NCBI GenBank assembly: GCA_965223415.1 | Contig: OZ245002.1 | Location: 4,160,001-4,224,000, forward strand | Direction of reading: 5' to 3' | Origin: Myxococcota bacterium | GTDB lineage: Bacteria; Myxococcota_A; UBA9160; UBA6930 | DNA: 64,000 nt | In this document: piece by piece, positions 1 to 64,000 of the stretch | How the letters are laid out: each line of letters starts with the position of its first letter | How positions within the stretch are numbered: position 1 is the stretch's first letter | Notes under the pieces: model-generated | The model's database searches: none | Told to the model about the DNA's origin: nothing | Seen by the model: only the letters and a program-made list of their open reading frames with translations | Position numbers and translations under genes: made by a program

Positions 1-9
1 GCCGAGCGG

Positions 10-1170
10 GTGCGTGAGGAGGTGGCGACGGGCCTGCAGGCCGGCCTCGACTTCTCGGGCATGTTCACCGTCATCCGCGAGGAGGCCTTCCTCGGGCCGG
101 TGGAGAGCCCGCGCTTCGACGACCGCCGGCCGGTCGCCTGCGACCGCTGGCGTCAGATCGGTGCCGACGCCCTGGTGCAGGGCGAGGTGCAGGCCAGCGC
201 AGACAAGCTGCGGGTGCGCTTCCGGGTGCTGGACGTGGCCCGCGGCTGCCGTAGCCAGAAGCGCAACCAGTTCGACGCCACGCGCGACCAGGCCCGGCGG
301 GTGGGCAAGGCGGTGGCCGACGACGTGGTCGCGGCCTTCACCGGCCGCCCGGGAGTCGCCGACACCGAGATCGCCTTCGTCTCGAACCGCGGCGGGACCA
401 AGGAGGTCCATGTGATGGACGCGGACGGTCTGAACCTCCGCGCGGCCACCCGCAACCGCTCGATCAACTCCTTCCCGGACTGGTCGCCGGACGCCTCGTC
501 CATCGTCTACACGAGCTACCGCCACCGGAACCGGCCGTCGCTCTTCCTACTGACCCGGGGGCGTCGCTCCCCGGGACGGATCCTGCGCAACATGCGCGCC
601 ACCGGGCCGATCTACCGCGGGACCTTCAGCCCCGACGGCAACCTGCTCGCGCTCGTGATGAGCCACCGCGGGGCCACGGACATCTTCACCGTGGGGCGGG
701 GCGGCACGAACCTGCGCAACCTCACCCGCCACCGGGCCATCGACGTGTCCCCGGCCTGGTCGCCGGACGGGCGGCGCATCGCCTTCGTCTCCGACCGCAC
801 GGGCTCGCCGCAGGTCTACGTGATGGGAACCGACGGCAGCGGCCAGCGGCGCCTCACCTTCAACGGCAGCTACAACACGGCGCCGGCCTGGTCGCCGGAC
901 GGCGAGTGGATCGCCTACGAGAGCCGCGTCGGCGGGCAGTTCGACATCTGGCTGATCGACCCCGAGGGCGGGGCGAACGTGCCACTGGTGACCCACCGCC
1001 GCAGCGACGAGCACCCGAGCTGGGCGCCGGACAGCCGCAAGCTCGCCTTCAGCTCGACCCGTCGGGGCCGGGCGGACGTCTACGTCGTCGACGTCAACGG
1101 CAAGAACCTGCGCCGGGTCACGGACGGGGGCGAGAACACGAACCCGGACTGGGGCCCCTACCGTCGGTAG
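10..1170 (+). CDS. tolB: Tol-Pal beta-propeller protein TolB (5' end probably outside window)
   Basis: Repeated PD40 motifs (PxWSPDG..IAF/IVY); TolB N-domain-like region; directly upstream of cpoB. Confidence 0.93.
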   Translation: MREEVATGLQAGLDFSGMFTVIREEAFLGPVESPRFDDRRPVACDRWRQIGADALVQGEVQASADKLRVRFRVLDVARGCRSQKRNQFDATRDQARRVGKAVADDVVAAFTGRPGVADTEIAFVSNRGGTKEVHVMDADGLNLRAATRNRSINSFPDWSPDASSIVYTSYRHRNRPSLFLLTRGRRSPGRILRNMRATGPIYRGTFSPDGNLLALVMSHRGATDIFTVGRGGTNLRNLTRHRAIDVSPAWSPDGRRIAFVSDRTGSPQVYVMGTDGSGQRRLTFNGSYNTAPAWSPDGEWIAYESRVGGQFDIWLIDPEGGANVPLVTHRRSDEHPSWAPDSRKLAFSSTRRGRADVYVVDVNGKNLRRVTDGGENTNPDWGPYRR

Positions 1171-1206
1171 GGTCGCTAGCCTGGCAGGACCTTCTGGGGG
1201 GATCGC

Positions 1207-2085
1207 ATGGAGATCGCGAAACGCGCACGAGGTTGGGCCCGGGTGGGTCTCCTGGCCCTGCTGGTGCCGGGCCTGGGCGGCTGCGTCACCGTGGCCGAGT
1301 TCCGCAAGCTCGAATACCAGGTGAACAAGCTCAAGGCCGGCGACGGCCCGGCGGCGGATCGAGCGCGGGTGGCGGACCTCTCCGCCGAGCTCGAGTCCCT
1401 GCGCGGCCAGGTCGCCCAGCTCGAGGGGCGGATCGAGGTGGGCGAGCACGATACCCGCCGCGCCCTCGAGGAGGCCCAGGCGGCGCGCCGGGACGCGGCG
1501 GCGCCCGCCGCCGGTGCCTACCCGCCGGCCGGTCCGCCGGGCACGGACGCCTACCCGCCGGCCGCTCCCCCGGGCACCGGAACCTACGATCCCGGGGCCC
1601 AGGGGCCGCCAGGCGGTGCCCCCCCGCCGGGCACCGCACCGTCGCCGGGCGCCTCCGCGCCGCCGGCCGGTCCCGTTCCCGGCGCCGGCCGTGCCGCCCG
1701 CGAGGAGCTCGACGCCTACCGCGCCGGCTACGACGCCTGGCGCACCGACGAGGCGGGGGCCTGTGTTGACCGGTTCCGGGCTTTCCTGCAGACTTATCCG
1801 TCTTCTGCGTACGCCGACGACGCAGCCTATTGGATGGCCGACTGCTACTTCAAGCAGGGGGACTACCAGACCGCGATCCTGCGCTTCGACGACGTGGCGA
1901 GCCGCTATCCCGCCAGCGATAAGGCTGCGGAGGCGCTCTACCGACAAGGAGAGGCTCTGCTCCAACTCGGTCCGCGCTACGGACAGGCGGCGGAGAAGGC
2001 GTTCGAAAGGGTGATCAACGAATACCCGGACTCGAGGCTGGCGCAGGAAGCCGAGCGGCAGCTGCGCTCGCTCAGCGCGGGCTAG
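1207..2085 (+). CDS. cpoB: Tol-Pal-associated TPR lipoprotein CpoB/YbgF
   Basis: Lipobox LGGC, coiled coil, Pro/Gly linker, YbgF-type TPRs (YPSSAYADDAAYWMADCYF, YPASDKAAEALYR). Confidence 0.88.
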   Translation: MEIAKRARGWARVGLLALLVPGLGGCVTVAEFRKLEYQVNKLKAGDGPAADRARVADLSAELESLRGQVAQLEGRIEVGEHDTRRALEEAQAARRDAAAPAAGAYPPAGPPGTDAYPPAAPPGTGTYDPGAQGPPGGAPPPGTAPSPGASAPPAGPVPGAGRAAREELDAYRAGYDAWRTDEAGACVDRFRAFLQTYPSSAYADDAAYWMADCYFKQGDYQTAILRFDDVASRYPASDKAAEALYRQGEALLQLGPRYGQAAEKAFERVINEYPDSRLAQEAERQLRSLSAG

Positions 2086-2149
2086 GGTTCGGCGCCGAAA
2101 GGCGAACGCGGGCCGGGTCCGTCCGGCGCCGGCAGAACGAGGGTGAGAG

Positions 2150-2512
2150 GTGAGGAAGAGGGAACTGGAGAAGTTTCGGAAGCTCCTGTCGCAGCAGCGC
2201 GAGCAGCTGGCCGGCAACGCCAAACGTGCGGTCTCCGGCGACATCCATCTCGATCCCGACGACTTCCCGGACGAGATCGACACCGCCTCCTCGGAGATGA
2301 ACCTGGCCTTCCAGGGGCGCTTGCGGGAGCGGGAGCGCGGGCTCCTGGCCAAGATCGACTACGCCCTCGAGAAGATCGAGGACGGCGTCTACGGCGAGTG
2401 CGAGAGCTGCGGCGAGGACATCGGGGTGAAGCGCCTGGAGGCGCGGCCGGTCGCCGAGCTGTGCATCGATTGCAAGTCGGAGCAGGAGAAGCTCGAGCGC
2501 AACCTCGGGTGA
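2150..2512 (+). CDS. dksA: RNA polymerase-binding DksA/TraR C4 zinc-finger protein
   Basis: DEIDTA coiled-coil tip; YGECESCG...RLEARP...LCIDCK. Confidence 0.9.
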   Translation: MRKRELEKFRKLLSQQREQLAGNAKRAVSGDIHLDPDDFPDEIDTASSEMNLAFQGRLRERERGLLAKIDYALEKIEDGVYGECESCGEDIGVKRLEARPVAELCIDCKSEQEKLERNLG

Positions 2513-2519
2513 GCCCTCC

Positions 2520-3557
2520 GTGACCGGGCTCGTCCTCGGCATCGAGAGCTCCTGCGACGAGATGGCGGCGGCGGTGGTGCGCGCCTCCGGCGCCACGACC
2601 GAGGTGCTGGCGAGCGTGGTCGAAGGCCAGGCCGAGGTCCATGGGCCCTACGGAGGCGTGGTGCCGGAGCTGGCCAGCCGGGACCACCTGCGCAGCGTGT
2701 CCGGCGTGAGCGGGGCCGCCCTGGAGCAGGCGGGCATCGGGCCGGAGGCGCTCTGGGGTGTGGCCGTGACGGCCGGGCCCGGGCTGCTCGGCTCGCTCCT
2801 CGTTGGGCTGTCCTTCGGCAAGGCCCTGGCGTACCGCCACGGGCTGCCTTGCGTGGGCGTGCATCACCTGGCGGGGCACCTGGCCGCCGCCGAACTCTCC
2901 CGGCCCGAGCTGCGGGCGCCCTACGTGGGGCTGGTCGTCTCCGGCGGCCACACGGCGCTCTACCGGGTGCCGGGGGAGGGGGCACCGGAGCTGCTTGGCG
3001 AGACCCGGGACGACGCGGTGGGCGAGGCGTTCGACAAGGTCGCGAAGCTGCTCGGCCTGCCGTACCCCGGCGGCCCGGCCGTGTCGCAGGCGGCGGAAGC
3101 CGGCGATCCCGCGGCCGTGGACCTGCCGCGTCCGATGCAGGCCGAGCCGAACCTCGACTTCTCCTACAGCGGGCTCAAGACCGCCGTGGCCCTGGCCGTG
3201 CAGGAGCGCGAGCCCCTGGGTGCCGCCGCCCGGGCCGACCTGGCCGCATCCTTCCAGGCCGCCGCCACCGACGTGCTCGTCGCCAAGGCGCGCCGGGCCC
3301 TGCGCGAGCAGGATCTCGGGCAGCTCGCGGTGGTCGGGGGCGTCGCCGCCAATCGGCGGCTGCGCGCCGAGACCGCCCGCGCCGCCGAGCGGGACGGCTT
3401 CCTCGCCGTCTTCCCCCCGGCCGAGCTCTGCACCGACAACGCCGCCATGATCGCCGCCGCCGGCGCCCGCCTCCTCGCCGAGGGAACCCGCCACGGCCTC
3501 GACCTCACCGCCTGGAGCCGCGTCCCCCTCAGCGCCCGCCCCTGGGAACGCCCATGA
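2520..3557 (+). CDS. tsaD: tRNA N6-adenosine threonylcarbamoyltransferase
   Basis: GIESSCDE, GGVVPELASRDH, HHLAGH, VSGGHT, DDAVGEAFDK, TDNAAMI. Confidence 0.97.
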   Translation: MTGLVLGIESSCDEMAAAVVRASGATTEVLASVVEGQAEVHGPYGGVVPELASRDHLRSVSGVSGAALEQAGIGPEALWGVAVTAGPGLLGSLLVGLSFGKALAYRHGLPCVGVHHLAGHLAAAELSRPELRAPYVGLVVSGGHTALYRVPGEGAPELLGETRDDAVGEAFDKVAKLLGLPYPGGPAVSQAAEAGDPAAVDLPRPMQAEPNLDFSYSGLKTAVALAVQEREPLGAAARADLAASFQAAATDVLVAKARRALREQDLGQLAVVGGVAANRRLRAETARAAERDGFLAVFPPAELCTDNAAMIAAAGARLLAEGTRHGLDLTAWSRVPLSARPWERP

Positions 3558-3565
3558 CCCAGCAA

Positions 3566-3643
3566 CGCAAGAGCGGGGACGTTCCTTGCATCTTGCGCTT
3601 TCGACCGAAAGCGCAAGATGCAAGGAACGTCCCCGCTCTTGCG
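3566..3643. repeat. Perfect 38-bp inverted repeat with 2-nt spacer
   Basis: 3566-3603 cgcaagagcggggacgttccttgcatcttgcgctttcg; spacer ac; 3606-3643 is its exact reverse complement. Confidence 0.95.
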
Positions 3644-3657
3644 CTTTCGGCTTCGTC

Positions 3658-4503
3658 TTGACTCCGGCGGAGATCCGGGCCTTTCTGGAGCGGCACGGGT
3701 TGGCGGCGCATCGGGGGCGGGGGCAGAACTTCCTGCACGATGCGAAGCTGGCCGACAAGCTGGTGCGGTTGGCCGGGGTCGGGAAGGACGAGGCGGTGCT
3801 CGAGATCGGGACCGGGCTCGGCATCCTCACCCGGGCGCTGGCGGCCCGGGCGCGGCGGGTGGTCACCCTGGAGATCGACGCCGGGCTGGTCCGCGGGCTC
3901 ACCGCCGACGCCGTGCTGCCGCCCGGCGTGGAGCTGGTGCACGCGGACGCCGTGGCCGCCGACTGGGGGACCTGGCTGGAGCGGGAGCCGGGGCCCTGGC
4001 GGGTCGTGGCCAACCTGCCGTACTCCGCGGCCACGCCCATTCTCCGCCGCCTGCTCGACTGCGCCGATCGGCTCGCCGGCTGGGGGGTGATGGTGCAGCG
4101 GGAGCTGGCCGCTCGCATCTCGGCCGAGGTCGGCGAGCGGGACTACGGATCCTACGCGGTGCTCCATCGGCTCTGCGTGGAGGTCACCGGAAGCCTCGAT
4201 CTTCACGGGCGTTGCTTCTACCCTGTTCCCCGCGTGGTCTCGCGATTCGTCTGCATGGTGCCGAGGGCCGACCGCCCCTCGCGTGCCGAGCTGGACGCGG
4301 TCGAGGGGGTGGTTCGGGCCGGCTTCGCCCACCGGCGCAAGACCCTCGCCAACTCCTTGCGCCGGGCCGCGCTCGTGGACGCCGCGTGGTTCGAGCCGGC
4401 GTTCGCCCGGGCCGGCATCGATCCCGGCGCCCGGGCCGAGACCGTCGCCCCCGAGCGCTGGCTGGCCCTGGCCCGCGCCCTGCACGAGGGGAGGGCGACG
4501 TGA
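3658..4503 (+). CDS. rsmA: 16S rRNA m6,2A1518/1519 dimethyltransferase (TTG start inferred)
   Basis: GQNFL, VLEIGTGLG, VVANLPY, MVQRELAARI, FYPVPRVVS, F..RRKTL.N. Confidence 0.95.
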   Translation: MTPAEIRAFLERHGLAAHRGRGQNFLHDAKLADKLVRLAGVGKDEAVLEIGTGLGILTRALAARARRVVTLEIDAGLVRGLTADAVLPPGVELVHADAVAADWGTWLEREPGPWRVVANLPYSAATPILRRLLDCADRLAGWGVMVQRELAARISAEVGERDYGSYAVLHRLCVEVTGSLDLHGRCFYPVPRVVSRFVCMVPRADRPSRAELDAVEGVVRAGFAHRRKTLANSLRRAALVDAAWFEPAFARAGIDPGARAETVAPERWLALARALHEGRAT

Positions 4504-4841
4504 CCTCCGTCGAGCCGCGCCGCGATTTCTCCGTCCCGATCCGCGTCGACGTGCGGCGCTCGAGCGGCGTCGAGAACCAGGAGTTCGCCGTCAACCTCTC
4601 GCCCCGCGGCCTGTGCATCCACACCCGGGAGGTGCTGGCGATCGGCGAGAAGGTCCACGTACGCTTCGAGCTGCCTCCCGCCGGCCCGGTCATCGATACC
4701 GCCGGTATCGTCATCTGGACGAACCGCCGCGACGACGGCGAGGCACGTTTCTGGGAGACGGGCCTGCGTCTCGACGTGGACGACGCCACCTGGGCCGTGC
4801 TCCAGGACTGGGCGAGCCAGCCGACCGACCGGCGTCGCTGA
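4500..4841 (+). CDS. PilZ-domain protein
   Basis: PRR...RVDV followed by NLSPRGLCI (N/D-x-S-x-x-G motif); GTG start overlaps the rsmA stop. Confidence 0.75.
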   Translation: MTSVEPRRDFSVPIRVDVRRSSGVENQEFAVNLSPRGLCIHTREVLAIGEKVHVRFELPPAGPVIDTAGIVIWTNRRDDGEARFWETGLRLDVDDATWAVLQDWASQPTDRRR

Positions 4842-5119
4842 TGGAGCCCGAGGCGATCCTCGACGCCCTGGTCGAGGTGGCGCGGGACGCCGGCGTGACC
4901 GTCCGCGTGCTGCCCCGGAGCGCCCTCCGCGAGGGCGAGCCGCTCCCCGAAAGCGACGTGTGTCGCATCCGCGGCGAGCCCTGGCTGATCCTCGCCGCCG
5001 GCGAGTCCATCGAGGACCGGATCGCCGCGGCCGCCCGCGCCGTCCGCCGCTACGCCGCCGACGAGGCCGACCGCCGCTTCCTCCCCCCCGCCGTCCGCTC
5101 CCGCCTGGACGACCCCTGA
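4841..5119 (+). CDS. Hypothetical protein
   Basis: ATG overlaps upstream TGA; GC3-rich codons; 92 aa. Confidence 0.7.
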   Translation: MEPEAILDALVEVARDAGVTVRVLPRSALREGEPLPESDVCRIRGEPWLILAAGESIEDRIAAAARAVRRYAADEADRRFLPPAVRSRLDDP

Positions 5120-5180
5120 AACCAACGGAACCGGTCCCCAACGCGAATCCCCGCGGGGCCTCGAGGGGGGCGGAAGCTCG

Positions 5181-5210
5181 TTGACAGGGGCGGAGGGGCA
5201 AGCGTACGTT
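5181..5210 (+). promoter_or_regulatory. Sigma70-type promoter of the pan leader/operon
   Basis: TTGACA (5181-5186), 18-nt spacer, TACGTT (5205-5210). Confidence 0.65.
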
Positions 5211-5216
5211 CCGGTC

Positions 5217-5462
5217 GAGCCGAGAGGAATCGCAGGGCGCGATCCTCATCGAAAGCTCGGACAGCATCCCGGGCCCCCCAGCCCGGAAGACAAGGACGAC
5301 GCCAGATCCTGCGCAGTTGAACGCTTGCATCCACCGCTGGTGGAGCGAGACGGAGGCGTACGAGGAAGGCCAAGTCGCGAAGTCGCGATCGGGAGCCCCG
5401 GCTCCCGATGAGGCCCGCGCCTCCGGAGGAATCCATCCTCTGGCAGGCGCGTTTTTGTTTTT
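5217..5462 (+). ncRNA. Structured cis-regulatory leader of panBCD (pan RNA motif-like attenuator)
   Basis: About 280-nt UTR with tandem hairpins with purine-rich 3' strands, plus a terminator/antiterminator pair upstream of panB. Confidence 0.55.
5416..5462 (+). terminator. Intrinsic terminator in the panB leader
   Basis: Stem cgcgcct-ccggagga / tcctctgg-c-aggcgcg followed by tttttgttttt, 36 nt before the panB ATG. Confidence 0.8.
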
Positions 5463-5498
5463 CGGCCGAGGGGATCGCCCGGGGACGGGGGATCGCCG

Positions 5499-6326
5499 AT
5501 GTCGACCGTGACCGCCGCGAGCCAGCGCGAACACCGCGTGACCACCCGCTCCCTCCAGCGCGCGAAGCGCCGGGGCGAGCCGTTCTCGATGCTCACCGCC
5601 TACGACGTCACCTTTTCCCGCATCTTCGACCAGGCGGGCATCGACGTCCTGCTCGTCGGGGATTCGGTGGGCAACACCACCCAGGGTCACGAGAACACGC
5701 TCCCGGTGACCCTCGACGAGATGATCTACCACACGCGGATGGTCGTCCGCGGCGCCTCCCGCGCGCTGGTCGTGGGCGACATGCCCTTCGGCTCCTACCA
5801 GGTCTCGCCGGAGGACGGCGTCCGCAGCGCCATCCGGCTGATGAAGGAGGGCGGCGCCCACGCGGTGAAGCTCGAAGGCGGCCGCCGGGTGAAGGAGACC
5901 CTGGCCCGCATCGCGGGCGCGGACATCCCGGTGATGGGCCACGTCGGCCTCACGCCCCAGTCGGTGCACGCCATGGGCGGCTACCGGGTGCAGGGCCGCG
6001 GCGAGAGCGGCCGGGATCGGGTGATCCAGGACGCCCTGGCGGTGGAGGCCGCCGGGGCCTTCGCCCTGGTGCTCGAGGGCGTGCCCGCGGACCTGGCCCG
6101 GGAGATCACCGCGACGGTCGGCATTCCGACCATCGGCATCGGCGCCGGCGTCGAGTGCGACGGCCAGGTGCTGGTGCTCCACGACCTGCTCGGGCTCTCG
6201 GACTGGACGCCCAGCTTCGCCAAGCAGTACGCCAACCTGGGCGCGGCCGCCTCCCAGGCCGCCCGGCAGTTCGCCGAGGAGGTGGCGCACCGCAAGTTCC
6301 CCGGCGACGAGCACTCCTACCGTTAG
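5499..6326 (+). CDS. panB: 3-methyl-2-oxobutanoate hydroxymethyltransferase
   Basis: MLTAYD, LLVGDS, DMPFGSY, AVKLEGG, GHVGLTPQ, GIGAG..CDGQVLV. Confidence 0.97.
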   Translation: MSTVTAASQREHRVTTRSLQRAKRRGEPFSMLTAYDVTFSRIFDQAGIDVLLVGDSVGNTTQGHENTLPVTLDEMIYHTRMVVRGASRALVVGDMPFGSYQVSPEDGVRSAIRLMKEGGAHAVKLEGGRRVKETLARIAGADIPVMGHVGLTPQSVHAMGGYRVQGRGESGRDRVIQDALAVEAAGAFALVLEGVPADLAREITATVGIPTIGIGAGVECDGQVLVLHDLLGLSDWTPSFAKQYANLGAAASQAARQFAEEVAHRKFPGDEHSYR

Positions 6327-6341
6327 ATACTCCCTTCGTCG

Positions 6342-7337
6342 TCAACCCTTCGTGGCGAAGAATTTCTCGCCAAGGAAGTCCTGGTCGTGGCGGAGCATGC
6401 CGTAGATGGCGTGGAGCAGCTTCCGCATGACGGCGACGAGTGCTTGCATCTTGGTTTTGCCCTTGGAGAGCAGCTTCTCGTAGAAGGCCTTCACGTTCGG
6501 TTCCCAGCGTGCAGCGACCATCGCAGGAAGAAAGAGTGCGCGGCGAAGGTGGGCGTTGCCGGTCTTGCTGATGCGAGCTGGCTTGTGCACAGAGGTGCCC
6601 GATTGAAACTGTCGGGGGTCGAGGCCCGCATGCGCGACCCATTGCCGGGTCGTCATGTCCTTGGGCAAGGTGCCTAGCTCGGCGAGCAACTGGATGCCGG
6701 CTGCGTCGGCGATACCCTTGATCGATGTGATGTGGCCGAAGTCTCTGGCGAGCTCGGGGCTCTGCTCGATCACCTTCAACGCTTGCTTGCGCAGCCGATC
6801 GATTCGCCCCTCCAGGAGCTCGATCAGTTCGCGGATGTCTTGCTTCACGAACTCACTGAGCTCCTCGCTCTGGTCGTTGGCATGGAGCCGGTTCTTCTCC
6901 TGCGTCACGGTCTTGCTCAGAGCCTCCACGCGGCGGGAGAGGGCCCGTACCTCCAGAATTCGGGGGTCCGGCGGAGTCCAGGCGGAAAACTCCATGCGCA
7001 TTCCGAACTCGAGAATCGTTTCCGCATCGAGCGCATCCGTCTTGGAGCGTTGAAGCGATGCCTTGGCGAACGCGGCAATGGCCCGCGGGTTCGCCACCAT
7101 CACCTGGGACGCCTTCGCACGGTGAAGCGCGAACGCGAGGTCGAGGCCGTACACCCCGGTCGATTCCAGGACGACGCGCGCCGTCGCATTCCCCTTCGTG
7201 GCCCACCGAATCAGCCTCTGGTGGCCCTTGGGATCGTTCGCAAAGACCAGCCCGCCCTCGCGAGTTCCGTTCCGGTCGATGGCGACGACGAGCTCCTTCG
7301 CCCCGACGTCCACGCCCACGTAATGACACTTCTTCAA
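6342..7337 (-). CDS. IS110 DEDD recombinase/transposase
   Basis: GVDVG (D), LESTG (E), KTDALDA (D,D), QSG Ser loop, SKTGN..LRRAL, AVMRKLL; TTG start with GGAGGAG RBS. Confidence 0.93.
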   Translation of the reverse strand: MKKCHYVGVDVGAKELVVAIDRNGTREGGLVFANDPKGHQRLIRWATKGNATARVVLESTGVYGLDLAFALHRAKASQVMVANPRAIAAFAKASLQRSKTDALDAETILEFGMRMEFSAWTPPDPRILEVRALSRRVEALSKTVTQEKNRLHANDQSEELSEFVKQDIRELIELLEGRIDRLRKQALKVIEQSPELARDFGHITSIKGIADAAGIQLLAELGTLPKDMTTRQWVAHAGLDPRQFQSGTSVHKPARISKTGNAHLRRALFLPAMVAARWEPNVKAFYEKLLSKGKTKMQALVAVMRKLLHAIYGMLRHDQDFLGEKFFATKG

Positions 7338-7394
7338 GGTCTCTCCTCCCCGTGATAAGCTGGGACCCGGGTCTCCCGACCCTGCACATTCACC

Positions 7395-7555
7395 TACGGA
7401 CCTTGTAGACGCAGGCTCTCGGGCCTCGGATACTCCACGGCATGGGTGACGAGGGCGGGAGGCCCATCTAACGGACAAGCTCTCTGGCTTCAGGCAGCGA
7501 CGGCCTTTCCCGGGAACCCATCTCGGAGTCTCACTCAGGCCCGAAGAGCCTGCTC
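7395..7555 (-). ncRNA. Predicted IS110 bridge RNA (ends approximate)
   Basis: Guides matching target (7492-7500, 7468-7474) and donor (7429-7436, 7402-7407), in the expected order, each pair flanking an internal hairpin. Confidence 0.85.
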
Positions 7556-7574
7556 AGAGGTACAAGGCGGCGGG

Positions 7575-8471
7575 GTGGAGATCGTACGCGACACCCGGGC
7601 GCTCCAGGCCCTGGCCGACGGCGCCCGCGCCGAAGGCCGGCGCATCGCGCTCGTGCCCACGATGGGTGCGCTGCACGCCGGCCACCTGGCGCTGGTGGAG
7701 GCCGCGCGGGAGCGGGCCGAGCGGGTGTGCGTCTCGATCTTCGTGAACCCCTCCCAGTTCAACGCCGCTGCCGACCTCGCCGCCTACCCGCGTAACTGGG
7801 AGGCCGACCTCGTCGCCTGCCGCGAGGCCGGGGTCGACTGGGTGTTCGCGCCGGAGCCCGAGGAGCTCTACCCCGATGGCTACCAGACCTGGGTGGATGT
7901 CGAGGAGCTCTCCCAGCCCCTGTGCGGCGCCGCGCGGCCGGGCCACTTCCGCGGGGTCGCCACCGTCGTCGCGAAGCTCTTCCTCGCCGCGAAGCCCCAC
8001 ACGGCGCTGTTCGGCGAGAAGGACTACCAGCAGCTCGCCCTGATCCGCCGGATGGCGCGGGATCTGGGCTTCGACGTCGAGGTGGCCGGCGTGGCCACCG
8101 CGCGCGAGGCGGACGGCCTCGCCCGGAGCAGCCGCAACGTCCACCTGGGTGCCGGCGAGGTGCGCCGACAGGCGACGGCCCTGGTGCGGGCGCTCGACGC
8201 CGCCGAGGCGGCGGTGCTGGCCGGCGAGGTGCGCGCCGAGGCCCTGGTCGGGATCGCCCGGGAGGAGATCGGCAAGGCGCCCCTGGCCGAGATCGACTAC
8301 GCCGAGCTGCGCGACCCGGACGACCTGAAGCTCCTGCGAGGCGAAGTGACCGGTCCCTCGCTCCTCGCCCTCGCCGTCTTCTTCCCTCGTGCCGCGGGGG
8401 ACGGTGAGACCGTACGACTCATCGACAACCGCGTTCTGCAAGCGCCGCGACCCCTGGAGGAACGGACGTGA
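7575..8471 (+). CDS. panC: Pantoate-beta-alanine ligase
   Basis: [50 protein letters not shown]. Confidence 0.97.
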
Positions 8472-8821
8472 TCCGCACCATGCTCAAGTCGAAGATCCAC
8501 CGCGCGACGGTGACCGAGGCCAACATCGAGTACGAAGGCTCGATCACCATCGACACGGACCTGATGGAGGCCGCCGACCTCCTGCCCTACGAGAGGGTGG
8601 ACGTCTGGGACTGCACGAACGGAAGCCGGCTCTCGACCTACGTGATCCCCGGCGAGGCGGGCTCCGGCGAGATCTGCATCAACGGCGCCGCCGCCCACCT
8701 GGTGAAGCCCCACGACAAGGTGATCATCGCCAGCTTCGTGCAGGTGGACGACGCCGAGTGCGGGCCGCGCTGGGACGCCAAGCGCGTGTTCGTGGACGAG
8801 GCGAACCGGATCCGCCCCTAG
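8468..8821 (+). CDS. panD: Aspartate 1-decarboxylase
   Basis: [20 protein letters not shown] cleavage site, INGAAAHL. Confidence 0.97.
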
Positions 8822-8849
8822 CGGGTTCTCCAGCGGCTACCCTCCCCGG

Positions 8850-9344
8850 GTGGCGAAGAAGAAGAAGGACGGCGCCGCGGAGGGGCGCATCGCCACGAAT
8901 CGGCGGGCGCGCTTCGACTACGAGATCCTCGACACCTTCGAGGCGGGGATCGCGCTGCTCGGGCCGGAGGTGAAGAGCCTGCGGCAGGGCAATGCGAGCC
9001 TGTCCGAGGCCTACGCGGTCCTGCGGCGGGGCGAGGCCTGGTTGCGGGGCGTCCACATCGCGCCCTACGAGCAGGCCGGCCGCGAGAATCCGGACCCTCT
9101 GCGCGAGCGCAAGCTCCTGCTCCACCGCCACGAGCTGCGGCGGCTGGAGACGAAGGTGGCCGAGCGGGGTCTCACCCTCGTGCCGCTCTCACTCTACTGG
9201 AAGGACGGGCGCGCGAAGGTCGAGCTCGGCCTGGTGCGCGGCAAGCGGCAAGCCGACAAGCGCCAGACGATCCGGCGGCGCGAGGAGGACCGGGAGATGC
9301 GACGCGCCGTGCGGGATCGGGGACGCGGGCAGGGCCGGGAGTGA
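8850..9344 (+). CDS. smpB: SsrA-binding protein
   Basis: NRRARFDY, EAGIALLGPEVKSLR, RERKLLLH, GK...DKR. Confidence 0.96.
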   Translation: MAKKKKDGAAEGRIATNRRARFDYEILDTFEAGIALLGPEVKSLRQGNASLSEAYAVLRRGEAWLRGVHIAPYEQAGRENPDPLRERKLLLHRHELRRLETKVAERGLTLVPLSLYWKDGRAKVELGLVRGKRQADKRQTIRRREEDREMRRAVRDRGRGQGRE

Positions 9345-10663
9345 GGCGCTCGGCGGCCCTCGGCCTGGCCTGCTTCCTCCTCGGGTGCGCGAGCCCGCCG
9401 ACGCCGGCCCGCGAGGAGGCGGCGGTGGAGCCGCCGCGCGCCACCTATCGCCACAACCTCCCGGACTACGCGATCTTCCGCGACACCCATCCAGGCGTGC
9501 AGGATCCGAACTACCTGCCCTTCATGGCCCACCGGGTCGGGCTCGGCGGCGGAAGGGAGCGCCTCGTGCTCTGCCACTGGGAGCCCGAGGATTTCCCCCT
9601 TCCCGTCCGCATCGTGGCGCCGCGCATCCCGCAGGAGCTTCTGGACGAGTTCCGGCCGCGGGAGGCCGGGGAGTACGTGGCGGCCGTGCGGCGGGCCCTC
9701 GGCCTCTGGGCCCGGGACCTGGGCGGCGCGGTCTCGTTCCGCGAGGTGCGGGAGGCCCGGGACGCCCGGGTGACCATTCGCCTGCTCGGCGAAGAGGCGC
9801 CGGTGCCCGTGGAGGACGTGCGGGTGCTCGGCATCGCCCGAAGCGTTGGCTCGGCCTGCCGCCACCGGAGCGGCGACCCGGCCACCGGGCGCGTCGACGT
9901 CGACTTCGCGATACCCGAGCTGCGGCTCTACGTCGCCGACCAGCACGGGCTCCTGCTGCCGGACCAGGTGGAGAAGGTCGCCCTGCACGAGGTCGGGCAC
10001 GCCCTCGGCATGCGCGGCCACAGCCCGATCCCCTCGGACCTGATGTACGCGGTCGCGCGGGACCGCATCACCCGGGATGGCCTCGGCCTCGCCGACGTCA
10101 ACTCCTTCCTGGCCCTCTACGCCCTGCCGAGTGGCACCGTCTACGCCGATCTCGAGGCAGCGCCCCGGGCCCGCGAGCTGGGCCCGCCGCGTGAGGCGCC
10201 GACCCTGGACCTGGCTCCCCATGTCGATGCCCGCCTCGGCTTCGAGCTGCAGACGCCCGAGGGCTGGGTGCGCATCCCGACCCGGTACGGGGTCGTCGCA
10301 GTCGACGGCGTGGCCTGGGACTACCGAGCGTCGCTCCAGCTGAACGTCCATCGCTTCGACACCGTCGACGAGTATCTGGCCCGCTTCGGACGCGCCCACC
10401 TGGGCTGGTCGGCGGTCGTCGAGGAGGCGGAGGTCGAGCTCGGCGAGCGCAGGGCGCGCCGTTACGTGCTGCACACCCCGCGCGAGACCCGCGAGGAGTT
10501 CACGCTTCTCGAGAGTGGCGATGGCCGGGTGCTGGTCGCGATCGGCGAGGCCCCGGCCGACGAGTACGAGACCTACCGCCCCTGGTTCGAGAAGACGCTT
10601 CGCTCCCTCGAGATCCGCGCCGGAAGTCGCGCCGCTCCCTCTCGGACGTACGACCCGGACTAG
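9341..10663 (+). CDS. Lipoprotein with matrixin-like (metzincin) zinc protease domain
   Basis: Lipobox LLGC; HEVGHALGMRGHS...DLM Met-turn. Confidence 0.8.
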   Translation: MRRSAALGLACFLLGCASPPTPAREEAAVEPPRATYRHNLPDYAIFRDTHPGVQDPNYLPFMAHRVGLGGGRERLVLCHWEPEDFPLPVRIVAPRIPQELLDEFRPREAGEYVAAVRRALGLWARDLGGAVSFREVREARDARVTIRLLGEEAPVPVEDVRVLGIARSVGSACRHRSGDPATGRVDVDFAIPELRLYVADQHGLLLPDQVEKVALHEVGHALGMRGHSPIPSDLMYAVARDRITRDGLGLADVNSFLALYALPSGTVYADLEAAPRARELGPPREAPTLDLAPHVDARLGFELQTPEGWVRIPTRYGVVAVDGVAWDYRASLQLNVHRFDTVDEYLARFGRAHLGWSAVVEEAEVELGERRARRYVLHTPRETREEFTLLESGDGRVLVAIGEAPADEYETYRPWFEKTLRSLEIRAGSRAAPSRTYDPD

Positions 10664-11421
10664 CGATTCGGCAGCACGTCCTGGACGGCGGCGAATCCGT
10701 AGCCGAGCGCTCGTAGCGCCGGGATCAGGCGGCGCACGGTTTCGACGGTGCCGGAGCGGTCCGCGCCGCCGAAGGCATCGTGGCCGTCGTGCAGCACGAT
10801 GACGGCGCCCGGGTGCACGCCGGCGAGCACCCGGGCCGTGAGCCTGTCCGGGGACTGGGTCGGGCAGTAGGAGGCCGGCATCCAGAACGGGCAGGGCGTC
10901 AGCGCCACGGGCTCGCGGGTCCAGTCGCCGGCGCCGTTCGTCCCTCCGACGTGGCGGCGGCCGGTCGCGCGGAACACCCAGGCGCCCGGAAGCCCGATCG
11001 CAAGGCCGGGAGCCCGCACGTCGAGCGGCCCGGTCACCCCGAGCCCGCGCAGGAGCGCGTCGGTGCGGGCGAGGTAGGCCCGCACCCGGGAGGGCCGCAT
11101 CAGGGCCAGCCGCTCCGCGTTCCAGGAGTGGTTTCCGACGTGGTGACCCGCTTCGATCACGCGGCGGACGGTCTCCGGATGCCGCGCCACGTGCTGCCCG
11201 GTCATGAAGAGCGTCGCCCGCACGTCTCTGGCTCGGAGCACTTCCAGGATCTGCTCGGTGTAGGGCGGGTTCGGCCCGTCGTCGAAGGACAGGGCGACGG
11301 TCTTCGCCTCGCCGGGGAGCCGGTCGACGTTCTCGAAGATCGGAATCCCCAGGTAGGCGACGCGTACGGCGAGCAGCAGGCCGCCCACGCCCAGCACGGC
11401 TCCGGCGAGGATCTTCTTCAC
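10660..11421 (-). CDS. Polysaccharide deacetylase (CE4/NodB)
   Basis: ALSFDDGP, GNHSW, RAP, GAVIVLHDG. Confidence 0.88.
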   Translation of the reverse strand: MKKILAGAVLGVGGLLLAVRVAYLGIPIFENVDRLPGEAKTVALSFDDGPNPPYTEQILEVLRARDVRATLFMTGQHVARHPETVRRVIEAGHHVGNHSWNAERLALMRPSRVRAYLARTDALLRGLGVTGPLDVRAPGLAIGLPGAWVFRATGRRHVGGTNGAGDWTREPVALTPCPFWMPASYCPTQSPDRLTARVLAGVHPGAVIVLHDGHDAFGGADRSGTVETVRRLIPALRALGYGFAAVQDVLPNR

Positions 11422-11532
11422 CCGGCCAACCTACCGTACACTCGTGTGCGCCATGACGTCTCTCTAGCCCGCCCTCGTCGTCTTCCTCACGACACCGCGC
11501 AGCGCGGGCTCGCCCCTGCGCCGGAGAGACCC

Positions 11533-12291
11533 ATGGATACGATCTACGACCATCCCCTGTACTACGACATCCTCTTCTCCTGGGACCGGAGCGCCGAGGC
11601 GCGCTTCTACGACCAGGTCTTCCGCCAGGCCGGCCTGGCTACCGGAGCGCGGCTGCTGGAGGTCGCCTGCGGCCCCGGCCGGGTCGCACGGCTGCTCACG
11701 GAGCGGGGCTGGCAGCTGACCGGACTCGACGCGAGCCCCGGGATGCTGGCCTTCCTGCGCGCCGAGGCGAAGCGCGAGGGCCTCGCCATCGCCACGATCG
11801 AGGCCGACATGACGGCTCTCCTTCCTCCCGCCTCCTTCGACGGTGCCTTCAACCCGATGAGCTCCTTCCGGCTCCTCCAGGACGATGCCAGCGCCCGGAC
11901 GCATCTGGGCGCCGTCGCCGCCGGGCTGCGTCCGGGGGGCGTCTACGTGCTCGATCTGGAGCTCGTCGGCTGCGCCGACGAGCCGGCGATCACCACCGAC
12001 GAACCCTGGGAGATGCAGCGCGGCGACGTTCGCGTCCGGGCCGACGACGAGGCCATCACCGTCACCGACGGAGAGGAGCACCGCGTGTTGGCCTGGGGGG
12101 AGGAGGCGCACCTCCGCCCCATGACCTGGGGCGCCTTCGAGGGGCTGGTCGACCTCGTCGGGGACCTGGAGGTGGCGTCCTGCCACCCCGAGGTCGGCCG
12201 GACGGCCTCGGGCGTGAGCCGGTTCGACGCCGACCGGCAGCACGAGGCCACGCCCGTCGGACGGACCCTGGTCGTCCTCAGGCGGGCTTGA
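11533..12291 (+). CDS. Class I SAM-dependent methyltransferase
   Basis: LLEVACGPGR, GLDASPGML, ADM, LRPGGVYVLD. Confidence 0.88.
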   Translation: MDTIYDHPLYYDILFSWDRSAEARFYDQVFRQAGLATGARLLEVACGPGRVARLLTERGWQLTGLDASPGMLAFLRAEAKREGLAIATIEADMTALLPPASFDGAFNPMSSFRLLQDDASARTHLGAVAAGLRPGGVYVLDLELVGCADEPAITTDEPWEMQRGDVRVRADDEAITVTDGEEHRVLAWGEEAHLRPMTWGAFEGLVDLVGDLEVASCHPEVGRTASGVSRFDADRQHEATPVGRTLVVLRRA

Positions 12292-13528
12292 GCTTGTAGC
12301 GGATGGGAAGGTGCTTCACGCCGCCCACGAGCTGGCTGCGCAGGCGCGCGGGCGGGCCCGTCAGCTCGATCTCGTCGATCCGCGGCAGCAGGTACTTGTA
12401 GGCCATCTCGAGCTCGAGGCGGGCGACGTGGGCGCCGGCGCAGTAGTGCTCGCCGATGCCGAAGCCGATGTGGCGGTTCGGGCGCCGGTCGACCCGGAAG
12501 GTGAAGGGATCCTCGAACACGTCCTCGTCGCGGTTCGCCGAGGGGTAGAAGAGGGCGAGGTGCTCCCCCTTCTTGATCTTCTGGCCTCGGATCTCGCAAT
12601 CCTCGGCCGCGGTGCGGGCGAAGTGGATGATCGGGCTGGTCCAGCGCACGATCTCCTCGATCCCCGGCTTGAGCAGTGACATGTCCTGCTGGATCCGCCG
12701 CATCTGGTCCTGGTGCTCGATCAGCGCCAGCATGCCCCCGCTGGTGCCGTTGCGGGTGGTCTCGTTGCCGGCGATCACCACGATCATGCACCAGGCGAGC
12801 ACGTCCATCAGGTCGAGCTTCTTGCCGTTGATCTCGGCGTTCGCGAAGAGCGTCACCAGGTCGTCGGCCGGGTTCTTCTTCTTCTCCTCGACCAGCTCCG
12901 TGAAGTAGCTGAAGATGGCGATCATGGCGCCCTGGGCCGTCTCCTGGGCGGTCTTCCCCTCCACCTGGTACTCGGGATCTCCGGCGCCGATGGTCTGGTT
13001 CGTCCAGTCGAAGAGCAGGCGCCAGTCCGAGCGGGGCACGCCGAGAAGCCACGCGATCACGGCGATCGGCAGCGGCGCCGCGACCTTCTCGACGAAATCG
13101 CACTCCCCCTCGTCGCCCTCGTCGAGGAGGCTGTCGACGATCTCCTTGGCGATGTCGTCGATGTCCTGGTGGATCTTCTTCAGCGCCCGCGGCGTGAAGC
13201 GGCCGCTGATGAGCTTGCGGTTCTTGCGATGGAGCGGGTTGTCCATGCTGATCAGCGTGTCCGGGAAGCCGGCGTCCCGCCGTCCGCCCTCGTCCTCGAA
13301 GGGCATCACCAGCATCGGGTTGCTCAGGAAGAGCTCCGGTCGCTTGCCGACGAAGACGATGTCCTCGTGCTTGGTGATCGCCCAGAAGGGAGGGCCGTCG
13401 GTGTTCGTGTACCGGTGGACCGGGGCCTCCCGGCGCAGCAGCGACCACTCGGCGTGGGGGTAGCCATGCTCGACGTAGCGGTCGGGATGGATGATCTGGA
13501 TGTCTTCCAGGCGAAGCGGCGTGTCCAT
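12278..13528 (-). CDS. Cytochrome P450
   Basis: AGNETT I-helix, EEIVR (ExxR), FGIGEHYCAG heme ligand. Confidence 0.95.
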   Translation of the reverse strand: MDTPLRLEDIQIIHPDRYVEHGYPHAEWSLLRREAPVHRYTNTDGPPFWAITKHEDIVFVGKRPELFLSNPMLVMPFEDEGGRRDAGFPDTLISMDNPLHRKNRKLISGRFTPRALKKIHQDIDDIAKEIVDSLLDEGDEGECDFVEKVAAPLPIAVIAWLLGVPRSDWRLLFDWTNQTIGAGDPEYQVEGKTAQETAQGAMIAIFSYFTELVEEKKKNPADDLVTLFANAEINGKKLDLMDVLAWCMIVVIAGNETTRNGTSGGMLALIEHQDQMRRIQQDMSLLKPGIEEIVRWTSPIIHFARTAAEDCEIRGQKIKKGEHLALFYPSANRDEDVFEDPFTFRVDRRPNRHIGFGIGEHYCAGAHVARLELEMAYKYLLPRIDEIELTGPPARLRSQLVGGVKHLPIRYKLKPA

Positions 13529-13648
13529 GGGTCCTCCGAGGACGGCGAGGATAACCTGTCCAGGGCGAGGCTCGGACGGTTGCGATTCGGCGACGTTGTG
13601 GGGTAGCGTTTTTCCCCCGAGGGAGGGGGATCGTCTCGAGGATTCCCC

Positions 13649-14821
13649 ATGCGCGCTCTTCGCTCCCCGCTCGCTCTCGCCTTCCTCCTGCTCCTGCTCG
13701 CCACCGCTGTCGCGGCCACGCCGACCAACGTGATCGTGATGATCGGCGACGGGATGGGCCCCCAGCACGAGCTGGCCGCCCGCTACTACAGCGGCGGTGC
13801 CCTCGCCTGGGACAGTGCCCCCTACCAGGGGCAGATGACCACCGGCTCGCTTTCGGGCATCACCGATTCGGCGGCGTCCGCCACGGCGATGGCCACCGGG
13901 AACAAGGTCACGGACTTCGTCATCAGCCAGGCGCCCGACGGCAGCGCCTACCCGACGAGCCTCGAGCACCACAAGGGCCTCGGCAAGGCCACGGGTCTGG
14001 TGACGACGGCCTTCATCGAGGACGCGACCCCGGCCGCCTTCGGCGCCCACGCGCCGACCCGCTTCTTCTACCCGGACATCACCAACGACTACATGACCCA
14101 GACCCGCCCCAACCTGCTGATGGGCGGAGCCTTCGGCGGCGGCATCGGGATCGATCCCACCATCGCCGCGGCGGGCGGCTACACGGTGGTGCAGGACCGC
14201 GCCGGCATGAACGCCCTCGACATCACCATGGAGACCCACGTCTCCGGCCAGTTCGCGCCGGTCTCGTCGCTGCCCTTCGAGTGGGACTACTCCGTCGGCA
14301 ACAACACCTTCTACGACACCAAGCCCTTCCTCTCCGAGATGACCCAGTTCGCCCTGGACTTCCTCAGTCAGGATCCCGATGGCTTCTTCCTGATGATCGA
14401 GCAGGAGAAGATCGACGAGGGCGGTCACCTGGCGAACAGCGATCCGAACAAGCTGATCAAGAACATCTTCGCCACGCTGGAGTTCTCGGCCGCCGTGCAG
14501 GTCGTGCTCGATTGGATCGCCCTGCGCCCGGATCCGACGGACACCCTCCTGATCGTCACCGCCGACCACGAGACCGGCGGCCTCGCCGTCACCCAGGACA
14601 ACGGCGCCGGCAACCTCCCCGGCCACACCTGGGCTCACTCGAACCACACCGGCGTGCCGGTGAACGTCTACGCCTGGGGGCAGAACGGGAACCTGGTGAC
14701 CGGGACGATCGACAACACGGACATCTACGGAATCACCGTTCCCGAGCCCGGCACGGTCCTGCTCGGCGTCGTGGCCTTGGTGGCCCTCAGGCGCCGCGCC
14801 GCAGGTGCCCTGTCTCGTTGA
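13649..14821 (+). CDS. Secreted alkaline phosphatase with PEP-CTERM tail
   Basis: Signal peptide, IGDGMG, TDSAA (catalytic Ser), ID..GH, TADHETGG, C-terminal VPEP-TM-RRR. Confidence 0.9.
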   Translation: MRALRSPLALAFLLLLLATAVAATPTNVIVMIGDGMGPQHELAARYYSGGALAWDSAPYQGQMTTGSLSGITDSAASATAMATGNKVTDFVISQAPDGSAYPTSLEHHKGLGKATGLVTTAFIEDATPAAFGAHAPTRFFYPDITNDYMTQTRPNLLMGGAFGGGIGIDPTIAAAGGYTVVQDRAGMNALDITMETHVSGQFAPVSSLPFEWDYSVGNNTFYDTKPFLSEMTQFALDFLSQDPDGFFLMIEQEKIDEGGHLANSDPNKLIKNIFATLEFSAAVQVVLDWIALRPDPTDTLLIVTADHETGGLAVTQDNGAGNLPGHTWAHSNHTGVPVNVYAWGQNGNLVTGTIDNTDIYGITVPEPGTVLLGVVALVALRRRAAGALSR

Positions 14822-15380
14822 GGGAGCGGATGCTGCGCTCGCCGGAGGAGGCCGCCAGGAAGCGGCTGACGCTGGTGTAGGCCGGCTCGAAGAAGAGGGG
14901 CTCCGCGAGGCCGAGCAGGTGGGACGCCCAGGCGTTGACCACGCCGCCGTGGCAGGCCACCGCGATCCGGCTGCCTGGGTGCCGCTCGACCATCGCTTCC
15001 AGGCTCGCGACCACCCGTCGGCGGAAGGCCGGCAGGTCCACGCCGCCATAGCCCTCGGCCGTGAGCATGGCTCGCCAGGCCTCCGGATCCTCCTGCTTGA
15101 GCTCCTCCAGCGGGATGTAGCGCTCGGACTCGTGGTCGAGCTCGATCACGCCCGGCTCGATGTCGACGCGCAGGCCGGCGGCGCGGGCCAGGGGCTCCGC
15201 CGTCTCCCGCGCCCGACGGAGCGGGCTCGCGTAGAGCGCGTCCACCCGCTCGGCCGCGAGCCAGAGGGCGACGGCCTCGGCCTGGACACGGCCTTCCTCC
15301 GAGAGCGGAGGATCGGCCGGTGCCCCCGTCTCATTCTCCTCGCGCACGGGCAAGCCATGCCGGATGAGGATCAGCTCCAT
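14787..15380 (-). CDS. Histidine phosphatase (PGM-like) family protein
   Basis: LIRHG, SPLRRARETA, CHGG. Confidence 0.9.
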   Translation of the reverse strand: MELILIRHGLPVREENETGAPADPPLSEEGRVQAEAVALWLAAERVDALYASPLRRARETAEPLARAAGLRVDIEPGVIELDHESERYIPLEELKQEDPEAWRAMLTAEGYGGVDLPAFRRRVVASLEAMVERHPGSRIAVACHGGVVNAWASHLLGLAEPLFFEPAYTSVSRFLAASSGERSIRSLNETGHLRRGA

Positions 15381-15488
15381 GGCGGCGCAGCGTACCGCGG
15401 ATCGGTGCCGGCTCGCCGCGACGAGCCGGCGGCGCAGAGCCCGCCGGTGGTCGAGGGTTCGGCACCGCCGATCGAGGCTGTAGGTGCG

Positions 15489-18400
15489 CTAGGAGCCGGC
15501 GCCGAAGGCCGCCGGCGTCGGGAAGCTCCCCGGATCCGTGCAGCGCGCGCGCCAGCGGCGGCGGAGCGCCCTCATCTCCCGTCCGCCGACCCCGGCGCCC
15601 TTCTTCAGCGCCAGCTTGTCGGGCGCGGAGACGCCGGCGGCACCCACCACGCGCACGAAGCAGGCGTTGGCCTTCTGGGAGCTCCACTTGAAGCGCCCGG
15701 TACCGTCGGCCGTGGTCATCCCGAGGACCTGGTCGGTCTCCGCGTCGCGGATCTCGAGGGCCTCCCCCGCGCCGGCGTGCTGGCCGCCCACCACGAGGAT
15801 CCGGCCCAGTCGGCTTCCGCGCATGCGGAAGCGGTGGACGCCCTCCGCCGACAGCAGCATCGGGCTGGCCGGTCCGCACTGGGCCGGAGCGTTCGTCACG
15901 GCCATACGGGCGCTCAGCTGGACGCCGGTGCGCACCTGCACGTTGCAGGGTGCCTGGGCCGGCGCGAGGCACCGGAAGACCGGGCGCTTGCCCTTGCGGC
16001 GTCGGGAGTCCCTGACCATGCGGCACTGGCCCGTCTTGAAGGCGCCACCGCGGTTGGCCATGAGCGTTGCCAGCACGTTGCCGCTGTCCGCGTCGAGGAG
16101 CTCGACCGCCGCGCCGCCGGGGGCGCCGGAGCCGCGCACCGCCAGGTGACCGCCCCAGGTATCCCACCAGATCGCCTCGTCGATCCCGAAGGCGCCCGCC
16201 CCCCCCTGGATGGCCAGGTTCACGACCTCCGAGTCGGACATCGGGGGCACGCCGTCGTCGGTTACCGTGAACGTGGCGTCGTAGCTGCCCGTCTGGCCGG
16301 TTCCCGGAGTCCAGCTGAAGCCGGCCGTACCGTCGCCGTTGTCGGTGAGGGCCGCGCCGGCCGGCAGGTTCGTCGCCGCCAGCGCCAGCCCGTTGCCGTC
16401 CGGGTCCGCCGCCATCACGGTGAAGGCGAGGGTCTGCCCCTGGAGCACGGTGCGGTTGCCGATGGGCGTGAGGGTCGGCGGGTTGTTCACGACACCGATG
16501 CCGATGGTGATCGCTTCGTTGGCCGAGAGCGAGCCGTCGGAGACCGTGAAGGTCACCGGGTGGCTGCCCACGTCGCCGGCTCCCGGCGTCCAGGTGAAGC
16601 TGCCGGTGCCGTCGCCGTTGTCCGTGAAGGTGGCGCCCATGGGCACGCCCGTTGCGCTGCAGGTCACCGCGTCGCCGTCGACGTCGGTGCCGGTGACGGT
16701 GAAGCTCAGCAGCTGGTTCGTGTTGCCGGCCTTGTTGCCGATCGGGGCCAGGGTGGGCGGCCGGTTCACGTCGCCCACGGTGATCATCACCGCCTCCTGG
16801 TCCATGGCTGCCGGCGTGCCGTCGTCGGTCACGGAGACCGTCACGTTGCGGTTGCCCGCGTCGCCGAAGCCCGGCGTCCAGGCGAGGGTGCCGGTGCCGT
16901 CGCCGTTGTCCTGCAGGGCCATGCCCAGGGGCGCCCCGGCCAGGGCGATGGTGAGACCGTCGCCGTCCGGATCCGTGGCCTGCAGCGCGAGCTGGAGGAG
17001 CACGCCCTCGTTGACGACCTGGTTGCCGATCGGCGTGAGCACCGGGGGTCGGTTCACGTTGCCGACCGAGATGGAGATCGCCTCGGTCACCGCCTGCACC
17101 GGCGTCCCGTTGTCCGTGGCCGTGAAGCTCACCTGGTGGTTGCCGCCCTGGTTGAAGGCGGGCGTCCAGGCGAAGGCGCCGGTGCCGTCGCCGTTGTCGT
17201 TCCAGGTGGCGCCGGTCGGCAGGCCGGCCACGGTGAGGGCCAGGGCGTCGCCGTCCGGATCCGTCGCGGTGACGGTGAAGCTCAGGAGCTCGTTCTCGTT
17301 CACCGCGCGGTTGCCGATGGGCGTGAGCATCGGGGGCCGGTTCACGTTGCCGACGGCGATCTGGATCGTCTCGGCGTCACTGGCAGGCGGGCTGCCCGTG
17401 TCGGTGACGGTGAAGGTGACGTTGTAGTTGCCCGTCGATCCGAAGCCGGGCGTCCAGCTGAAGCTGGCCGTGCCGTCGCCGTTGTCGGTGAAGGCCGAGC
17501 CGGTGGGCGCACTCATGGCGGTGATCGCCAGGCCGTCGCCGTCCGGGTCGCTCGCTGAGAGGTCCAGGTTCAGGGCCTCACCCTCGTTCACGGCCTGGTT
17601 GCCGATCGCCGCGAGGACCGGCGGGCGGTTCACGTCGCCTACCGAGATCATGAAGGTCTCGGCGTCCGAGAGCATCGGGCTGCCGTCGTCGGTGGCGGTC
17701 ACGGTGACCGTGAAATTGCCGGCCTGGTTGTAGCCGGGGGTCCAGGCGAGCGTGCCGGTGCCGTTGCCCGCGTCGTTGAAGGTCGCGCCGGTCGGCAGGT
17801 TCGAGGCGGCCAGGCTGAGGCCGTCGCCGTCCGGATCCGAGGCGCTGACGTTGACCATGAGGTTCGTGCCCTCGTTCACGGCCTGGTTGCCGATCGCGCC
17901 GAGAACGGGGGCCTGGTTCGCGTTGAAGACCGTGATCGCCACCGTCTCCATGGCCGTGCCGGGCGTGGCCGCGTCGTCCGACACCGCGAAGGTGACGTTG
18001 TAGACGCCCGCCTGGCCCATGGCGGGGGTCCAGTCGAAGCTGCCGGTGCCGTCGCCGTTGTCCGTGAAGGTGGCGGTGCCCGGGAGCGGAGCGGCCGTGA
18101 GCGTCAACACGTCGCCGGCGTCCGGGTCGCTAGCGCTCACGCCGAAGCTGAGGCGCTGGCCCTCGGTGGTCATCTTGGCGCCGATCGCCGCCAGGGTGGG
18201 CGCGGTGTTGCTGCCGCCGCCCACGTTGCAGAAGAAGGCGAGGTTCCCGTTGTCCCAGTGCATCTTCGCCACCGGGTCCACGTCGCCGCCGTCCGGCAGG
18301 TCGGTCGGGAAGGAGCTGTTGTGGCACATCGTGCACTCGGTCAGCATGCCGTCGCGCATGTCCGCGTAAGGGGTGGCCGGTGCGCAGATGGCGTCGACGG

Positions 18401-18494
18401 CCGTCCCGAAGGAGTCGACCGCCGAGGCGGCGGTCGGCAGCAGGAGGGTGCCGGCCAGCAGCAGGCGGAGGAGGGCGGAGACGGGATGACGCAT
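15489..18494 (-). CDS. Secreted protein: N-terminal CxxCH heme motif plus seven Ig/cadherin-like repeats
   Basis: Signal peptide, CTMCH, seven ~95-aa repeats N(R/Q/T/N)(P/A)PxLxxIG...DxD...D(N/A)GxGTxxxxWTP. Confidence 0.8.
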   Translation of the reverse strand: MRHPVSALLRLLLAGTLLLPTAASAVDSFGTAVDAICAPATPYADMRDGMLTECTMCHNSSFPTDLPDGGDVDPVAKMHWDNGNLAFFCNVGGGSNTAPTLAAIGAKMTTEGQRLSFGVSASDPDAGDVLTLTAAPLPGTATFTDNGDGTGSFDWTPAMGQAGVYNVTFAVSDDAATPGTAMETVAITVFNANQAPVLGAIGNQAVNEGTNLMVNVSASDPDGDGLSLAASNLPTGATFNDAGNGTGTLAWTPGYNQAGNFTVTVTATDDGSPMLSDAETFMISVGDVNRPPVLAAIGNQAVNEGEALNLDLSASDPDGDGLAITAMSAPTGSAFTDNGDGTASFSWTPGFGSTGNYNVTFTVTDTGSPPASDAETIQIAVGNVNRPPMLTPIGNRAVNENELLSFTVTATDPDGDALALTVAGLPTGATWNDNGDGTGAFAWTPAFNQGGNHQVSFTATDNGTPVQAVTEAISISVGNVNRPPVLTPIGNQVVNEGVLLQLALQATDPDGDGLTIALAGAPLGMALQDNGDGTGTLAWTPGFGDAGNRNVTVSVTDDGTPAAMDQEAVMITVGDVNRPPTLAPIGNKAGNTNQLLSFTVTGTDVDGDAVTCSATGVPMGATFTDNGDGTGSFTWTPGAGDVGSHPVTFTVSDGSLSANEAITIGIGVVNNPPTLTPIGNRTVLQGQTLAFTVMAADPDGNGLALAATNLPAGAALTDNGDGTAGFSWTPGTGQTGSYDATFTVTDDGVPPMSDSEVVNLAIQGGAGAFGIDEAIWWDTWGGHLAVRGSGAPGGAAVELLDADSGNVLATLMANRGGAFKTGQCRMVRDSRRRKGKRPVFRCLAPAQAPCNVQVRTGVQLSARMAVTNAPAQCGPASPMLLSAEGVHRFRMRGSRLGRILVVGGQHAGAGEALEIRDAETDQVLGMTTADGTGRFKWSSQKANACFVRVVGAAGVSAPDKLALKKGAGVGGREMRALRRRWRARCTDPGSFPTPAAFGAGS

Positions 18495-18703
18495 TGGGAT
18501 CGGGGCCTCGTGCGGAGATGGCTCGCAGCCGACCGGTCGACGGACCTGTCCGCGAGTTTCACCCCTTCGGACGCGGCCAAACCGCCCCGGGTGAGCCAGC
18601 TCACGGCAGGGCGTGCGCAGGCGGGAGGCACCTGCGCACGGACGAAGGGGGGGGCGGGCGGCGGGGGCCGCTGTGTGCGGTTCCAGCGGGACTGGATCCC
18701 CGT

Positions 18704-18732
18704 TTGCCAAGGCCCGCCACCGTGCCTAGCCT
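18704..18732 (+). promoter_or_regulatory. Sigma70-type promoter of ssrA
   Basis: TTGCCA, 17-nt spacer, TAGCCT, ending 10 nt before the mature 5' end. Confidence 0.65.
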
Positions 18733-18742
18733 TCGTGGGCTT

Positions 18743-19111
18743 GGGGGCGATCGGCTTCGACGGGTGGTCGAAGGCGTTCGCTGCGTGTCGAGGAGGCTAC
18801 GTCCCTCGTAAATCCCGTGGCACTGTTGGTAGCTTCATACCTGCCGACGATAACTACGCTCTCGCTGCCTAGTTGACCCTGGGCTAGCGACGTCCGTCCC
18901 CGACGCCTTCTAGGGGGTCGCGGGCGTCATCAGAAGGCTCGGCCGTCGGCCGCTGGCAGGCCGCCACCGAACGGCGACATCGACGTTCTGCCAAGGAGCG
19001 CCTCCTCCCGTCCCCGCGACTGGGCGCCCCGAGATCGAGCGGGGACTACACACGTAGACGCGACCGTCGGACATCACGCGGACGCGGGTTCGATTCCCGC
19101 CGCCTCCACCA
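18743..19111 (+). ncRNA. ssrA: tmRNA; tag peptide (A)ADDNYALAA encoded at 18843-18872
   Basis: 5' GGGGGCGA...TTCGAC; 3' T-arm GGGTTCGATTCCC plus GCCGCCTCCACCA; acceptor stem with G3.U; YALAA-stop tag; smpB upstream. Confidence 0.97.
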
Positions 19112-20373
19112 ATAACTTCTCGATTCTGCTGCGGTTTTCTTGGCGCCTTCGCGCCCTGCACCCCGTCCGCGCCCCGTGGAGGGCGCAGGACTTCGAGCAG
19201 CGCACGGTCGGCCATGCCCGCGTAGCGCCGCGTCGAGCGCACGTCGGCGTGGCCGAGGAAGGTCTGGAGGGCGCGCTCCGAGACGCCGGGGGCCGCCGCA
19301 TCCGTGGCGAAGGTGTGCTTCGTGCCGGCGTAGAGACTCACCTTTACACCCACCCGCTTGCACGCCTCGATCCAGGTGCGGCGCAAGCTGGTCCCGGACC
19401 AACGGCCGCGAGGTCGGATCCCGCGGCCGCTCCAGGGCACGGTGAAGAGCGGCTCCGCGCGGAGGCGTCCCTCGCGTGCGACTTGCTTCGCGATCCACTC
19501 CTGAAGCACCTGCGGCACCGGCAGCCGCTTCACCTTGCCCGTCTTCGTCGAGCGGATCGGCGAGTCGAGGCGGTCACCCTTGCGTGCCTTGCTCACCGTG
19601 AGCCAGCCGTCGTGGTAGTCGGCCACGTCGAGAGCCACGGCCTCACCGGGCCGCAGGCCCATGAGTGCCATGGCGAGATAGATCCCGCGCCGGTCCTCGG
19701 GAATCGCGTCGAGGATCTCGTCCTGCGTGCGCGCCGAGAGCGGCGCGGGCGTCCGTTCCCGCCGCTTCGGCCAGGGGTACTCGCGCGGGAGCTCGCGGAT
19801 CTCCTCGCGCCGGTAGAGCCAGCCGAGGAACGAGCGGAACGCCGCCAGTATGTTCCAGCGCGTCTTCGGCGACAGCCCGCGATCCGCCAGCCAGTGCGAC
19901 CAATCCTCCAGCGCCGCATAGCTCACTTCGTGGATGCTGCGCCCGGCCCACCAGGAGAAGTGGCCGTTCGGCGCCAGGTAGCACTCGAGCTCGCGCACGT
20001 ACGTCGGGCTCCGGTCGCCGGCCTCCGCTTCCCGCTTCTTCACCGCCAGCCAGTGCACGGCGCGTGCGAGCACCAGGTTGATCGCGTGGCCGGAGGGCAG
20101 GAAGATTGCCATCGCCTCGTCGACCGTGGCGCCCTGGGCGATGCGCGAACGGATCAGCTCGAGCGCACGGCTCGCGCTCTCCTCGGTCCACGGCATCCGG
20201 CCGCCCGGCACGGGCTGCGACCAGATCCGACGCTCCCCGCCACCCGCCTTGGGAAGCTCGACGTAGATGCGGCCGTCCTTGTGCCGCCTGACCGCCCCGA
20301 AGTCGCCCATCTCCAGCCAGGCCATAGCATGCGCGGCAGCGGCCTGGGAAGGGAACTGGCACCGGTACCCCAT
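18910..20373 (-). CDS. Tyrosine recombinase/integrase (frame reads through att into antisense ssrA; start 20373 or 20310)
   Basis: GLRPGE (R), TKT (K), LYAGTKHTFAT, LGHAD, TRRY (catalytic Y); SAM-like domain (LSPKTRWNIL); adjacent to ssrA. Confidence 0.88.
   Translation of the reverse strand: MGYRCQFPSQAAAAHAMAWLEMGDFGAVRRHKDGRIYVELPKAGGGERRIWSQPVPGGRMPWTEESASRALELIRSRIAQGATVDEAMAIFLPSGHAINLVLARAVHWLAVKKREAEAGDRSPTYVRELECYLAPNGHFSWWAGRSIHEVSYAALEDWSHWLADRGLSPKTRWNILAAFRSFLGWLYRREEIRELPREYPWPKRRERTPAPLSARTQDEILDAIPEDRRGIYLAMALMGLRPGEAVALDVADYHDGWLTVSKARKGDRLDSPIRSTKTGKVKRLPVPQVLQEWIAKQVAREGRLRAEPLFTVPWSGRGIRPRGRWSGTSLRRTWIEACKRVGVKVSLYAGTKHTFATDAAAPGVSERALQTFLGHADVRSTRRYAGMADRALLEVLRPPRGADGVQGAKAPRKPQQNREVIGGGGGNRTRVRVMSDGRVYVCSPRSISGRPVAGTGGGAPWQNVDVAVRWRPASGRRPSLLMTPATP
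19161..19176 (+). repeat. Candidate integrase arm-type site (second copy at 25931-25946)
   Basis: ccccgtccgcgccccg, identical 43 nt inside attL and 49 nt inside attR1. Confidence 0.6.
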
Positions 20374-21068
20374 CGATCCTCCCTCGCTCGCAGCGAGAGG
20401 CGCGGAGAACCGGATCCGGGAGGGCGACGAGAATCCACAAGAGCAATCGCCGTGCCGAAGAAGCCGTAGATCCGAGGAGCCGTTCATCAGCTCTCCGGAG
20501 CCTCACCGGCTGCTCAGGGCCCGCTCGCTGGCACTCGCTGGTTCCCGCCGTCGCGCCAACTCCCGTTGTTGGGCGGCGCCGCATCCGCAGCTGTGCCGCC
20601 AGTTGGCGGGGCGCTTGTTCGCAGGGCTACGGAAGGGCGGAGTGCACCGCGACGGAATCACGTTCGCACGGCGACGAGAACAACTCGGTGCGATCGATCG
20701 GCTGCGATGGCAGCTCGCGGTTACGGCAAGATAAGAGGGGGCCGGTGGTCGCGGAACCCATTGGTTCTACGACGGATCTCGTGGGCGGTTCGCGTGGCTG
20801 CGGGCCGGTCCGGGCCGGTTCGGCGCGGAGTACTTCGGGCGTCATCAGTCACACGTCAGGTTCGCGAAGATCGGCTCTGTCGCCTTCCATTCGTGGTCAC
20901 GACACCCGGCCGCTCGACTGCCGCGGGCCATGACGAAGGCTGAGGAAGTCGTGACCGGCTGTTGGCGCCGGGGCGTGGACGGACGGGCTCTGTTTCCTCC
21001 CATGGAACGCCGAGGCGCGTTCTCCATGCGCCTGGCAACGGGCACGGAGCTGGCAATCGCTCGTCAGG

Positions 21069-22754
21069 ATGGGCTTCGACGCTCTTCCCGTTCCCCATGG
21101 GCATGGCGCCAGCGGACATGGCAAGAAGCACGGCTACGCGCGGCGCCGCCCCGAGGAGAGCGTCCTCTACGGTGTGGTCCAGACGGAGCTCGAGACTTTC
21201 CTGGCTCGCGCGCAGGCACGTGAACGCCCTGTGCCGCGGTTCGTCGAGCGCGAGCTTCGGGGATTTCTCCGCTGCGGCATCCTCGCCCACGGCTTCGCGC
21301 GCGTGCACTGCGACGGCTGCGGACTCGACCGGGTCGTCGCCTTCTCCTGCAAGGGCCGCGGCTTCTGTCCGTCCTGCGGAGGACGACGCATGGCCGACAC
21401 GGCGGCGCACCTGGTGGATCGGGTCCTGCCGGAGGTGCCCGTCCGGCAGTGGGTGCTCTCGCTGCCCTTCGCGCTCCGCTACCGCCTCGCCTACGACGCG
21501 CCGCTCACGAGCGCCGTGCTGGGCGTCTTCGTACGCACGGTGTTCGCTTCGCTACGGCGTCGAGCGCGCAAGCGGTGGGGCGTCGCCCGCGGCCAGTGCG
21601 GCGCGGTCACCTTCGTGCAGCGCTTCGGCGGCGCTCTCAACCTGAACGTCCACTTCCACTCCTTGCTGCTCGACGGTGCCTACGCGGCGGGACCGGACGG
21701 CGCCCTGCGCTTCCTTCCCCTCCCTCCGCCAGACGATGCCGAGGTCGAGCGGGTCGTGGCGCAGGTCGCCCGGCGTCTTCGAGGGCTCCTCGAGCGCCAA
21801 GGTCTCGGCCCCGAAGCGGACCTGGCCGATGTTGATCCCCTGGCCGAGGGCGAGCCTCTTCTGGCCCAGCTCTACGGCGCCTCCGTCGCCGGACGTATTG
21901 CCACGGGCCGCCGCGCGGGCAAGCGCGTCGTCCGCGTGGGAGACCGCATCGACCTCGAGGATCTGCCGGCGCTCGAGGGCGAGCGCTGCGCGAGCGTGAG
22001 CGGCGTGAGCCTCCACGCGAACGTGGCCGTCCCGGCTCGCGACCGCCGGCGTCTGGAGCGGCTGTGCCGCTATGTGGCACGCCCTCCGGTCGCGACCGAG
22101 CGACTCTCGCGGCTCGAGGATGGGCGGCTCCTCTACCGCCTCAAGCACCGCTGGCGCGACGGCACGACCCATGTCGTCTTCGAGCCGCAGGAGCTGGTCG
22201 AGAAGCTCGTGGCCCTGGTTCCCCCGCCCCGCGTCCACCTCGTGCGCTACCACGGGATCCTGGGCCCGTGTGCGGGCGCGCGGGACCGCGTCGTGCCGGG
22301 CTCGTCGACCCCAGAGGGGCGGGTCCGCCCGCCGCCGAGAAAGCCGGCCGTGGATCTCCCTGCGGCGACATCCAGCACGACGCCAGTCGAAGAGAAACGG
22401 CGGGATTCGGCTCCCGACCGCTGCAAGCCACTGGGCCAAGACGAGAACGGAGCGACACCGGCGCCTTCCGGTCCCCAGGAGCCCGCGTCCGCGCTTGGCG
22501 ATTCGACGCCCCGCCCTCGACGACTGGCCTGGGCCGAACTCTTGCGGCGCGTCTTCGCAGCCGACGTCCTCGAATGCCCGCGCTGCGGCGGACGCATGCG
22601 GCTGCTGGCCGCGATCCAGCCGCCCGACGCCACCGGCGCCATCCTCGACTCCCTCGAGCTGCCTAGCCGTGCCCCACCCACGGCTCCGGCCCTCCCCGAT
22701 CCGCGGGATGCCGAGGAGTGGACCGGCGACTTCCAAGCGACCCTCCGAGTCTGA
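21069..22754 (+). CDS. IS91/ISCR-family rolling-circle HUH transposase
   Basis: Zn-binding C..C...SCKGRGFCPSCG, RQWVLSLP, NVHFH (HUH), RLCRYVARP (single Tyr), RYHG, C-terminal CPRCGG. Confidence 0.92.
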   Translation: MGFDALPVPHGHGASGHGKKHGYARRRPEESVLYGVVQTELETFLARAQARERPVPRFVERELRGFLRCGILAHGFARVHCDGCGLDRVVAFSCKGRGFCPSCGGRRMADTAAHLVDRVLPEVPVRQWVLSLPFALRYRLAYDAPLTSAVLGVFVRTVFASLRRRARKRWGVARGQCGAVTFVQRFGGALNLNVHFHSLLLDGAYAAGPDGALRFLPLPPPDDAEVERVVAQVARRLRGLLERQGLGPEADLADVDPLAEGEPLLAQLYGASVAGRIATGRRAGKRVVRVGDRIDLEDLPALEGERCASVSGVSLHANVAVPARDRRRLERLCRYVARPPVATERLSRLEDGRLLYRLKHRWRDGTTHVVFEPQELVEKLVALVPPPRVHLVRYHGILGPCAGARDRVVPGSSTPEGRVRPPPRKPAVDLPAATSSTTPVEEKRRDSAPDRCKPLGQDENGATPAPSGPQEPASALGDSTPRPRRLAWAELLRRVFAADVLECPRCGGRMRLLAAIQPPDATGAILDSLELPSRAPPTAPALPDPRDAEEWTGDFQATLRV

Positions 22755-22891
22755 GCGCTGGGGCCGGCTCGGGACCGACGGGCCAAGCCGTTTCGACCGC
22801 GGCTGGGCTGGCCCGAGGGAGACGTCCGCCCGCAATTCGCAGCGCAAGCGCCGACGAACGGCGACCGGACAGCGCGACCCGCTTGAATGCC

Positions 22892-22983
22892 CCGCCTACG
22901 GTCTCGCTAGACCGAAATCCCCCGGGGAGTTGTCATTTTGGGGGTTATCGGACCTCGAACGCCCGCTTGTCCGGCCTATCCGC
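22892..22983 (+). repeat. oriIS-like terminus, copy 1 (92 bp)
   Basis: Downstream of the HUH transposase; hairpins; ends gcttgtccggcctatccgc, similar to ISCR oriIS ...TTCCTATACC; identical to 25018-25109. Confidence 0.75.
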
Positions 22984-23862
22984 GGGACCCAGTTGCTGGA
23001 GGGGGAGGGGCGCTGTCGCCGTATCACCTGCCCCTTCCATAGCTGGGCCTATGGCTTGGATGGCAACCTACTGGCAGCGCCCCATATGGAGGCGAGCAAG
23101 AGCTTCGATCGTGCTCAATTCGGCCTGCTGGAATTGCCGCTTGCGGAGCGTGCTGGCCTCCTCTTCTTGCATTTGGGGAGTAAGCCAGGCGACCTGGACG
23201 ATCAGCTTGGCGACTTCGCCACCCTGCATGCCCCCTGGCCGCTGCAGGATTTGGTCTCGACACGGCGCCGGAACCTCGAGGTCGACTGCAACTGGAAGGC
23301 CTTCCTGGAGGTCTTTAACGAGTACTATCACCTAAGGTACGTGCATCCCAAGACCATCGACGGCCTATATCAAGCCCCCGACTTACCCGATCAAACCTCT
23401 GGCAGCTATGCCAGCCAATTCGGCGAGACCAGCGGTACCGGCGCCTTGCTGCGCGAGCAGCAGGAGCACGCCCTGCCGGTGATGCCCCGCCTAGAGGGAC
23501 GCTGGAGCCGGGGTGTGCGCTATACTTGGCTCTTCCCCAACATGACCTTCGCCGCCGGCCGCGAAGCCCTTTGGATGTACGAGGCCTATCCCCTGGGGCC
23601 AGACCGCTGCCGGGTTACTCAGACCATTTGCTTTCCGCCGGAAACCATCGCGGCTACCGGATTTGAGGATCGCGCCAGTGCCTATTACCAGCGCCTCGAT
23701 GCGGCATTGGAAGAAGACATTGTGGTTCTGGAACGCCAGCAGCGCGGCCTGGCGTCCACGCACGCGCGTGCCGGCCCCTTTGCCGCCCGTCTGGAGCCCA
23801 GCGTTGCCGCCTTCGCCGCCTGGTACGCCCGCCAACTCCTCGAAACGCCAGACACTCCCTAG
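22984..23862 (+). pseudogene. 5'-truncated Rieske non-heme iron oxygenase alpha subunit (choline monooxygenase-like)
   Basis: Starts at RGTQLL, lacking the first CxH; retains CPFHSWAY, NWK...E.YH...VHP and EED. Confidence 0.82.
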
Positions 23863-24359
23863 CCCGGCATGAAGGGAATATCGGTGTCGTCCAGCGTGCA
23901 GCCGGCGGCGGTGAGCATGGCGTGCACTTGGCCGCGGTGGTGGGTTTGGTGATTGAACATGTGGGTGACGAGCAGCCACTTGGGCTTGGATACCTCGCGC
24001 CCAACGGCACCCGAAAACCAGGCAAAATCGCCTTCAAGCCAAGCGGGATCGAGGTTTTCCGCCCAGTCGATGATGACCTGGTCGAAGGCCGGCCGCTCGA
24101 CCATCAGCTCGGACCACTCGTAGTGATTGCCTGAATCGGGGATTCCGGATGCCTTTGGAGCCGGGATGTCGGCAAAACGGCTCATCCAGATCTGATCACC
24201 CCACAAAATATGGCTCAAGGTTGCGTGGATGGAGCCAAAGAAGGCACCGCGTGGTTGCTGGCGTTCCACCTCGTTCAAGCCGCCGGCGGCCCGGTAGTGG
24301 CTTTGGTTCTGCCAGCAGTTATAGGCGGCCATCGTCTTTACATAGTCGGTTGTAATCAC
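23859..24359 (-). CDS. DinB family protein
   Basis: YN.WQN, FFGSIHATLSH, HMFNHQTHHRGQVH. Confidence 0.88.
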   Translation of the reverse strand: MITTDYVKTMAAYNCWQNQSHYRAAGGLNEVERQQPRGAFFGSIHATLSHILWGDQIWMSRFADIPAPKASGIPDSGNHYEWSELMVERPAFDQVIIDWAENLDPAWLEGDFAWFSGAVGREVSKPKWLLVTHMFNHQTHHRGQVHAMLTAAGCTLDDTDIPFMPG

Positions 24360-24458
24360 AGTGGGTCTCCCTTCTGCGCAGTTTGCGCGACCGGCCACAC
24401 AATGCCATCGGGGCCCCGAAGGGCCCCGCGGATCGAACTGGTCTCTCTCGCAACGCCG

Positions 24459-25017
24459 CTATGAGACGTGATAGAGCGACTGCGCCGATACCATGGCGAA
24501 GAGCATGGGGATCGAGAGCAGGGTGTTGGTGCGCGAAAACAGCATCGCCGTGCGGGCGGCTGCCGCCTTGGCTGTCGCGTCAACCTCGACCATGCCCAGA
24601 GCCTTCTTCTGGTTGGGCCAAATCACGAACCAAACGTTGAACCACATGATCATGCCAAGCCACATGCCGATGCCAATAGAGGTATGACCAATCTCGCCGG
24701 AAGTGGCGCCCAGAGTAAGGGCGTCGACCAGATAGCCATTCATCATGGCCAGGATAAGGCCGGTGACGATGGTTGCCATGGCGCCCCAGCGGAACCACCA
24801 CAAGGCAGCCGGAGCAATCACCTTGCCAATCGCCGGTTTTTGGTCGTCAGGGATATTCGGCATGTTGGGAATCTGTACGAAATTGAAATACCACAAGAGA
24901 CCGATCCACATGACGCCGCTTAAGACATGCAGCCAGCGGAAGAAGAACTTGCCGAATTCGGCACCTGTGTATCCCCAGGCGAAGTAGATGATGAATAAGA
25001 TCAGCGCCAAGACAAAG
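24459..25017 (-). pseudogene. 5'-truncated PuuD-like (urate hydroxylase family) membrane protein
   Basis: RWLHVLSGVMWIGLLWYFNFVQ, WWFRW, NVWFVIWPNQKK, SRTNTLLSIPM; frame is cut upstream by the oriIS copy. Confidence 0.72.
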
Positions 25018-25109
25018 CCGCCTACGGTCTCGCTAGACCGAAATCCCCCGGGGAGTTGTCATTTTGGGGGTTATCGGACCTCGAACGCCCGCTTGTCCGG
25101 CCTATCCGC
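25018..25109 (+). repeat. oriIS-like terminus, copy 2, followed by terminal-motif stutter to ~25140
   Basis: Identical to 22892-22983; then cctatccgc, atccgc, ggatcacgcctatccg. Confidence 0.8.
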
Positions 25110-25211
25110 CCTATCCGCATCCGCGGATCACGCCTATCCGACCGCTTCGCGCTGTTGAGGGGGCGGAGGCACGACACACGGGCCCGACGGATTGCCTTCG
25201 GCCTCAGCTCC

Positions 25212-25613
25212 CTAGGGAGCGATGATCTCGAGCCCGGGGAAGTACGTGCGGTAACGCGTCGCATCCCGGGTAACCAGGATCAGTCCTGCGACCGCCGCAT
25301 GGGCGCCGATGTAGAAGTCGGGCAGGGGGGACCTCCGCGGGCCGCGCCGGCGCCGATATCGTACGAAGCACTTCCCGGCCAGGAAGGCCGCCTCCCAGGG
25401 CAGGGAAAGTCGGAGGAAGTCCTCCTCGGGAAGGGCGTCCTGGAGATCCTCGACCCGCTCGAACCGGATCGACACCTCGGCATAGATCAACGGGTTGATC
25501 GCGAGCGCAGAGCTCTCGGCGCACTCGGCGAGCGTCTCCCCGGACCACGCGGACCACTCCGGGTCCTCGGTCATGATGTCGAGCAGGACGTTGCTGTCGA
25601 CGAGGACGGTCAG
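25212..25613 (-). CDS. vapC: VapC/PIN-domain toxin (apparent CTG start)
   Basis: VLVDSNVLLD, INPLIYAEVS, LPDFYIGAHA, LVTRD. Confidence 0.88.
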   Translation of the reverse strand: MTVLVDSNVLLDIMTEDPEWSAWSGETLAECAESSALAINPLIYAEVSIRFERVEDLQDALPEEDFLRLSLPWEAAFLAGKCFVRYRRRRGPRRSPLPDFYIGAHAAVAGLILVTRDATRYRTYFPGLEIIAP

Positions 25614-25849
25614 CGACCGCCCCGGGTCAGCGCCAGGATCTCGTCCGTGGTCATTCGAACCGATCCGCGGCCGCGCAGTCGCTCGACGATGGACTTTCCG
25701 CGGCGCCCCGCACGGCCGGCGCGTCGGACCTTTCGCAGCCGGACGGCCTTGCCGACGATCTCGAACTCGACCTCGGTGTTGGGCAGCAGGCCGAGCTTCT
25801 CGCGGATCTCGACGGGGATGGTCACCTGGCCCTTGGTGGTGATCTTCAT
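25610..25849 (-). CDS. vapB: AbrB/MazE-like antitoxin
   Basis: MKITTKGQVTIPVEIREKLGL...VEF; stop overlaps the toxin start. Confidence 0.9.
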   Translation of the reverse strand: MKITTKGQVTIPVEIREKLGLLPNTEVEFEIVGKAVRLRKVRRAGRAGRRGKSIVERLRGRGSVRMTTDEILALTRGGR

Positions 25850-25850
25850 G

Positions 25851-25874
25851 GTATTACCTCGAGAAGTAATACTA
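25851..25874 (-). promoter_or_regulatory. vapBC operator palindrome overlapping a -10 element
   Basis: gtattac-N8-gtaatac; TAGTAT on the minus strand. Confidence 0.6.
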
Positions 25875-26085
25875 CAGGAGACCGGGTACGCGGGCACCGC
25901 CCGGGTGGCACCTCGTCGTCTTGTCCAGCGCCCCGTCCGCGCCCCGATCCCGGCTTGGAAGTGCCCGATTTCCCTGACTTCTTGCCTCCCTGCCGGCGGG
26001 TTCGATTCCCGCCGCCTCCACCAATAACTCCCCGGAATCGCCACGCTTCGCGAACCGCGATTCCGCCGTCCGCCCGGATGGCCAA

Positions 26086-26930
26086 TCATCCGAGGGCCTC
26101 TGAGCAGCAGAACCGCACCTTCTCTCCTGATCCGCATGGACAGGGCAAGTACGGCCCGATCCGGTTCTGGGCGCACTTCTCTTCGAGAATCCGCCGGAGA
26201 GTTTTCCACGGCCTTGTCGGCGTAGCGTACGTCGTTCCAGATGGCCGCTTGCGGAGGCCCAGTCTGAGGAGGCTTGGCGACGTACAAGCGGCTGAACTCG
26301 TCACGCGCCCGCTCCGACACGGCGGCGGGTACGGCCCGCGACAGCCCGCTGTTGACGGAGACGGCGACGTCGGCGGCTTCGCTCGCCTGCAGCCGACCGA
26401 GAACCTCCGGCCGGAGTTCGTCGGCAGCAGCCGTCCCTCGGAAAGCCCGTATCGCGTCGATGATCGCGGGCCCTGCTCCAGCGCCCAGATCCGCGGAGAA
26501 CCTCCCCGCGACGACATCTCCCGTGGCCGCTTCCGCCCATTCCTCCGCTGGTAGAGCTGCGAAGGCTGTCCCTGCAAGGAGGGCCTTCGCGAACCAAGGA
26601 CTCAAGCCGGGCTGACCCCAGCAAGTTGTGCAGCCGGTCGAGGGACCGGACTGGAGCGAACAGGCGCACAAAGCACACGAGGCCGCCGATCAGGTCGTGA
26701 ATCGCGCTCGTCTCTGGGTTGGGAAGCTCGGCGTTGAAGCGGGTGCCCGCTACCAGCTGGTTGGTGTTGCCCGATTCGCTCTGCAGGTCTGCCGTCGCGG
26801 AGGTTCTCCACGTGCCCGACGGATGGAGTTCAATCGGGTTGTTGGCGCGGGATGCGATCTCCTCGACAACCGAGATGGAGGTCCGATGATCCTTCAGCTT
26901 CTCCGGGGCGTACCGGATGACACGCACGGG
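26086..26930 (-). pseudogene. Frameshifted remnant with C-terminal SEC-C motif
   Basis: IGPYLPCPCGSGEKVRFCC; coding-like stretches split over three frames. Confidence 0.5.
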
Positions 26931-27089
26931 CGTACCGGTCGGCGACGAAGCACGAACGGGTGGCCGCGGAGATCGGAAACGGGATCGTGTTCAAGATCCT
27001 GGTCGGCTTCGCGCCGCAGCGGTTCCTGCGGCTCGATCCCGTGGACAGCCGGTAGAGCCTAGCGCGGCACCTTCGGATAGAGTGCCGGC

Positions 27090-28208
27090 ATGGCCGTCGA
27101 CCCTCCCGCGTCCGCCGCATGGCGCGAATTCTGCCGAGCGCTCGAGCGGGCGGGTGCGGTGCTCGAACGCGAACCGCTCGCGCGTGACCCGCTGTCGCTC
27201 GCCGAGGGCCATCGCCACTTGTTGCGGATGATCCGCCTCGGTTTCGAGTGCGTCTCGGAGTATGGCGACCCCGGGCACCCCCAGCTTTTCGAGATGGCGA
27301 GCGCGACCAAGCTCTCGGAGGGCGTCACGTCAGACGCGCGCTACCACCAGGCGTTCATCGATGGCCGCGCCCACCACGTGATCCGCGGCGACCGTGGGGA
27401 AGCCCCGCTCATCGAGATCGGGGCGTACGAGGGAAGGATGGGCTTGCATCCCTCGAACGCGTTGCTCGGCTGCCTGACCGAGGCCGAGCTGGTGGTCGAC
27501 GGCGACGGGCGCTTCGAGATCGCGCTCGGCCCCGAGGAACGGCCCGGCAACTGGTTGCGCACTGACGCACGCACGAAGTGCGTGTTCATCCGCGAGTACG
27601 CCCACGACTGGAGCCGGACGCGCGGGGCCCGGCTCGAACTCGTGCGCGCTGATGCGTCCCCGGGGCTGCGCCCACCGCTCACGCTCGAGGAGATCACCGA
27701 CGCGCTCGAGCGCACCGCACGCTTCGTGGAGACAGCGCCCGCCACGTGGGCCGATATCTCCGACTACTGGGCCGGCACCGCGAAGAACCGCATCGTTCCG
27801 CAAGAAGGGGCGTCGTCCGACACGGACATCGTCGTGCCGAGTGGGCATCGGTTTGCGTGCGGTTACTTCGAGCTCGAGCCCGACGAAGCGCTGGTCGTCC
27901 GCTTCGCGCCGCCCAGGGACACGGCGTACTGGGGGATCCACCTCGACAACTACTGGTACGAGCCACTCAGCTGGGAGGATGCGCGCTCGCAGCGCAACGA
28001 TCGCAGCGTGTGCTACGAGCCCGATGGGAGCGTCGTGCTGGTCGTCTCGTCGCAGTCGCCGGGCGAGGATGCGAACTGGCTGGATACGCAGTCCCACACC
28101 CAGGGCTCGATCGTCTTCCGCTGGTCGCGGAGCGAGGCGCCGTGTCCGGCGTTCGACTGTCGCGTCGTCCCCATCGATCGTTGGCGCGACGAAGGGGGAA
28201 GGGCATGA
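27090..28208 (+). CDS. DUF1214-like protein
   Basis: LAEGHRHLLR, D..Y..A.IDG...IRG.RG, PGNWL, YW...L.NYW.E.L, NWLDT..H..G...FRW. Confidence 0.72.
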   Translation: MAVDPPASAAWREFCRALERAGAVLEREPLARDPLSLAEGHRHLLRMIRLGFECVSEYGDPGHPQLFEMASATKLSEGVTSDARYHQAFIDGRAHHVIRGDRGEAPLIEIGAYEGRMGLHPSNALLGCLTEAELVVDGDGRFEIALGPEERPGNWLRTDARTKCVFIREYAHDWSRTRGARLELVRADASPGLRPPLTLEEITDALERTARFVETAPATWADISDYWAGTAKNRIVPQEGASSDTDIVVPSGHRFACGYFELEPDEALVVRFAPPRDTAYWGIHLDNYWYEPLSWEDARSQRNDRSVCYEPDGSVVLVVSSQSPGEDANWLDTQSHTQGSIVFRWSRSEAPCPAFDCRVVPIDRWRDEGGRA

Positions 28209-28723
28209 CGACCGCCTCTCCCGTGCCGCGGCGGGACCGCTTCGTCGTGGGAACCGGGCGATGTGGTTCGACGCTGCTGTCGAAGATGCTGGCGCGCCAT
28301 CCGGACGTGCTGAGCCTCTTCGAGTTCTTCTCCGGCATCGACCAATTCTTCCGTTTCCGCATCGACCCGGTGCCCGGCACGGAGCTCGCGCGGCGTCTCG
28401 AAGAAGATCACCCGATGCTGACGATGGTCCTGCGGCGCGGCTACGAGGTCCCGGAGGTCGCGTATCCTTTCGGTGCCGCGCAAGCCCGCTTGACCCCGGA
28501 CGATCCGATTCCGTGGACGCTCGCGATCGCCATCGCCCGCGTGTCCGACGATCCCGACGCGCTGTTCGCCGAGATGATCGCCCGCGCGTGTCGAGGGACG
28601 TCATCTCTTGCGCGCTAAGAGGACGGCTAGTTTTGCGCACCCCCCTGGGTTGATGTTCGGTTCTTCCTTCTTCTCTTCCGCTCTCCGAAGGAGAGCACGG
28701 CCGTCAGGCCGCCCTCTGGGGCC

Positions 28724-29524
28724 TCAACGCTGGGCGCTTTGCCCCGCGGCCTGCTCGAGCTCGCGGAGCCGGTAGCTCCGCCCCGAGATGTTGAGCACCT
28801 GGCTGTGGTGGAGGAGGCGATCGAGGATGGCGGTGGCCAGCACCTCGTCGCCCGCCAGCACCTCGGGCCAGTCGGCGATGCCCTTGTTCGTGGTGATCAG
28901 GATCGAGCCCCTCCCATAGCGGTAGGAGACGAGCCGGAAGAAGAGGCTCGCCTCCTGGCGCGTCATGGGCTCGAAGCCGACCTCGTCGATGACGAGGAGC
29001 GCCACGTTCATGTGCTTGCGCCGCCGCAGCCGTTGCGGGCTGATCTCGGCGTCGCGCTTGAGGGCCGCCAGCAGGTCCTCGAGGCGATGGAAGGCCACGG
29101 AGAAGCCGTTCTCCACGGCCCGCACCCCCAGGGCCACCGCCAGGTGGGTCTTGCCCACTCCCGGCGGACCCTGGATCAGCAGACTCTCCTTGGCCCGGAT
29201 CCACGCGCAGGTGCCCAGCGTCTCGATCCGGCTCCGCTCCACACTCGGCTGGAAGGCGAAGTCGAAGTTGCCGAGGGTCTGCCCCGTGGGAAGGCCCGAG
29301 AGACGGAGCGAGGTCTTCATCCTCCGCTCCTCGCGGTGCTGCAGCTCGGCCTCGAGCAGCAGGTCGAGGAAGCGGTGGGGCACGAGGTCGTCCTTGGTCG
29401 CTCGGGCCAGCTCCTCGCCGATGTGCTCGGCCGCGTGATGGAGGCCGAGGCGCACGAGCCGCTCGCGGGTCGGGTCGAGATCCACCTTGCCGCCCTTCTT
29501 GGGCACCGGGTTTCCCGCCGTCAT
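28724..29524 (-). CDS. istB: IS21 helper AAA+ ATPase
   Basis: GPPGVGKTHLA, LLVIDEVG, ITTNK, AILDRLLHH, G.SYR. Confidence 0.95.
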   Translation of the reverse strand: MTAGNPVPKKGGKVDLDPTRERLVRLGLHHAAEHIGEELARATKDDLVPHRFLDLLLEAELQHREERRMKTSLRLSGLPTGQTLGNFDFAFQPSVERSRIETLGTCAWIRAKESLLIQGPPGVGKTHLAVALGVRAVENGFSVAFHRLEDLLAALKRDAEISPQRLRRRKHMNVALLVIDEVGFEPMTRQEASLFFRLVSYRYGRGSILITTNKGIADWPEVLAGDEVLATAILDRLLHHSQVLNISGRSYRLRELEQAAGQSAQR

Positions 29525-30807
29525 CGCGCCACCTCCGCCAGATCGGCATAGAGGTCGATCGGCCGCTGCTCCGGCTCCATCGCCCACAGCTCCTGGAGGC
29601 GTCGACCCATGCGCCCGAGCGGTACGGGCGCCTCCACCCCCTCCGTGCTCGGCCCCTCGTAGTGGCTCGGGTCCAGCAGCAGGCGGCTTCGCGTGTGGCG
29701 CGGGTGCGCGGCCACCACCGAGCCCTCGGCCCAGACCTGCACCTGCCGGGCGCAGCCGCGCACCTCGACGCTCTGCTCGACGAAGCGGAAGGGGACGCTG
29801 TAGGTACGCCCCTCGAAGCGCACCGTGGCGTCGCGCCCGACACGTCGCATCACGGCCAGGTCGAAGGGCTCGGGAAGCCGCTCGGGCAGGGCCCCGAGAT
29901 GGGGCTTCTCCGCCTCCCACGCCTGGAAGACCGTCGTGCCCGTCGCCGGGCACTGCCGCCGGTGGCTCGAGCGCGCCACCTGGCCGTCCGTCCACGCTTG
30001 CAGCGACTCCAGGCTCTCGTGCTCCCGCCGACGCGGATCGAAGCCCCGCCGGTGCCCCAGGATCCGACGCTCCACCTTCCCCTTCTCCTGCGGCTGGCGG
30101 GGACGGGTGGCGTCCACGTGGAAGCGAAGGGCCCCGGCATAGCTCGCGTAAGCCGGGTTCACCGTCCCCCATGGCCCCGCCCCCTTCGCCACCGCTGTCT
30201 TCACGTTGTCGACCCGCAGCACCGCCGGCACCCCGCCCAGCCGCTCGAAGGCCCGGTTGTGCACGTCCAGCCACGCCAGCGTGTCCGCCCGCTCCGACCA
30301 CACCACCGCTTCTCGCCGCGAGTGCGAGAGCACCAGGTGGAAGGCATGCAGGTCCACCTCCTGGCCCCCGATCCGCACGCCCGGAAACTCGCCCCAGTCC
30401 ACCTGACCCTGCGCCCCGGGCGGTGTCTCCACCCGACGCCGGCTCCGCACCTTCGGTCTCGGGAACCGGGCCCGCACGTACCGCTGCACGCTCTTGGAGC
30501 TCCCCGTGTACCCGTGCTCCTCCACCAGGAACTCGTGAAGCTCCTGCAGGTTCACGCCACGGCCTCCCGAGCTCGCCTCCAGCCACTCCGCGATCACCTC
30601 GTGGACCGCCTCGGCCAGGAAGGGCTTCCCGCTCCGGCCGTCTCGCGCCCCCTCCGCCAGCCGCTTCAGCCGGTAGCGCACCGCGCTCTCCCGGATCCCC
30701 AGCTGGCGGGCGATCTCCCGGTTCGAGCACCCCCGCTCGTGCAGCACTTCGATCGTCATCACTTCCTCCTGCCTCAGTCGCCGCTGCCCCACGCCCCCCT
30801 CCCTCAC
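29521..30807 (-). CDS. istA: IS21 DDE transposase (start approximate)
   Basis: N-terminal HTH, ETPPGAQGQVDWG, GGVP...VDNVK, PQEKGKVER. Confidence 0.93.
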   Translation of the reverse strand: MREGGVGQRRLRQEEVMTIEVLHERGCSNREIARQLGIRESAVRYRLKRLAEGARDGRSGKPFLAEAVHEVIAEWLEASSGGRGVNLQELHEFLVEEHGYTGSSKSVQRYVRARFPRPKVRSRRRVETPPGAQGQVDWGEFPGVRIGGQEVDLHAFHLVLSHSRREAVVWSERADTLAWLDVHNRAFERLGGVPAVLRVDNVKTAVAKGAGPWGTVNPAYASYAGALRFHVDATRPRQPQEKGKVERRILGHRRGFDPRRREHESLESLQAWTDGQVARSSHRRQCPATGTTVFQAWEAEKPHLGALPERLPEPFDLAVMRRVGRDATVRFEGRTYSVPFRFVEQSVEVRGCARQVQVWAEGSVVAAHPRHTRSRLLLDPSHYEGPSTEGVEAPVPLGRMGRRLQELWAMEPEQRPIDLYADLAEVAR

Positions 30808-31840
30808 GGGGAACGTGCCGCGCAGCGGCTCAACAGGAGGTGCGCAAATCTACGTGTCCTCTTAGCCCTCGAATATCACGTCCTGCGACACGCGCGAGTG
30901 GGCAGGCTGTGCAGCCCCTCGCGATGCACTACCGGGAGCTGCTCGACTGGCTCACCGAGCGCACGGGCAAGCGACTCTGGATCGAGCGCTCCGGAACGTC
31001 GATGGACTTCGCTGCCGAGCTCAAGGCCTTCTTCCCGGGCGCGCGCTTCGTGCACATCTACCGCGATCCCCAGGAGACCGCGCTGTCGATGCGAGAGTAC
31101 TCCGTGCTGCGCCTCGCCGTACCGGTCATGAACGGTCTGCTCGGGCCCGTTGAGTACTCGCACGACGGCCTCGTACGCTTTGAACAGGAGAACGCAGGGG
31201 CGATCAGTGAGACGCTGGCGTCCCGGCCGCCGGTCGAGCTCTACGGCGCCTATTGGAGTGACCAGGTCGTCCGCGGTATGGATGTGCTCGGCCAACTCGA
31301 TCCGAACGACGTGATGGCGCTGCGCTTCGAGGACCTCGTGGTCGCGCCCCGCCCGATCCTCGTGCGAATGGCCGACTTCTTCGAGCTGCCCACCGCGGAC
31401 CGCGACTGGGTCGAGGAGGCCTGCCGCCTCGTAAAGGGCGTTCCGCCCACGCGCTTCGACAGCTTGCCGGCGCCCGAGCAGGCTCGGCTCGCGGACGCGT
31501 GTGCGCCGGGCGTGGCCAGGCTCGAGGAAGCCGGCTTGCGAGAGCCCTCCTAGACGCTTCTGCGACGACCCAACCGAAGACGACGCACGTCGGCACGATC
31601 TTCTGACGCCATGCGGACCCGGGTTCGATTCCCGCCGCCTCCACCGACTTTCAAGTAGTCTGAGTTACTTGCGTACGAAATCGCCGCTCTTCGGAGACCC
31701 GCATCGGCCACTTCGAACCCGAGTGGATTCGAGGTGTTGCGCGTCTCACTTCTGACCATAGGGCGCCGGTATACGACCCGGCACACTGGCCGCCGAGGCG
31801 CTTCACGGATCGGCGATTCCGCGAGCAAGGAGGCAACGAC

Positions 31841-32623
31841 ATGGGACAGCGACTCGAGAACGCGAAGAACCTCTACCTGGAGGCGATTCGCGACGGAAAC
31901 GCGGCCGACGCCATCAACAAGTACTCGGGCGAGCGCTACACGCAGCATTCGACGCCGGTAAGGGACGGTCGAGAGGGATTCATCGAGTTCTTCCTGGATT
32001 TTCATCGCCGGAACCCTGTTCGGGAGATCGAGATCGTCCGCGGCTTCGAGGACGGCCCGTTCGTCTTTCTGCACGTCGTCCAGAACCTGAACAACGGCGA
32101 GTTCCGATACGTGACTGCCGACATCTTCGAAACGGACGCCGATGCGAAGATGGTGGAGCACTGGGACATCATCGCCGAGATGGCGGATGAGACGGTCTCC
32201 GGGCACACCCAAGTCGACGGCCCGACGGAGCCGGCGGACCTCGACAAGACGAACGCGAACAAGGCCCACGTCATCCGCTTCCTGAACGACGTTCTCAAGA
32301 ACGGAGAGTACGACAAGCTCACTGACTACATCTCTCCGACGAGCTACACGCAGCACAACCCGGAGATCGGCGACGGGCTCGAGGGGCTCGGCGGGTTCGT
32401 CGAAGCGCTGGCAGAAGAGGGCTCTTCCATGGTCTACGAAGAGATCCACCGGGTCATCGGCTGCGGAAGCTTCGTTGCGGCGCTTTCGAAGATGAGGCTC
32501 GGGGGAGCCGAGATGGCGGTGATCGATCTCTTCCGAGTCGAAGATGGTCTCATCGTCGAGCACTGGGATGTGATGGAAGAGATTTCTCCGAGAGAGGATT
32601 GGGTCAACAGTGGGAAGTTCTGA
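31841..32623 (+). CDS. Tandem SnoaL/NTF2-like domain protein
   Basis: Two repeats of YTQH...DG.EG and EHWD. Confidence 0.85.
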   Translation: MGQRLENAKNLYLEAIRDGNAADAINKYSGERYTQHSTPVRDGREGFIEFFLDFHRRNPVREIEIVRGFEDGPFVFLHVVQNLNNGEFRYVTADIFETDADAKMVEHWDIIAEMADETVSGHTQVDGPTEPADLDKTNANKAHVIRFLNDVLKNGEYDKLTDYISPTSYTQHNPEIGDGLEGLGGFVEALAEEGSSMVYEEIHRVIGCGSFVAALSKMRLGGAEMAVIDLFRVEDGLIVEHWDVMEEISPREDWVNSGKF

Positions 32624-32637
32624 ACGGGGGCACCTAG

Positions 32638-34162
32638 CCCTGATCCGGCATTGCGAGGTGTAGGGAAAGCCCGGAATTGAAAGTGGCTCCGTCGGTGTGC
32701 TTGATGGAAGTGCCAACCACCATCATGCCTCCGAGGAGCCACATTCGTGAAGCTAAGCAGACACCGGATTCGAGCCCGCGTCAAGGGCGAATTGTCGATC
32801 GCCTTCACGGATGAGGCGCTGACGAGCTACGGCGGGCTGGAGCTGTTCCGGCGCTTCTTCGACCGCTTTTGGGCAGAGCGCCTGAAAGCGGCCTTTGCGG
32901 ATCGGGCGTTCGACTCGGACTACGGATCCTTCCGCTGCATGCTGGTGGTGGTGGGGATGCTGCTGCTGGGAGGGAGCCGTCTCTCGCATGTCCGGGTGCT
33001 CGATCGGGATCCGTTGTTTCGGCGGTTCGTCCGATTGCAGCGGCTTCCGGACGAGCGGACCCTGGCGAGGAACCTGAAGGAGCTGACGTCGGGCTACCGC
33101 GATCGTCTGAACGAACTGCTGCGGGACATGGCCTATGGAACCCACACAGGGCTCGGCTTGGAGCGGGCCACGATCGAGCTGGACGGCACCGTGCTTCGGA
33201 CGGGCGAGTACGTGGACGGCGCCGAGCGCGGCTTCAACCCACATCACCCGAAGGACCCGTCCTACTACCCGCTGACGGCGCACCTGGCGCAGACGAGCCA
33301 GCTGCTCGGCGTATGGAACCGGCCGGGCAATGTGAACGATGCGGTGGGCGCTGCGGAGAAGCTGGCCTTTCTCCTGGGCGACGCGAAGCGGCGCCTCGAT
33401 CGGGTCCCGATCGAGGTGCGGCTCGATGGCGCCTTCTTCCAGAAGGCCGTTCTCGAGGTTCTCACGGCCTCTCGCGTGGAGTACGCCCTCAAGGTCCCCA
33501 TGTGGCGCTGGCTCGGCGTGCGTGAGAAGATCGCCGCCCGGAAGCGTTGGCACCGCGTCAACGCGAGCGTCGACGCCTTCTCCGTCGTCCACCGGATCCC
33601 ACAGTGGAAGCGCTGCGAGCGGATCGTGGTGTTCCGCAAGAAGGTCTCCGGGCGAAGCGCGAAGAACTTCCAGCTCGACCTCTTCACCCCGGACGATGGC
33701 CACTACGAGTACTCGATGGTCGCGACGAACAAGCGGACCAGCGAGGCCGCCGTCTGGGCCTTCATGGCCGGACGCGGCGGCCACGAGAAGACGCTGGCCG
33801 AGCTCAAACAGCACCTGGCGTTCGCCACCATCCCGACCCAGGACTGGGACGCCAACAGCAACTGGCAGCTGCTCAGTGCCCTGACCCACAACCTGGTGCG
33901 GGACTTCCAAGCCACGCTTGGCCTGCCAGAGCGACCCAACGGCCGAAAGCGGACCGCCCGGCTCCGCTTCCCCTCGCTCCGCACGCTCCGCTTCGAGCTG
34001 ATCCAGCTCCCTGGCCGCATCGCTCGGCCTGCCGGACGCGCTTCGCTCCGAATCGCCGCGTCCTCGCGCAGCCGCTCCACCATCCGGGCCGCCGAGACCG
34101 CGCTCGCCGCGTGAGCCCGCCAGACCTACGCTCGGATCCGTGATCTCAATGCCGGATCAGGG
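32638..34162 (+). mobile_element. IS1380-family element (1525 bp)
   Basis: 16-bp perfect TIR ccctgatccggcattg / caatgccggatcaggg; 4-bp TSD ctag (32634-32637, 34163-34166). Confidence 0.9.
32747..34114 (+). CDS. IS1380-family DDE transposase
   Basis: LTSYGGL, IELDGT, YYPL, RPGN, VRLDGAF, RGGHEKTLAELK. Confidence 0.88.
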   Translation: MKLSRHRIRARVKGELSIAFTDEALTSYGGLELFRRFFDRFWAERLKAAFADRAFDSDYGSFRCMLVVVGMLLLGGSRLSHVRVLDRDPLFRRFVRLQRLPDERTLARNLKELTSGYRDRLNELLRDMAYGTHTGLGLERATIELDGTVLRTGEYVDGAERGFNPHHPKDPSYYPLTAHLAQTSQLLGVWNRPGNVNDAVGAAEKLAFLLGDAKRRLDRVPIEVRLDGAFFQKAVLEVLTASRVEYALKVPMWRWLGVREKIAARKRWHRVNASVDAFSVVHRIPQWKRCERIVVFRKKVSGRSAKNFQLDLFTPDDGHYEYSMVATNKRTSEAAVWAFMAGRGGHEKTLAELKQHLAFATIPTQDWDANSNWQLLSALTHNLVRDFQATLGLPERPNGRKRTARLRFPSLRTLRFELIQLPGRIARPAGRASLRIAASSRSRSTIRAAETALAA

Positions 34163-34649
34163 CTAGGAACACCGGCATGAGCGAGACAGGTCTACCGAGC
34201 TGGAAGGCGACCGTCGCTGCGGCCATCGAAGTCGCGACGTCCGACCTGAAGCCGGCCGTCTCCATCAATGAGCTCCGCCCGCTGGACGAAGCAGTGGGGC
34301 TGCAGCACGTAGGGAAGCAGCCGGGCTTCGGCTCGCGGGAGTCTGCTGCAAGCAGCGGCGGCGCTCCCTGACGATGAACGGCTACGAGGCCAACGGATTC
34401 ACTCCCGCGGCCAGTGCCAGGTTCAGGGATCGCATCAGAGAAGGGGGTACGCGCCCCGCGAGAGTTCCTTGAGCATCTGCGCTCGCGGCCGCGACGTCGC
34501 TGCCCGACGTACCCCCCGTGGCTAGAGGCGTGGCGGAGCGAGGCTCCGGCGAGCTCAAGTGCCTGATGTTGCGGCGCAAACTCGAATCCACAGCGTGTTC
34601 GGTTCGCGCTGGATCGGAATCTGTCCGGGTAGCGAGGCCCTGCGGTAGC

Positions 34650-35063
34650 ATGAGGTCCATGTGCCGAACGAGGATCCCCATCCTGGGACTCTGCGTCCTC
34701 ACCGTCGCCCAGATGGGCTGCATGACGGCCATCGCGGCCTTCCAGCCCGAGATCGATGGGTCGACGATCGTCATCACGACCACCGATGCGGACGGGACCT
34801 CGCGCGAGCGGGTGCTGTCGCCCATCGACGACGACGGGCGGCTCTTCGTCGCCGCGAACCACTGGCCGCGCGCGTGGTACCGGCGCGCGCTCGCCGATCC
34901 GGAGGTGAGCGTTACCCGCGACGGCCAGACCACCGACTACCTCGCGGTCCCCGTCAGCGAGGAGGAGCGCGAGCGGCTCCTCGACGATTCCGGGTTCCCG
35001 CGGGTCGGCTACCTGTTCACCGGCTTTGCACCGAGGCAGTTCCTCCGGCTGGATCCGCGCTAG
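34650..35063 (+). CDS. Small exported protein, DUF2255/deazaflavin-nitroreductase-like fold
   Basis: Hydrophobic N-terminus; W.R...A.P.V and C-terminal FLRLDPR. Confidence 0.55.
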   Translation: MRSMCRTRIPILGLCVLTVAQMGCMTAIAAFQPEIDGSTIVITTTDADGTSRERVLSPIDDDGRLFVAANHWPRAWYRRALADPEVSVTRDGQTTDYLAVPVSEEERERLLDDSGFPRVGYLFTGFAPRQFLRLDPR

Positions 35064-35198
35064 GGCCCCCGAGCCAGAGGCTCAACGTCGGGATTCGTCG
35101 AGTCCGAGCGCCCCCTTCCGCGCCCGCGCCAACGCTCTTTCCGACCCGGCTGCGCTAGAGCTCCCGGGTCTGCGAAGCGGCGCTTCGTTCGCCGAGCG

Positions 35199-35639
35199 TC
35201 AGCTCGGCGCGGCGGGGATCACCAGTACGGGCCGGTCGGACCGGTGTACCAGCTTGTTGGTCAGGGAACCCATCCCGAGACGGCCGGCGGCCCCGTGGCC
35301 CCGGCTGCCCACCACGATGACGGCGGCTTCCACCTCGTCGGCGTGGTCAAGGAGCGCCTGGCAGACGTCGCCGGCGCAGACGTGGGCCCGGGCCGGCACC
35401 TCCGCCTCGGCCAGGAGCAGCTCGAGGGCGCGGCGCGATTCCTCCGCCTGCTCTTCCTGGAGGCGCTCCACGGCGGCGCGGCTCCCCTTCGAGCTTCCGA
35501 ACAGGGGCCGGAGCTCCGGCCTCACGTGGACCAGCTCGACGCGGCCGCTCAAGTCCTCGGCCAGGCGGAACGCCGCGCGAGCCGCGGCCTCCGCATGGGT
35601 CGAGAAGTCCGTCGCCACCAGGATGACGCTGTCCTGCAT
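35199..35639 (-). CDS. Universal stress protein
   Basis: ILVATDFS, IVVGSRG..., MGS....LV...RPVLVI. Confidence 0.9.
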   Translation of the reverse strand: MQDSVILVATDFSTHAEAAARAAFRLAEDLSGRVELVHVRPELRPLFGSSKGSRAAVERLQEEQAEESRRALELLLAEAEVPARAHVCAGDVCQALLDHADEVEAAVIVVGSRGHGAAGRLGMGSLTNKLVHRSDRPVLVIPAAPS

Positions 35640-35690
35640 GGTCGGGGAGACTAGCGGTCGTCGCCCCGGTCCAGAAGTTCGGGAGCCGGC

Positions 35691-37277
35691 GTGCGGCGCT
35701 ATGGTGGTTGGCCGAAGCTCAGCGAGCTCCTGAGGGAGAAGGGGGGCCGCAGCATCTCGCCGGGAGCGCCCGTCTCGGGGTCCGCAAACCCGCAGCTCCG
35801 GCTCGTCCTCGGGCGAGCCGTGGCCTTCCTCGGCTTGCTGCTTCTGGCCGGAGCCGCAGGGGCCGCCGGCGCGGAGGGCGAGGCCCACGGCGCAGCGAAC
35901 CACTCGGATCCCTTCGCCTTCGTCGTCCTCGGCCTGGCCGCCGTGATCACGGTCGCCATGATCGGGCGCTGGCTTGCCGGCCGATTCCGCCAACCCCCGG
36001 TGCTCGGGGAGCTGCTGATCGGCCTCGTCGTCGGCAACCTCGGCTACTGGCTCGGGCAGCCGATGTTCGCGCTGATCATGCACCTCGGCGACGCCCGCCC
36101 CGTCTTCAGGGAAGTCTTCCTCTCGGGCGAGGCCATCGCCGACGCGGCCGCGCGGGTACTGGGGCCCGAGAGCCTCGAAGACGGCGGACTCGCCGACGTG
36201 CTCCTCCCCCTCGTCACCGGTTCGGAGGGGCTGCCCCTGGTCTATGCGGGCTTCGCGCTGTCGCTCTTCTCGACGCTCGGGGTGCTGATCCTGGCCTTCA
36301 TGGTGGGGCTCCAATCCAGCGTCAGCGAGATGCGCGAGGTCGGTCGCCAGGCGAGCCTGGTGGCGATCGTCGGGGTGCTGGCGCCCTTCGTCCTCGGCCT
36401 CGGGGTCGCTCTCTGGCAGCTGCCCGAGGAGGGCATGCCCGCCCAGCTGTTCGTGGCCGCCACCCTGTGCGCCACCAGCGTCGGCATCACAGCGCGGGTG
36501 TTCATGGACCTCGACCGGATGCGGACCCCCGAGGCCCGCGTGATCCTCGGCGCCGCGGTGATCGACGACGTCCTGGGGCTCCTGCTGCTGGCCGTCGTGG
36601 CGGGCATCGCCGTCACGGGATACGCGGATCCCGTCGAGATGGCCCGGATCTCGGTGCTCGCGCTGCTCTTCCTGGGGACGGTGTTCTTCCTGGGCGAGCG
36701 CATCGCCCGAGGTGCCGCCTGGGTCTTCGAGCACCTGGACCGGCAGCAGGGGAAGCTCCTGTTCCCCCTTGCCCTCGCGTTCTTCCTGGCCTGGCTCGCG
36801 AATTCGATCCAGCTGGCCGCGATCGTGGGGGCCTTCGCGGCGGGGCTGATCGTCAGCGACGAGTACTTCGCCGAGGAGCCGAACGGGTGGAGGGTCGAGG
36901 ACCTGGTGCACCCCTTGGAGGCGATCTTCGCGCCGGTCTTCTTCGTCCTCATGGGGATGCAGGTGAATCTGGCTACGTTCTCCGAGCCCTCCACGCTGGC
37001 GATGGCGAGCGCCTTCACCGCGGCAGCCATCGTCGGCAAGCTGGCGGCGGGGGCACCGGCGGGCCGCGGCGTGGACCGGCTTTCGGTGGGATTGGGGATG
37101 ATCCCACGCGGCGAAGTTGGCCTCATCTTCGCGAGCATCGGCAAGGGGATCGGCGTCGTGAGCGACGCCGTCTTCTCGGCGATCGTGATCATGGTGATGG
37201 TGACCACCTTCCTCACGCCCGTCGCCCTGCGCTGGTCGATGGCCCGCGCGGAAGTGGCGCCCGCCGGCGCCGACTAG
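35691..37277 (+). CDS. Cation:proton antiporter (CPA2/NapA-like; true start may be later)
   Basis: QPPVLGELLIG, ATSVGITARV, GAAVIDDVLGL, GMIPRGEVGLIFA. Confidence 0.9.
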   Translation: MRRYGGWPKLSELLREKGGRSISPGAPVSGSANPQLRLVLGRAVAFLGLLLLAGAAGAAGAEGEAHGAANHSDPFAFVVLGLAAVITVAMIGRWLAGRFRQPPVLGELLIGLVVGNLGYWLGQPMFALIMHLGDARPVFREVFLSGEAIADAAARVLGPESLEDGGLADVLLPLVTGSEGLPLVYAGFALSLFSTLGVLILAFMVGLQSSVSEMREVGRQASLVAIVGVLAPFVLGLGVALWQLPEEGMPAQLFVAATLCATSVGITARVFMDLDRMRTPEARVILGAAVIDDVLGLLLLAVVAGIAVTGYADPVEMARISVLALLFLGTVFFLGERIARGAAWVFEHLDRQQGKLLFPLALAFFLAWLANSIQLAAIVGAFAAGLIVSDEYFAEEPNGWRVEDLVHPLEAIFAPVFFVLMGMQVNLATFSEPSTLAMASAFTAAAIVGKLAAGAPAGRGVDRLSVGLGMIPRGEVGLIFASIGKGIGVVSDAVFSAIVIMVMVTTFLTPVALRWSMARAEVAPAGAD

Positions 37278-37481
37278 AAGATCGCGAGCACCACCGCGTC
37301 CTCGGGGACCAGGACCTGCGCGCCCAGCGGAGGACGACGGTCTCGATCGGGCCGGCGGGATCCGAGAACTTCCGGATCAGGCTCGGGCCGACCCCGTCCC
37401 CGCGGTGGGCCGAGACGAGCACGGCGGCGCTGCTGCGGCTTCCTCGGTCGCCCGCGCCATTCGGCCTGCTATGGATGGGAG

Positions 37482-38369
37482 ATGCCCTGGTTCAGCTACC
37501 ACGGAGGCCATTCGGGAGAGTTCTGCCGGCACGCCAAGGGCCGCCTCGAAGACGTGGTGGAGCGGGCCTGGCAGGCGGGCTTCACCCACTACGGCCTCAG
37601 CGAGCACTGTCCGCGGATCCGCACCGAAGACCTCTTCGACGACGAAGTCGATCTGGGCGTCGAGGGGCTCGAGCGGCTGTTTCGCGCCTACCGGATCGAG
37701 GCCCGAAGGCTGCAGGAGGCCTTCGGGGATCGGCTCGAGATCCTGGTCGGCTTCGAGACCGAGCGGCTCCCGCCCGACGGATGGGCCGGCACGATGAAGG
37801 GCCTACGCCACGACGTCGAGCCCGACTTCGTCATCGGCAGCGTCCACCACGTGGACGGCCGGTGCATCGACGAGTCGCGCGAGCGGACGGACGCGATCGC
37901 GCGAGCGCTCGGCGGCAGGACCGAGCTCCAGCGAGCCTACTTCGAGGACCTGGCGGAGCTCGTGACGACCCTTCGCCCCGAGGTGGTCGGCCACTTCGAC
38001 CTGGTCCGCAAGTTCGACGGGGAAGCGGCGGGCTTCGGCGACGACGTCTGGCCGGCGATCGCGCGCGCCCTCGAAGCCGTGCGCGAGACCGGCTCCGTTC
38101 TCGACGTGAACGCCGGCGCCCATCGCCGGGGGCTCTCGCCGGTCTACCCGCTGCCCGTGATCCTCGAGCGGGCCCGGGCCCTGGGGATCGGCGTCACCCT
38201 GGGCGACGACAGCCACGGCGCCCACGACGTGGGTGTCGGGCTCGACGCCTGTCTCGCCGCGATCGCCGCGGCCGGCTACACCGAGGTCGCGTACTTCGGC
38301 CGGGAGGGCGGGGGGCTCATCCGGCGCCACGCTCCTCTGGACGAGGTCGAGCCCCGCCCGCGCGCCTAG
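37482..38369 (+). CDS. PHP-family histidinol-phosphatase (HisJ-like)
   Basis: SYHGGHS..FC.HA, SEH, GSVHH, GHFDL, GDDSHG. Confidence 0.85.
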   Translation: MPWFSYHGGHSGEFCRHAKGRLEDVVERAWQAGFTHYGLSEHCPRIRTEDLFDDEVDLGVEGLERLFRAYRIEARRLQEAFGDRLEILVGFETERLPPDGWAGTMKGLRHDVEPDFVIGSVHHVDGRCIDESRERTDAIARALGGRTELQRAYFEDLAELVTTLRPEVVGHFDLVRKFDGEAAGFGDDVWPAIARALEAVRETGSVLDVNAGAHRRGLSPVYPLPVILERARALGIGVTLGDDSHGAHDVGVGLDACLAAIAAAGYTEVAYFGREGGGLIRRHAPLDEVEPRPRA

Positions 38370-38794
38370 GGGTGCATGTCCTCCCGCGCGACGTCCTTGA
38401 CGTGCGTCGCGAAGAACCACAGATGTCCCTCGGGATCCATGGCGCCGTAGCGACGATCCCCGTAGAACTGGTCCGCCGGAGGCTCGACGATCTCGGCACC
38501 GGCGGCCTTGGCCTTCGCGAAGTGCGCGTCGACGTCGTCCACATAGACGTAGATGTTGGCGGAGCCGGCGCCGGACTTCCTCGGGTTCTTGTAGTCGGGA
38601 CCCGGGTGCCCCATCATGATGCGCCCCTCGGCCAGGGTCATCTCCGCATGGGCGACCCCGCCGTCCGGCATCTCGATGCGCATGGCCTCGTCGAATCCGA
38701 ACGCCTCTCCGAGCCACGACAAGGCGGCGGCCACGTCTTCGTAGAGCAGGTAGGCACAGATGCGGGGCGTGTCTTCGGGCGGGTTCGCGGGCAT
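38366..38794 (-). CDS. VOC/glyoxalase family protein
   Basis: YLLYED, AFG, HAEM, VDDVDA, DQFYGDR, DPEGHLW. Confidence 0.9.
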   Translation of the reverse strand: MPANPPEDTPRICAYLLYEDVAAALSWLGEAFGFDEAMRIEMPDGGVAHAEMTLAEGRIMMGHPGPDYKNPRKSGAGSANIYVYVDDVDAHFAKAKAAGAEIVEPPADQFYGDRRYGAMDPEGHLWFFATHVKDVAREDMHP

Positions 38795-38841
38795 GGGGTC
38801 CTCCTGGATCGGGTGCTGGGAGGATTCCATCGATCGATCGA

Positions 38842-38982
38842 ATCGGCCAAGGCGGCTCACCGACGATGGCCTCGATCTGCTGCATTCCCATCTCCAGGAT
38901 TCTCCTCTCTTCCGCAACGCCGAGCGCGGTAGCTGTCTCGTGGACGTCGCCGTGATGGCCGATCTCGTGCCCCTTGCGTAGA
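38842..38982 (-). pseudogene. Internal fragment of a polysaccharide deacetylase
   Basis: Minus-strand translation LRKGHEIGHHGDVHE...EERRILEMGMQQIEAIVGEPP, with no start or N-terminal domain. Confidence 0.5.
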
Positions 38983-39083
38983 TGGCTCCAGAGCCCGGGC
39001 GCGGAGCGTGATCGGACGGCCCGCGGCCTTCCGCCCCGGGCCCACGGCGGGTCGGATCGACCCTGTCCTGACCGCCAGCTCGC

Positions 39084-39776
39084 TCAGTCGCCGGTCGGCG
39101 TCGCAGCGGCCGTCGCGGCGAGGGCCTCCGGCGGGAGGTTCGCCGCCATGGCGGCTTCGTAGGCCGGGCGCGTCCGGATGCGCGCGACGTAGTCGTCCAG
39201 GGGCGCCGGCACCGGCGCCTTCACGAAGCGGGCCCACTCCAGGCAGGTCGTGAGGAGGAGGTCGGCGACCTGGAGGTGCTCGCCGAGCAGGCAGGGCCGG
39301 CCATCGGCCAGCCTCTTCGCCGCGACCGAGACCTGCCTCTCGAAGTAGCCGATCGACGACGCGACCGCGGCCGGCGCCTCGCCGTAGATCTCGGGAAGGC
39401 CGGCGTGGCGGCGCACGACGTAGAGCGCGGTCGCGTCCAGCTCCATGAGCACGAAGTGCACCCACTGGTCGTGGAGGCCGCGGTCCCGGGACCCGGCGGC
39501 GGGCTGGAAGCGGCCGGGGGCGTAGCGATCCGCCAGGTAGGACGTGATGGCCCCGCTCTCGGCCAGCACGAAGTCGTCCTCCACCAGCAGAGGGATCTTG
39601 CCGCGTGGATCGAGGGCGAGATACTCGGGCGTCCGGGTCTCCCCCGTCCGCGAGCCGATGGCGCGGCATGCGTAGTCGAGGTCGAGCTCCGCCAGCATCC
39701 AATGGACCCGGAGCGTGCGGGGCGTGCCGATGCCCCAGAGCGTGCGTTTTCGCACGGGGGCGACGGGGTCGGGCAT
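39084..39776 (-). CDS. Glutathione S-transferase
   Basis: PRTLRVHWML.EL, PRGKIPLL, ESGAI..YL, VADL. Confidence 0.88.
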   Translation of the reverse strand: MPDPVAPVRKRTLWGIGTPRTLRVHWMLAELDLDYACRAIGSRTGETRTPEYLALDPRGKIPLLVEDDFVLAESGAITSYLADRYAPGRFQPAAGSRDRGLHDQWVHFVLMELDATALYVVRRHAGLPEIYGEAPAAVASSIGYFERQVSVAAKRLADGRPCLLGEHLQVADLLLTTCLEWARFVKAPVPAPLDDYVARIRTRPAYEAAMAANLPPEALAATAAATPTGD

Positions 39777-39857
39777 CGGCGGTCTCCTCCTTCGGTGGAC
39801 AAGACTAGGCGACGCATCGATCGGGCGAGTCGCTAGCCTTCGGGAAGAGGGCGGGAC

Positions 39858-41009
39858 GTGAGCGGCGTCGGGAGCTTCGACTTCATCGTGATCGGCGCAG
39901 GGATCGCCGGCGCCTCGGCGGCCTACGAGCTGCAGCCCCACGGCGCGACGCTCCTGCTCGAGCGCGAGCCGCTGCCCGGCCAGCACACCACCGGGCGCTC
40001 CGCTGCCTTCCTGGTGGAGAGCTACGGCACCCGCACGGTGGGGCGCCTCACCCGAGGCGGCCGGGCGTTCCTCGAACGGCCACCGGACGGGTTCGCCGAG
40101 CATCCGCTGGTGACGCCGAGGCCCGTGCTGTGGGTCGCGCGCGACGATCAGCGCGAGAGCCTGGCGCGGGCGGCCCACGAGGGTCGCGACACCGGAGCCT
40201 CGATCGAGGCCGTCTCGCCCCGCGAGGCGAGGCAGCTGTGCCCGGCCCTCCGACCGGACTACCTGGCCGCCGCGCTCGTCGAGCCGAATGCCATGAGCAT
40301 CGATGTGGCGGGCCTGCTGGAGGGCTTCCTGCGCGGCCTGCGTCGCCGGGGCGGCGAGCTCGTCACCAAGGCCGACGTCGGCCGGATCGAGCGCGTGGCG
40401 GGGGCCTGGGAGGTCGAGGCCGGCGGTCGCCGCTGGCGTGCGCCGGTCGTCGTGAACGCAGCCGGCGCCTGGTGCGACGTGATGGCGGGGCTGGCCGGCG
40501 CGCGTCCGGTCGGTCTGCGGCCGCTGCGGCGCACCGCGGTCACCTTCGCCCCGCCCGCGGGCTGCGACATCCGCACCTGGCCCTGCGTGATCGACGCCGA
40601 CGAGGACTTCTACGTCAAGCCCGAGGGCGTGCAGCTGTTGGCGTCGCCCTGCGACGAGAGCCCTTCGGAGCCCTGTGACGCGGCGGCCGAGGACTACGAC
40701 GTGGCCCTGGCCGTCGATCGCGCGCAGCGGGCGCTGGACCTGGAGATCGTCAGCTTGTCCGGGCGCTGGGCGGGGCTGCGCAGCTTCGTCGCGGACCGCT
40801 CGCCGGTGATCGGCGCGGATCCGGAGCGGGCCGGGTTCTTCTGGCTGGCCGGGCAGGGCGGCTTCGGCATCATGACCTCTTCCGCCGCCGCCCGCGCCGC
40901 CGCCGGCCTGATCGTGGAGGGGCGCCTGCCGGACGACCTCGCTGCCCTGGGCCTCACTTCGCCAGATCTCTCGCCGGGGCGCGCCGCACTCTCCGCCTCG
41001 AGGAAGTGA
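39858..41009 (+). CDS. FAD-dependent oxidoreductase (DAO/D-arginine dehydrogenase-like)
   Basis: IGAGIAGAS, HTTGRSAA, VNAAGAW, WAGLRSF, GQGGFGI. Confidence 0.88.
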   Translation: MSGVGSFDFIVIGAGIAGASAAYELQPHGATLLLEREPLPGQHTTGRSAAFLVESYGTRTVGRLTRGGRAFLERPPDGFAEHPLVTPRPVLWVARDDQRESLARAAHEGRDTGASIEAVSPREARQLCPALRPDYLAAALVEPNAMSIDVAGLLEGFLRGLRRRGGELVTKADVGRIERVAGAWEVEAGGRRWRAPVVVNAAGAWCDVMAGLAGARPVGLRPLRRTAVTFAPPAGCDIRTWPCVIDADEDFYVKPEGVQLLASPCDESPSEPCDAAAEDYDVALAVDRAQRALDLEIVSLSGRWAGLRSFVADRSPVIGADPERAGFFWLAGQGGFGIMTSSAAARAAAGLIVEGRLPDDLAALGLTSPDLSPGRAALSASRK

Positions 41010-41056
41010 GGATTGTCCGATGGCGGGGGAGCGGCTCCCGGGCGTAGGATCCTCTC

Positions 41057-42850
41057 ATGATGACCCGATGGCTCCTCGTCCTGTGTGTGTGCGGGCTCGC
41101 GCTCGGCGCCCTTTCCGCTTGTGGCGATGGCGAGGGAGGGCTCGATGCGTCCCTCCCCACCGCGACCGATCCGGCCACCCTGCGCACGACCGGCCTGGGC
41201 CCGGTGGTGGGCGCGGTGACGCCCGCCGGCGCCCACGCCTGGCGCGGCATCCCTTTCGCCGAGCCCCCGGTCGGGGAGCTCCGCTGGCGTGCGCCCCGGT
41301 CGGCGACGGCCTGGTCGGGCACCCTCGAGGCACTCGAACATCCCCCGGCCTGTCCCCAGTACGCCGGTCTCGTGGCCGGACGCGACGGTGCCCAGCCCGG
41401 GGAGCTGACCGGCCAGGAGGACTGCCTCTACCTGAACGTGTTCGCGCCGGCCTGGGCGCCGGAGGCGGTGCCGGAAGGCGATGCCCGCGTGCCGGTGCTC
41501 GTTTGGATCCACGGTGGCGGCAACTCGATCGGCGACGCCGCGCCCTACGACGGCAGCGTGCTCGCGAAGGAGCACGGCGTCGTCGTCGTCGCCATGCACT
41601 ACCGGCTCGGCCCGCTCGGCTGGCTTCACCACCCCGCGTTGGCCCACGGCGGCTCGGCCGCGGACGCCTCGGGAAACTACGGCACGCTCGACCAGATCGA
41701 GGCCCTGCGCTTCGTCCGCGACCACATCTCCGCCTTCGGGGGCGACCCGGGCAACGTGACGATCTTCGGCGAGTCCGCCGGCGGCCGGAACGTCTTCACC
41801 CTCGTGCTCTCGCCGCTGGCCGGCGGGCTCTTCCACCGCGCGATCGCCCAGAGCGGCAGCGCCGGACTCACCCCGACGGACGAGGCCGGCCAGGCCATGG
41901 GCCGCGGGGGCCCGGACAACACGAGCAGCCGGATCGTCGCACGCCTGGTGCCGGACGCCTCCAGCGGCGACCTTGCGGCGGTCGCAGCGGCGTTGCGGGA
42001 GACCACTTCGGAGCAGGTGTTCGGCGCCGTCACCGGCGAGCCGCAGATGGGGATGGTCCGCTCGCCGCAGATCTTCGCCGACGGGCACGTGCTGCCCGCC
42101 ACGACGGCGCCCGCCGCCCTGGCGGCGGGCCACTACAACCAGGTGCCCTTCATCAGCGGCACGAACCGGGACGAGTCGAGGCTCTTCCTCTTCGGCGACC
42201 GGGAGCTGGTCCGCTGGTGGCTCGGCGTTCCCTGGGGCCCGCGGGATCCTGTGGCCTACGCGCGCATCGCCGACTACACGAGCCACTTCTGGAAGCTCCG
42301 GGCGGTCGACGAGCCCCTCCGGCACATGCGGGCGGCCCAGGGCCCGAGCGTCTATGGCTACCGCTTCGACTGGGACGAGGAGCCGCGCTTCCTGTGGCTC
42401 GACTTCTCGGAGCTGCTCGGCGCCGCTCACGCCCTCGAGATTCCCTTCGTCTTCGGCGGCTTCCGTCTCGGCTCGGCCACCCGCTTCGTCTTCGACGAGG
42501 AGGGTGCAGAGAGCCGCGAAGAGCTCGGACGCCGCATGCGTTCCTACTGGGCGCAGTTCGCGCGGACCGGCGACCCGGGGCGGGGCGTCGACGGAGACCT
42601 GCTCCGCTGGGAGCCCTGGAGCACGGAGCCCGACGCGGACCGCATGATCGTCTTCGACACCGAGCCGGACGGCGGCATCCGCATGACCCCGGAAGAGCTC
42701 ACCCAGCCGGGCCTGATCGGCCGGATCGCCTCGGACGCGCGCTTCGAGACCGCCGACGACCGCTGCAGGGTGCTGCGGGACGTGCGCGGGCCGAACGGAC
42801 GGCTCACGGAAACGGAGATCGCGGCAGGAGGGTGCACCACCGGGCCGTGA
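41057..42850 (+). CDS. Type B carboxylesterase, lipoprotein
   Basis: LSAC lipobox, EDCLYLNV, WIHGG, GESAG, GAAHALE. Confidence 0.92.
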   Translation: MMTRWLLVLCVCGLALGALSACGDGEGGLDASLPTATDPATLRTTGLGPVVGAVTPAGAHAWRGIPFAEPPVGELRWRAPRSATAWSGTLEALEHPPACPQYAGLVAGRDGAQPGELTGQEDCLYLNVFAPAWAPEAVPEGDARVPVLVWIHGGGNSIGDAAPYDGSVLAKEHGVVVVAMHYRLGPLGWLHHPALAHGGSAADASGNYGTLDQIEALRFVRDHISAFGGDPGNVTIFGESAGGRNVFTLVLSPLAGGLFHRAIAQSGSAGLTPTDEAGQAMGRGGPDNTSSRIVARLVPDASSGDLAAVAAALRETTSEQVFGAVTGEPQMGMVRSPQIFADGHVLPATTAPAALAAGHYNQVPFISGTNRDESRLFLFGDRELVRWWLGVPWGPRDPVAYARIADYTSHFWKLRAVDEPLRHMRAAQGPSVYGYRFDWDEEPRFLWLDFSELLGAAHALEIPFVFGGFRLGSATRFVFDEEGAESREELGRRMRSYWAQFARTGDPGRGVDGDLLRWEPWSTEPDADRMIVFDTEPDGGIRMTPEELTQPGLIGRIASDARFETADDRCRVLRDVRGPNGRLTETEIAAGGCTTGP

Positions 42851-42874
42851 GGCCGGAGGACCGGCGCTGGTTCA

Positions 42875-43804
42875 TCACCCGCCTTCCCGTTTCGGCGCCA
42901 ACGCCTCTTGGAGCAGCACCTCGAGGGTCTCGACCGCCTCGCGGTCGGCCTGGCGCCGCGCGGGTGTCTTCGGCATGCGCCCGCGGGCGGCGGCGATGCC
43001 CCGGGCCGCCACTCCCAGCCGGAAGCCGTCCGGGAAGTCGGCGGCGGCGAACAGGGCGTCGAACACGCCGCGCACCCGATCCTGGAGGGTGCGCGCCTCG
43101 TCGAGGTCGCCGCGGACGGTGGCGTCGTAGAGCGCGCGGGTCAGCTCCGGGACCACGCCGCTGCTGGCGTTGGTGCCGCCGTCGGCGCCCATCAGCAGCA
43201 TCGGGACGAGGGCCGGATCCCAGCCGGTCAGGAAGCTGAAATCCGGCCGCAGGGGGCGCACGGCCTGGATCATCTCCATCATGAAGGGCAGCTCGCCCGA
43301 GGAGTCCTTGATGGCGATGATGCGCGGACACTCGTCGGCGAGCCGTTGGATCGTCGGCACGTCGATCGGCGAGGCGAACATCGGGATGTTGTAGAGGGTG
43401 ACGTCGACGGGGGTGTGGTCGCCGATCTCCCGGAAGTAGGCGTAGACGCCGTCGGGCGACGTCCGGTAGTAGTGGGGCGAGACGATCGCTACGGCGCGCA
43501 CGCCGAGCTTGGCGTAGTGCTCGCATGCGCCAAGGGTCTCGCGCACGTCGGCCTCGGCGGCGCCGGCGAGGATGGGGACCCGGCCCGCGGTCTGGTCGAC
43601 CACGATCTCGATGACGCGGCGGCGCTCCTCCGGGGTGAAGCGCGTGAACTCGCCCGTCGAGCCGTTGGGGTAGAGGCCGTGGACGCCGTGATCGATCAAC
43701 CAGTCGACGTAGCGGCGCAGCTCGGCCTCGTCGACGCGCCGATCCTCGTCGAGGGGGACCACGTTGGGACAGAAGATACCGGACAGGTGCGTGGGCTCGT
43801 TCAT
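42875..43804 (-). CDS. DHDPS/NAL-family aldolase (candidate 2-keto-3-deoxy-L-fuconate aldolase)
   Basis: GSTGEF, LYNIP, IKDSSG; in an operon with fucose-type genes. Confidence 0.8.
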
Positions 43805-44640
43805 GACCGCTCCTTTCCCAGAACGTAGGTGCGCCTGGCGTTCCCGCCGAGCACGGCGTCCCGGGCCGCGGGATCGAGCCCGGCCAGCAGCTCCTTGCTG
43901 GCCTCTTGCCAGCGCGCGTAGCCGCCGGCCGGGACCACCACTGGCCAGTCGCTGCCCCAGAGCAGCCGCTCCGGGCCGAAGCTCTCCAGCAGGTGGTCGA
44001 CGTAGGGCCGCAGGTCCCGGGCCGTCCAACCGGGCTTCGCTTCGCTCGCCAGGCCCGAGAGCTTGCAGCAGGCCTCGGTCTCGCGGGCGATGCGCGCCAG
44101 GTCGTCGGCCCAGGGCTGCCAGGCTCCGTCCCGGATGGCCGGCTTGGCGCCGTGGTCGACCACCGCCCGGAGTTCGGGATGGCGGCCCAGGAGTCGCAGC
44201 AGCGGCGGCAGGTGTCGCGGATGAACGAGGGCGTCGAAGCACAGTCCCAACGCGGCGACAGCCTCGAAGACCGGAGCCAGGGCCGGGCGCAGCATCCAGT
44301 CGGGATCCGGCAGGTCCTGGATCATCGGTCGCACGCCGACGCCCTTCGGATGCGCCGCCACCTGGGCGAGCTGCCCGTGGGCGTCGTCGGCCTCGAAGTC
44401 GATCCAGCCCACCACGCCGAGGACCCACGGCGTGGCCTCCGCCAGCCCCAGCAGGAAGCGGGTCTCCTCGAAGGTCGGCGCGGCCTGGACGACCAGCGTG
44501 GCGTCGACGCCCGCGGCGGCGAGCAGGGGGGCGAGATCCTCGGGCCCGTAGTCGCGGTAGAGGGCCCGCAGATCCGGCGTGAGCCAGCCGTAGTCGCCGC
44601 GATCGAGCTTCCAGAAGTGCTGGTGGGCGTCGATCCGCAT
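43801..44640 (-). CDS. Amidohydrolase (L-fuconolactonase-like)
   Basis: [32 protein letters not shown]. Confidence 0.85.
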
Positions 44641-45671
44641 CAGCCCGCCGCTCCCGTCGGTGCATCCCGACGCAGCAGCCCCTCTTCCACGAGATCGCTC
44701 CACAGCGATGGGGGAATCGGTTGCGCCATGTGCTCGGCGTTCTGGCTCGCCTCGGCCGCGCTGCGCGCGCCGGGGATCACGCTCGCGACGATCGGATGAA
44801 GGAGCGGGAACTGGAGGGCCGCGCTGGCCAGGGGGACGCGGTGGGCTGCGCACACGGCGGCGATCGCCCGGGCGCGTGCGAGGACCTCCGGCGGCGCCGG
44901 CGCATAGTCGTAGCGGGCGCCTTCGCCCGGGGGGGCGGCCAGCAGGCCGGAGTTGAAGGGCCCACCCACGACGATCGACGTCCCGCGCTTCTCGCACTCG
45001 GGGAGCAGCCCGTCCAGGCCGCCCTGCTCGAGCAGGGTGTAGCGGCCCGCCAGCAGGATCACGTCCAGGTCCGCATGCCCCAACACCTCGAGGCACACCT
45101 CGCACTCGTTCACGCCCAGGCCGATCGCCCCGATGGAGCCCTCCGCGCGCAGCTCCTGGAGCGCGCGCAGGCCTCCGTCGAGGGCGACCCGGAGAAGCTC
45201 TCGGTGCCGGGGGCCGTGGGTCCGGGCGCCGACGTCGTGGAGCAGCAGCACGTCGACGTGATCGCGGCCGAGGCGGGCGCAGCTCGACTCGAAGGAGCGC
45301 ATCACCCCCTCGTGGGAGTAGTCGAAGACCGGATCGAAGGCGTGGGCCGCGACGAAGCCCTGGTCCTCGCGCGGGCCGCCCGGGCGGGGGACCAGCCGCC
45401 GGCCCACCTTCGAGGAGAGGGCGAAGGGCTCGTTGGCGGCGGCGAGGCCGCGCCCGAGCCGTTCCTCCGCGAGGCCGTAGCCGTAGTAGGGCGCCGTATC
45501 GAAGTAGCGCACGCCGCCGGCCCAGGCGGCGCGCAGCGTGCCCTCGGCGTCGGCGTCGGAGACCGGCGCGAACAGGTTGCCCAGCGCCGCTCCGCCGAAG
45601 CCCAGCGTCGTCACTTCGACCCGGGACCGCCCCAGGGGCCGGCGGGGCAGGGGACGCTTCGCTTCGGCCAC
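44640..45671 (-). CDS. Aldo/keto reductase (L-fucose/D-threo-aldose 1-dehydrogenase-like)
   Basis: [45 protein letters not shown]. Confidence 0.85.
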
Positions 45672-45696
45672 GGCGAGATCGTATACCCTCCTTGCG

Positions 45697-47007
45697 ATGG
45701 CGCGCATCGTCCGGCTGGAGACCTTCGATCTCCGCTTCCCGACCTCCGACGGGCTGGACGGCTCCGACGCCATGAATCCGGAGCCCGACTACTCGGCGGC
45801 GACCGTGGTGATCCACACCGACGTCCCGGGGCTGGAAGGCTGCGGGCTCGCCTTCACGATCGGGCGCGGCAATGAGGTGTGCGTCGCCGGCATCGAGGCC
45901 TACGCGCCCCTCGTGGTCGGCCGACGGCTCGACGAGATCGAGGCCGATCCGGGCCGCTTCTGGCGGGAGCTGGCCGGCGACAGCCAGCTCCGCTGGCTCG
46001 GGCCGGACAAGGGCGCCGTGCACCTGGCCCTCGCCGCGGTCACCAACGGGGTGTGGGACCTGCTGGCCAAGCGCGCCGGCCAGCCCCTGTGGCGCTACCT
46101 GGCGGAGCTGCCCGCCGAGACGCTGGTGGGCGCGGTCGACTTCCGGCACCTGCGCGACGCCATGGGCGAGCAGCAGGCCCTCGACCTGCTCGCGGCCGCT
46201 TCGGCCGGACGCGAGGCGCGCGAGCGGGAGCTCCGGTCCCACGGACATCCCGCCTACATCACGTCGGCCGGCTGGCTGGGCTACGACGACGGCAAGATCC
46301 GCGAGCGTTGCCGCGAAGCCCTCGGCCGCGGCTTCGACGCCTTCAAGATGAAGGTCGGCCGCGACCTGGAGGACGACCTCCGGCGGGCGCGCATCCTGCG
46401 CCAGGAGATCGGACCCCATCGCATGCTGATGCTCGACGCGAACCAGGTGTGGGGCGTCGAGGAGGCGATCGCGGCCATGGAGCGCCTGGCCGAGTGCGAT
46501 CCGCTCTGGATCGAGGAGCCGACCCACCCGGACGACGTGCTGGGACACGCGCGGATCGCCCGGGCGGTGGCACCGGTCCGCGTGGCGACCGGGGAGCACT
46601 GCGCCAATGCGGTGATGGTGAAACAGCTGCTCCAGGCCGAGGCCACCGGCTTCCTGCAGATCGACGGCTGCCGCCTCGGCGGTGTGAACGAGGTGATCGC
46701 GGCGCTCCTCCTCGCCGCCCGCTTCGACGTGCCGGTGTGCCCGCACGCGGGCGGCGTCGGCCTGTGTCAGCAGGTCCAGCACTGGTCGGTCTTCGATCGG
46801 CTTCGCGTGAGCCCGGACGGCCGCGACCGCCGCATCGAGTACGCCGACCACCTGCACGAGCACTTCCAGACCCCGCTGGTCGTCCGCGGCGGTGCCTATC
46901 GCCTGCCCGAGACGCCGGGCATTGGCCTCGACTTCCGCCCCGAGAGCCGGGCGCGCTACCGCTATCCGGACGGCGAGGTCTGGAAGGCTCGCCGGGGCGA
47001 GGAGTGA
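45697..47007 (+). CDS. L-fuconate dehydratase (enolase superfamily)
   Basis: RFPTS..DGSDAMNP.PDYSAA, FTIGRGNE, KMKVG, DANQ, WIEEP, TGEH, PHAGGVGLC. Confidence 0.92.
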   Translation: MARIVRLETFDLRFPTSDGLDGSDAMNPEPDYSAATVVIHTDVPGLEGCGLAFTIGRGNEVCVAGIEAYAPLVVGRRLDEIEADPGRFWRELAGDSQLRWLGPDKGAVHLALAAVTNGVWDLLAKRAGQPLWRYLAELPAETLVGAVDFRHLRDAMGEQQALDLLAAASAGREARERELRSHGHPAYITSAGWLGYDDGKIRERCREALGRGFDAFKMKVGRDLEDDLRRARILRQEIGPHRMLMLDANQVWGVEEAIAAMERLAECDPLWIEEPTHPDDVLGHARIARAVAPVRVATGEHCANAVMVKQLLQAEATGFLQIDGCRLGGVNEVIAALLLAARFDVPVCPHAGGVGLCQQVQHWSVFDRLRVSPDGRDRRIEYADHLHEHFQTPLVVRGGAYRLPETPGIGLDFRPESRARYRYPDGEVWKARRGEE

Positions 47008-47008
47008 C

Positions 47009-47458
47009 ATGCTGCGAACCACCCTGATCCACCCGGAGCTCTCCGCCGCCCTGGCGCGCGCCGGCCACGGCTCCCGCGTCCTGATCTCCGACGGCAACTA
47101 TCCCCACGCGACGGCGCACGGCCCCCGCGCGGAGCGAGTCTGGCTCAACCTCTCGCCGGGCGTGGTCACCGTCGCCCAGGCCCTTCGCGCCATTGCCTCG
47201 GCGGTGCCGATCGAGGCCGCCGCGGTGATGGACTGGAAGCAGGACGACTACGTGTCCGAAGATCCGCCGGTCTGGCGGACCTTCGCGCAGGTCCTCCGGG
47301 AAGAGGCGGCCTTCGCCGGCCCCTTCGAGCGCATTGCCCGCCCCGCCTTCTACGAGACCTGCCGCGGCGAGGACCTGGCCGTGCTCGTCGCCACCGGCGA
47401 TCAGGCGCTCTACGCGAACCTGCTGCTCACGATCGGCGTGCGCCCGGCGGAGAGCTGA
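47009..47458 (+). CDS. RbsD/FucU family mutarotase
   Basis: GHGS.VLI.DGNYP, R..FY, ATG....YAN.LL..GV. Confidence 0.88.
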   Translation: MLRTTLIHPELSAALARAGHGSRVLISDGNYPHATAHGPRAERVWLNLSPGVVTVAQALRAIASAVPIEAAAVMDWKQDDYVSEDPPVWRTFAQVLREEAAFAGPFERIARPAFYETCRGEDLAVLVATGDQALYANLLLTIGVRPAES

Positions 47459-47462
47459 GGCC

Positions 47463-47822
47463 CTAGAACGGGACGTCGTCGTCCGGCATCGGCGGGGCTC
47501 CTTCCCCCGCGAAGGGGTCCGCGGTGCCGGCCGCCTCTCCCGAGCGCTCCAAGGTCCAGACGTCGAGGGAGTTGAAGTAGCGGACGTCGCCCTTGGGGCT
47601 CGTCCACTCCCGGCCTCGCAGGCTGAACTCGACCCGCACCTCGTCGCCCACGGCGTGGCCGTCGAGCTGCTCGCAGCGATCGCCGGTGAGCTGGAAGATC
47701 ACGTACTGCGGGTACCGCGGGTTCTCGACCAGCTCGAGCACGAACTCGCGCAGGCGGAACCGCTCCGTCTTCTGCTGGGTGTCGAAGGTGGCGTGGATCC
47801 TTCCGGAGGCGTGCATCCTCAT
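47463..47822 (-). CDS. DUF3127 family (SSB-like OB fold) protein
   Basis: F..REFV, YPQ, GD.V.V.F.LRGREW, YFNSL..W, C-terminal DDVPF. Confidence 0.85.
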   Translation of the reverse strand: MRMHASGRIHATFDTQQKTERFRLREFVLELVENPRYPQYVIFQLTGDRCEQLDGHAVGDEVRVEFSLRGREWTSPKGDVRYFNSLDVWTLERSGEAAGTADPFAGEGAPPMPDDDVPF

Positions 47823-48245
47823 GCGCCCAATGTACCCCCGTCGGCGGGCTCGCGGGACGGGTCCGGCGCGGCGGCCCGCCCGCGCGGCAGAAGGCGCCCG
47901 TAGGTAGCGCAGCGCCACAGCCACTGGGCGGGCCGAAAGCGAAGGGGCGGAGCGAGGGCCGCGCCACCCACGCCTGCATCGCGAACACCGCCCGTTCCGT
48001 CATGTCGCGTGGCTCGACGACGCGCTCGTCCGGCGCCGGCCGGCCGAGGCCTGGGCCGGCACACCCCAGGTCGCGATCGACCTCCACACGCTCCTCAGCG
48101 ACGACGCCGCGGAGACCGAAGTGGCGGCCGTCCGGCACGGCGACGGGACCCTCCGCGTGCTGGGCACGGTCCGGACCGCCCCTCGGACCGAGCTCGGCAC
48201 CTCGCGAGCCGTGATCTGGGAGGCGCCTCTCGCCTCCTGAGGCCC

Positions 48246-48872
48246 CTACGGGCAGGGCCCCAGGGAATCGCCATGGGCCAGGTGGGCCTTCACGGCGGGG
48301 CTCGCAATCGAGATCGTCTTGGGGTCGCTCGGGTCGTGGCAGACCAGCGCCTTGTGGGACACGGCTCGTGCCGGAACGCGATCGGTGTCGACACTCACCT
48401 CGCCGGTCGCCCCGGTCGCCGTCTGGGTTCGGCTCACGGTCACGCCGGCTCCGCTCGCCTCGATCACCAGCACGCCCTGGATGTAGGCGGAGGCGGGCGG
48501 GCTGCCCCTGAAGTCGAAGTCGCTGCCCATCAGCTCCGCGCAGCTCACCTGGAGCGCCGCGCCCGCCGGCAGGGTGTCCTGCCGTGCCTCGGACACGTCG
48601 CCTGCACCGAGCGCGCCCGGCGGGAAGCTCAACGCGAGGCGCTGGATCAGCACCGCATCGACGTCGCTCGGGTTGTGCACGTCGATCGACACCGCGTAGT
48701 CGCCGGGCACGGCCCGCACCATGTCGGCTGCGTTCGTTCCGCAGGTGAAGGGAACCGAGAACTGCTGCCAGGAGAGCCTGAGCTTCTTCTTCTTGGCGAG
48801 GCCGGCCGTCGGCATCATCAATGCGAGGGCGACCAACACCGAGCAGCTCGCGACCAGGACACTTCGGAGCAT
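48246..48872 (-). CDS. Secreted hypothetical protein with C-terminal Cys/His module
   Basis: Signal peptide; F.CG, PG.Y...I..HNP; tail VCH...TISI...A..AHLAHGD.LGPC. Confidence 0.65.
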   Translation of the reverse strand: MLRSVLVASCSVLVALALMMPTAGLAKKKKLRLSWQQFSVPFTCGTNAADMVRAVPGDYAVSIDVHNPSDVDAVLIQRLALSFPPGALGAGDVSEARQDTLPAGAALQVSCAELMGSDFDFRGSPPASAYIQGVLVIEASGAGVTVSRTQTATGATGEVSVDTDRVPARAVSHKALVCHDPSDPKTISIASPAVKAHLAHGDSLGPCP

Positions 48873-48970
48873 GGCTCTCTCCTCCCGAACGATCGGTATG
48901 AAGAGGGCGTGTCGGCCATCACGGCGGGCGACTGGACCCCGCGGGGAAGGGCGTGGAGCGTCCAGGGTAC

Positions 48971-49759
48971 TCAGCCGGAATCCGCTGTCGCTTGCAGGTG
49001 CCGAGCGACGTCCGCATTCGACGGCAGCTTCCGCGTCGACGTGCCGCCGTCGATGTTGATGACCTGGCCCGTGATGTAGGAGGCGTCGTCGCTGGCGAGC
49101 CAGAGCACGGTCTGGCTCACGTCGTCCGGCTGGCCCATGCGGCCGATGGGTGTCTGCTCCAGGAACGCGGAGGTGACGGCGGGGATGGCAAGCAGGTGGG
49201 CGGTCATCGGCGTCTCGATGACGGACGGCGCCACCGCGTTGACGCGCAGGCCGTCGGGCCCGTACTCGCTCGCGGCGACGCGGGTCACGTGGTTGATGCC
49301 GGCCTTGGCGCCGGCATAGGCCGCGTAGTTCTCCGGGGGCAGCACGCCGGTGAGCGAGGAGATCGTGATGAGCGATCCGCCGCGCTCGAGCACGGCCGCC
49401 AGGTGCCGCAAGAAGTAGACGGCGCCGGTGAACTGCACGGCGACCATCGGCTCGAGGGTCTCCGGGGTGATGTCGCGGATGGCCGTCTGCTGCTCGAAGC
49501 CGGCGGAGTTGACCGCCACGTGCACCGGGCCCAGCGCCTCGGCGGCTCCCACGGCGAGGGCCGCCAGGCTCTCGAAGTCGGTGATGTCCGCCGCGATCGG
49601 GATGGCGCCGATCTCGGCGGCGGCCGCCTCCAGCCGGTCCACCCCGCGGCCCGAGATCACCACCCGCGCTCCTTCGTCGACGAAGGCCTTCGCCAGGTGG
49701 AGCCCCAGCCCGCTCGAGCCTCCGGCCACCACGACCCCCCGGCCGTCGAATTTTCCCAT
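48971..49759 (-). CDS. Short-chain dehydrogenase/reductase
   Basis: GGSSGLG, VNSAG, YAGAK, RVNAVAP, TGQVINIDGG. Confidence 0.92.
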   Translation of the reverse strand: MGKFDGRGVVVAGGSSGLGLHLAKAFVDEGARVVISGRGVDRLEAAAAEIGAIPIAADITDFESLAALAVGAAEALGPVHVAVNSAGFEQQTAIRDITPETLEPMVAVQFTGAVYFLRHLAAVLERGGSLITISSLTGVLPPENYAAYAGAKAGINHVTRVAASEYGPDGLRVNAVAPSVIETPMTAHLLAIPAVTSAFLEQTPIGRMGQPDDVSQTVLWLASDDASYITGQVINIDGGTSTRKLPSNADVARHLQATADSG

Positions 49760-49825
49760 GGGTTCTCCTCGTCTCGCTGCCGACACCGGTCAGCCGCTCG
49801 TGACCCTTCTCGCGGCGGATGCGGT

Positions 49826-50323
49826 TCAGCCGCTCGTGACCCCTTCTCGCGCGATCGCCGCGGCGAGCTTCAGGCCGTCGTAGCTGATCATCTTCACCGG
49901 CGCGAGCTCGAGCACCACCCGGCGCGGCGTGTCCAGCATGGCCGCGAGTCCCCGCCGCGCCCCTTCGTCCTCGGGATGGAGCGCCTTCGAGAAGGCGTCG
50001 AAGAACCACTCCAGGGTGGCGCGATCGTCGTGGATCGTGCAGGTCGTCTTGAGCGTGATCGTGCGATCGGGGCCGATCTCGGTTCCGTCCCCCGAGACGA
50101 TCACGCAGCTCTGCGGACGCTCGCGCAGGGCGGCGACGCGGTGGCGCTGGCCGCTGGTCGTCACCCAGATGCGTCCGCGCTCCCAGACATAGCGGTGGGT
50201 CACGCCGACCGGCCACCCGTCGCGCGTGGTCCAGCACACGGCGCAGATGCGCTGCAGCGCGAAGAGCTTCTCGCGGTCGGCCTCGTCGAGGGTGTAGGCG
50301 GAGACTTCTTCCAGGCTGGCCAT
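49826..50323 (-). CDS. Pyridoxamine-5'-phosphate-oxidase-like (split barrel) protein
   Basis: WTTRDGWPVGV, W.T...R.RV, RVVLEL.P.K.ISYDG.K. Confidence 0.6.
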   Translation of the reverse strand: MASLEEVSAYTLDEADREKLFALQRICAVCWTTRDGWPVGVTHRYVWERGRIWVTTSGQRHRVAALRERPQSCVIVSGDGTEIGPDRTITLKTTCTIHDDRATLEWFFDAFSKALHPEDEGARRGLAAMLDTPRRVVLELAPVKMISYDGLKLAAAIAREGVTSG

Positions 50324-50348
50324 CGGAGGGCGCTCCTTGTCGGGTCCG

Positions 50349-50780
50349 TCAGTCCGCGGGGCTTCGGGCCGGAGCCTCGGGCAGCGCGACCCAGGCGCGA
50401 GCGGTGACGCTTCGCACGCCGTCCTGGCGGTCGAGCCACACCTCGCACTCGGCGACGGTCTCTCCGGCCTCGGTAGAGAGCGCCACCACCCGGCCTCCGG
50501 CGCTGACCGAGTCGCCATCGAAGACCGGCTCCGGGAACTCGGTCCGTATGCGTCTCACGGAGGTCGGCCCGGCCCACTCCAGCAGCATGTTGATTACGTA
50601 CCCGAGGTTGATGGGGCTCTGGTTGAGCAGCCGGCCCTCGAAGCCCATGGCCCGGGTCGCCTCGCGATCCCAGTGGACCGGGAACGGGTCGCGGAAGATG
50701 GCCGCGACCGTCTTCATGCGCTCCGGCGTGACGCGCTCGAGGCGGAAAGGCGGAATGGCGTCTCCGACGGCGACCTTCAC
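50349..50780 (-). CDS. MaoC-like hotdog dehydratase
   Basis: RDPFPVHWD (D-x4-H), F..PVF.GD. Confidence 0.75.
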   Translation of the reverse strand: MKVAVGDAIPPFRLERVTPERMKTVAAIFRDPFPVHWDREATRAMGFEGRLLNQSPINLGYVINMLLEWAGPTSVRRIRTEFPEPVFDGDSVSAGGRVVALSTEAGETVAECEVWLDRQDGVRSVTARAWVALPEAPARSPAD

Positions 50781-51232
50781 GCGCCTTCTCCCGGGTCGAG
50801 GCGCCAGAAGCGCCAGCCGAACGCGACCTCGGCCACGGGCTCGCCGTCTTCGTCGCCGAGGGCGATCTCGTAGCGAAACGCATCGGAGACGGTCCCCTGC
50901 CGGCCCGTCCTTCGCTCGAAGCCCGTGATCCCGCCGGCCACGTGGTAGGACTCGTCCTCGCGCAGGGGCTGGTGGATCCGCCAGTCGTAGTAGTCGATGC
51001 TCACCGGAGCGCCGGGGGGCGACCCGGCGAGCCGGAACAGCTCGCTGATGCTGGTGCCCACGCCGTTGATCGCCACGTGGAAGAGATGGGCCGGGTGGGC
51101 GAGGCGGTCCGGCAAGGGCGCCGCGCCGGTGGCATCGCTGAGCAGGAAGTTCTCCCAGTGCTCGATGCGATAGGTGCCGCCGGGGAAGCGACGGCCCACC
51201 AGCGCCTGTAGCGCCGCCTCGGACGGCATCAT
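50777..51232 (-). CDS. Hotdog-fold protein, probable MaoC partner
   Basis: Translationally coupled to the MaoC-like gene; PL.....Y.V.G.I...ER..G pattern. Confidence 0.55.
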   Translation of the reverse strand: MMPSEAALQALVGRRFPGGTYRIEHWENFLLSDATGAAPLPDRLAHPAHLFHVAINGVGTSISELFRLAGSPPGAPVSIDYYDWRIHQPLREDESYHVAGGITGFERRTGRQGTVSDAFRYEIALGDEDGEPVAEVAFGWRFWRLDPGEGA

Positions 51233-53361
51233 CGGGTGCTCTCCTTCGGCACCGCGATCGCCCGGGCGCCCTCCGCGTCGAGTCCGACGTGGAGAGCGAT
51301 CGGCGACGACTCCCGGGTCCACCCGCCTCCCGTACGAACGGCGAGCATCCGGTGGTCGATGGCGATCTCGATCCGTTCCGACGCGCCGGCGGGCAGGCGC
51401 ACGCGCTGGAAGCCCACGAGCCTTCGGGGCGGGCGCTCGTAGGCGGACTGCGGAAGCGAGGCGTACACCTGGACGACGGTCGAGCCGGAGCGATCGCCGC
51501 GGTTCCGGACGGTGACCTGGACTGCGGCGGCGGACGAGCTCGCGTCCGCCAGCTCGAAGGAGGTGTAGCCGAGCCCGAAGCCGAACGGACGGTGGGCCCG
51601 GGTGCCCCGGGCATCGAGCCACCACTGGCCGTGCAGGAGGCCGTAGGTCTCCTGCTCGGCCTCTGCACGGAAGGGCACCAGGTCTTCTTCACGCCGCGGG
51701 ATGGCGAAGGGGAGGCGGCCCCCGGGCTCGGCGGCGCCGGTGAGGACAAGGCCCAGCGCGTGGCCTCCCTCCATGCCCGGGTACCAGAGCAGGACGGCCG
51801 CTGGAACCCGCTCGAGCCAGGGCATCACGACTGCGCTGCCGGCCATCACGGCCACCACCACTCGTTCATGCCGATCCGCGGCCGCCAGGATCAGCTCCTC
51901 GTCCTCGGGGCGGAGCCGCAGTGAGCGGCGATCGCCGCCGGCGGCGAAGCCCGGGCGCGTCCCACCCTCCTGTCTCGGTGCCTGGAAGTCCGGAGGGAAG
52001 CCGGCCACGGGATGATCCGTCGGCGGGAAGAGCCCCCGGAGCTTCGCGAACGCGTTCGGATCGATGTACTCCCCCTCGTCCTCGGCGGTGTAGCCGACGA
52101 CGACCACCACCGTGTCGGCTCCCTCGATCACCTCGAGGTCGTGCGCCGCGTGAACCACCTCCGCGTCGGAGAAGGCGGCCCGGAGGCCCGCAAGGGGCGT
52201 CGTCACGTCCGGCTGAAGCACGTTGCTGCTGCCGCCGTCGCCGAGATTCGGGATGTCCGCGAGCCTGCCCAGCACGGCCAGCCGGCGCGTCCTGGCGGCG
52301 ACCAGTGGGAGCATCCCGTTCTCGTTGCGGAGGAGGACCATGGACGCGCAGGCGGCCTCCCGCGCGAGGGCGCGATGCTCGGCGCAGGCGACGACCTCGG
52401 CGCCCGGCGCGTCCCGGAACACCCGGGCGAAGCGCAGCAACGTCGCCAGGGTTTCCGCGACGCGCTGGTCCACCGCGTTGATCGAGAGCTCGCCCCCGGC
52501 GACGGCCTCCGGAAGCGCGACCGCACGCTGCTGGCGGAACGGCATCTCGACGTTGCACCCCGCTTCCACGGATTTCACCGGATCGCGCAGCCCGAACGAG
52601 AAATCTGTGATGACGAAACCCTCGAAGCCCCACTCCTCCCGCAGGATCGACGTCAGCAGCGCCGCGTTCTCGCCGCACCACTCGCCGTTCAGCGAGTTGT
52701 AGGCGCTCATCACACTCGCGACGCCCGCCTCGCAGACGCGACGGAAGTGCGGCAGGTACACCTCGTGGAGGGTGCGCTCGTCCGCGCGGACGTCCACCTG
52801 GAACCTCGCGTTCTCCATCGAGTTCAGGGCGAAGTGCTTCATGCACGCCATCACGTGGCGCTGCAGCCCCTCGGTGAGGGCGGCCGCCATCTCGCCCACG
52901 TGGTGCGGATCCTCTCCGTAGGTTTCCTGGGCGCGGCCCCAGGCCGGGTGCCGGAGGAGGTTGAGACACACGGCGCCCGTGAAGGTCGCACCCTGGGCCC
53001 GCAGCTCGCGGCCGATCGCGTCACCGATGCGGCGCTCGAGGTCCGGATCGAAGCTCGCGCCGCGAGCCATCGGCACGGGGAACGCGGTGGAGGGGCCGAC
53101 GACGCAGCCGCGGGGACCGTCCGCGAACTGGAGGCCGGGGATGCCGAGCCGCGGCACCCGGGCCGCCGGCCACGGGTGGGCGTGGTAGCCGCCTTGCCCC
53201 ATGTCGACGGTCCCGGGCCAGAAGGGGACGTCCCCGTCGAGGCAACCGAGCTTCTCGTCCAGGGTCAGCTCGGCGACGAGCCCACGGGCCTCGGCCGCCG
53301 GATCCGCACCGGCAGCCACCCGGTCGACCGCCTCGTCGAATCGGGCCTCGTTCCGCGGCAA
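51229..53361 (-). CDS. Glycoside hydrolase family 3 (beta-glucosidase; TTG start inferred)
   Basis: DGPRG, WGRAQETYGEDP, KHFA, VMSAYN, GFVITDF, FGFGLGYT, Fn3-like C-terminus. Confidence 0.92.
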   Translation of the reverse strand: MPRNEARFDEAVDRVAAGADPAAEARGLVAELTLDEKLGCLDGDVPFWPGTVDMGQGGYHAHPWPAARVPRLGIPGLQFADGPRGCVVGPSTAFPVPMARGASFDPDLERRIGDAIGRELRAQGATFTGAVCLNLLRHPAWGRAQETYGEDPHHVGEMAAALTEGLQRHVMACMKHFALNSMENARFQVDVRADERTLHEVYLPHFRRVCEAGVASVMSAYNSLNGEWCGENAALLTSILREEWGFEGFVITDFSFGLRDPVKSVEAGCNVEMPFRQQRAVALPEAVAGGELSINAVDQRVAETLATLLRFARVFRDAPGAEVVACAEHRALAREAACASMVLLRNENGMLPLVAARTRRLAVLGRLADIPNLGDGGSSNVLQPDVTTPLAGLRAAFSDAEVVHAAHDLEVIEGADTVVVVVGYTAEDEGEYIDPNAFAKLRGLFPPTDHPVAGFPPDFQAPRQEGGTRPGFAAGGDRRSLRLRPEDEELILAAADRHERVVVAVMAGSAVVMPWLERVPAAVLLWYPGMEGGHALGLVLTGAAEPGGRLPFAIPRREEDLVPFRAEAEQETYGLLHGQWWLDARGTRAHRPFGFGLGYTSFELADASSSAAAVQVTVRNRGDRSGSTVVQVYASLPQSAYERPPRRLVGFQRVRLPAGASERIEIAIDHRMLAVRTGGGWTRESSPIALHVGLDAEGARAIAVPKESTR

Positions 53362-53363
53362 CC

Positions 53364-54341
53364 TCAGGCCGACTGGAGCCGCACGAGACGTTCGTTGATG
53401 ATGCTCTCCGCCTCGCTCATGATGCGATCGATCAGCTCCTTCACCGTCGGCACGTCGTGGATGAGGCCCGCGACCATGCCACAGGACCATGCGCCTGCCT
53501 CCACGTCGCCCTCCTGCATCACCTTCGGATAGATTCCAGCGACCTCCGGGATGATGTCCTCGAACTTCAGGTCTGCACCGAGCGCCTTCTCCTTCTCGAT
53601 CAGACGTTCGACGCCGGCGTTGGCTAGCACCCGCTCGGTGTTGCGCAGCCCGCGCATGATGAGGCGCGTATCGAGCTCCGAGGCGTCGACCAGGGCCTGC
53701 TTCACGTTCCAGTGGACGGGGGCCTCCTGGGTTGCGATGAAGCGTGTGCCCATGTTCATGCCCTCCGCGCCCATGGCCAGGGAGGCCACCAGGCTGCGGG
53801 CATCCGCCATGCCGCCAGAGGAGATGAAGGGGATCTCCAGCTCCTCGGCCGCGCGAGGCAGGAGGATGAAGTTCGGCACGTCGTCCTCGCCCGGATGGCC
53901 ACCGCACTCGAACCCGTCGACGGACACCGCATCGCAGCCGATCCGCTGCGCCTTCAGGGCGTGGCGGACGGAGGTGCACTTGTGAACGACCTTGATGTCG
54001 GCCTCCTTCAGCATCGGGAGCCACTCGACGGGGTTGTTCCCGGCGGTTTCCACCACCTTGACGCCGCTCTCGACGATGACCTTGAAGAGCCCGGGATAGT
54101 CCGGCGGCTTCAGCGAGGGAAGAAAGGTCATGTTCACGCCGAAGGGCTTGTCGGTCATTTCCCGGCAACGGGCGATCTCGGCCTCGAGCTTCTCGGGCGT
54201 GCCCTGGGTGAGCCCGGTGATGATGCCAAGGCCGCCGGCGTTCGAGACCGCGGCCGCCAGCTCCGCCAGGCCGACGAAGTGCATTCCGCCCTGGACGATC
54301 GGGTGCTCGATTCCCAGCATCTCGGTGATTCGCGTCTTCAT
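53364..54341 (-). CDS. Nitronate monooxygenase / FabK-like flavoprotein
   Basis: PIVQGGM, SNAGGLG, PFGVN, DGFECGGHPG, SGG, MGTRF. Confidence 0.9.
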   Translation of the reverse strand: MKTRITEMLGIEHPIVQGGMHFVGLAELAAAVSNAGGLGIITGLTQGTPEKLEAEIARCREMTDKPFGVNMTFLPSLKPPDYPGLFKVIVESGVKVVETAGNNPVEWLPMLKEADIKVVHKCTSVRHALKAQRIGCDAVSVDGFECGGHPGEDDVPNFILLPRAAEELEIPFISSGGMADARSLVASLAMGAEGMNMGTRFIATQEAPVHWNVKQALVDASELDTRLIMRGLRNTERVLANAGVERLIEKEKALGADLKFEDIIPEVAGIYPKVMQEGDVEAGAWSCGMVAGLIHDVPTVKELIDRIMSEAESIINERLVRLQSA

Positions 54342-54431
54342 CTCGGATCGGTCTCCTGGTGGTAGGTGCCGGCGGGCACCCCATTCTAGGGCAGGGCCCC
54401 TCGGAGGACAGCCTTCGCTCGATGGGCGACC

Positions 54432-55307
54432 ATGAGCCGACCCGAGGACACGAAAGGAAGATCCGTGACCGACTCGAACTCGTACACCCCGCCGAAGGTC
54501 TGGAAGTGGGATGCCGAGAGCGGCGGGCGCTTCGCCAAGATCAACCGTCCGATCGCGGGAGCGACCCACGAGAAGGAGCTCCCGGTCGGCGAGCACCCGA
54601 TTCAGCTCTACTCCCTCGCGACGCCGAACGGCGTGAAGGTGACGGTGCTCCTGGAGGAGCTGCTGGCGCTCGGCCGGGAGGGGGCCCAGTACGATGCCTA
54701 CCTCGTCAACATCGGCGAGGGAGATCAGTTCGGCAGCGGCTTCGTCGCGGCGAACCCCAACAGCAAGATTCCCGCCCTCGTCGACCACGGCACATCGCCT
54801 CCGACGCGCGTCTTCGAGTCCGGAGCGATCCTGGTCTACCTGGCCGAGAAGTTCGACGCCTTCCTGTCGAAGGAGCCGAGTTCGCGCGCCGAGTGTATGT
54901 CCTGGCTCTTCTGGCAGATGGGCGGCACGCCATTCCTGGGCGGCGGCTTCGGGCACTTCTATGCTTATGCCCCGGAGAAGTTCGAGTACCCCATCAACCG
55001 CTACGCCATGGAGGTGAAGCGCCAGCTCGACGTGCTCGACCGCAACCTGGCCGACAGGAAATACCTCGTCGGCGACGAGTACACGATCGCCGACATGGCC
55101 ACCTGGCCCTGGTACGGCGGTCTCGTGCTGCACAACCTGTACGACGCGGCGGTGTTCCTCGACGTCGCGTCCTACGCGAACGTGACGCGCTGGGCCACGG
55201 AGATCCAGGAGCGCCCGGCGGTGAAGCGCGGGCAGCGGGTCAACAAGGCCTGGGGGCCCGAGGAGGAGCGGGTGCCCGAACGCCACAAGGCCAGCGACCT
55301 GGGCTGA
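54432..55307 (+). CDS. yghU: Glutathione-dependent disulfide-bond oxidoreductase (Nu-class GST)
   Basis: YTPPKVW, NRPIAGATH, LYSLATPNG, NPNSKIPAL, ERH.ASD. Confidence 0.9.
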   Translation: MSRPEDTKGRSVTDSNSYTPPKVWKWDAESGGRFAKINRPIAGATHEKELPVGEHPIQLYSLATPNGVKVTVLLEELLALGREGAQYDAYLVNIGEGDQFGSGFVAANPNSKIPALVDHGTSPPTRVFESGAILVYLAEKFDAFLSKEPSSRAECMSWLFWQMGGTPFLGGGFGHFYAYAPEKFEYPINRYAMEVKRQLDVLDRNLADRKYLVGDEYTIADMATWPWYGGLVLHNLYDAAVFLDVASYANVTRWATEIQERPAVKRGQRVNKAWGPEEERVPERHKASDLG

Positions 55308-55321
55308 GGAAGCACCCAGCG

Positions 55322-56476
55322 ATGTCGGCCGACGCCCCCTACGTCCTCTACGGCTCCCATGCCTCCTACGCCACCGCGAAGTCGCGGAGCTACCTGCGAA
55401 AGAAGGGCATCCCCTTCGTCGAGCGGTTGCCGTCGGCGCCTCGCTTTCGCGAGTACGTGCGACCCACCAGCGAGAATCACCGAATCCCGCAGCTGGAAGC
55501 GCCGGACGGCACGGTGGTGCAGGACACCACCGCCATCTTCGACTACCTGGAAGCGCGCTTTCCCGAGCCCGCGGCCTACCCCGCCGGGCCCCGTCAGCAG
55601 CTCGTCGCGCGGCTGTTCGAGGTGCTGCTCGACGCGGAGCTGGGCCGCGTCGCCTGGCACTACCGCTGGAACTACATGGACGAGAACTACGCCTTCGTCG
55701 GTCGGGAGTTCGGGCGCTCGTTCCGGCCCCAGGGCAGCGACGAGGAGCTCGACCACTACGGCGCCGTGATCGCCGAGCGCATGGAGAGCAAGCGCGCGGG
55801 TCTCGGCGATAGCGGGGCGCTCCGGCCGGTCCTCGAGACCATCTACCTGGAGGTGCTCGAGCTCCTGGAGACGCACTTCACCCGGCTCCCGTACCTGTTC
55901 GGTGGGCTCCCCTCGATCGCGGATCACGTGCTGATGGGCTCGCTCTTCGGGCACTTGGCCCGCGACCCGGAGCCGTCACGGCTGATGAAGCTCCGCGCGC
56001 CGCGGGTCTTCCGTTGGACCGAGCACATGAACACGCCGGAGATCCAGTCCCCGGAGTTCGCGGACCACCCGATGGCGTACCTGCCCGATGACGAGCTTCC
56101 CGAGGCGACGGAGGCGCTCTTGCGGCTCTGCATCTCGGACTGCGCGACGGGCCTCGTGCGCTCCGCCGAGATCTTCGACGCCTGGGCCGAGGAGCGGGCT
56201 GATCGCCCGACCGGCGACGTCATCTCACCGGAAGGCCACGACGAAGCCGTGGTCGGCCGCTTCGACGACGAGCTGCGCGGTGTCGCCCTCCCGGCGGGAG
56301 CGGCGACCTACCCGCTGTGGGTGCTCCAGCGCGGGCTCGACTGGTACCGCGCCCAGGGCGAGGCCGATCGGGACGCGGGCCGCGAGCTGCTCGAGCGCTG
56401 CGGCGGGAAAGCGCTGCTGGAGATCGGGCCTCGCCGGCGCCTCACGCGGGTCGGCAGCTGGATGGCCCTGGCCTGA
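55322..56476 (+). CDS. GST-family protein
   Basis: SYATAKSRSYLRKK, RIPQL, QDTTAI, YLFGG.PS.AD, HLARDP. Confidence 0.78.
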   Translation: MSADAPYVLYGSHASYATAKSRSYLRKKGIPFVERLPSAPRFREYVRPTSENHRIPQLEAPDGTVVQDTTAIFDYLEARFPEPAAYPAGPRQQLVARLFEVLLDAELGRVAWHYRWNYMDENYAFVGREFGRSFRPQGSDEELDHYGAVIAERMESKRAGLGDSGALRPVLETIYLEVLELLETHFTRLPYLFGGLPSIADHVLMGSLFGHLARDPEPSRLMKLRAPRVFRWTEHMNTPEIQSPEFADHPMAYLPDDELPEATEALLRLCISDCATGLVRSAEIFDAWAEERADRPTGDVISPEGHDEAVVGRFDDELRGVALPAGAATYPLWVLQRGLDWYRAQGEADRDAGRELLERCGGKALLEIGPRRRLTRVGSWMALA

Positions 56477-56550
56477 GAGGCGCTTCGCGGGCCGCTCCCG
56501 AACCTGGGTGTTCGTGATAGCGTAGGGCTTCCCCTGCGACGGAGGCTCCG

Positions 56551-57753
56551 ATGCCGCTTCGCGTCCTGTGCGCTCTCCCCATGCTCCTGCTGCTCGCGGT
56601 TCCGGCGATGGCCCAGGAGGGGCTGCCTCCGGACGCGCCGGGGCCCTGGTCCGTGGGCTTCCGCAGCGAGGTCGCGATCGACGTCGATCGCGACGATCGC
56701 CCGCTTCCGCTCGCCGTCTGGTACCCGGTCGATCCGGGCGAGGAGAGCGGCGTGCCCGTCACCTACCCGCTGCTTCTCGCCCTCGGCATCCCCTCCGACC
56801 TTGCCAGCCAGGGTCCTCCCGTCAGCGACGACGGCCGCCGCCCCCTGATCGTCTTCTCCCACGGCTCCGGCGGAATCAACATCCAGTCGGTCCAGCTCTG
56901 CGAAGTCCTGGCGAGTCACGGCTTCGTCGTCGTCGCGCCGGCCCACACGGGCAACACGACCCAGGACGCCCAGGACGGCACGAGCGTGCCCTTCCTCCAA
57001 TCGGCGCTCGATCGTCCGCTGGACGTGAGCTTCGTCGCCGACCACTTCGTGAAGCGATCGGGCACGCCGGGCGATCCGTTCGAGGATCGCGTGCGGACGA
57101 GCGCCTTCGGCGTCGCCGGCCACTCCTTCGGCGGCTACACGGCCCTCGCGATGGCGTCCGGCTGGTCCGGCGGGGTGCTGCCGGATCCGCGCTTCCGGGC
57201 GATCATGGCCATCTCCCCCGCCAGCGGTGCGCTCTCCGACGACGAGCTGCGATCGATCTCGCGGCCCCTCCTGCTCCTCTCCGGCACCCTGGACACGACG
57301 ACGCCCATCGATCCCGACACCCTGCGCCCGTGGAACCTGGCGTCTCCGGCCCGCGTGTATCGGGCCGACATCGTCGGCGCGACCCACACCCACTTCGCCA
57401 ACATCTGCTCGATCGCGGACGCGCTGATCTCGGCCGGCATCGGGCCCAATGCGTGGCAGTACATCGGGGCCGGAGCGCTCCTGCAACCCTACCTCGATAC
57501 CTGTGTGCCGCCCGCGTTCCCCCTCGACGAGGCGCTCCGCATCCAGGATCTCTACGCGGTAGCCTTCTTCCGGCGCCATCTGCTCTGGCAGCAGACCTAC
57601 GACTCGTTCCTCACCGAGGCCTACGCCCTCGCCAACGAGCCGGACGTCCAGTACTTCCGGCGGGAGACCACTGGCTGCGGCCTCGGGTTCGAGCTCGTCT
57701 TGGTGCTGCTGCCGATCCGGGCGTGGCGCCGGAGCCGTCGCATCGGGCGCTAG
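56551..57753 (+). CDS. Secreted alpha/beta hydrolase with C-terminal CGLGFEL-TM-basic tail
   Basis: Signal peptide, VWYP, FSHG, GHSFGG nucleophile elbow, H..F. Confidence 0.82.
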   Translation: MPLRVLCALPMLLLLAVPAMAQEGLPPDAPGPWSVGFRSEVAIDVDRDDRPLPLAVWYPVDPGEESGVPVTYPLLLALGIPSDLASQGPPVSDDGRRPLIVFSHGSGGINIQSVQLCEVLASHGFVVVAPAHTGNTTQDAQDGTSVPFLQSALDRPLDVSFVADHFVKRSGTPGDPFEDRVRTSAFGVAGHSFGGYTALAMASGWSGGVLPDPRFRAIMAISPASGALSDDELRSISRPLLLLSGTLDTTTPIDPDTLRPWNLASPARVYRADIVGATHTHFANICSIADALISAGIGPNAWQYIGAGALLQPYLDTCVPPAFPLDEALRIQDLYAVAFFRRHLLWQQTYDSFLTEAYALANEPDVQYFRRETTGCGLGFELVLVLLPIRAWRRSRRIGR

Positions 57754-57799
57754 CCGCCCGCCGCGTCCTCCTGGCGAAAGCCGCGAAGGGGCACGGAGG

Positions 57800-58025
57800 T
57801 GCCCGCCCTTCACCACGCAATACTTGACGTAGAAGTCGCCGACCAGGGAAGAGGCACCGATCAGCGCCAGGAGTGCGAGCCCGCCGGCCGGAGGAGCACC
57901 GTCCCTCCGTAGAAGGCCGCCCGCCCGATTGGCCGCCGCGAGGTAGAGCAGCACCAGCACCGCCGTCGATGCCACGACCCAGAGCTTGATGGCCCCGACC
58001 GGCGCGAAGTCGAAGGTCGCGCCGC
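57800..58025 (-). pseudogene. Remnant resembling the C-terminus of an NrfD/PsrC-type membrane subunit
   Basis: Hydrophobic stretch ending GDFYVKYCVVKGG, with no plausible start. Confidence 0.35.
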
Positions 58026-58047
58026 TCGCTTGGGCCGGCGGGCGGCG

Positions 58048-58695
58048 TCACCTCGCGTCGTCCGGCGCCAAGCCCTCGCTCTTCGCCCAGGCCTCGAGCC
58101 CGTCGACCCGCTCCAGCTCCACGTGGAAGCCGAGCTCGAGCGCTTCGTGGGGACGGGCGATGAGCCCCCCGGCCACCGTGGGTACCTCGATTCCGAAGAC
58201 CTCGAAGGTCGTGGCGAGTACGCCGGCTGCGTAGTGGCGGCCGCCGAGCTCACTCAGCTCGACCGGGAGCTCGACAGGGAACTCCCGGGCGCCGAAGCTC
58301 AGGGTGCCGGCCAACGCGAAGCTGCCGCTCGAGATCCCGCCGCCCAGGACGGTCGGGTCGAGGGGGGCCGAGGTGAAGCGCAGCTCCGGCTGGTCCTCCG
58401 CTCCGAGCAGCTCGGCCACGACGCCGTCGCGGAAACCGCTCCTGGAGTCCAGGCTCGCGATCGGCAGCGTGACCGAGATCCGTGGGGGGCCACCTGCCGC
58501 GGGGACTTCGAGGGCCGCCGTCGCCTCGCAGCTCTTGCCGACGATCGGCGTGTCGACGAAGAACCACATGTCCTTCACCGTTCGATAGGCCACGCAGTGA
58601 TCGTTCGGCTCGAAGAGCTCGTCCTCGGCGCCAGCGTCGGCCGGAGCCCCGAGCAGGAGAAGGAGCGCACCGAGTGCGGTGACGAGGAACCCCAA
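58048..58695 (-). CDS. YceI-like periplasmic beta-barrel protein (start inferred)
   Basis: Signal peptide; SLDS....RD......L....P.L.F; L.GTL; F..FGI. Confidence 0.65.
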   Translation of the reverse strand: MGFLVTALGALLLLLGAPADAGAEDELFEPNDHCVAYRTVKDMWFFVDTPIVGKSCEATAALEVPAAGGPPRISVTLPIASLDSRSGFRDGVVAELLGAEDQPELRFTSAPLDPTVLGGGISSGSFALAGTLSFGAREFPVELPVELSELGGRHYAAGVLATTFEVFGIEVPTVAGGLIARPHEALELGFHVELERVDGLEAWAKSEGLAPDDAR

Positions 58696-58903
58696 TGCCG
58701 TCTCCCTTCGAGTGCGGACTACCAGCCCGATGCCCGCCCGTGCGGAGCAAGACGCATGCCCACGCGCGCCGGCCGTAGGCCACCAGAGCCCGCCGCCGTG
58801 GGGCTCCGTGACTCGGGGGTGGGGCGTTCGCGGACTCGCTCCGAGAGCGGCGGGAGCGCTTCCGCGCGAAAGGGCACACACTCCTCGGCAAAGGAGGACT
58901 CCG

Positions 58904-59617
58904 ATGTCCCAGCTCACGAGACGCAGCTTCCTGCTCGCTTCATCCGGTGCGGCCGTGGGGAACGTCGTCGCCTCCGGTCCCGCTCTCGCCACGGATCCAG
59001 GCCGCATCGACTTCTCCGCCAGCGGCCTGGTCACGGGCCGCCCGAAGCCGCTCCGTCGGAAGTCGGTTCCCGGATTCCTGAGCGCCGAGCAGATCGCGCC
59101 CCACCACGCGGCCCACTACGGCGGGGCCTTGAAGGGCTACATCGCCGCGGACGAGCGGATCGAGCATTCGAACCGCTCGGGCAAGCTGCCGGACGCGCCG
59201 ACCTTCGGGGCGCTCAAGCGGGCGATCGCCAGCAAGGCCAACAGCGTGGTCCTCCACGAGCTCTACTTCGACGGCATCGGTCCGAAGGGCGCGGATCCGG
59301 GAGGCGGATTGCAGGCGGCGATCACGGCGCGTTTCGGATCCATCGAAGGCTGGGCGGCGGACTTCGCGGCGTCCGCCAACGCGTCCGCCGGCTGGGCGAT
59401 GCTCGTCCGGCATCCCGCCAACGGAAAGCTCTACAACCTCGTCAGCGACGATCACGCCGCGGGCCCGCTGTGGATGGCGACCCCCCTGATCGTGGTCGAT
59501 ACCTACGAGCACGCCTTCTACATCGACTACCAGAACCGCAAGGCGGACTACGTGGAGCGGTTCCTGGATCACATCGACTGGAAGGAGGCGGACCAGCGCT
59601 TCCGGTCGACCGGGTGA
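58904..59617 (+). CDS. Fe/Mn superoxide dismutase family protein with Tat signal
   Basis: TRRSFL twin-arginine signal; HHAAHYGG, LHELYF, FGS...W, GWA, DTYEHAFYIDY. Confidence 0.82.
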   Translation: MSQLTRRSFLLASSGAAVGNVVASGPALATDPGRIDFSASGLVTGRPKPLRRKSVPGFLSAEQIAPHHAAHYGGALKGYIAADERIEHSNRSGKLPDAPTFGALKRAIASKANSVVLHELYFDGIGPKGADPGGGLQAAITARFGSIEGWAADFAASANASAGWAMLVRHPANGKLYNLVSDDHAAGPLWMATPLIVVDTYEHAFYIDYQNRKADYVERFLDHIDWKEADQRFRSTG

Positions 59618-59633
59618 GGTGGGGCGCCTGCCC

Positions 59634-60377
59634 TCAGCGCCAGCTCACGAGGGTCTTCTCGATCTCCTCCCGCGCCCTGGTGAGGACGGCCATCGGGTCT
59701 TCCTCCGGGTGGCGCGCGACGGGGGCCCCGATGTGCACGCGAACCCGCGTTCCGAAGGGGACGGGCAGCAGGTTGAAGCGCAGCAGCCGCCACGATTCGT
59801 CGATGGCGATGGGCACGACCGGCACGTCCGGGGCCGCCTCCAGCAGGGCCAGCGCTCCCGCCGGGCGGAAGGGCCCGAGCTCGCCGGCGCGCGCCCGGGT
59901 GCCCTCGGGATAGATGACGGCCGACACCCCACGCTCCCGAACCCGCTCGCCCAGCTCGCGGATCGCCCGGGTCGCCTGCTCCCGGTCCCGGCGATCGATG
60001 ATCGCGTTCCCGCCGCGCCGGAGGTTGTAGGAGATGCTCGGGATCCAGTGGGCGAGCTCGCGCTTCGACACGTACTTGGGGAAGTTCGAGAACAGCAGCG
60101 CGCCAAGGATCGGGATGTCGAACATGCTCTGGTGGTTCGCGATGAAGACGTAAGGGGTGTGCGTGCGTACCTCGGCGGAGCGATCCACGACGATCCGCGT
60201 GCCCGCCAGGCGGAACGCCTGGACGAGAGCGATCTGGAGCCAGCCTGCGACGATCTCCTGCGGTCGCTGGCCGGCCAGGCGGGCGATGCGTTGGAGCGGA
60301 TCGAAGACGAGGAGGATCCCCCCGAAGCCGATGAGGAAGGGAAGGGTGAAGATCCAGTCGACGGGCCGACCGCGCAT
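59634..60377 (-). CDS. Lysophospholipid acyltransferase (PlsC-like)
   Basis: NHQSMFD, K.EL, IDR, YPEGTR. Confidence 0.9.
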   Translation of the reverse strand: MRGRPVDWIFTLPFLIGFGGILLVFDPLQRIARLAGQRPQEIVAGWLQIALVQAFRLAGTRIVVDRSAEVRTHTPYVFIANHQSMFDIPILGALLFSNFPKYVSKRELAHWIPSISYNLRRGGNAIIDRRDREQATRAIRELGERVRERGVSAVIYPEGTRARAGELGPFRPAGALALLEAAPDVPVVPIAIDESWRLLRFNLLPVPFGTRVRVHIGAPVARHPEEDPMAVLTRAREEIEKTLVSWR

Positions 60378-60421
60378 GACCGGAGTTTGACAGCCGGGAG
60401 CCGCTGCGCACCCCGGCGGCG

Positions 60422-60604
60422 TCAGCCGCGGCCAATCACCTCGAGCCGGTACTCACAGGTGAGACATCGGCGCATCGCGCGCTGGGTGCGCTCGTTCCGG
60501 GCCTCGAGCCGCTCGACCTCGGTGCGCAGCCGCTCGATCTCGCGCTGCTGGGCCAGGAGCCGTCGCTCCCGGGCGAAGAACCTCGTCCACTTCCGCATGG
60601 CCAT
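60422..60604 (-). CDS. Small coiled-coil hypothetical protein with CxxC
   Basis: Heptad pattern followed by RRCLTCEY; co-oriented with neighbours. Confidence 0.55.
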   Translation of the reverse strand: MAMRKWTRFFARERRLLAQQREIERLRTEVERLEARNERTQRAMRRCLTCEYRLEVIGRG

Positions 60605-60614
60605 GGCGGGCCGA

Positions 60615-61448
60615 TCAGGCCGAGCCTCCGGCCTTCCAACCCATCCGGACCGTGCAGGAGGTGTCGGGCAGGTGCGGTTCGAACTCCATCGAGAGGCCGC
60701 CGCCGGCGCCGGCGAAGAGCCGCTCGAAGGCTCCCTTGCAGATCAAGAGGCAGCCCTCCTCGGGTAGCGCGTCCGGGTTCGGCAGGGAGTCGGCCCTGGG
60801 GCACACGTGCCAGGCACAATCCGGCACCTCCATTACCACCGAGCCTGCGGCGGGATCGAACTCGGTGATCTCGGCGGGGCCGGTGAGGAAGCCGGCCGGG
60901 TTGAACATCTCGAAGGCGAGCTTCTGGAAGCCGCGCGGCGGGCCCGCCGGGCCTGCGGAGGCCGGCTTCGAGCGCGCCTTCTCGGACATGCTGTTCATCA
61001 TCGCGAGGAAATCGGGAGAGTTCTCGTAAGCGAGGGCGACGCTCGTACCGACGACGATCTCCTCGTACTGCTCGCGGGAGAAGTGCTTGCGCAGCTCCAG
61101 CAGGCACCACTCGGCCTCGCGAACGAAGTTGCCGTAGCGCTTGCGCCAGCGCTCTCGGGGCGAGTCGAGGCGGCGCACCTCCTCCCGCCGGTCGCGGATC
61201 CCGGCGAAGCGCCGGTCGATGTCCTCCGGGTCGCCGACCAGGCGGAGGATCGGGAGGAAGGTGTAGTGCACCATCGGCCACGCCCGCTCCACGATCATCT
61301 TCTTCGACATGAACATGTCGATCCACGCCTGGGGCCCGTACTCGTAGAGGAGGCCGCGGGTGCCGGCCGCCTTGCGCCGTGCGGGCAGGGTGGTGGTCCG
61401 CGGCCCAGCGGGCCGCGCGTCCTGCAGGGGAGGGGGCTCGGTTGCCAT
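60615..61448 (-). CDS. Hypothetical protein with D27 (DUF4033)-like Cys-rich C-terminal domain
   Basis: FLTGPAEI...DCAW..C...GCLLICK...F....L.M..EP...D.SC...G. Confidence 0.6.
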   Translation of the reverse strand: MATEPPPLQDARPAGPRTTTLPARRKAAGTRGLLYEYGPQAWIDMFMSKKMIVERAWPMVHYTFLPILRLVGDPEDIDRRFAGIRDRREEVRRLDSPRERWRKRYGNFVREAEWCLLELRKHFSREQYEEIVVGTSVALAYENSPDFLAMMNSMSEKARSKPASAGPAGPPRGFQKLAFEMFNPAGFLTGPAEITEFDPAAGSVVMEVPDCAWHVCPRADSLPNPDALPEEGCLLICKGAFERLFAGAGGGLSMEFEPHLPDTSCTVRMGWKAGGSA

Positions 61449-61497
61449 GGCGTGCTCCTGATCGGCTCCCGAGCAGGCTAGCAGCCTCGGCGGCGGG

Positions 61498-61884
61498 TCA
61501 GTGCGGAAGCGTCCAGCGCTGGTCGCTGGCGCTCTCGAGCCGCCGCTCGGTGCGGGAGTAGCGGAGGGGCGCGGCGGCGAAGGGATCCTCCGGCACGTGG
61601 ACGAGGTAGTCCGGAACGAGGGCGCCCAGGGTCTCGGGCAGCTCGCCGCGATCCGCCTGTCAGGCCCGGAGGCCGGCCTGGGCGAGATGCGCGGAGCGCT
61701 GGGCCTGGGTCTCGCACCCGCGGCGCCGTTAGCGGGAGAAGTCGGGCACGGCGATCGAGGCGAGCACGCGCCCGATGCCGTTGGGGCCCGGCGCGGCCTC
61801 ACCCTCCAGGATGCGGTAGATTCCCACGGCGAGCGCGCCGAAGAGCAGGCAGCCCGCGGCCAGAACGGTCAGCAAGGCTCTCAT
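61498..61884 (-). pseudogene. Membrane-anchored pseudopilin-like protein with two in-frame stops
   Basis: One frame from ATG 61884; TAA at 61729-61731 and TGA at 61660-61662; GELPETLGALVPDYL..VPEDPF motif. Confidence 0.6.
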
Positions 61885-61994
61885 GGCCACCGCAACGGCA
61901 GCCCGCTACCGCCGGTTGAAGCGCACGCTGCCGACCGGCCTCGAGCCGGTCGAAGTGTCCGGAGCTGCCGGGACCCGGTTGCGCTGGATCCGGC

Positions 61995-63947
61995 CTAGCG
62001 GCCCGCCACCCGTCGGCCTCGCGACTTGCCCGCGCCCGCCTTGCGCTTGGATCCATTCCTGCGGTCGTGTCGCGCCTTCTTCTTCGCCGGGCGTCGCGGG
62101 CTCGCTTCGGCCCGCTGTCGACCACGCCTCTCGCGAGGCTCGGCCTTCGGCCGCGCATTCCGCTTGGCCATCTTTCGCGAGCTCCGCTCCGGGCGACGCG
62201 CCCGCTCGCGCCCTCCCTTGCGCTTCTCGGCGGCTACCTGCTTCGGACGTGTCCTGCGCTTCTTCGTCGCGGCCTGCTTGGAGTGTCCTCGGCGCTTCTT
62301 CGCCGTGACCCGCTTCGGCTCCGAACGGCGCTTCTTCGCGACGGTCCGCTTGGTCCGCTGGCGCTCCTTCGCGACGGTCCGCTTGGTCCGCTGGCGCTTC
62401 TTCGCCGTCATCTCCTCGCGAGAGGAGCCCCGTCCGCTGGCCTTCGCGCGCTCGCGCCGTGCCTTGCGCGCTCGGGTCTCGCGATTCCCGGGCTGGCCGT
62501 CGCTCCGCTCGACCTTGCCTCTCCGCCGGCCGTCGCTCCGGGCGGCCTTGCCCCTGCGGCGGCCGTTGCGGCGGTCGTCGAGCTCCGCTCCTCGCCTCTT
62601 TGGGGCCAGCCGGGCATGTCGACGCGGGCGGCGGTCGCGGTCGTCGCGCCCGGCCCGGCGTTGATCCTTCCGGTCGAAGTGGCGCCGGTGCTCGTCGTGG
62701 CGGTCGAATCGGCGCCCGCGATCGTCGTGCCGGTCTAGGTGGCGCCGGCGATCGCGGTGTCGATCGGCGTGATGTCGGCGATCGTGGTGACGGTGGGATC
62801 GGTGGGCGTGGTGCGCTCGGCGGATCCCCTCGGCGTGGTGGACGTGCCGCACACGGTGGTGATGGGAATAGCGCCGCACGTAGTGGTGGCTCGGATGATG
62901 AGCACGCAGCCAATAGAGGAAGGGGAAGGACGGCGCCGCGAACACGACCAGCGAGTGCCCGTGACCGTGGAAGCCGAGATGGCCCCACGTGGCCCGCGGG
63001 TACCAGAGCGCGTGGGCGTGGGCCGCGGGCACGAAGAAGTCGCAGCAACGCGCGGGGTAGCCGTACCAGTAGGGGTAGGGCCGAACGCGGGAGGCGAGGG
63101 ACCGGCCCTCCCGATGGCCCTCCTCGTAGCCGTCCTCGAATCCCTGGTCGTAGTCGTCCCAGCGGGGCCCGACCTGCGCCTCCCAATCCGCGGCGACCGT
63201 GGTCACCTGCTCCCGCAGCACCGGGTCTTCGCGGATCGCCTCGGACCACTCGTCGCGCTCCCGCTCGTCGTTCGCGGCGACCTCCACCGACAGCTCGGCC
63301 AGCCACTCCTGCACCTCGGCCGGCCGGCTGGCGTAGGCCTCGCCCAGGGCCACCGTGGTCCGGAGGTTCTCCGCGAGCACGCTCAGCAGCGCCGGCTCGT
63401 CGGCGACGCGCTCGAGGGCGTCGGCCAGCGAGGGCTCGAGCCCTTCGAGCAGGTCAGCGAACGCCGCTTCGATCTCGTCGTGGAGCGCGTCCATCTCGAC
63501 GAGCGCGGGGTGGGACCCGGAGGCCGCGCGGCGGGCGGCGTCTTCCACGTTCTCGGCAATCCGGTCCAGGATCTCCCGGGCTTCCGTCGCGTCCTCGCGA
63601 GCCAGGGCGGAGACGAGCGCGGGGTGGCGCGCGAGCTCCCACAGATCGTCGCGCTCCTGCTGGCTGCGGCCCTCCAGGATCTCCTCGAAGCTGCGGCCAG
63701 ACCAGGCGCGGATGTTCTCGACGCCGACGATCAGATCCGGGTGCCCACTCACCCGCAGGGCGTCGTCCCGCAACGCCCCGGGCTGGCGCGCGATGGCTTC
63801 CAGGGCTTCGCGCTCCGCCGCATCGCGGGGCAGCTCGTCCCAATCGGGCGCGGCGACGCCCGGCGCGGCCCACCCGAGGGTGAGCACACAGCACGCCCAC
63901 AGGAAGGGAAGGAAGGGGGCTCGCCGAGGGTGTCGAACAGGGGGCAT
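61995..63947 (-). CDS. Secreted protein: acidic helical domain, His-rich segment, Lys/Arg-rich repetitive tail
   Basis: Signal peptide; PYPYWYGYP; HH-rich tract; ~11-aa KR repeats with near-exact 33-bp tandem copies at 62335-62400. Confidence 0.65.
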   Translation of the reverse strand: MPPVRHPRRAPFLPFLWACCVLTLGWAAPGVAAPDWDELPRDAAEREALEAIARQPGALRDDALRVSGHPDLIVGVENIRAWSGRSFEEILEGRSQQERDDLWELARHPALVSALAREDATEAREILDRIAENVEDAARRAASGSHPALVEMDALHDEIEAAFADLLEGLEPSLADALERVADEPALLSVLAENLRTTVALGEAYASRPAEVQEWLAELSVEVAANDERERDEWSEAIREDPVLREQVTTVAADWEAQVGPRWDDYDQGFEDGYEEGHREGRSLASRVRPYPYWYGYPARCCDFFVPAAHAHALWYPRATWGHLGFHGHGHSLVVFAAPSFPFLYWLRAHHPSHHYVRRYSHHHRVRHVHHAEGIRRAHHAHRSHRHHDRRHHADRHRDRRRHLDRHDDRGRRFDRHDEHRRHFDRKDQRRAGRDDRDRRPRRHARLAPKRRGAELDDRRNGRRRGKAARSDGRRRGKVERSDGQPGNRETRARKARRERAKASGRGSSREEMTAKKRQRTKRTVAKERQRTKRTVAKKRRSEPKRVTAKKRRGHSKQAATKKRRTRPKQVAAEKRKGGRERARRPERSSRKMAKRNARPKAEPRERRGRQRAEASPRRPAKKKARHDRRNGSKRKAGAGKSRGRRVAGR

Positions 63948-64000
63948 CGCTCGCTCCTCTCCCTGCGAAGGGGTTCGCAGGCTTCGACGCAACGCCCGTC

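Follow-up and report, generated by a model that had tools for sequence, protein, structure and literature searches.

A probable IS110-group insertion sequence with a predicted bridge RNA between panB and panC

The element and its recombinase

An insertion-sequence-like element lies between panB and panC, two vitamin B5 genes, in the 64-kb stretch of DNA that we analysed (the window). Read on the minus strand, as are all of its features (Table 1), the element has CT at both ends (7566-7565 and 6326-6325), and the core lies inside the TAG stop codon of panB (6324-6326, plus strand). The layout, in which a long left end without coding sequence precedes the gene, the right end is 17 nt and long terminal inverted repeats are absent, is the one that the IS110 group requires. 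For comparison we surveyed 80 relative loci, all from genomes other than that of the window. The boundaries are exact, as the ends align with those of 75 relatives that have unrelated flanks, and the left end can be aligned across 56 unique sequences from elements with recombinases of 45-100% identity. GC content is 62.7% in the element and 70.4% in the window. No second copy, empty target or circle junction was found within the 64-kb window. A preliminary description of this DNA, made from the sequence alone, had placed the element at 6325..7566, and its coordinates and strings, read on the minus strand, are correct to the base.

The encoded protein carries both IS110 domains in Pfam, an N-terminal DEDD RuvC-like domain (PF01548, E = 3.8e-26, residues 7-153) and a C-terminal Tnp domain (PF02371, E = 1.5e-20, residues 203-287), and scores 218.1 bits against the NCBIfam model NF033542, "IS110 family RNA-guided transposase" (cut-off 140). 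Residues 3-320 align with the solved recombinases of IS621 (E = 2e-46) and ISCro4 (E = 4e-49). The catalytic residues are D10, E58, D101, D104 and S257, each of which has its counterpart in the aligned IS621 chain; over 20 relatives, their conservation is complete or no less than 90%. Of the IS621 counterparts, D102 and S241 are named in the part of PMC11208158 drawn on here. With its reading frame open, both domains present and the DEDD and Ser residues kept, the recombinase is intact, as had been claimed.

Metagenome contigs supply the nearest proteins, at 87% identity, and the cluster to which the window protein belongs consists of one sequence on one contig. Identity falls to 50% for the best plasmid-borne relative and to about 36% for IS621; among named close relatives on plasmids, none exceeded 50%. 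On these figures the earlier suggestion of a distinct guide set in a perhaps undescribed ortholog is plausible. In our assessment, the element is very probably an insertion sequence of the IS110 group, to which IS621 also belongs, and complete in structure. The RNA-guided IS110 class was published in 2024 and is already named in NCBIfam. The element adds a member to this known IS110/IS621 class and no new mechanism, and understanding of the class is unchanged by it.

Table 1. Features of the element and its flanks (window positions; all read on the minus strand)
Feature	Position	Strand	Details
Right target flank, host DNA	6320..6324	-	final codons of panB
Whole IS110-type element	6325..7566	-	1,242 bp; CT core dinucleotide at each end
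-35 hexamer TTGACG	6340..6345	-	right end; overlaps TGA stop (6344-6342)
Recombinase gene	6342..7337	-	331 aa; TTG start; GGAGG ribosome-binding site upstream
Left end, predicted to encode the bridge RNA	7338..7566	-	229 nt, non-coding
Bridge RNA model match	7363..7517	-	156.9 bits, E = 6.4e-45, full model length
P1 3' strand CCCGGG	7366..7371	-	pairs with 7509-7514
Donor-binding arm (predicted)	7374..7460	-	P3 7460-7452 with 7383-7374; P4 7448-7438 with 7399-7391; inner hairpin 7426-7413
Right donor guide plus handshake GT (7401-7400)	7400..7407	-	GT can pair (G:C, U.G) with target GC 7568-7567
Right donor guide TACAAG	7402..7407	-	reverse complement of CTTGTA (7566-7561), 6/6
Left donor guide GGAGTATC	7429..7436	-	8/8 identical to element right end 6333-6326
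Target-binding arm (predicted)	7461..7505	-	stem 7505-7502 with 7464-7461; inner hairpin 7490-7477
Right target guide plus handshake AT (7467-7466)	7466..7474	-	AT complements donor AT at 6328-6327
Right target guide CCGTTAG	7468..7474	-	exact reverse complement of right target, 7/7 against 6326-6320
Left target guide TCGCTGCCT	7492..7500	-	equals left target save two C>T changes
P1 5' strand CCCGGG	7509..7514	-	pairs with 7366-7371
5' hairpin	7536..7552	-	7-bp stem, UUC loop, -9.1 kcal/mol (ViennaRNA)
-10-like hexamer TACCTC	7557..7562	-	left end
Left target flank, host DNA	7567..7573	-	short gap ahead of panC GTG start at 7575

Junction, guide strings and RNA fold

The two ends of the element carry the parts of a putative junction promoter. 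When they are abutted, 13 nt of the right end and 4 nt of the left end set TTGACG 17 nt from TACCTC, which bears out the geometry proposed earlier, with TTGACG overlapping the recombinase stop and TACCTC as an imperfect -10. All 43 distinct junctions keep this geometry; TTGAC is conserved in 36-43 of them and always lies 17 nt from the -10. Position 1 of the -10 is T in 42 junctions and position 2 is A in all 43. At position 3, where 39 of 43 have T, the window has C like its clade (4/43), and TACCTC is common to the window and its relatives L002-L004. The window hexamer matches TATAAT only at T and A and is weak, and any promoter activity is a prediction from these hexamers. While the element is integrated, ACGATC stands at the -35 position.

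Four strings in the left end can pair with the flanks and the ends, under strand rules that follow the parts of PMC11208160 and PMC11208158 drawn on here. The left flank with the core reads CCGCCGCCT (7573-7565) and the core with the right flank reads CTAACGG (6326-6320). The left target guide pairs at 9/9 positions with the bottom strand of 7573-7565, by seven Watson-Crick pairs and two rU.dG pairs; the latter fall at the two C>U changes that had been read as potential wobbles. Together with the 7/7 match on the right side, this gives the target loop the pairing seen in the IS110 group, and the donor loop likewise matches the element's own ends (8/8 and 6/6). The right donor guide pairs across 6 nt only, and C7428, the base after the left donor guide, mismatches the second core base, T. 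Hairpins lie between the guides of both loops (AAGC/GCTT at 7490-7477; AGGC/GCCT at 7426-7413). The preliminary description had reported these four strings, which occur where it placed them and pair with flanks and ends as in IS621. Its phrase that the RNA is programmed against its own insertion site is correct in that the guides match the site, and overstated, since a match is expected of any self-mobilised IS110 copy.

We assessed how readily such strings arise by chance with 20,000 dinucleotide-preserving shuffles of left-end positions 13-229. Single guide strings arose in 3.9%, 1.5%, 0.7% and 0.9% of shuffles, the product of which is 4e-8. Two or more strings occurred together in 0.125% of shuffles, and all four in none (0/20,000).

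The predicted RNA has a two-armed fold that is backed by covariation. Of the 56 unique left ends, 46 were aligned with MAFFT and examined, and ten near-duplicate or defective ones were excluded (L006, L008, L013, L018, L039, L048, L055, L063, L069 and L075). Under the two-armed structure, 92.3% of cells pair, compared with 24-56% after a shift of the partners by 1-3 columns. Both members had changed in 18 of 31 pairs (111 cells), a count that 0 of 500 shuffles reached, and we therefore infer selection on the RNA fold. In the target arm, helix 1 showed such changes in 4/4 pairs, with 99.5% of cells paired, and helix 2 in 2/4; in the donor arm, helices 3-7 showed them in 5/9, 2/2, 1/1, 3/6 and 1/5 pairs. 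The bi-lobed fold that had been put forward for checking is thus backed by covariation across these 46 relatives.

In the MAFFT alignment the palindromic CCGG strands of the closing helix P1 fall into two registers, which precluded pair counts, and P1 was assessed by a partner-permutation duplex test instead. Cognate strands had a mean of -15.0 kcal/mol compared with -10.1 for non-cognate strands, and 0 of 500 partner permutations were as low. These values support a closing helix that would unite both arms as a three-way junction.

A covariance model (R1) built from 42 relatives, leaving out the window, L002-L004 and P1, was used to search the window. As the preliminary description had proposed, the RNA can be found with a model, here one made from relatives only (E = 6e-45); the next-best match in the 64-kb window scores 9.9 bits and no other is credible. 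Under R1, the window RNA has only two non-standard pairs. Rfam 15 matched no family over 6200-7700 with E up to 10, and may hold no bridge-RNA model; over the whole window at the gathering score it returned tmRNA only.

Folding without this family information gave other results. The single-sequence minimum-energy fold of the left end lacks the two arms and has z = -1.1 against shuffles, and we set it aside in favour of covariation; its energy is -96.8 kcal/mol, compared with -82.7 when the family structure is enforced, a cost of 14 kcal/mol. RNAalifold, applied to 22 left ends, recovered the target arm and P3 with the donor-arm interior mispaired, and its fold was replaced by the structure read from the alignment, which is the one tested above. 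The 5' hairpin, described earlier as UUCG-capped, exists, with a UUC loop in ViennaRNA rather than a canonical C(UUCG)G cap. It is present in L002 and L004 and missing from L003, and across 48 of the 56 left ends (the other eight, being too long, were skipped) the mean z was -0.24. We rejected it as a family-wide feature, as it is conserved in the closest clade only.

Guides and target sites across relatives

Target guides differ among relatives together with the sites in which those relatives sit. The 56 left ends hold 43 distinct sets of target guides, and these sets track their own flanks; the window's strings occupy the same alignment columns as the guides of the 55 other left ends. Left-side target pairing averaged 7.60/9 with cognate flanks and 5.48 with non-cognate flanks (65 combinations), and right-side pairing 6.61 compared with 4.65 (49 combinations). 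The non-cognate left score is high because targets are GC-rich and related. At 27 other loci with guides like those of the window, the right side had at least 6/7 positions paired in 24/24 and the left side at least 7/9 in 18/27; poor left-side matches included L011 (4/9), L015 (5/9) and several Rhodothermales copies (5-6/9). It had been suggested that other copies be sought and their flanks compared with the guides, and across the 80 relatives the sites occupied by copies elsewhere agree with the guides of those copies.

Donor guides vary far less, with GGAGTATC in 47 of 56 left ends, and co-vary with the ends in four groups, the GGAT, GAAT and GCAT variants and the AT-core variants. In the GGAT, GAAT and GCAT variants, it is the left donor guide that changes with the right end. 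The bases that follow the 3' guides would, as a handshake, pair with the other DNA once strands have been exchanged. In the target loop, AU faces donor AT in 73/73 loci, which is without variation and so proves nothing, and in the donor loop pairing of the first base with target position 7 holds in 39/46 cases, a weak signal against a background of 73%.

The 14-nt site of the window copy, which fits the target loop, lies between the stop codon of panB and the start of panC. Its closest relatives, which have nearly the same guides, sit in integron attC sites, and 20 of 33 loci of the window's target class are attC-like. No attC structure was found at the window site. As judged from sequence, the window copy sits at a non-attC look-alike of the attC target of its relatives. 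The best other match to the 14-nt site in the 64-kb window has 2 mismatches.

Tentatively, and with rather less than even confidence, we suggest that these elements form an undescribed IS110-type lineage with the RNA upstream of the gene, a linker-less bridge RNA closed as a three-way junction, and the inverse-core end of integron attC as home target. If so, they would count, next to the IS1111-attC group, as an independent second parasite of gene-cassette arrays that is guided by RNA, and the window copy would be a natural off-array insertion, for which a 14-nt match without attC structure would suffice. The attC link, if new, would mean that IS110-type elements also colonise integron cassette arrays.

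Mechanism, alternatives and known systems

The features above are consistent with a mobility cycle like that of the family. The element would leave the chromosome as a circle, as expected for its family, and its joined ends, which bring TTGACG and TACCTC to the spacing given above, could act as a promoter. The transcript would be a bridge RNA of about 185 nt, probably with the recombinase mRNA behind it. From covariation, this RNA is predicted to fold as a three-way junction of closing helix and two arms, each arm being a stem whose internal loop surrounds a small hairpin. The first loop would read the target, judging by pairing potential in the window and covariation in relatives, and the second would likewise read the element's own joined ends, to which its strings pair. 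By analogy with IS621 structures, the DEDD and Ser residues of the recombinase would cut after the CT core and exchange strands.

Two readings would deny the left end a guide RNA. The guide matches could be chance similarity in GC-rich sequence, given that each string alone appears in 0.7-3.9% of shuffles and that non-cognate left-side scores are high (5.48/9). All four strings together never arose in shuffles, however, and they stand in the same columns as the guides of 55 other left ends; with the tracking of flanks by guides and the co-variation of donor guides with ends, this refutes a chance origin, to which we assign almost no probability. The left end could also be a mere leader or regulatory region, or hold DNA sites for protein binding, with the end matches as subterminal repeats and the flank matches as a by-product. 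Conservation of the left donor string in 47/56 left ends would by itself fit a protein-binding site, and the minimum-energy fold is without arms. This reading is very improbable, as it does not provide for the double-sided changes in 18/31 pairs, for 43 sets of target strings that follow their flanks under the IS621 strand rule, or for donor strings that change with the ends in four variant groups.

A different question is whether the element, read as a complete bridge-RNA insertion sequence, is stranded, that is, sitting at a chance attC look-alike with a weakened junction promoter and immobile in its present host. Several observations are in keeping with this: a single copy is visible and no other target in the window is better than 2 mismatches, the -10 has C where 39/43 relatives have T, the site is not attC while 20/33 loci of its target class are attC-like, and the protein cluster is one sequence on one contig. 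On the other hand, the frame is open with all catalytic residues present, the RNA reaches 157 bits and just two of its pairs are non-standard, and TACCTC is common to L002-L004, which makes it a trait of the clade and not a sign of decay in the window. We consider stranding possible, though not probable. It bears on present activity only and not on the identity of the element.

Among known systems, IS621 of Escherichia coli is the closest in organisation. According to the parts of PMC11208160 and PMC11208158 drawn on here, it has the same DEDD and Ser recombinase with the same two domains, a long left end and a very short right end, CT cores at both ends, and, as in the putative junction promoter of the window, a -35 in the right end with a -10 in the left end. 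The same parts give the same guide order (left target, hairpin, right target; left donor, hairpin, right donor) and strand rule, a variable first and a conserved second loop, and two bases past the right target guide that complement the donor. Differences are also evident. The proteins are about 36% identical, guides and ends differ, and the hosts of window-type elements are GC-rich uncultured lineages, unlike that of IS621. The right target guide spans 7 nt in the window element, compared with 4 paired bases in the IS621 structure as given there. The arms of the window RNA abut without a linker and would be closed by a covarying helix, whereas the description of the IS621 RNA includes a stem-loop at the 5' end, a linker of about 11 nt and two arms, and a closing helix is not mentioned in those parts of PMC11208160 and PMC11208158. 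The best solved-structure match, the ISCro4 recombinase (PDB 9t56; E = 4.2e-49, residues 3-320), is a distant orthologue.

The IS1111-attC group (ISKpn4, ISPst6) resembles the window's close relatives in habitat, as its members are RNA-guided DEDD elements that enter one attC end. It differs in that its guide RNA is encoded downstream of the recombinase, within a long right end, and in that it carries subterminal inverted repeats (PMC11187229, in the part drawn on here). The window element has its RNA upstream, a right end of 17 nt and a copy that is not in attC. The definition of the IS1111 group calls for a long right end that holds the guide RNA and for subterminal inverted repeats of 7-17 bp (PMC11208160, likewise in part), and with a right end of 17 nt and the RNA in the left end the window element falls outside it. 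More distant members of the window's protein clade insert at the foot of REP-like palindromes, with 16 copies so placed in Methylophagaceae record OZ252593, and in this they resemble ISPpu9, ISPpu10 and other REP-targeting IS110 elements. The window element has different guides from these and does not target REP.

With this element, the natural bridge recombinases gain a member whose guides can be read and whose lineage is GC-rich and distant from IS621. Its relatives form a natural reprogramming series, with 43 target-guide sets on one conserved scaffold, which could show where the scaffold can vary and could help in the design of orthogonal bridge systems. The insertion also splits the panB-panC junction and may affect expression of panC and panD.

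An IS110-type element between panB and panC

The element at 7566..6325 is, judged by its sequence, an IS110-group insertion sequence that is complete and encodes a predicted bridge RNA with loops matching the element's own insertion site and ends. A preliminary description had read it as an IS110 element with a bridge RNA programmed against its own insertion site. Each string it listed was recovered in place from the minus-strand sequence (see table), and we could confirm its overall observation of element, guides and ends and support its interpretation. The IS110 bridge-RNA class, its mechanism and the NCBIfam "RNA-guided transposase" model are already known, and this element adds one more member.

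Features of the element and its surroundings, in window positions
Feature	Position	Strand	Remarks
First CT core	7566-7565	minus	opens element
Non-coding stretch, 229 nt	through 7338	minus	after first CT
Recombinase frame, 331 codons	7337-6342	minus	TTG start, GGAGG upstream
Right end, 17 bases		minus	closes with second CT at 6326-6325
Left target guide TCGCTGCCT	7500-7492	minus	left flank plus core (7573-7565) except two C>T
Right target guide CCGTTAG	7474-7468	minus	reverse complement of 6326-6320 (core, right flank)
Left donor guide GGAGTATC	7436-7429	minus	identical to right end (6333-6326)
Right donor guide TACAAG	7407-7402	minus	reverse complement of left end (7566-7561)
Target arm	stem 7505-7502 with 7464-7461; inner hairpin 7490-7477	minus	covariation
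Donor arm, outer stem, 9 bp, one bulge	7460-7452 with 7383-7374	minus	covariation
Donor arm, inner part: 4+5-bp stem, 2-nt bulge, then inner hairpin	inner hairpin 7426-7413	minus	covariation
Closing helix P1	7514-7509 with 7371-7366	minus	partner-swap test
tmRNA gene	18743-19111
Tyrosine recombinase frame	18910-20487	minus	after tmRNA gene
ISCR/IS91-type transposase gene	21069-22754
IS21-type transposase gene	29521-30807
IS1380-type transposase gene	32747-34114

The strand rule of the guides agrees with that of IS621. When the left end was shuffled 20,000 times with dinucleotides preserved, each guide string by itself occurred in 0.7-3.9% of shuffles, at least two strings in 0.125%, and all four in none. 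The recombinase carries both IS110 domains and scored 218 bits against the NCBIfam equivalog "IS110 family RNA-guided transposase" (cut-off 140). Its residues 3-320 align with the solved recombinases of ISCro4 (E = 4e-49) and IS621 (E = 2e-46), and it is 36% identical to an annotated IS621-family gene. The catalytic columns are filled by D10, E58, D101, D104 and S257, invariant or nearly so among 20 relatives.

The 1,242-bp element (7566 to 6325, read on the minus strand) fits into the small interval that separates panB (5499-6326, plus strand) from panC (GTG at 7575). The core dinucleotide sits within the panB TAG stop, and the duplication restores that stop. G+C content is 62.7% in the element, compared with 70.4% in the window and ~72% in the flanks. 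The insertion splits the panB stop (6320-6326 side) from the panC start (7567-7577 side), which would otherwise lie ~8 nt apart. The element runs antisense to the pan operon, so the coupling of panC and panD to panB may have been lost.

Relatives and the fold of the bridge RNA

A protein search returned relatives in the thousands, the closest 87% identical and nearly all on short metagenome contigs. One scan of species-representative genomes gave 80 loci (cited below by L number; 45-83% identity) in Myxococcota, "Deltaproteobacteria", Acidobacteriota, Gemmatimonadota, Rhodothermales, methylotrophic Gammaproteobacteria and others. The left boundary could be placed in 75 of these (all except L001, L010, L024, L061 and L068); with the window, the placed relatives comprise 56 different left ends. 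The ends (CTTGTAT... and ...GAGTATCT) are strongly conserved and the flanks vary, which makes the boundaries of the window element exact to the base.

Eight loci have left ends longer by 100-350 nt: L017 (1431-2000), L018 (1586-2000), L023, L025, L028, L029, L034 and L036. The extra sequence separates the -10 from the bridge RNA and contains TTTTCCACAG / CTGTGGGAAA inverted repeats; in L017 and L018, the first ~30 bases of the left end are repeated internally. Three elements (L030, L031, L060) are on short contigs in archaeal bins (Methanovorans / Methanosarcinaceae), with RNA and ends nearly identical to those of Methylophaga and Methyloprofundus elements, and may reflect binning error or inter-domain transfer.

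The two-armed fold was borne out by comparison among relatives, through pairing and both-sided changes, and not by single-sequence folding: the fold of the window left end alone was not two-armed and no better than shuffles (z = -1.1), and forcing the family structure on it costs 14 kcal/mol. For covariation, a structure of 31 pairs was read off a MAFFT alignment that took in 46 of the 56 left ends, with ten near-duplicate or defective copies excluded. Cells were paired in 92.3% of cases, compared with 24-56% when partners were slid by 1-3 columns, and 18 of the 31 pairs had both-sided changes (111 cells); 0 of 500 shuffles matched these values. The target and donor arms adjoin without a linker. 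The strands of P1 are palindromic and fall into two registers in the alignment, which rules out counting its pairs there, so we used a partner-swap test. Cognate strands averaged -15.0 kcal/mol and non-cognate strands -10.1, with none of 500 permutations as low, which supports a predicted three-way junction in which P1 closes both arms.

A covariance model from 42 relatives, built without the window or the three relatives closest to it, matched 7363-7517 (156.9 bits, E = 6e-45) and found no other match above 10 bits over the 64 kb. Rfam 15 gave no match over 6200-7700. The 5' hairpin in the preliminary description is real in the window (7552-7536) and occurs in L002 and L004, but it is absent from L003 and has no family-wide signal.

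Guides and targets across relatives

Guides followed targets across relatives, which was the main check set by the preliminary description. Mean left target scores (of 9) were 7.60 for cognate and 5.48 for non-cognate pairings (65 combinations), and right target scores (of 9) were 6.61 and 4.65 (49 combinations). For the right target, pairing at the five non-core positions beside the core was seen in 73-100% of cognate versus 30-40% of non-cognate cases. Elements with quite different targets also matched their own flanks (for example L020, L038, L078, L064, L076 and a 16-copy Methylophagaceae set). Among 27 other loci with window-like guides, the right side matched at a minimum of 6 of 7 positions in 24/24 and the left side at a minimum of 7 of 9 in 18/27; poor left-side fits were L011, L015, L026 and several Rhodothermales copies.

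The 56 left ends held 43 different target-loop string pairs and a nearly uniform donor-loop string (GGAGTATC in 47), in agreement with the variable first loop and conserved second loop described in PMC11208160. Donor strings co-varied with the ends as GGAT (L015, L021, L026), GAAT (L032, L058) and GCAT (L064, L075); in L059 and L065 they did so with an AT core. In 73/73 loci the AU after the right target guide is complementary to the donor bases that precede the core, but it never varies and so says nothing on pairing. For the bases that follow the right donor guide, pairing with the target is seen in 39/46, only a slight excess over the 73% background. The handshake-base concept is from PMC11208158.

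The Methylophagaceae record OZ252593 (L039-L056) has sixteen copies on one chromosome, at the foot of REP-like palindromes. Its left guides have two variants, ...CGACCT and ...CCAACCT, and both copies of the second are at CCAAC sites, a case of natural retargeting inside one genome. In L039, a deletion removes part of the donor arm. Four loci (L005, L006, L009, L016) have AT at the left junction and CT at the right; their left target guide encodes AU, the right still AG, and unoccupied sites in the same arrays are AT. This pattern indicates that the target core differs from the donor core and that each junction retains its top-strand core.

Many relatives appear to target integron attC sites. 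Of 33 loci with a right flank starting (C/A)(T/C)AAC(G/A), 20 have the attC layout, with a GTT-type box 56-178 nt downstream and an arm that pairs with the insertion-side arm at -25 kcal/mol or better; 0 of 39 loci in other target classes had such a layout. The 12-nt target motif recurs, unoccupied, in the flanks of L006, L009, L003, L007 and others, with copies on the same strand and spaced by a few hundred bases as in cassette arrays (five in L006, 505-4760). The occupied sites of these four carry inverted arms like those of attC, with a GTT-type box at the end. Together, the motif arrays and arms place the home of the window's closest relatives, on sequence grounds, in integron cassette arrays. 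The window site is bordered by the coding sequence of panB and by the start of panC, with neither attC layout nor motif array. Targeting of attC is in print for elements of the IS1111 type, ISKpn4 and ISPst6 among them (PMC11187229), and our non-exhaustive literature search found it only for these.

Predicted junction promoter and surroundings of the element

The promoter geometry proposed in the preliminary description held: TTGACG (6345-6340) overlaps the stop codon and, with the ends abutted, lies 17 nt from TACCTC (7562-7557). Across 43 distinct junctions this distance was always 17 nt, and the -35 bases T, T, G, A and C occurred in 43, 40, 41, 38 and 36 cases. The -10 has the form TAT(C/A)T(T/C); the window and L002-L004 instead have TACCTC, a weaker hexamer, but one that is a trait of their clade. 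Once the element is integrated, the -35 position holds ACGATC, so expression should, by prediction, depend on circle formation, as described for the IS110 family (PMC11208160).

Elsewhere in the window, 18743-34114 resembles a genomic island that has inserted at ssrA. A 1,073-aa frame at 15489-18710, with tandem-95 repeats and a partial match to a myxosortase-dependent M36 metallopeptidase, hints at a Myxococcota host.

Follow-up and report, generated by a model that had tools for sequence, protein, structure and literature searches.

Genomic setting and the IS91-family element

We analyzed a 64,000-nt stretch (the window) of the closed genome of a Myxococcota bacterium (G000), which is a single contig of 5,833,097 bp. 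The window contains an intact IS91-family element (about positions 20951 to 22983, plus strand), and this element is part of a 6.9-kb genomic island that has integrated at the tmRNA gene. This gene (ssrA; 18743 to 19111, plus strand; ARAGORN) encodes the tag ADDNYALAA, and the last 34 nt of ssrA, which form the left attachment repeat of the island (19084 to 19117), recur exactly at 25996 to 26029 on the plus strand (blastn, 100% over 34 nt), where this copy of the tmRNA 3' end forms the right attachment repeat. A third tmRNA-end repeat at 31613 to 31645 (blastn, 97% over 33 nt) closes a second island. The segment bounded by the direct repeats of the first island starts with a tyrosine integrase ORF (stop-to-stop frame 18910 to 20487, minus strand; Pfam Phage_integrase, 3.1e-9, and Phage_int_SAM_1) and includes a PIN-domain toxin gene (25212 to 25574, minus strand; Pfam PIN, 1.1e-5), which is followed by an antitoxin-type gene with a MazE/AbrB fold (within 25610 to 26671; Pfam MazE_antitoxin, 1.1e-8).

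The transposase gene tnpA (21069 to 22754, plus strand) encodes a 561-aa protein with the Pfam domains PF04986 Y2_Tnp (1.4e-26) and PF14319 Zn_Tnp_IS91 (3.4e-18). The reading frame is intact, with no stops, and the HFH and RYVAR motifs are present; the gene is single copy, with one match in the whole genome. TnpA shared 38.6 to 40.8% identity with annotated IS91/ISVsa3 transposases over 92 to 96% of its length. ISCR2/ISVsa3 are its nearest annotated plasmid relatives, at only about 40% identity. Its nearest relatives with a source name are labeled Myxococcota. The domains, the HFH motif, and the 39 to 41% identity bear out a preliminary description of this locus, in which the gene was called an HUH transposase of the IS91 type.

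The left (terIS-side) end of the element (about 20951 to 20990, plus strand) was placed where similarity to three related IS copies starts (GTGACC...): the local alignment with the related copy L005 begins at 20951, and a second copy, L151, starts at the same point although the DNA next to it is different. In five relatives, this end begins with GACC or GAAC. The two ends of the element are unlike (left, GTGACCGG...; right, ...CCTATCCGC), the flanks are unrelated to each other, no target duplication was seen, and none of the 25 longest inverted pairs (of 74 listed) connects the two ends. The end downstream of tnpA is conserved in five relatives (L005 to L008 and L027). The element is therefore an IS91-family rolling-circle insertion sequence. 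As IS91 is characterized in PMC13181058, it likewise combines a Y2_Tnp and Zn-binding transposase with two unlike ends and no target duplication, and its origin lies downstream of tnpA, where the last 82 bp plus the tetranucleotide suffice; unlike in that account, no orf121-like gene overlaps tnpA here.

The origin module and its second copy

Downstream of tnpA, 92 nt at 22892 to 22983 (plus strand) recur exactly at 25018 to 25109 (plus strand), as first described, with 100% identity and a start-to-start spacing of 2126 nt. The closed genome contains only these two full copies; a third, partial piece (38 nt, 84% identity) lies at 3015500 to 3015537. Copy 1 is the right tip of the IS and is the part conserved 3' of tnpA in L005, L006, L007, L008, and L027. 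This origin block was found downstream of tnpA in relatives whose transposases are 60 to 82% identical, and the similarity among IS relatives at the origin end stops at CCTAKCCGY. Judged from these alignments, the 92-nt repeat is the conserved right (oriIS-type) end of the IS, in agreement with its earlier reading as the ori end. The region after tnpA in ISVsa3 shares short motifs with the module (AGTTGTC, GTTATC-GA, and a CTAT-rich tip), as compared by eye and with no statistics.

The conservation of the IS end begins ∼24 nt to the left of the repeat, at the CGCTTGAAT block, and thus the module is a 5'-shortened origin end. This conserved origin-region block (CGCTTGAATGCC...; 22868 to 22891, plus strand; window aligned with L005 to L008) precedes copy 1 only, and solo modules lack it. 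Copy 2 is not accompanied by its own transposase and starts at the left boundary shared by 20 solo modules elsewhere (see below). It is followed on the plus strand by remnants of further origin tips (25110 to 25141), with a second CCTATCCGC at 25110 to 25118 and CCTATCCGA at 25133 to 25141. Similar tip duplications were also observed in L111, L121, and L156.

Foreign cargo between the two copies

The cargo between the module copies (22984 to 25017; 2,034 bp) comprises a Rieske oxygenase alpha fragment (22984 to 23862, plus strand), a whole DinB-family gene (23859 to 24398, minus strand; Pfam), and a fragment of a Urate_ox_N-type membrane protein (24459 to 25016, minus strand; Pfam Urate_ox_N). 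Both terminal genes are cut, as had been noted: the Rieske fragment, which has Rieske profile positions 48 to 87 of 88 only, plus Ring_hydroxyl_A, corresponds to residues 97 to 385 of a 390-aa homologue, and the Urate_ox_N-type fragment corresponds to residues 80 to 264 of a 264-aa homologue. The lower GC content reported for the cargo was also evident (cargo, 0.606; IS, 0.720; genome, 0.710).

The preliminary description called for a donor search, and this search found a colinear match at positions 5998 to 8033 of L090 (89.07% nucleotide identity over 2041 nt), a Rhodospirillales MAG chromosome with a GC content of 0.626. On the strength of this match, the cargo is of foreign, alphaproteobacterial origin. 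No other pieces of the Rhodospirillales donor locus were found in the host genome. A genome from the donor lineage (G548) contained neither the origin core (up to 2 mismatches) nor a TnpA relative, so nothing in it suggests that the donor lineage ever carried the module, which we count against the explanation preferred below.

ISCRs are described as taking up DNA on their terminator side and are not known to have a recognizable terIS. Here, in contrast, three relatives retain the left end, which the window shares with L005 and L151, and the captured DNA is located past the origin end, with an origin copy on either side. We therefore rejected ISCR membership for this element.

We checked the junctions and sequencing depth using Logan contigs from three public runs (X11, X12, and X14). 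Among the matches listed (32 of 692 Logan contig records), at least two of the three junctions were bridged by exact read contigs: the copy 1-cargo junction by a 360-nt contig (22954 to 23313, 0 differences) and the junction of copy 2 with the right flank by two contigs (25080 to 25263 and 25080 to 25613). None of the same 32 matches bridged the cargo-to-copy-2 junction (25017/25018), which rests on the closed assembly and on an X11 contig break 30 nt into the repeat. It is hardly credible that the arrangement is an assembly chimera, with cargo from a co-occurring alphaproteobacterium joined in via the repeat. A related alphaproteobacterial locus is indeed abundant in the same samples (for instance, a 2,428-nt contig with depths of 55.8 and 202 and 19 differences over 243 nt), but the sequence of the co-occurring organism is ∼8% different from the cargo, whereas the exact-match cargo contigs follow the host depth across a 30-fold range in the three runs (cargo versus IS: X11, 120 to 128 versus 124; X12, 4.0 to 4.9 versus 4.5; X14, 10.1 to 11.3 versus 12.8). 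Further, the two bridged junctions, the single closed contig, and the recurrence of the same architecture in unrelated assemblies all stand against a chimera. The repeat-cargo-repeat arrangement is confirmed as real.

Solo modules and arrays in other genomes

We scanned metagenome contigs and genomes of the same class using an 18-base core of the module. The metagenomes yielded 59 contigs with 59 distinct sites, and any match to tnpA was present at only 5 of 64 metagenome loci. Among the same-class genomes, 11 of 225 (G000 included) contained the core, compared with 0 for a reversed-pattern control. The CTACGG subgroup (30 sites) consisted of 9 sites with the IS-type left block, 20 solo modules, and 1 unassigned site, and the module was 92 to 94 nt long at 26 of the 30. 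The solo modules shared one left boundary, constant to within about 4 nt, across 20 unrelated contexts. The origin end is thus found alone, apart from its transposase and in unrelated contexts, in the manner of an IS801-type miniature right end, and this pattern strongly supports the view of the repeat as a small, separate unit.

The recurrent boundary also bears on the possibility that two full IS copies once flanked the cargo and that the second copy was later largely lost by random deletion. Plasmids commonly carry passenger genes within composite arrangements of IS91/ISCR copies (PMC5737581), but a deletion of random extent would not stop at the very base where 20 independent solo modules begin, and no trace of a second tnpA exists in the genome. 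We consider this origin very improbable. The preliminary description had proposed an 88-bp nonautonomous mini-element. Modules of 92 to 94 nt with no transposase and a common left boundary in 20 contexts are as that proposal would have them. The matching pair of a simple solo-module insertion and an empty site was not found in our collection, which contains no close relatives of the carrier genomes, so our case for a module that moves alone is drawn from its boundaries.

Ten contigs carried same-strand arrays in which modules alternate with other DNA, often with gene fragments between the copies. In these arrays, copies were 1.0 to 9.1 kb apart with no tnpA between them (5 metagenome contigs and 5 genome contigs, the latter being G443 C204, G443 C94, G021 C91, G436 C110, and the window), and no inverted module pairs were seen among them. 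Genes were cut at module edges in L108 (FGE-sulfatase, profile 82 to 254 of 255), L116 (DUF772, N-terminal part only), L194 (P450, profile 236 to 431 of 462), and L124 (adh_short, profile 1 to 138 of 195).

Helitron fragment capture and integron cassette arrays offer an analogy, and only that, for short modules that alternate with captured pieces of unrelated genes. Unlike Helitrons, this is a bacterial system with a different transposase family, and unlike integrons, it has no integron integrase and no attC-like structure. An integron was rejected as an identity for the locus: the sole integrase is a generic Phage_integrase by the tmRNA gene, and the module has no conserved attC-like fold.

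Boundary sequences and the polarity of capture

The repeat starts and ends with CCGC, which occurs 14.8 times per kb per strand in the genome, and the first CCGC is followed by CGGTCT-CGCT-AGACCG. The suggestion that CCGC is the tetranucleotide of the element held only in part. The four bases before CTACGG in the 20 solo modules were CCGC in 14, CTGC in 2, and TCGC, CGCC, GGCC, and GCGC in 1 each, and CCGC also ends the modules of the window subfamily, but the last four bases vary by subfamily (CCGC, GCGC, GCGT, CCGT, and CCAT). The expectation of CCGC at the donor breakpoints was not borne out in the closest donor relative, which is only 89% identical and has TCGC and CCGG, with three of four bases matching in each; we count these near-CCGC breakpoints in favor of the explanation preferred below. 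As for the hairpin near the first CCGC, the inverted sequence is present, and the 6-bp hairpin appears in the predicted DNA fold of the module region, but it is not conserved among relatives, and shuffled sequence folds just as well (z = -0.27 for the top strand and +0.36 for the bottom strand).

A tetranucleotide of the classical IS91/IS801 type was found at offset +1 in 10 of 58 tips, compared with 2 to 4 of 58 at other offsets. Unlike in IS91, a classical CTTG/GTTC-type target lies beside the origin at these 10 tips only, and this small share counts against the explanation preferred below. The copy 1-cargo junction, which reads tip, G, GGAC, is among them and counts in favor of that explanation. 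Its canonical form (tip-N-GGAC) also favors an opposite polarity, in which the mobile unit would be the module plus the cargo to its right, inserted at the internal boundary of the resident IS (after CCGC and before CTACGG). The IS or module would have inserted canonically in an alphaproteobacterial Rieske gene, and read-through past the tip would have captured 2 kb downstream. In line with this, the donor relative has TCGC just before the copy 1-cargo junction, and copies within the G443 and G073 subfamilies are not alike in the four bases that precede the module (CTGC, TCGC, and CGCC in G443), which fits a target-derived tetranucleotide and allows capture of module plus cargo. However, under the opposite polarity, the strand that is cleaved and transferred would have to be the other one from that used by IS91, for which PMC13181058 describes the bottom-strand circle as active. 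In addition, on contig PVMS01041884.1, the distal modules differ in sequence variant from the IS-proximal one, as would be expected if each cargo had brought in a module on its right. We regard capture in this direction as rather unlikely.

A model for origin-side capture

In our best explanation, which we hold to be modestly probable, the cargo and outer module are a one-ended transposition product inserted at the nick site of the resident origin. We read them in this way because the pattern matches the right-end miniatures and one-ended transposition of IS801 and IS91. In the published accounts, right-end fragments of IS801 of 229, 360, and 679 nt move and make up about 26% of transposition events, with adjoining DNA mobilized (PMC3189936), and 1 to 10% of IS91 events are one-ended (PMC13181058). 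As in IS801 (Bardaji et al. 2011, PMC3189936), the right end would move alone as short fragments with a defined left boundary, and adjoining DNA would be carried off upon failed termination. In contrast to the IS801 fragments, the module here is only 92 to 94 nt, was found in many natural settings and not by means of a trap assay, has CCGC/CTAC rather than a GAAC-type tetranucleotide at its left boundary, and forms module-DNA-module arrays on the origin side of the IS. The analogy is incomplete because the left boundary of the module (CCGC and then CTAC) has no GAAC-type tetranucleotide like that of the IS left end (GACC/GAAC).

The anatomy of the locus, the foreign source of the cargo, and the recurrence of the module boundaries, solo modules, and arrays are observed; from them, we infer the following order of events, direction of capture, location of the alphaproteobacterial DNA at the time, and cleavage rule. 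The last 92 nt of the IS would be the oriIS module, where the transposase nicks to start transposition, perhaps with the cut immediately 5' of GCGG in the transferred strand, where the strand given here has CCGC. If transposition began at the tip and terminated prematurely, directly before the CGCTTGAAT block, it would release a miniature element of 88 to 92 nt, by the same process as the 229- to 679-nt miniatures of IS801. A solo module would have an origin but no proper terminator, and so the next round would run on into the DNA to its left and stop at a chance look-alike of the nick site. An IS-derived module would thus have landed in alphaproteobacterial DNA and then carried off the adjoining 2,034 bp, and the cargo plus module would have inserted at the nick site on the resident IS tip, as the best target available. 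The outcome would be IS, module, cargo, module, and old flank. The preliminary description had invoked an atypical route of capture on the ori side, but no novel chemistry is required: one-ended transposition of the usual kind, which experiments have demonstrated for IS801 and IS91, can produce the same structure when it starts from a lone origin module. Against our best explanation, complete genes rather than fragments lie beside several solo modules (L153, L162, L205, L128, and L145).

The 100% identity of the two copies, which we also count against it, requires that the event was very recent, that it took place within a single cell, or that gene conversion acted. Such identity would also be expected if the final step were free of transposase, with a 2,126-bp circle (module plus cargo) or a tandem duplication intermediate entering by homologous recombination between 92-nt modules. 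The product is exactly that of one crossover within the module, the modules of L108 match in the first ∼55 nt and differ toward the tip, which is compatible with such a crossover, and IS801 fragments mostly reflect reorganizations, as PMC3189936 reports. Nevertheless, recombination leaves both the origin of the circle and the identical module boundaries in 20 unrelated contexts unexplained, and 92 nt is a short recombination substrate; we find it quite improbable.

Implications for gene capture by IS91-family elements

Elements of the IS91 family and ISCRs are major vehicles for genes of resistance, virulence, and catabolism, and arguments about how they acquire passenger DNA still draw on a small number of laboratory systems. 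The locus described here and its relatives provide natural material: a minimal origin module with sharp edges, numerous copies that stand alone, and captured fragments in arrays, including one that clearly comes from another phylum. We tentatively suggest, as a possibility that we ourselves find doubtful, that the 92-nt module is a portable capture site, each copy taking up the DNA beside it, and that the products stack at the resident IS origin into cassette-like arrays of genes and fragments. This would be a bacterial counterpart of Helitron fragment capture, and through it DNA from a different phylum could become fixed in the host chromosome. Should the module prove mobile by itself and drag neighboring DNA along, origin-side gene capture would be an ordinary outcome of rolling-circle transposition. 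If this is true, the sequence rules for nicking and termination could be readable from natural junctions and testable with short oligonucleotides.

A duplicated origin module flanks foreign DNA

The preliminary description had reported an exact 92-nt repeat flanking lower-GC DNA that is cut mid-gene at both ends, and our analyses bore out the repeat, the GC difference, and the truncations. The two copies (copy 1, 22892 to 22983; copy 2, 25018 to 25109) are identical and are the only full copies in the closed host genome (5,833,097 bp, 71% GC). The 2,034 bp between them (22984 to 25017; the cargo) had a GC content of 0.606, against 0.720 for the IS91-family element (∼20951 to 22983) that ends in copy 1. 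The cargo is colinear with the chromosome of a relative (L090, from a metagenome-assembled genome labeled Rhodospirillales), with 89.07% identity over 2,041 nt, and this donor relative carries the same three genes whole and adjacent. In the cargo, the Rieske oxygenase gene retains residues 97 to 385 of 390, the DinB gene is kept, and the membrane protein gene retains residues 80 to 264 of 264. Because the best cargo relative is just 89% identical, the true donor is unsampled. We found no other pieces of the donor locus in the host genome and neither a module nor a TnpA relative in the donor-relative genome. At the two breakpoints, where the check proposed in the preliminary description called for CCGC, the donor relative reads TCGC and CCGG.

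To evaluate whether the structure was an assembly chimera, we used public sequencing runs, with run-contig evidence from 32 of 692 records. Contigs without differences bridged copy 1 to the cargo and copy 2 to its flank; none of these 32 records showed the cargo/copy 2 junction. The exact cargo sequence was present at host depth in three runs (host depth, 4.5 to 124). In runs X11, X12, and X14 (window 23284 to 25020), a related alphaproteobacterium differed from the cargo by ∼8%, had an uninterrupted gene, and occurred at a depth unlike that of the host. The host-depth exact cargo, the bridged junctions, and the divergence of this co-occurring relative make a chimera very unlikely.

Two further traces of the module were seen in the host. 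A 38-nt relic of its left part (84% identity; host contig C1, 3015500 to 3015537; locus L003, 1501 to 1538, minus strand) shares the CCGC boundary as its starting point, and no transposase is near it. At window 25101 to 25141, the 9-nt module tip CCTATCCGC occurs twice in tandem, and after it comes a third tip, which is degenerate. Modules at L111, L121, and L156 are followed by tip duplications of a similar kind, and these may be scars of collapsed modules.

The repeat is the right end of an IS91-family element

The transposase gene tnpA (21069 to 22754) is intact, encoding 561 amino acids with Pfam Y2_Tnp and Zn_Tnp_IS91 domains and an HFH motif, and a genome search found it to be single in the host. 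Plasmid-borne transposases annotated as IS91 family or ISVsa3 shared 39 to 41% identity with TnpA. Its nearest relatives in the protein collection reached 91% identity, and relatives with a source name were labeled Myxococcota, Myxococcales, or Deltaproteobacteria. The assignment of the host to Myxococcota was drawn only from these names; a neighboring 1,073-aa protein gave no information on host taxonomy, being a repeat protein.

We aligned the DNA following tnpA in four related loci (L005 to L008; transposases 71 to 82% identical), with a fifth (L027, 60%) checked by motif only. The conserved block 3′ of tnpA runs from CGCTTGAAT through the 92-nt repeat to CCTAKCCGY, with unrelated sequence beyond. 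Since the block ends with the repeat, the repeat is the right, origin-type end of the element. In copy 2, this conserved origin region is shortened by ∼24 nt at its beginning. By eye, module-like features (AGTTGTC, GTTATC-GA, and a CTAT-rich end) also follow the ISVsa3/ISCR2 transposase gene (L216, 2190 to 2390; plasmid NZ_CP142038.1), at different spacing.

Similarity to L005 and L151 places the left end at ∼20951 (GTGACC...). A motif at 20723, ACGGCAAGATAAG, was considered for the left end and rejected, given that it is absent from L151 and also adjoins a paralogous integrase at 1.8728 Mb of the host genome (G000), where there is no IS. In L005 and L010, this motif precedes tnpA by 350 to 460 bp, and in L029 it is close to a tnpA that is truncated; it belongs to the surrounding island, not to the IS. 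The motif ACGGCAAGATAAGAG (20719 to 20745) stands beside the island integrase, and an inverted pair stands beside the paralogous integrase (contig C1, ∼1872800 to 1874500; 67% nucleotide identity). Related IS copies in L005, L010, and L029 have it nearby as well. It could act as an operator in this family of islands.

The 34 nt at the tmRNA 3′ end (19084 to 19117; tmRNA gene, 18743 to 19111) recur exactly at 25996 to 26029 and with 97% identity at 31613 to 31645, and these three copies indicate two small islands in tandem at the tmRNA gene. Island 1 (19118 to 25995) contains a tyrosine integrase, then the IS and cargo structure, and then a PIN toxin and MazE/AbrB-type antitoxin; island 2 spans 26030 to 31645. 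Just upstream of the tmRNA gene is a large gene for a "tandem-95 repeat" or Ig-like surface protein (15489 to 18710, minus strand), with a 59% identical paralogue elsewhere in the host genome. Run X1, from another study, yielded contigs 96% identical to the IS (window 20722 to 22953); one also matches 20722 to 20820, so that the same island and IS seem to occupy the same place in a related organism.

Solo modules and arrays recur in other genomes

We scanned public metagenome contigs with an 18-base module core and found 59 that matched; a tnpA match of any kind was present at just 5 of 64 loci. Among genomes of the same class, 11 of 225 matched the core, including the host, and a reversed control pattern matched none. 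In the CTACGG subgroup (30 sites), the module was 92 to 94 nt long at 26 sites, and the IS-type left block was present at 9, absent from 20, and undetermined at 1. In the 20 solo copies, similarity starts where it does in copy 2. Immediately before CTACGG, 14 of these have the four bases CCGC, and the remaining 6 have CTGC, TCGC, CGCC, GGCC, or GCGC. Two further sequence subfamilies showed the same left-boundary pattern at the equivalent position. The four bases before the module varied within two subfamilies (G443 and G073). At L138 and L140, the modules start ∼20 nt earlier, also at CCGC; within 2 kb of L140 there is no tnpA. The solo boundaries, found across genomes and metagenomes, make the preliminary description's discrete small unit bounded by CCGC well founded, though this tetranucleotide is frequent in the host genome (14.8 per kb per strand). 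A classical tetranucleotide followed only 10 of 58 tips.

We rejected a conserved secondary structure of the module: single sequences folded no better than shuffles, and when 20 distinct modules were cleanly aligned, neither strand had a supported helix. For solo modules we found no pair of filled and empty sites, the relatives of one genome (G443) being so distant that they gave gene-level matches only.

Same-strand arrays of two to three module copies, 1.0 to 9.1 kb apart, occurred on five metagenome and five genome contigs, including the window. No array had a tnpA between its copies; together with the single tnpA in the genome, this led us to reject tandem full IS copies. Where Pfam was informative, genes were often cut at the module edge: an FGE-sulfatase lacks profile positions 1 to 81 (L108), a DUF772 transposase is cut short (L116), a P450 lacks positions 1 to 235 (L194), and a short-chain dehydrogenase lacks its end (L124). 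Some other modules adjoin complete genes. Three contigs (L113, L129, and L163) share one right flank; in two of them the module beside it is IS-linked, and in the third it is solo and has another left flank. The DNA just past the module tip often holds toxin-antitoxin genes (PIN, HigA-like antidote, ParE; L205 on contig C92 of genome G073, L163, and L197), as it does in the window with the PIN toxin gene (25212 to 25574).

Proposed route of origin-side capture

We consider a three-step reading to be the simplest and most likely. Termination would occur early, just inside the CGCTTGAAT block, releasing the module; the solo module would then read on into the DNA on its left; and the product would enter at an origin nick site that is already present. 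From the sequences we infer that three sites resemble one another on the transferred strand and would be cut 5′ of GCGG: the tip, the copy 1/cargo junction (GTCC, C, then GCGG), and the internal boundary (GTAG, then GCGG). Alternatively, the polarity could be the reverse, with the mobile unit consisting of the module and the cargo on its right.

According to PMC3189936, right-end fragments of IS801 (229, 360, and 679 nt) move in about a quarter of transposition events, sometimes carrying adjoining DNA. For IS91, PMC13181058 states that an origin-end segment of 82 bp together with a tetranucleotide suffices, that one-ended events make up 1 to 10%, and that the active form is a bottom-strand circle. 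For the last step, a circle could also have entered by simple homologous recombination, in place of the insertion at a nick site in the three-step reading. The literature covered, mostly from outside subscription journals and exclusive of the original IS91 papers, describes neither 90-nt solo oriIS modules nor origin-side arrays. That the two copies are perfectly identical suggests a process that ran recently, from start to finish, in one cell holding alphaproteobacterial DNA.

The structure is real and well delimited: it represents an IS91-family member in which a minimal origin module underlies a natural, recurrent form of what is probably origin-side capture.
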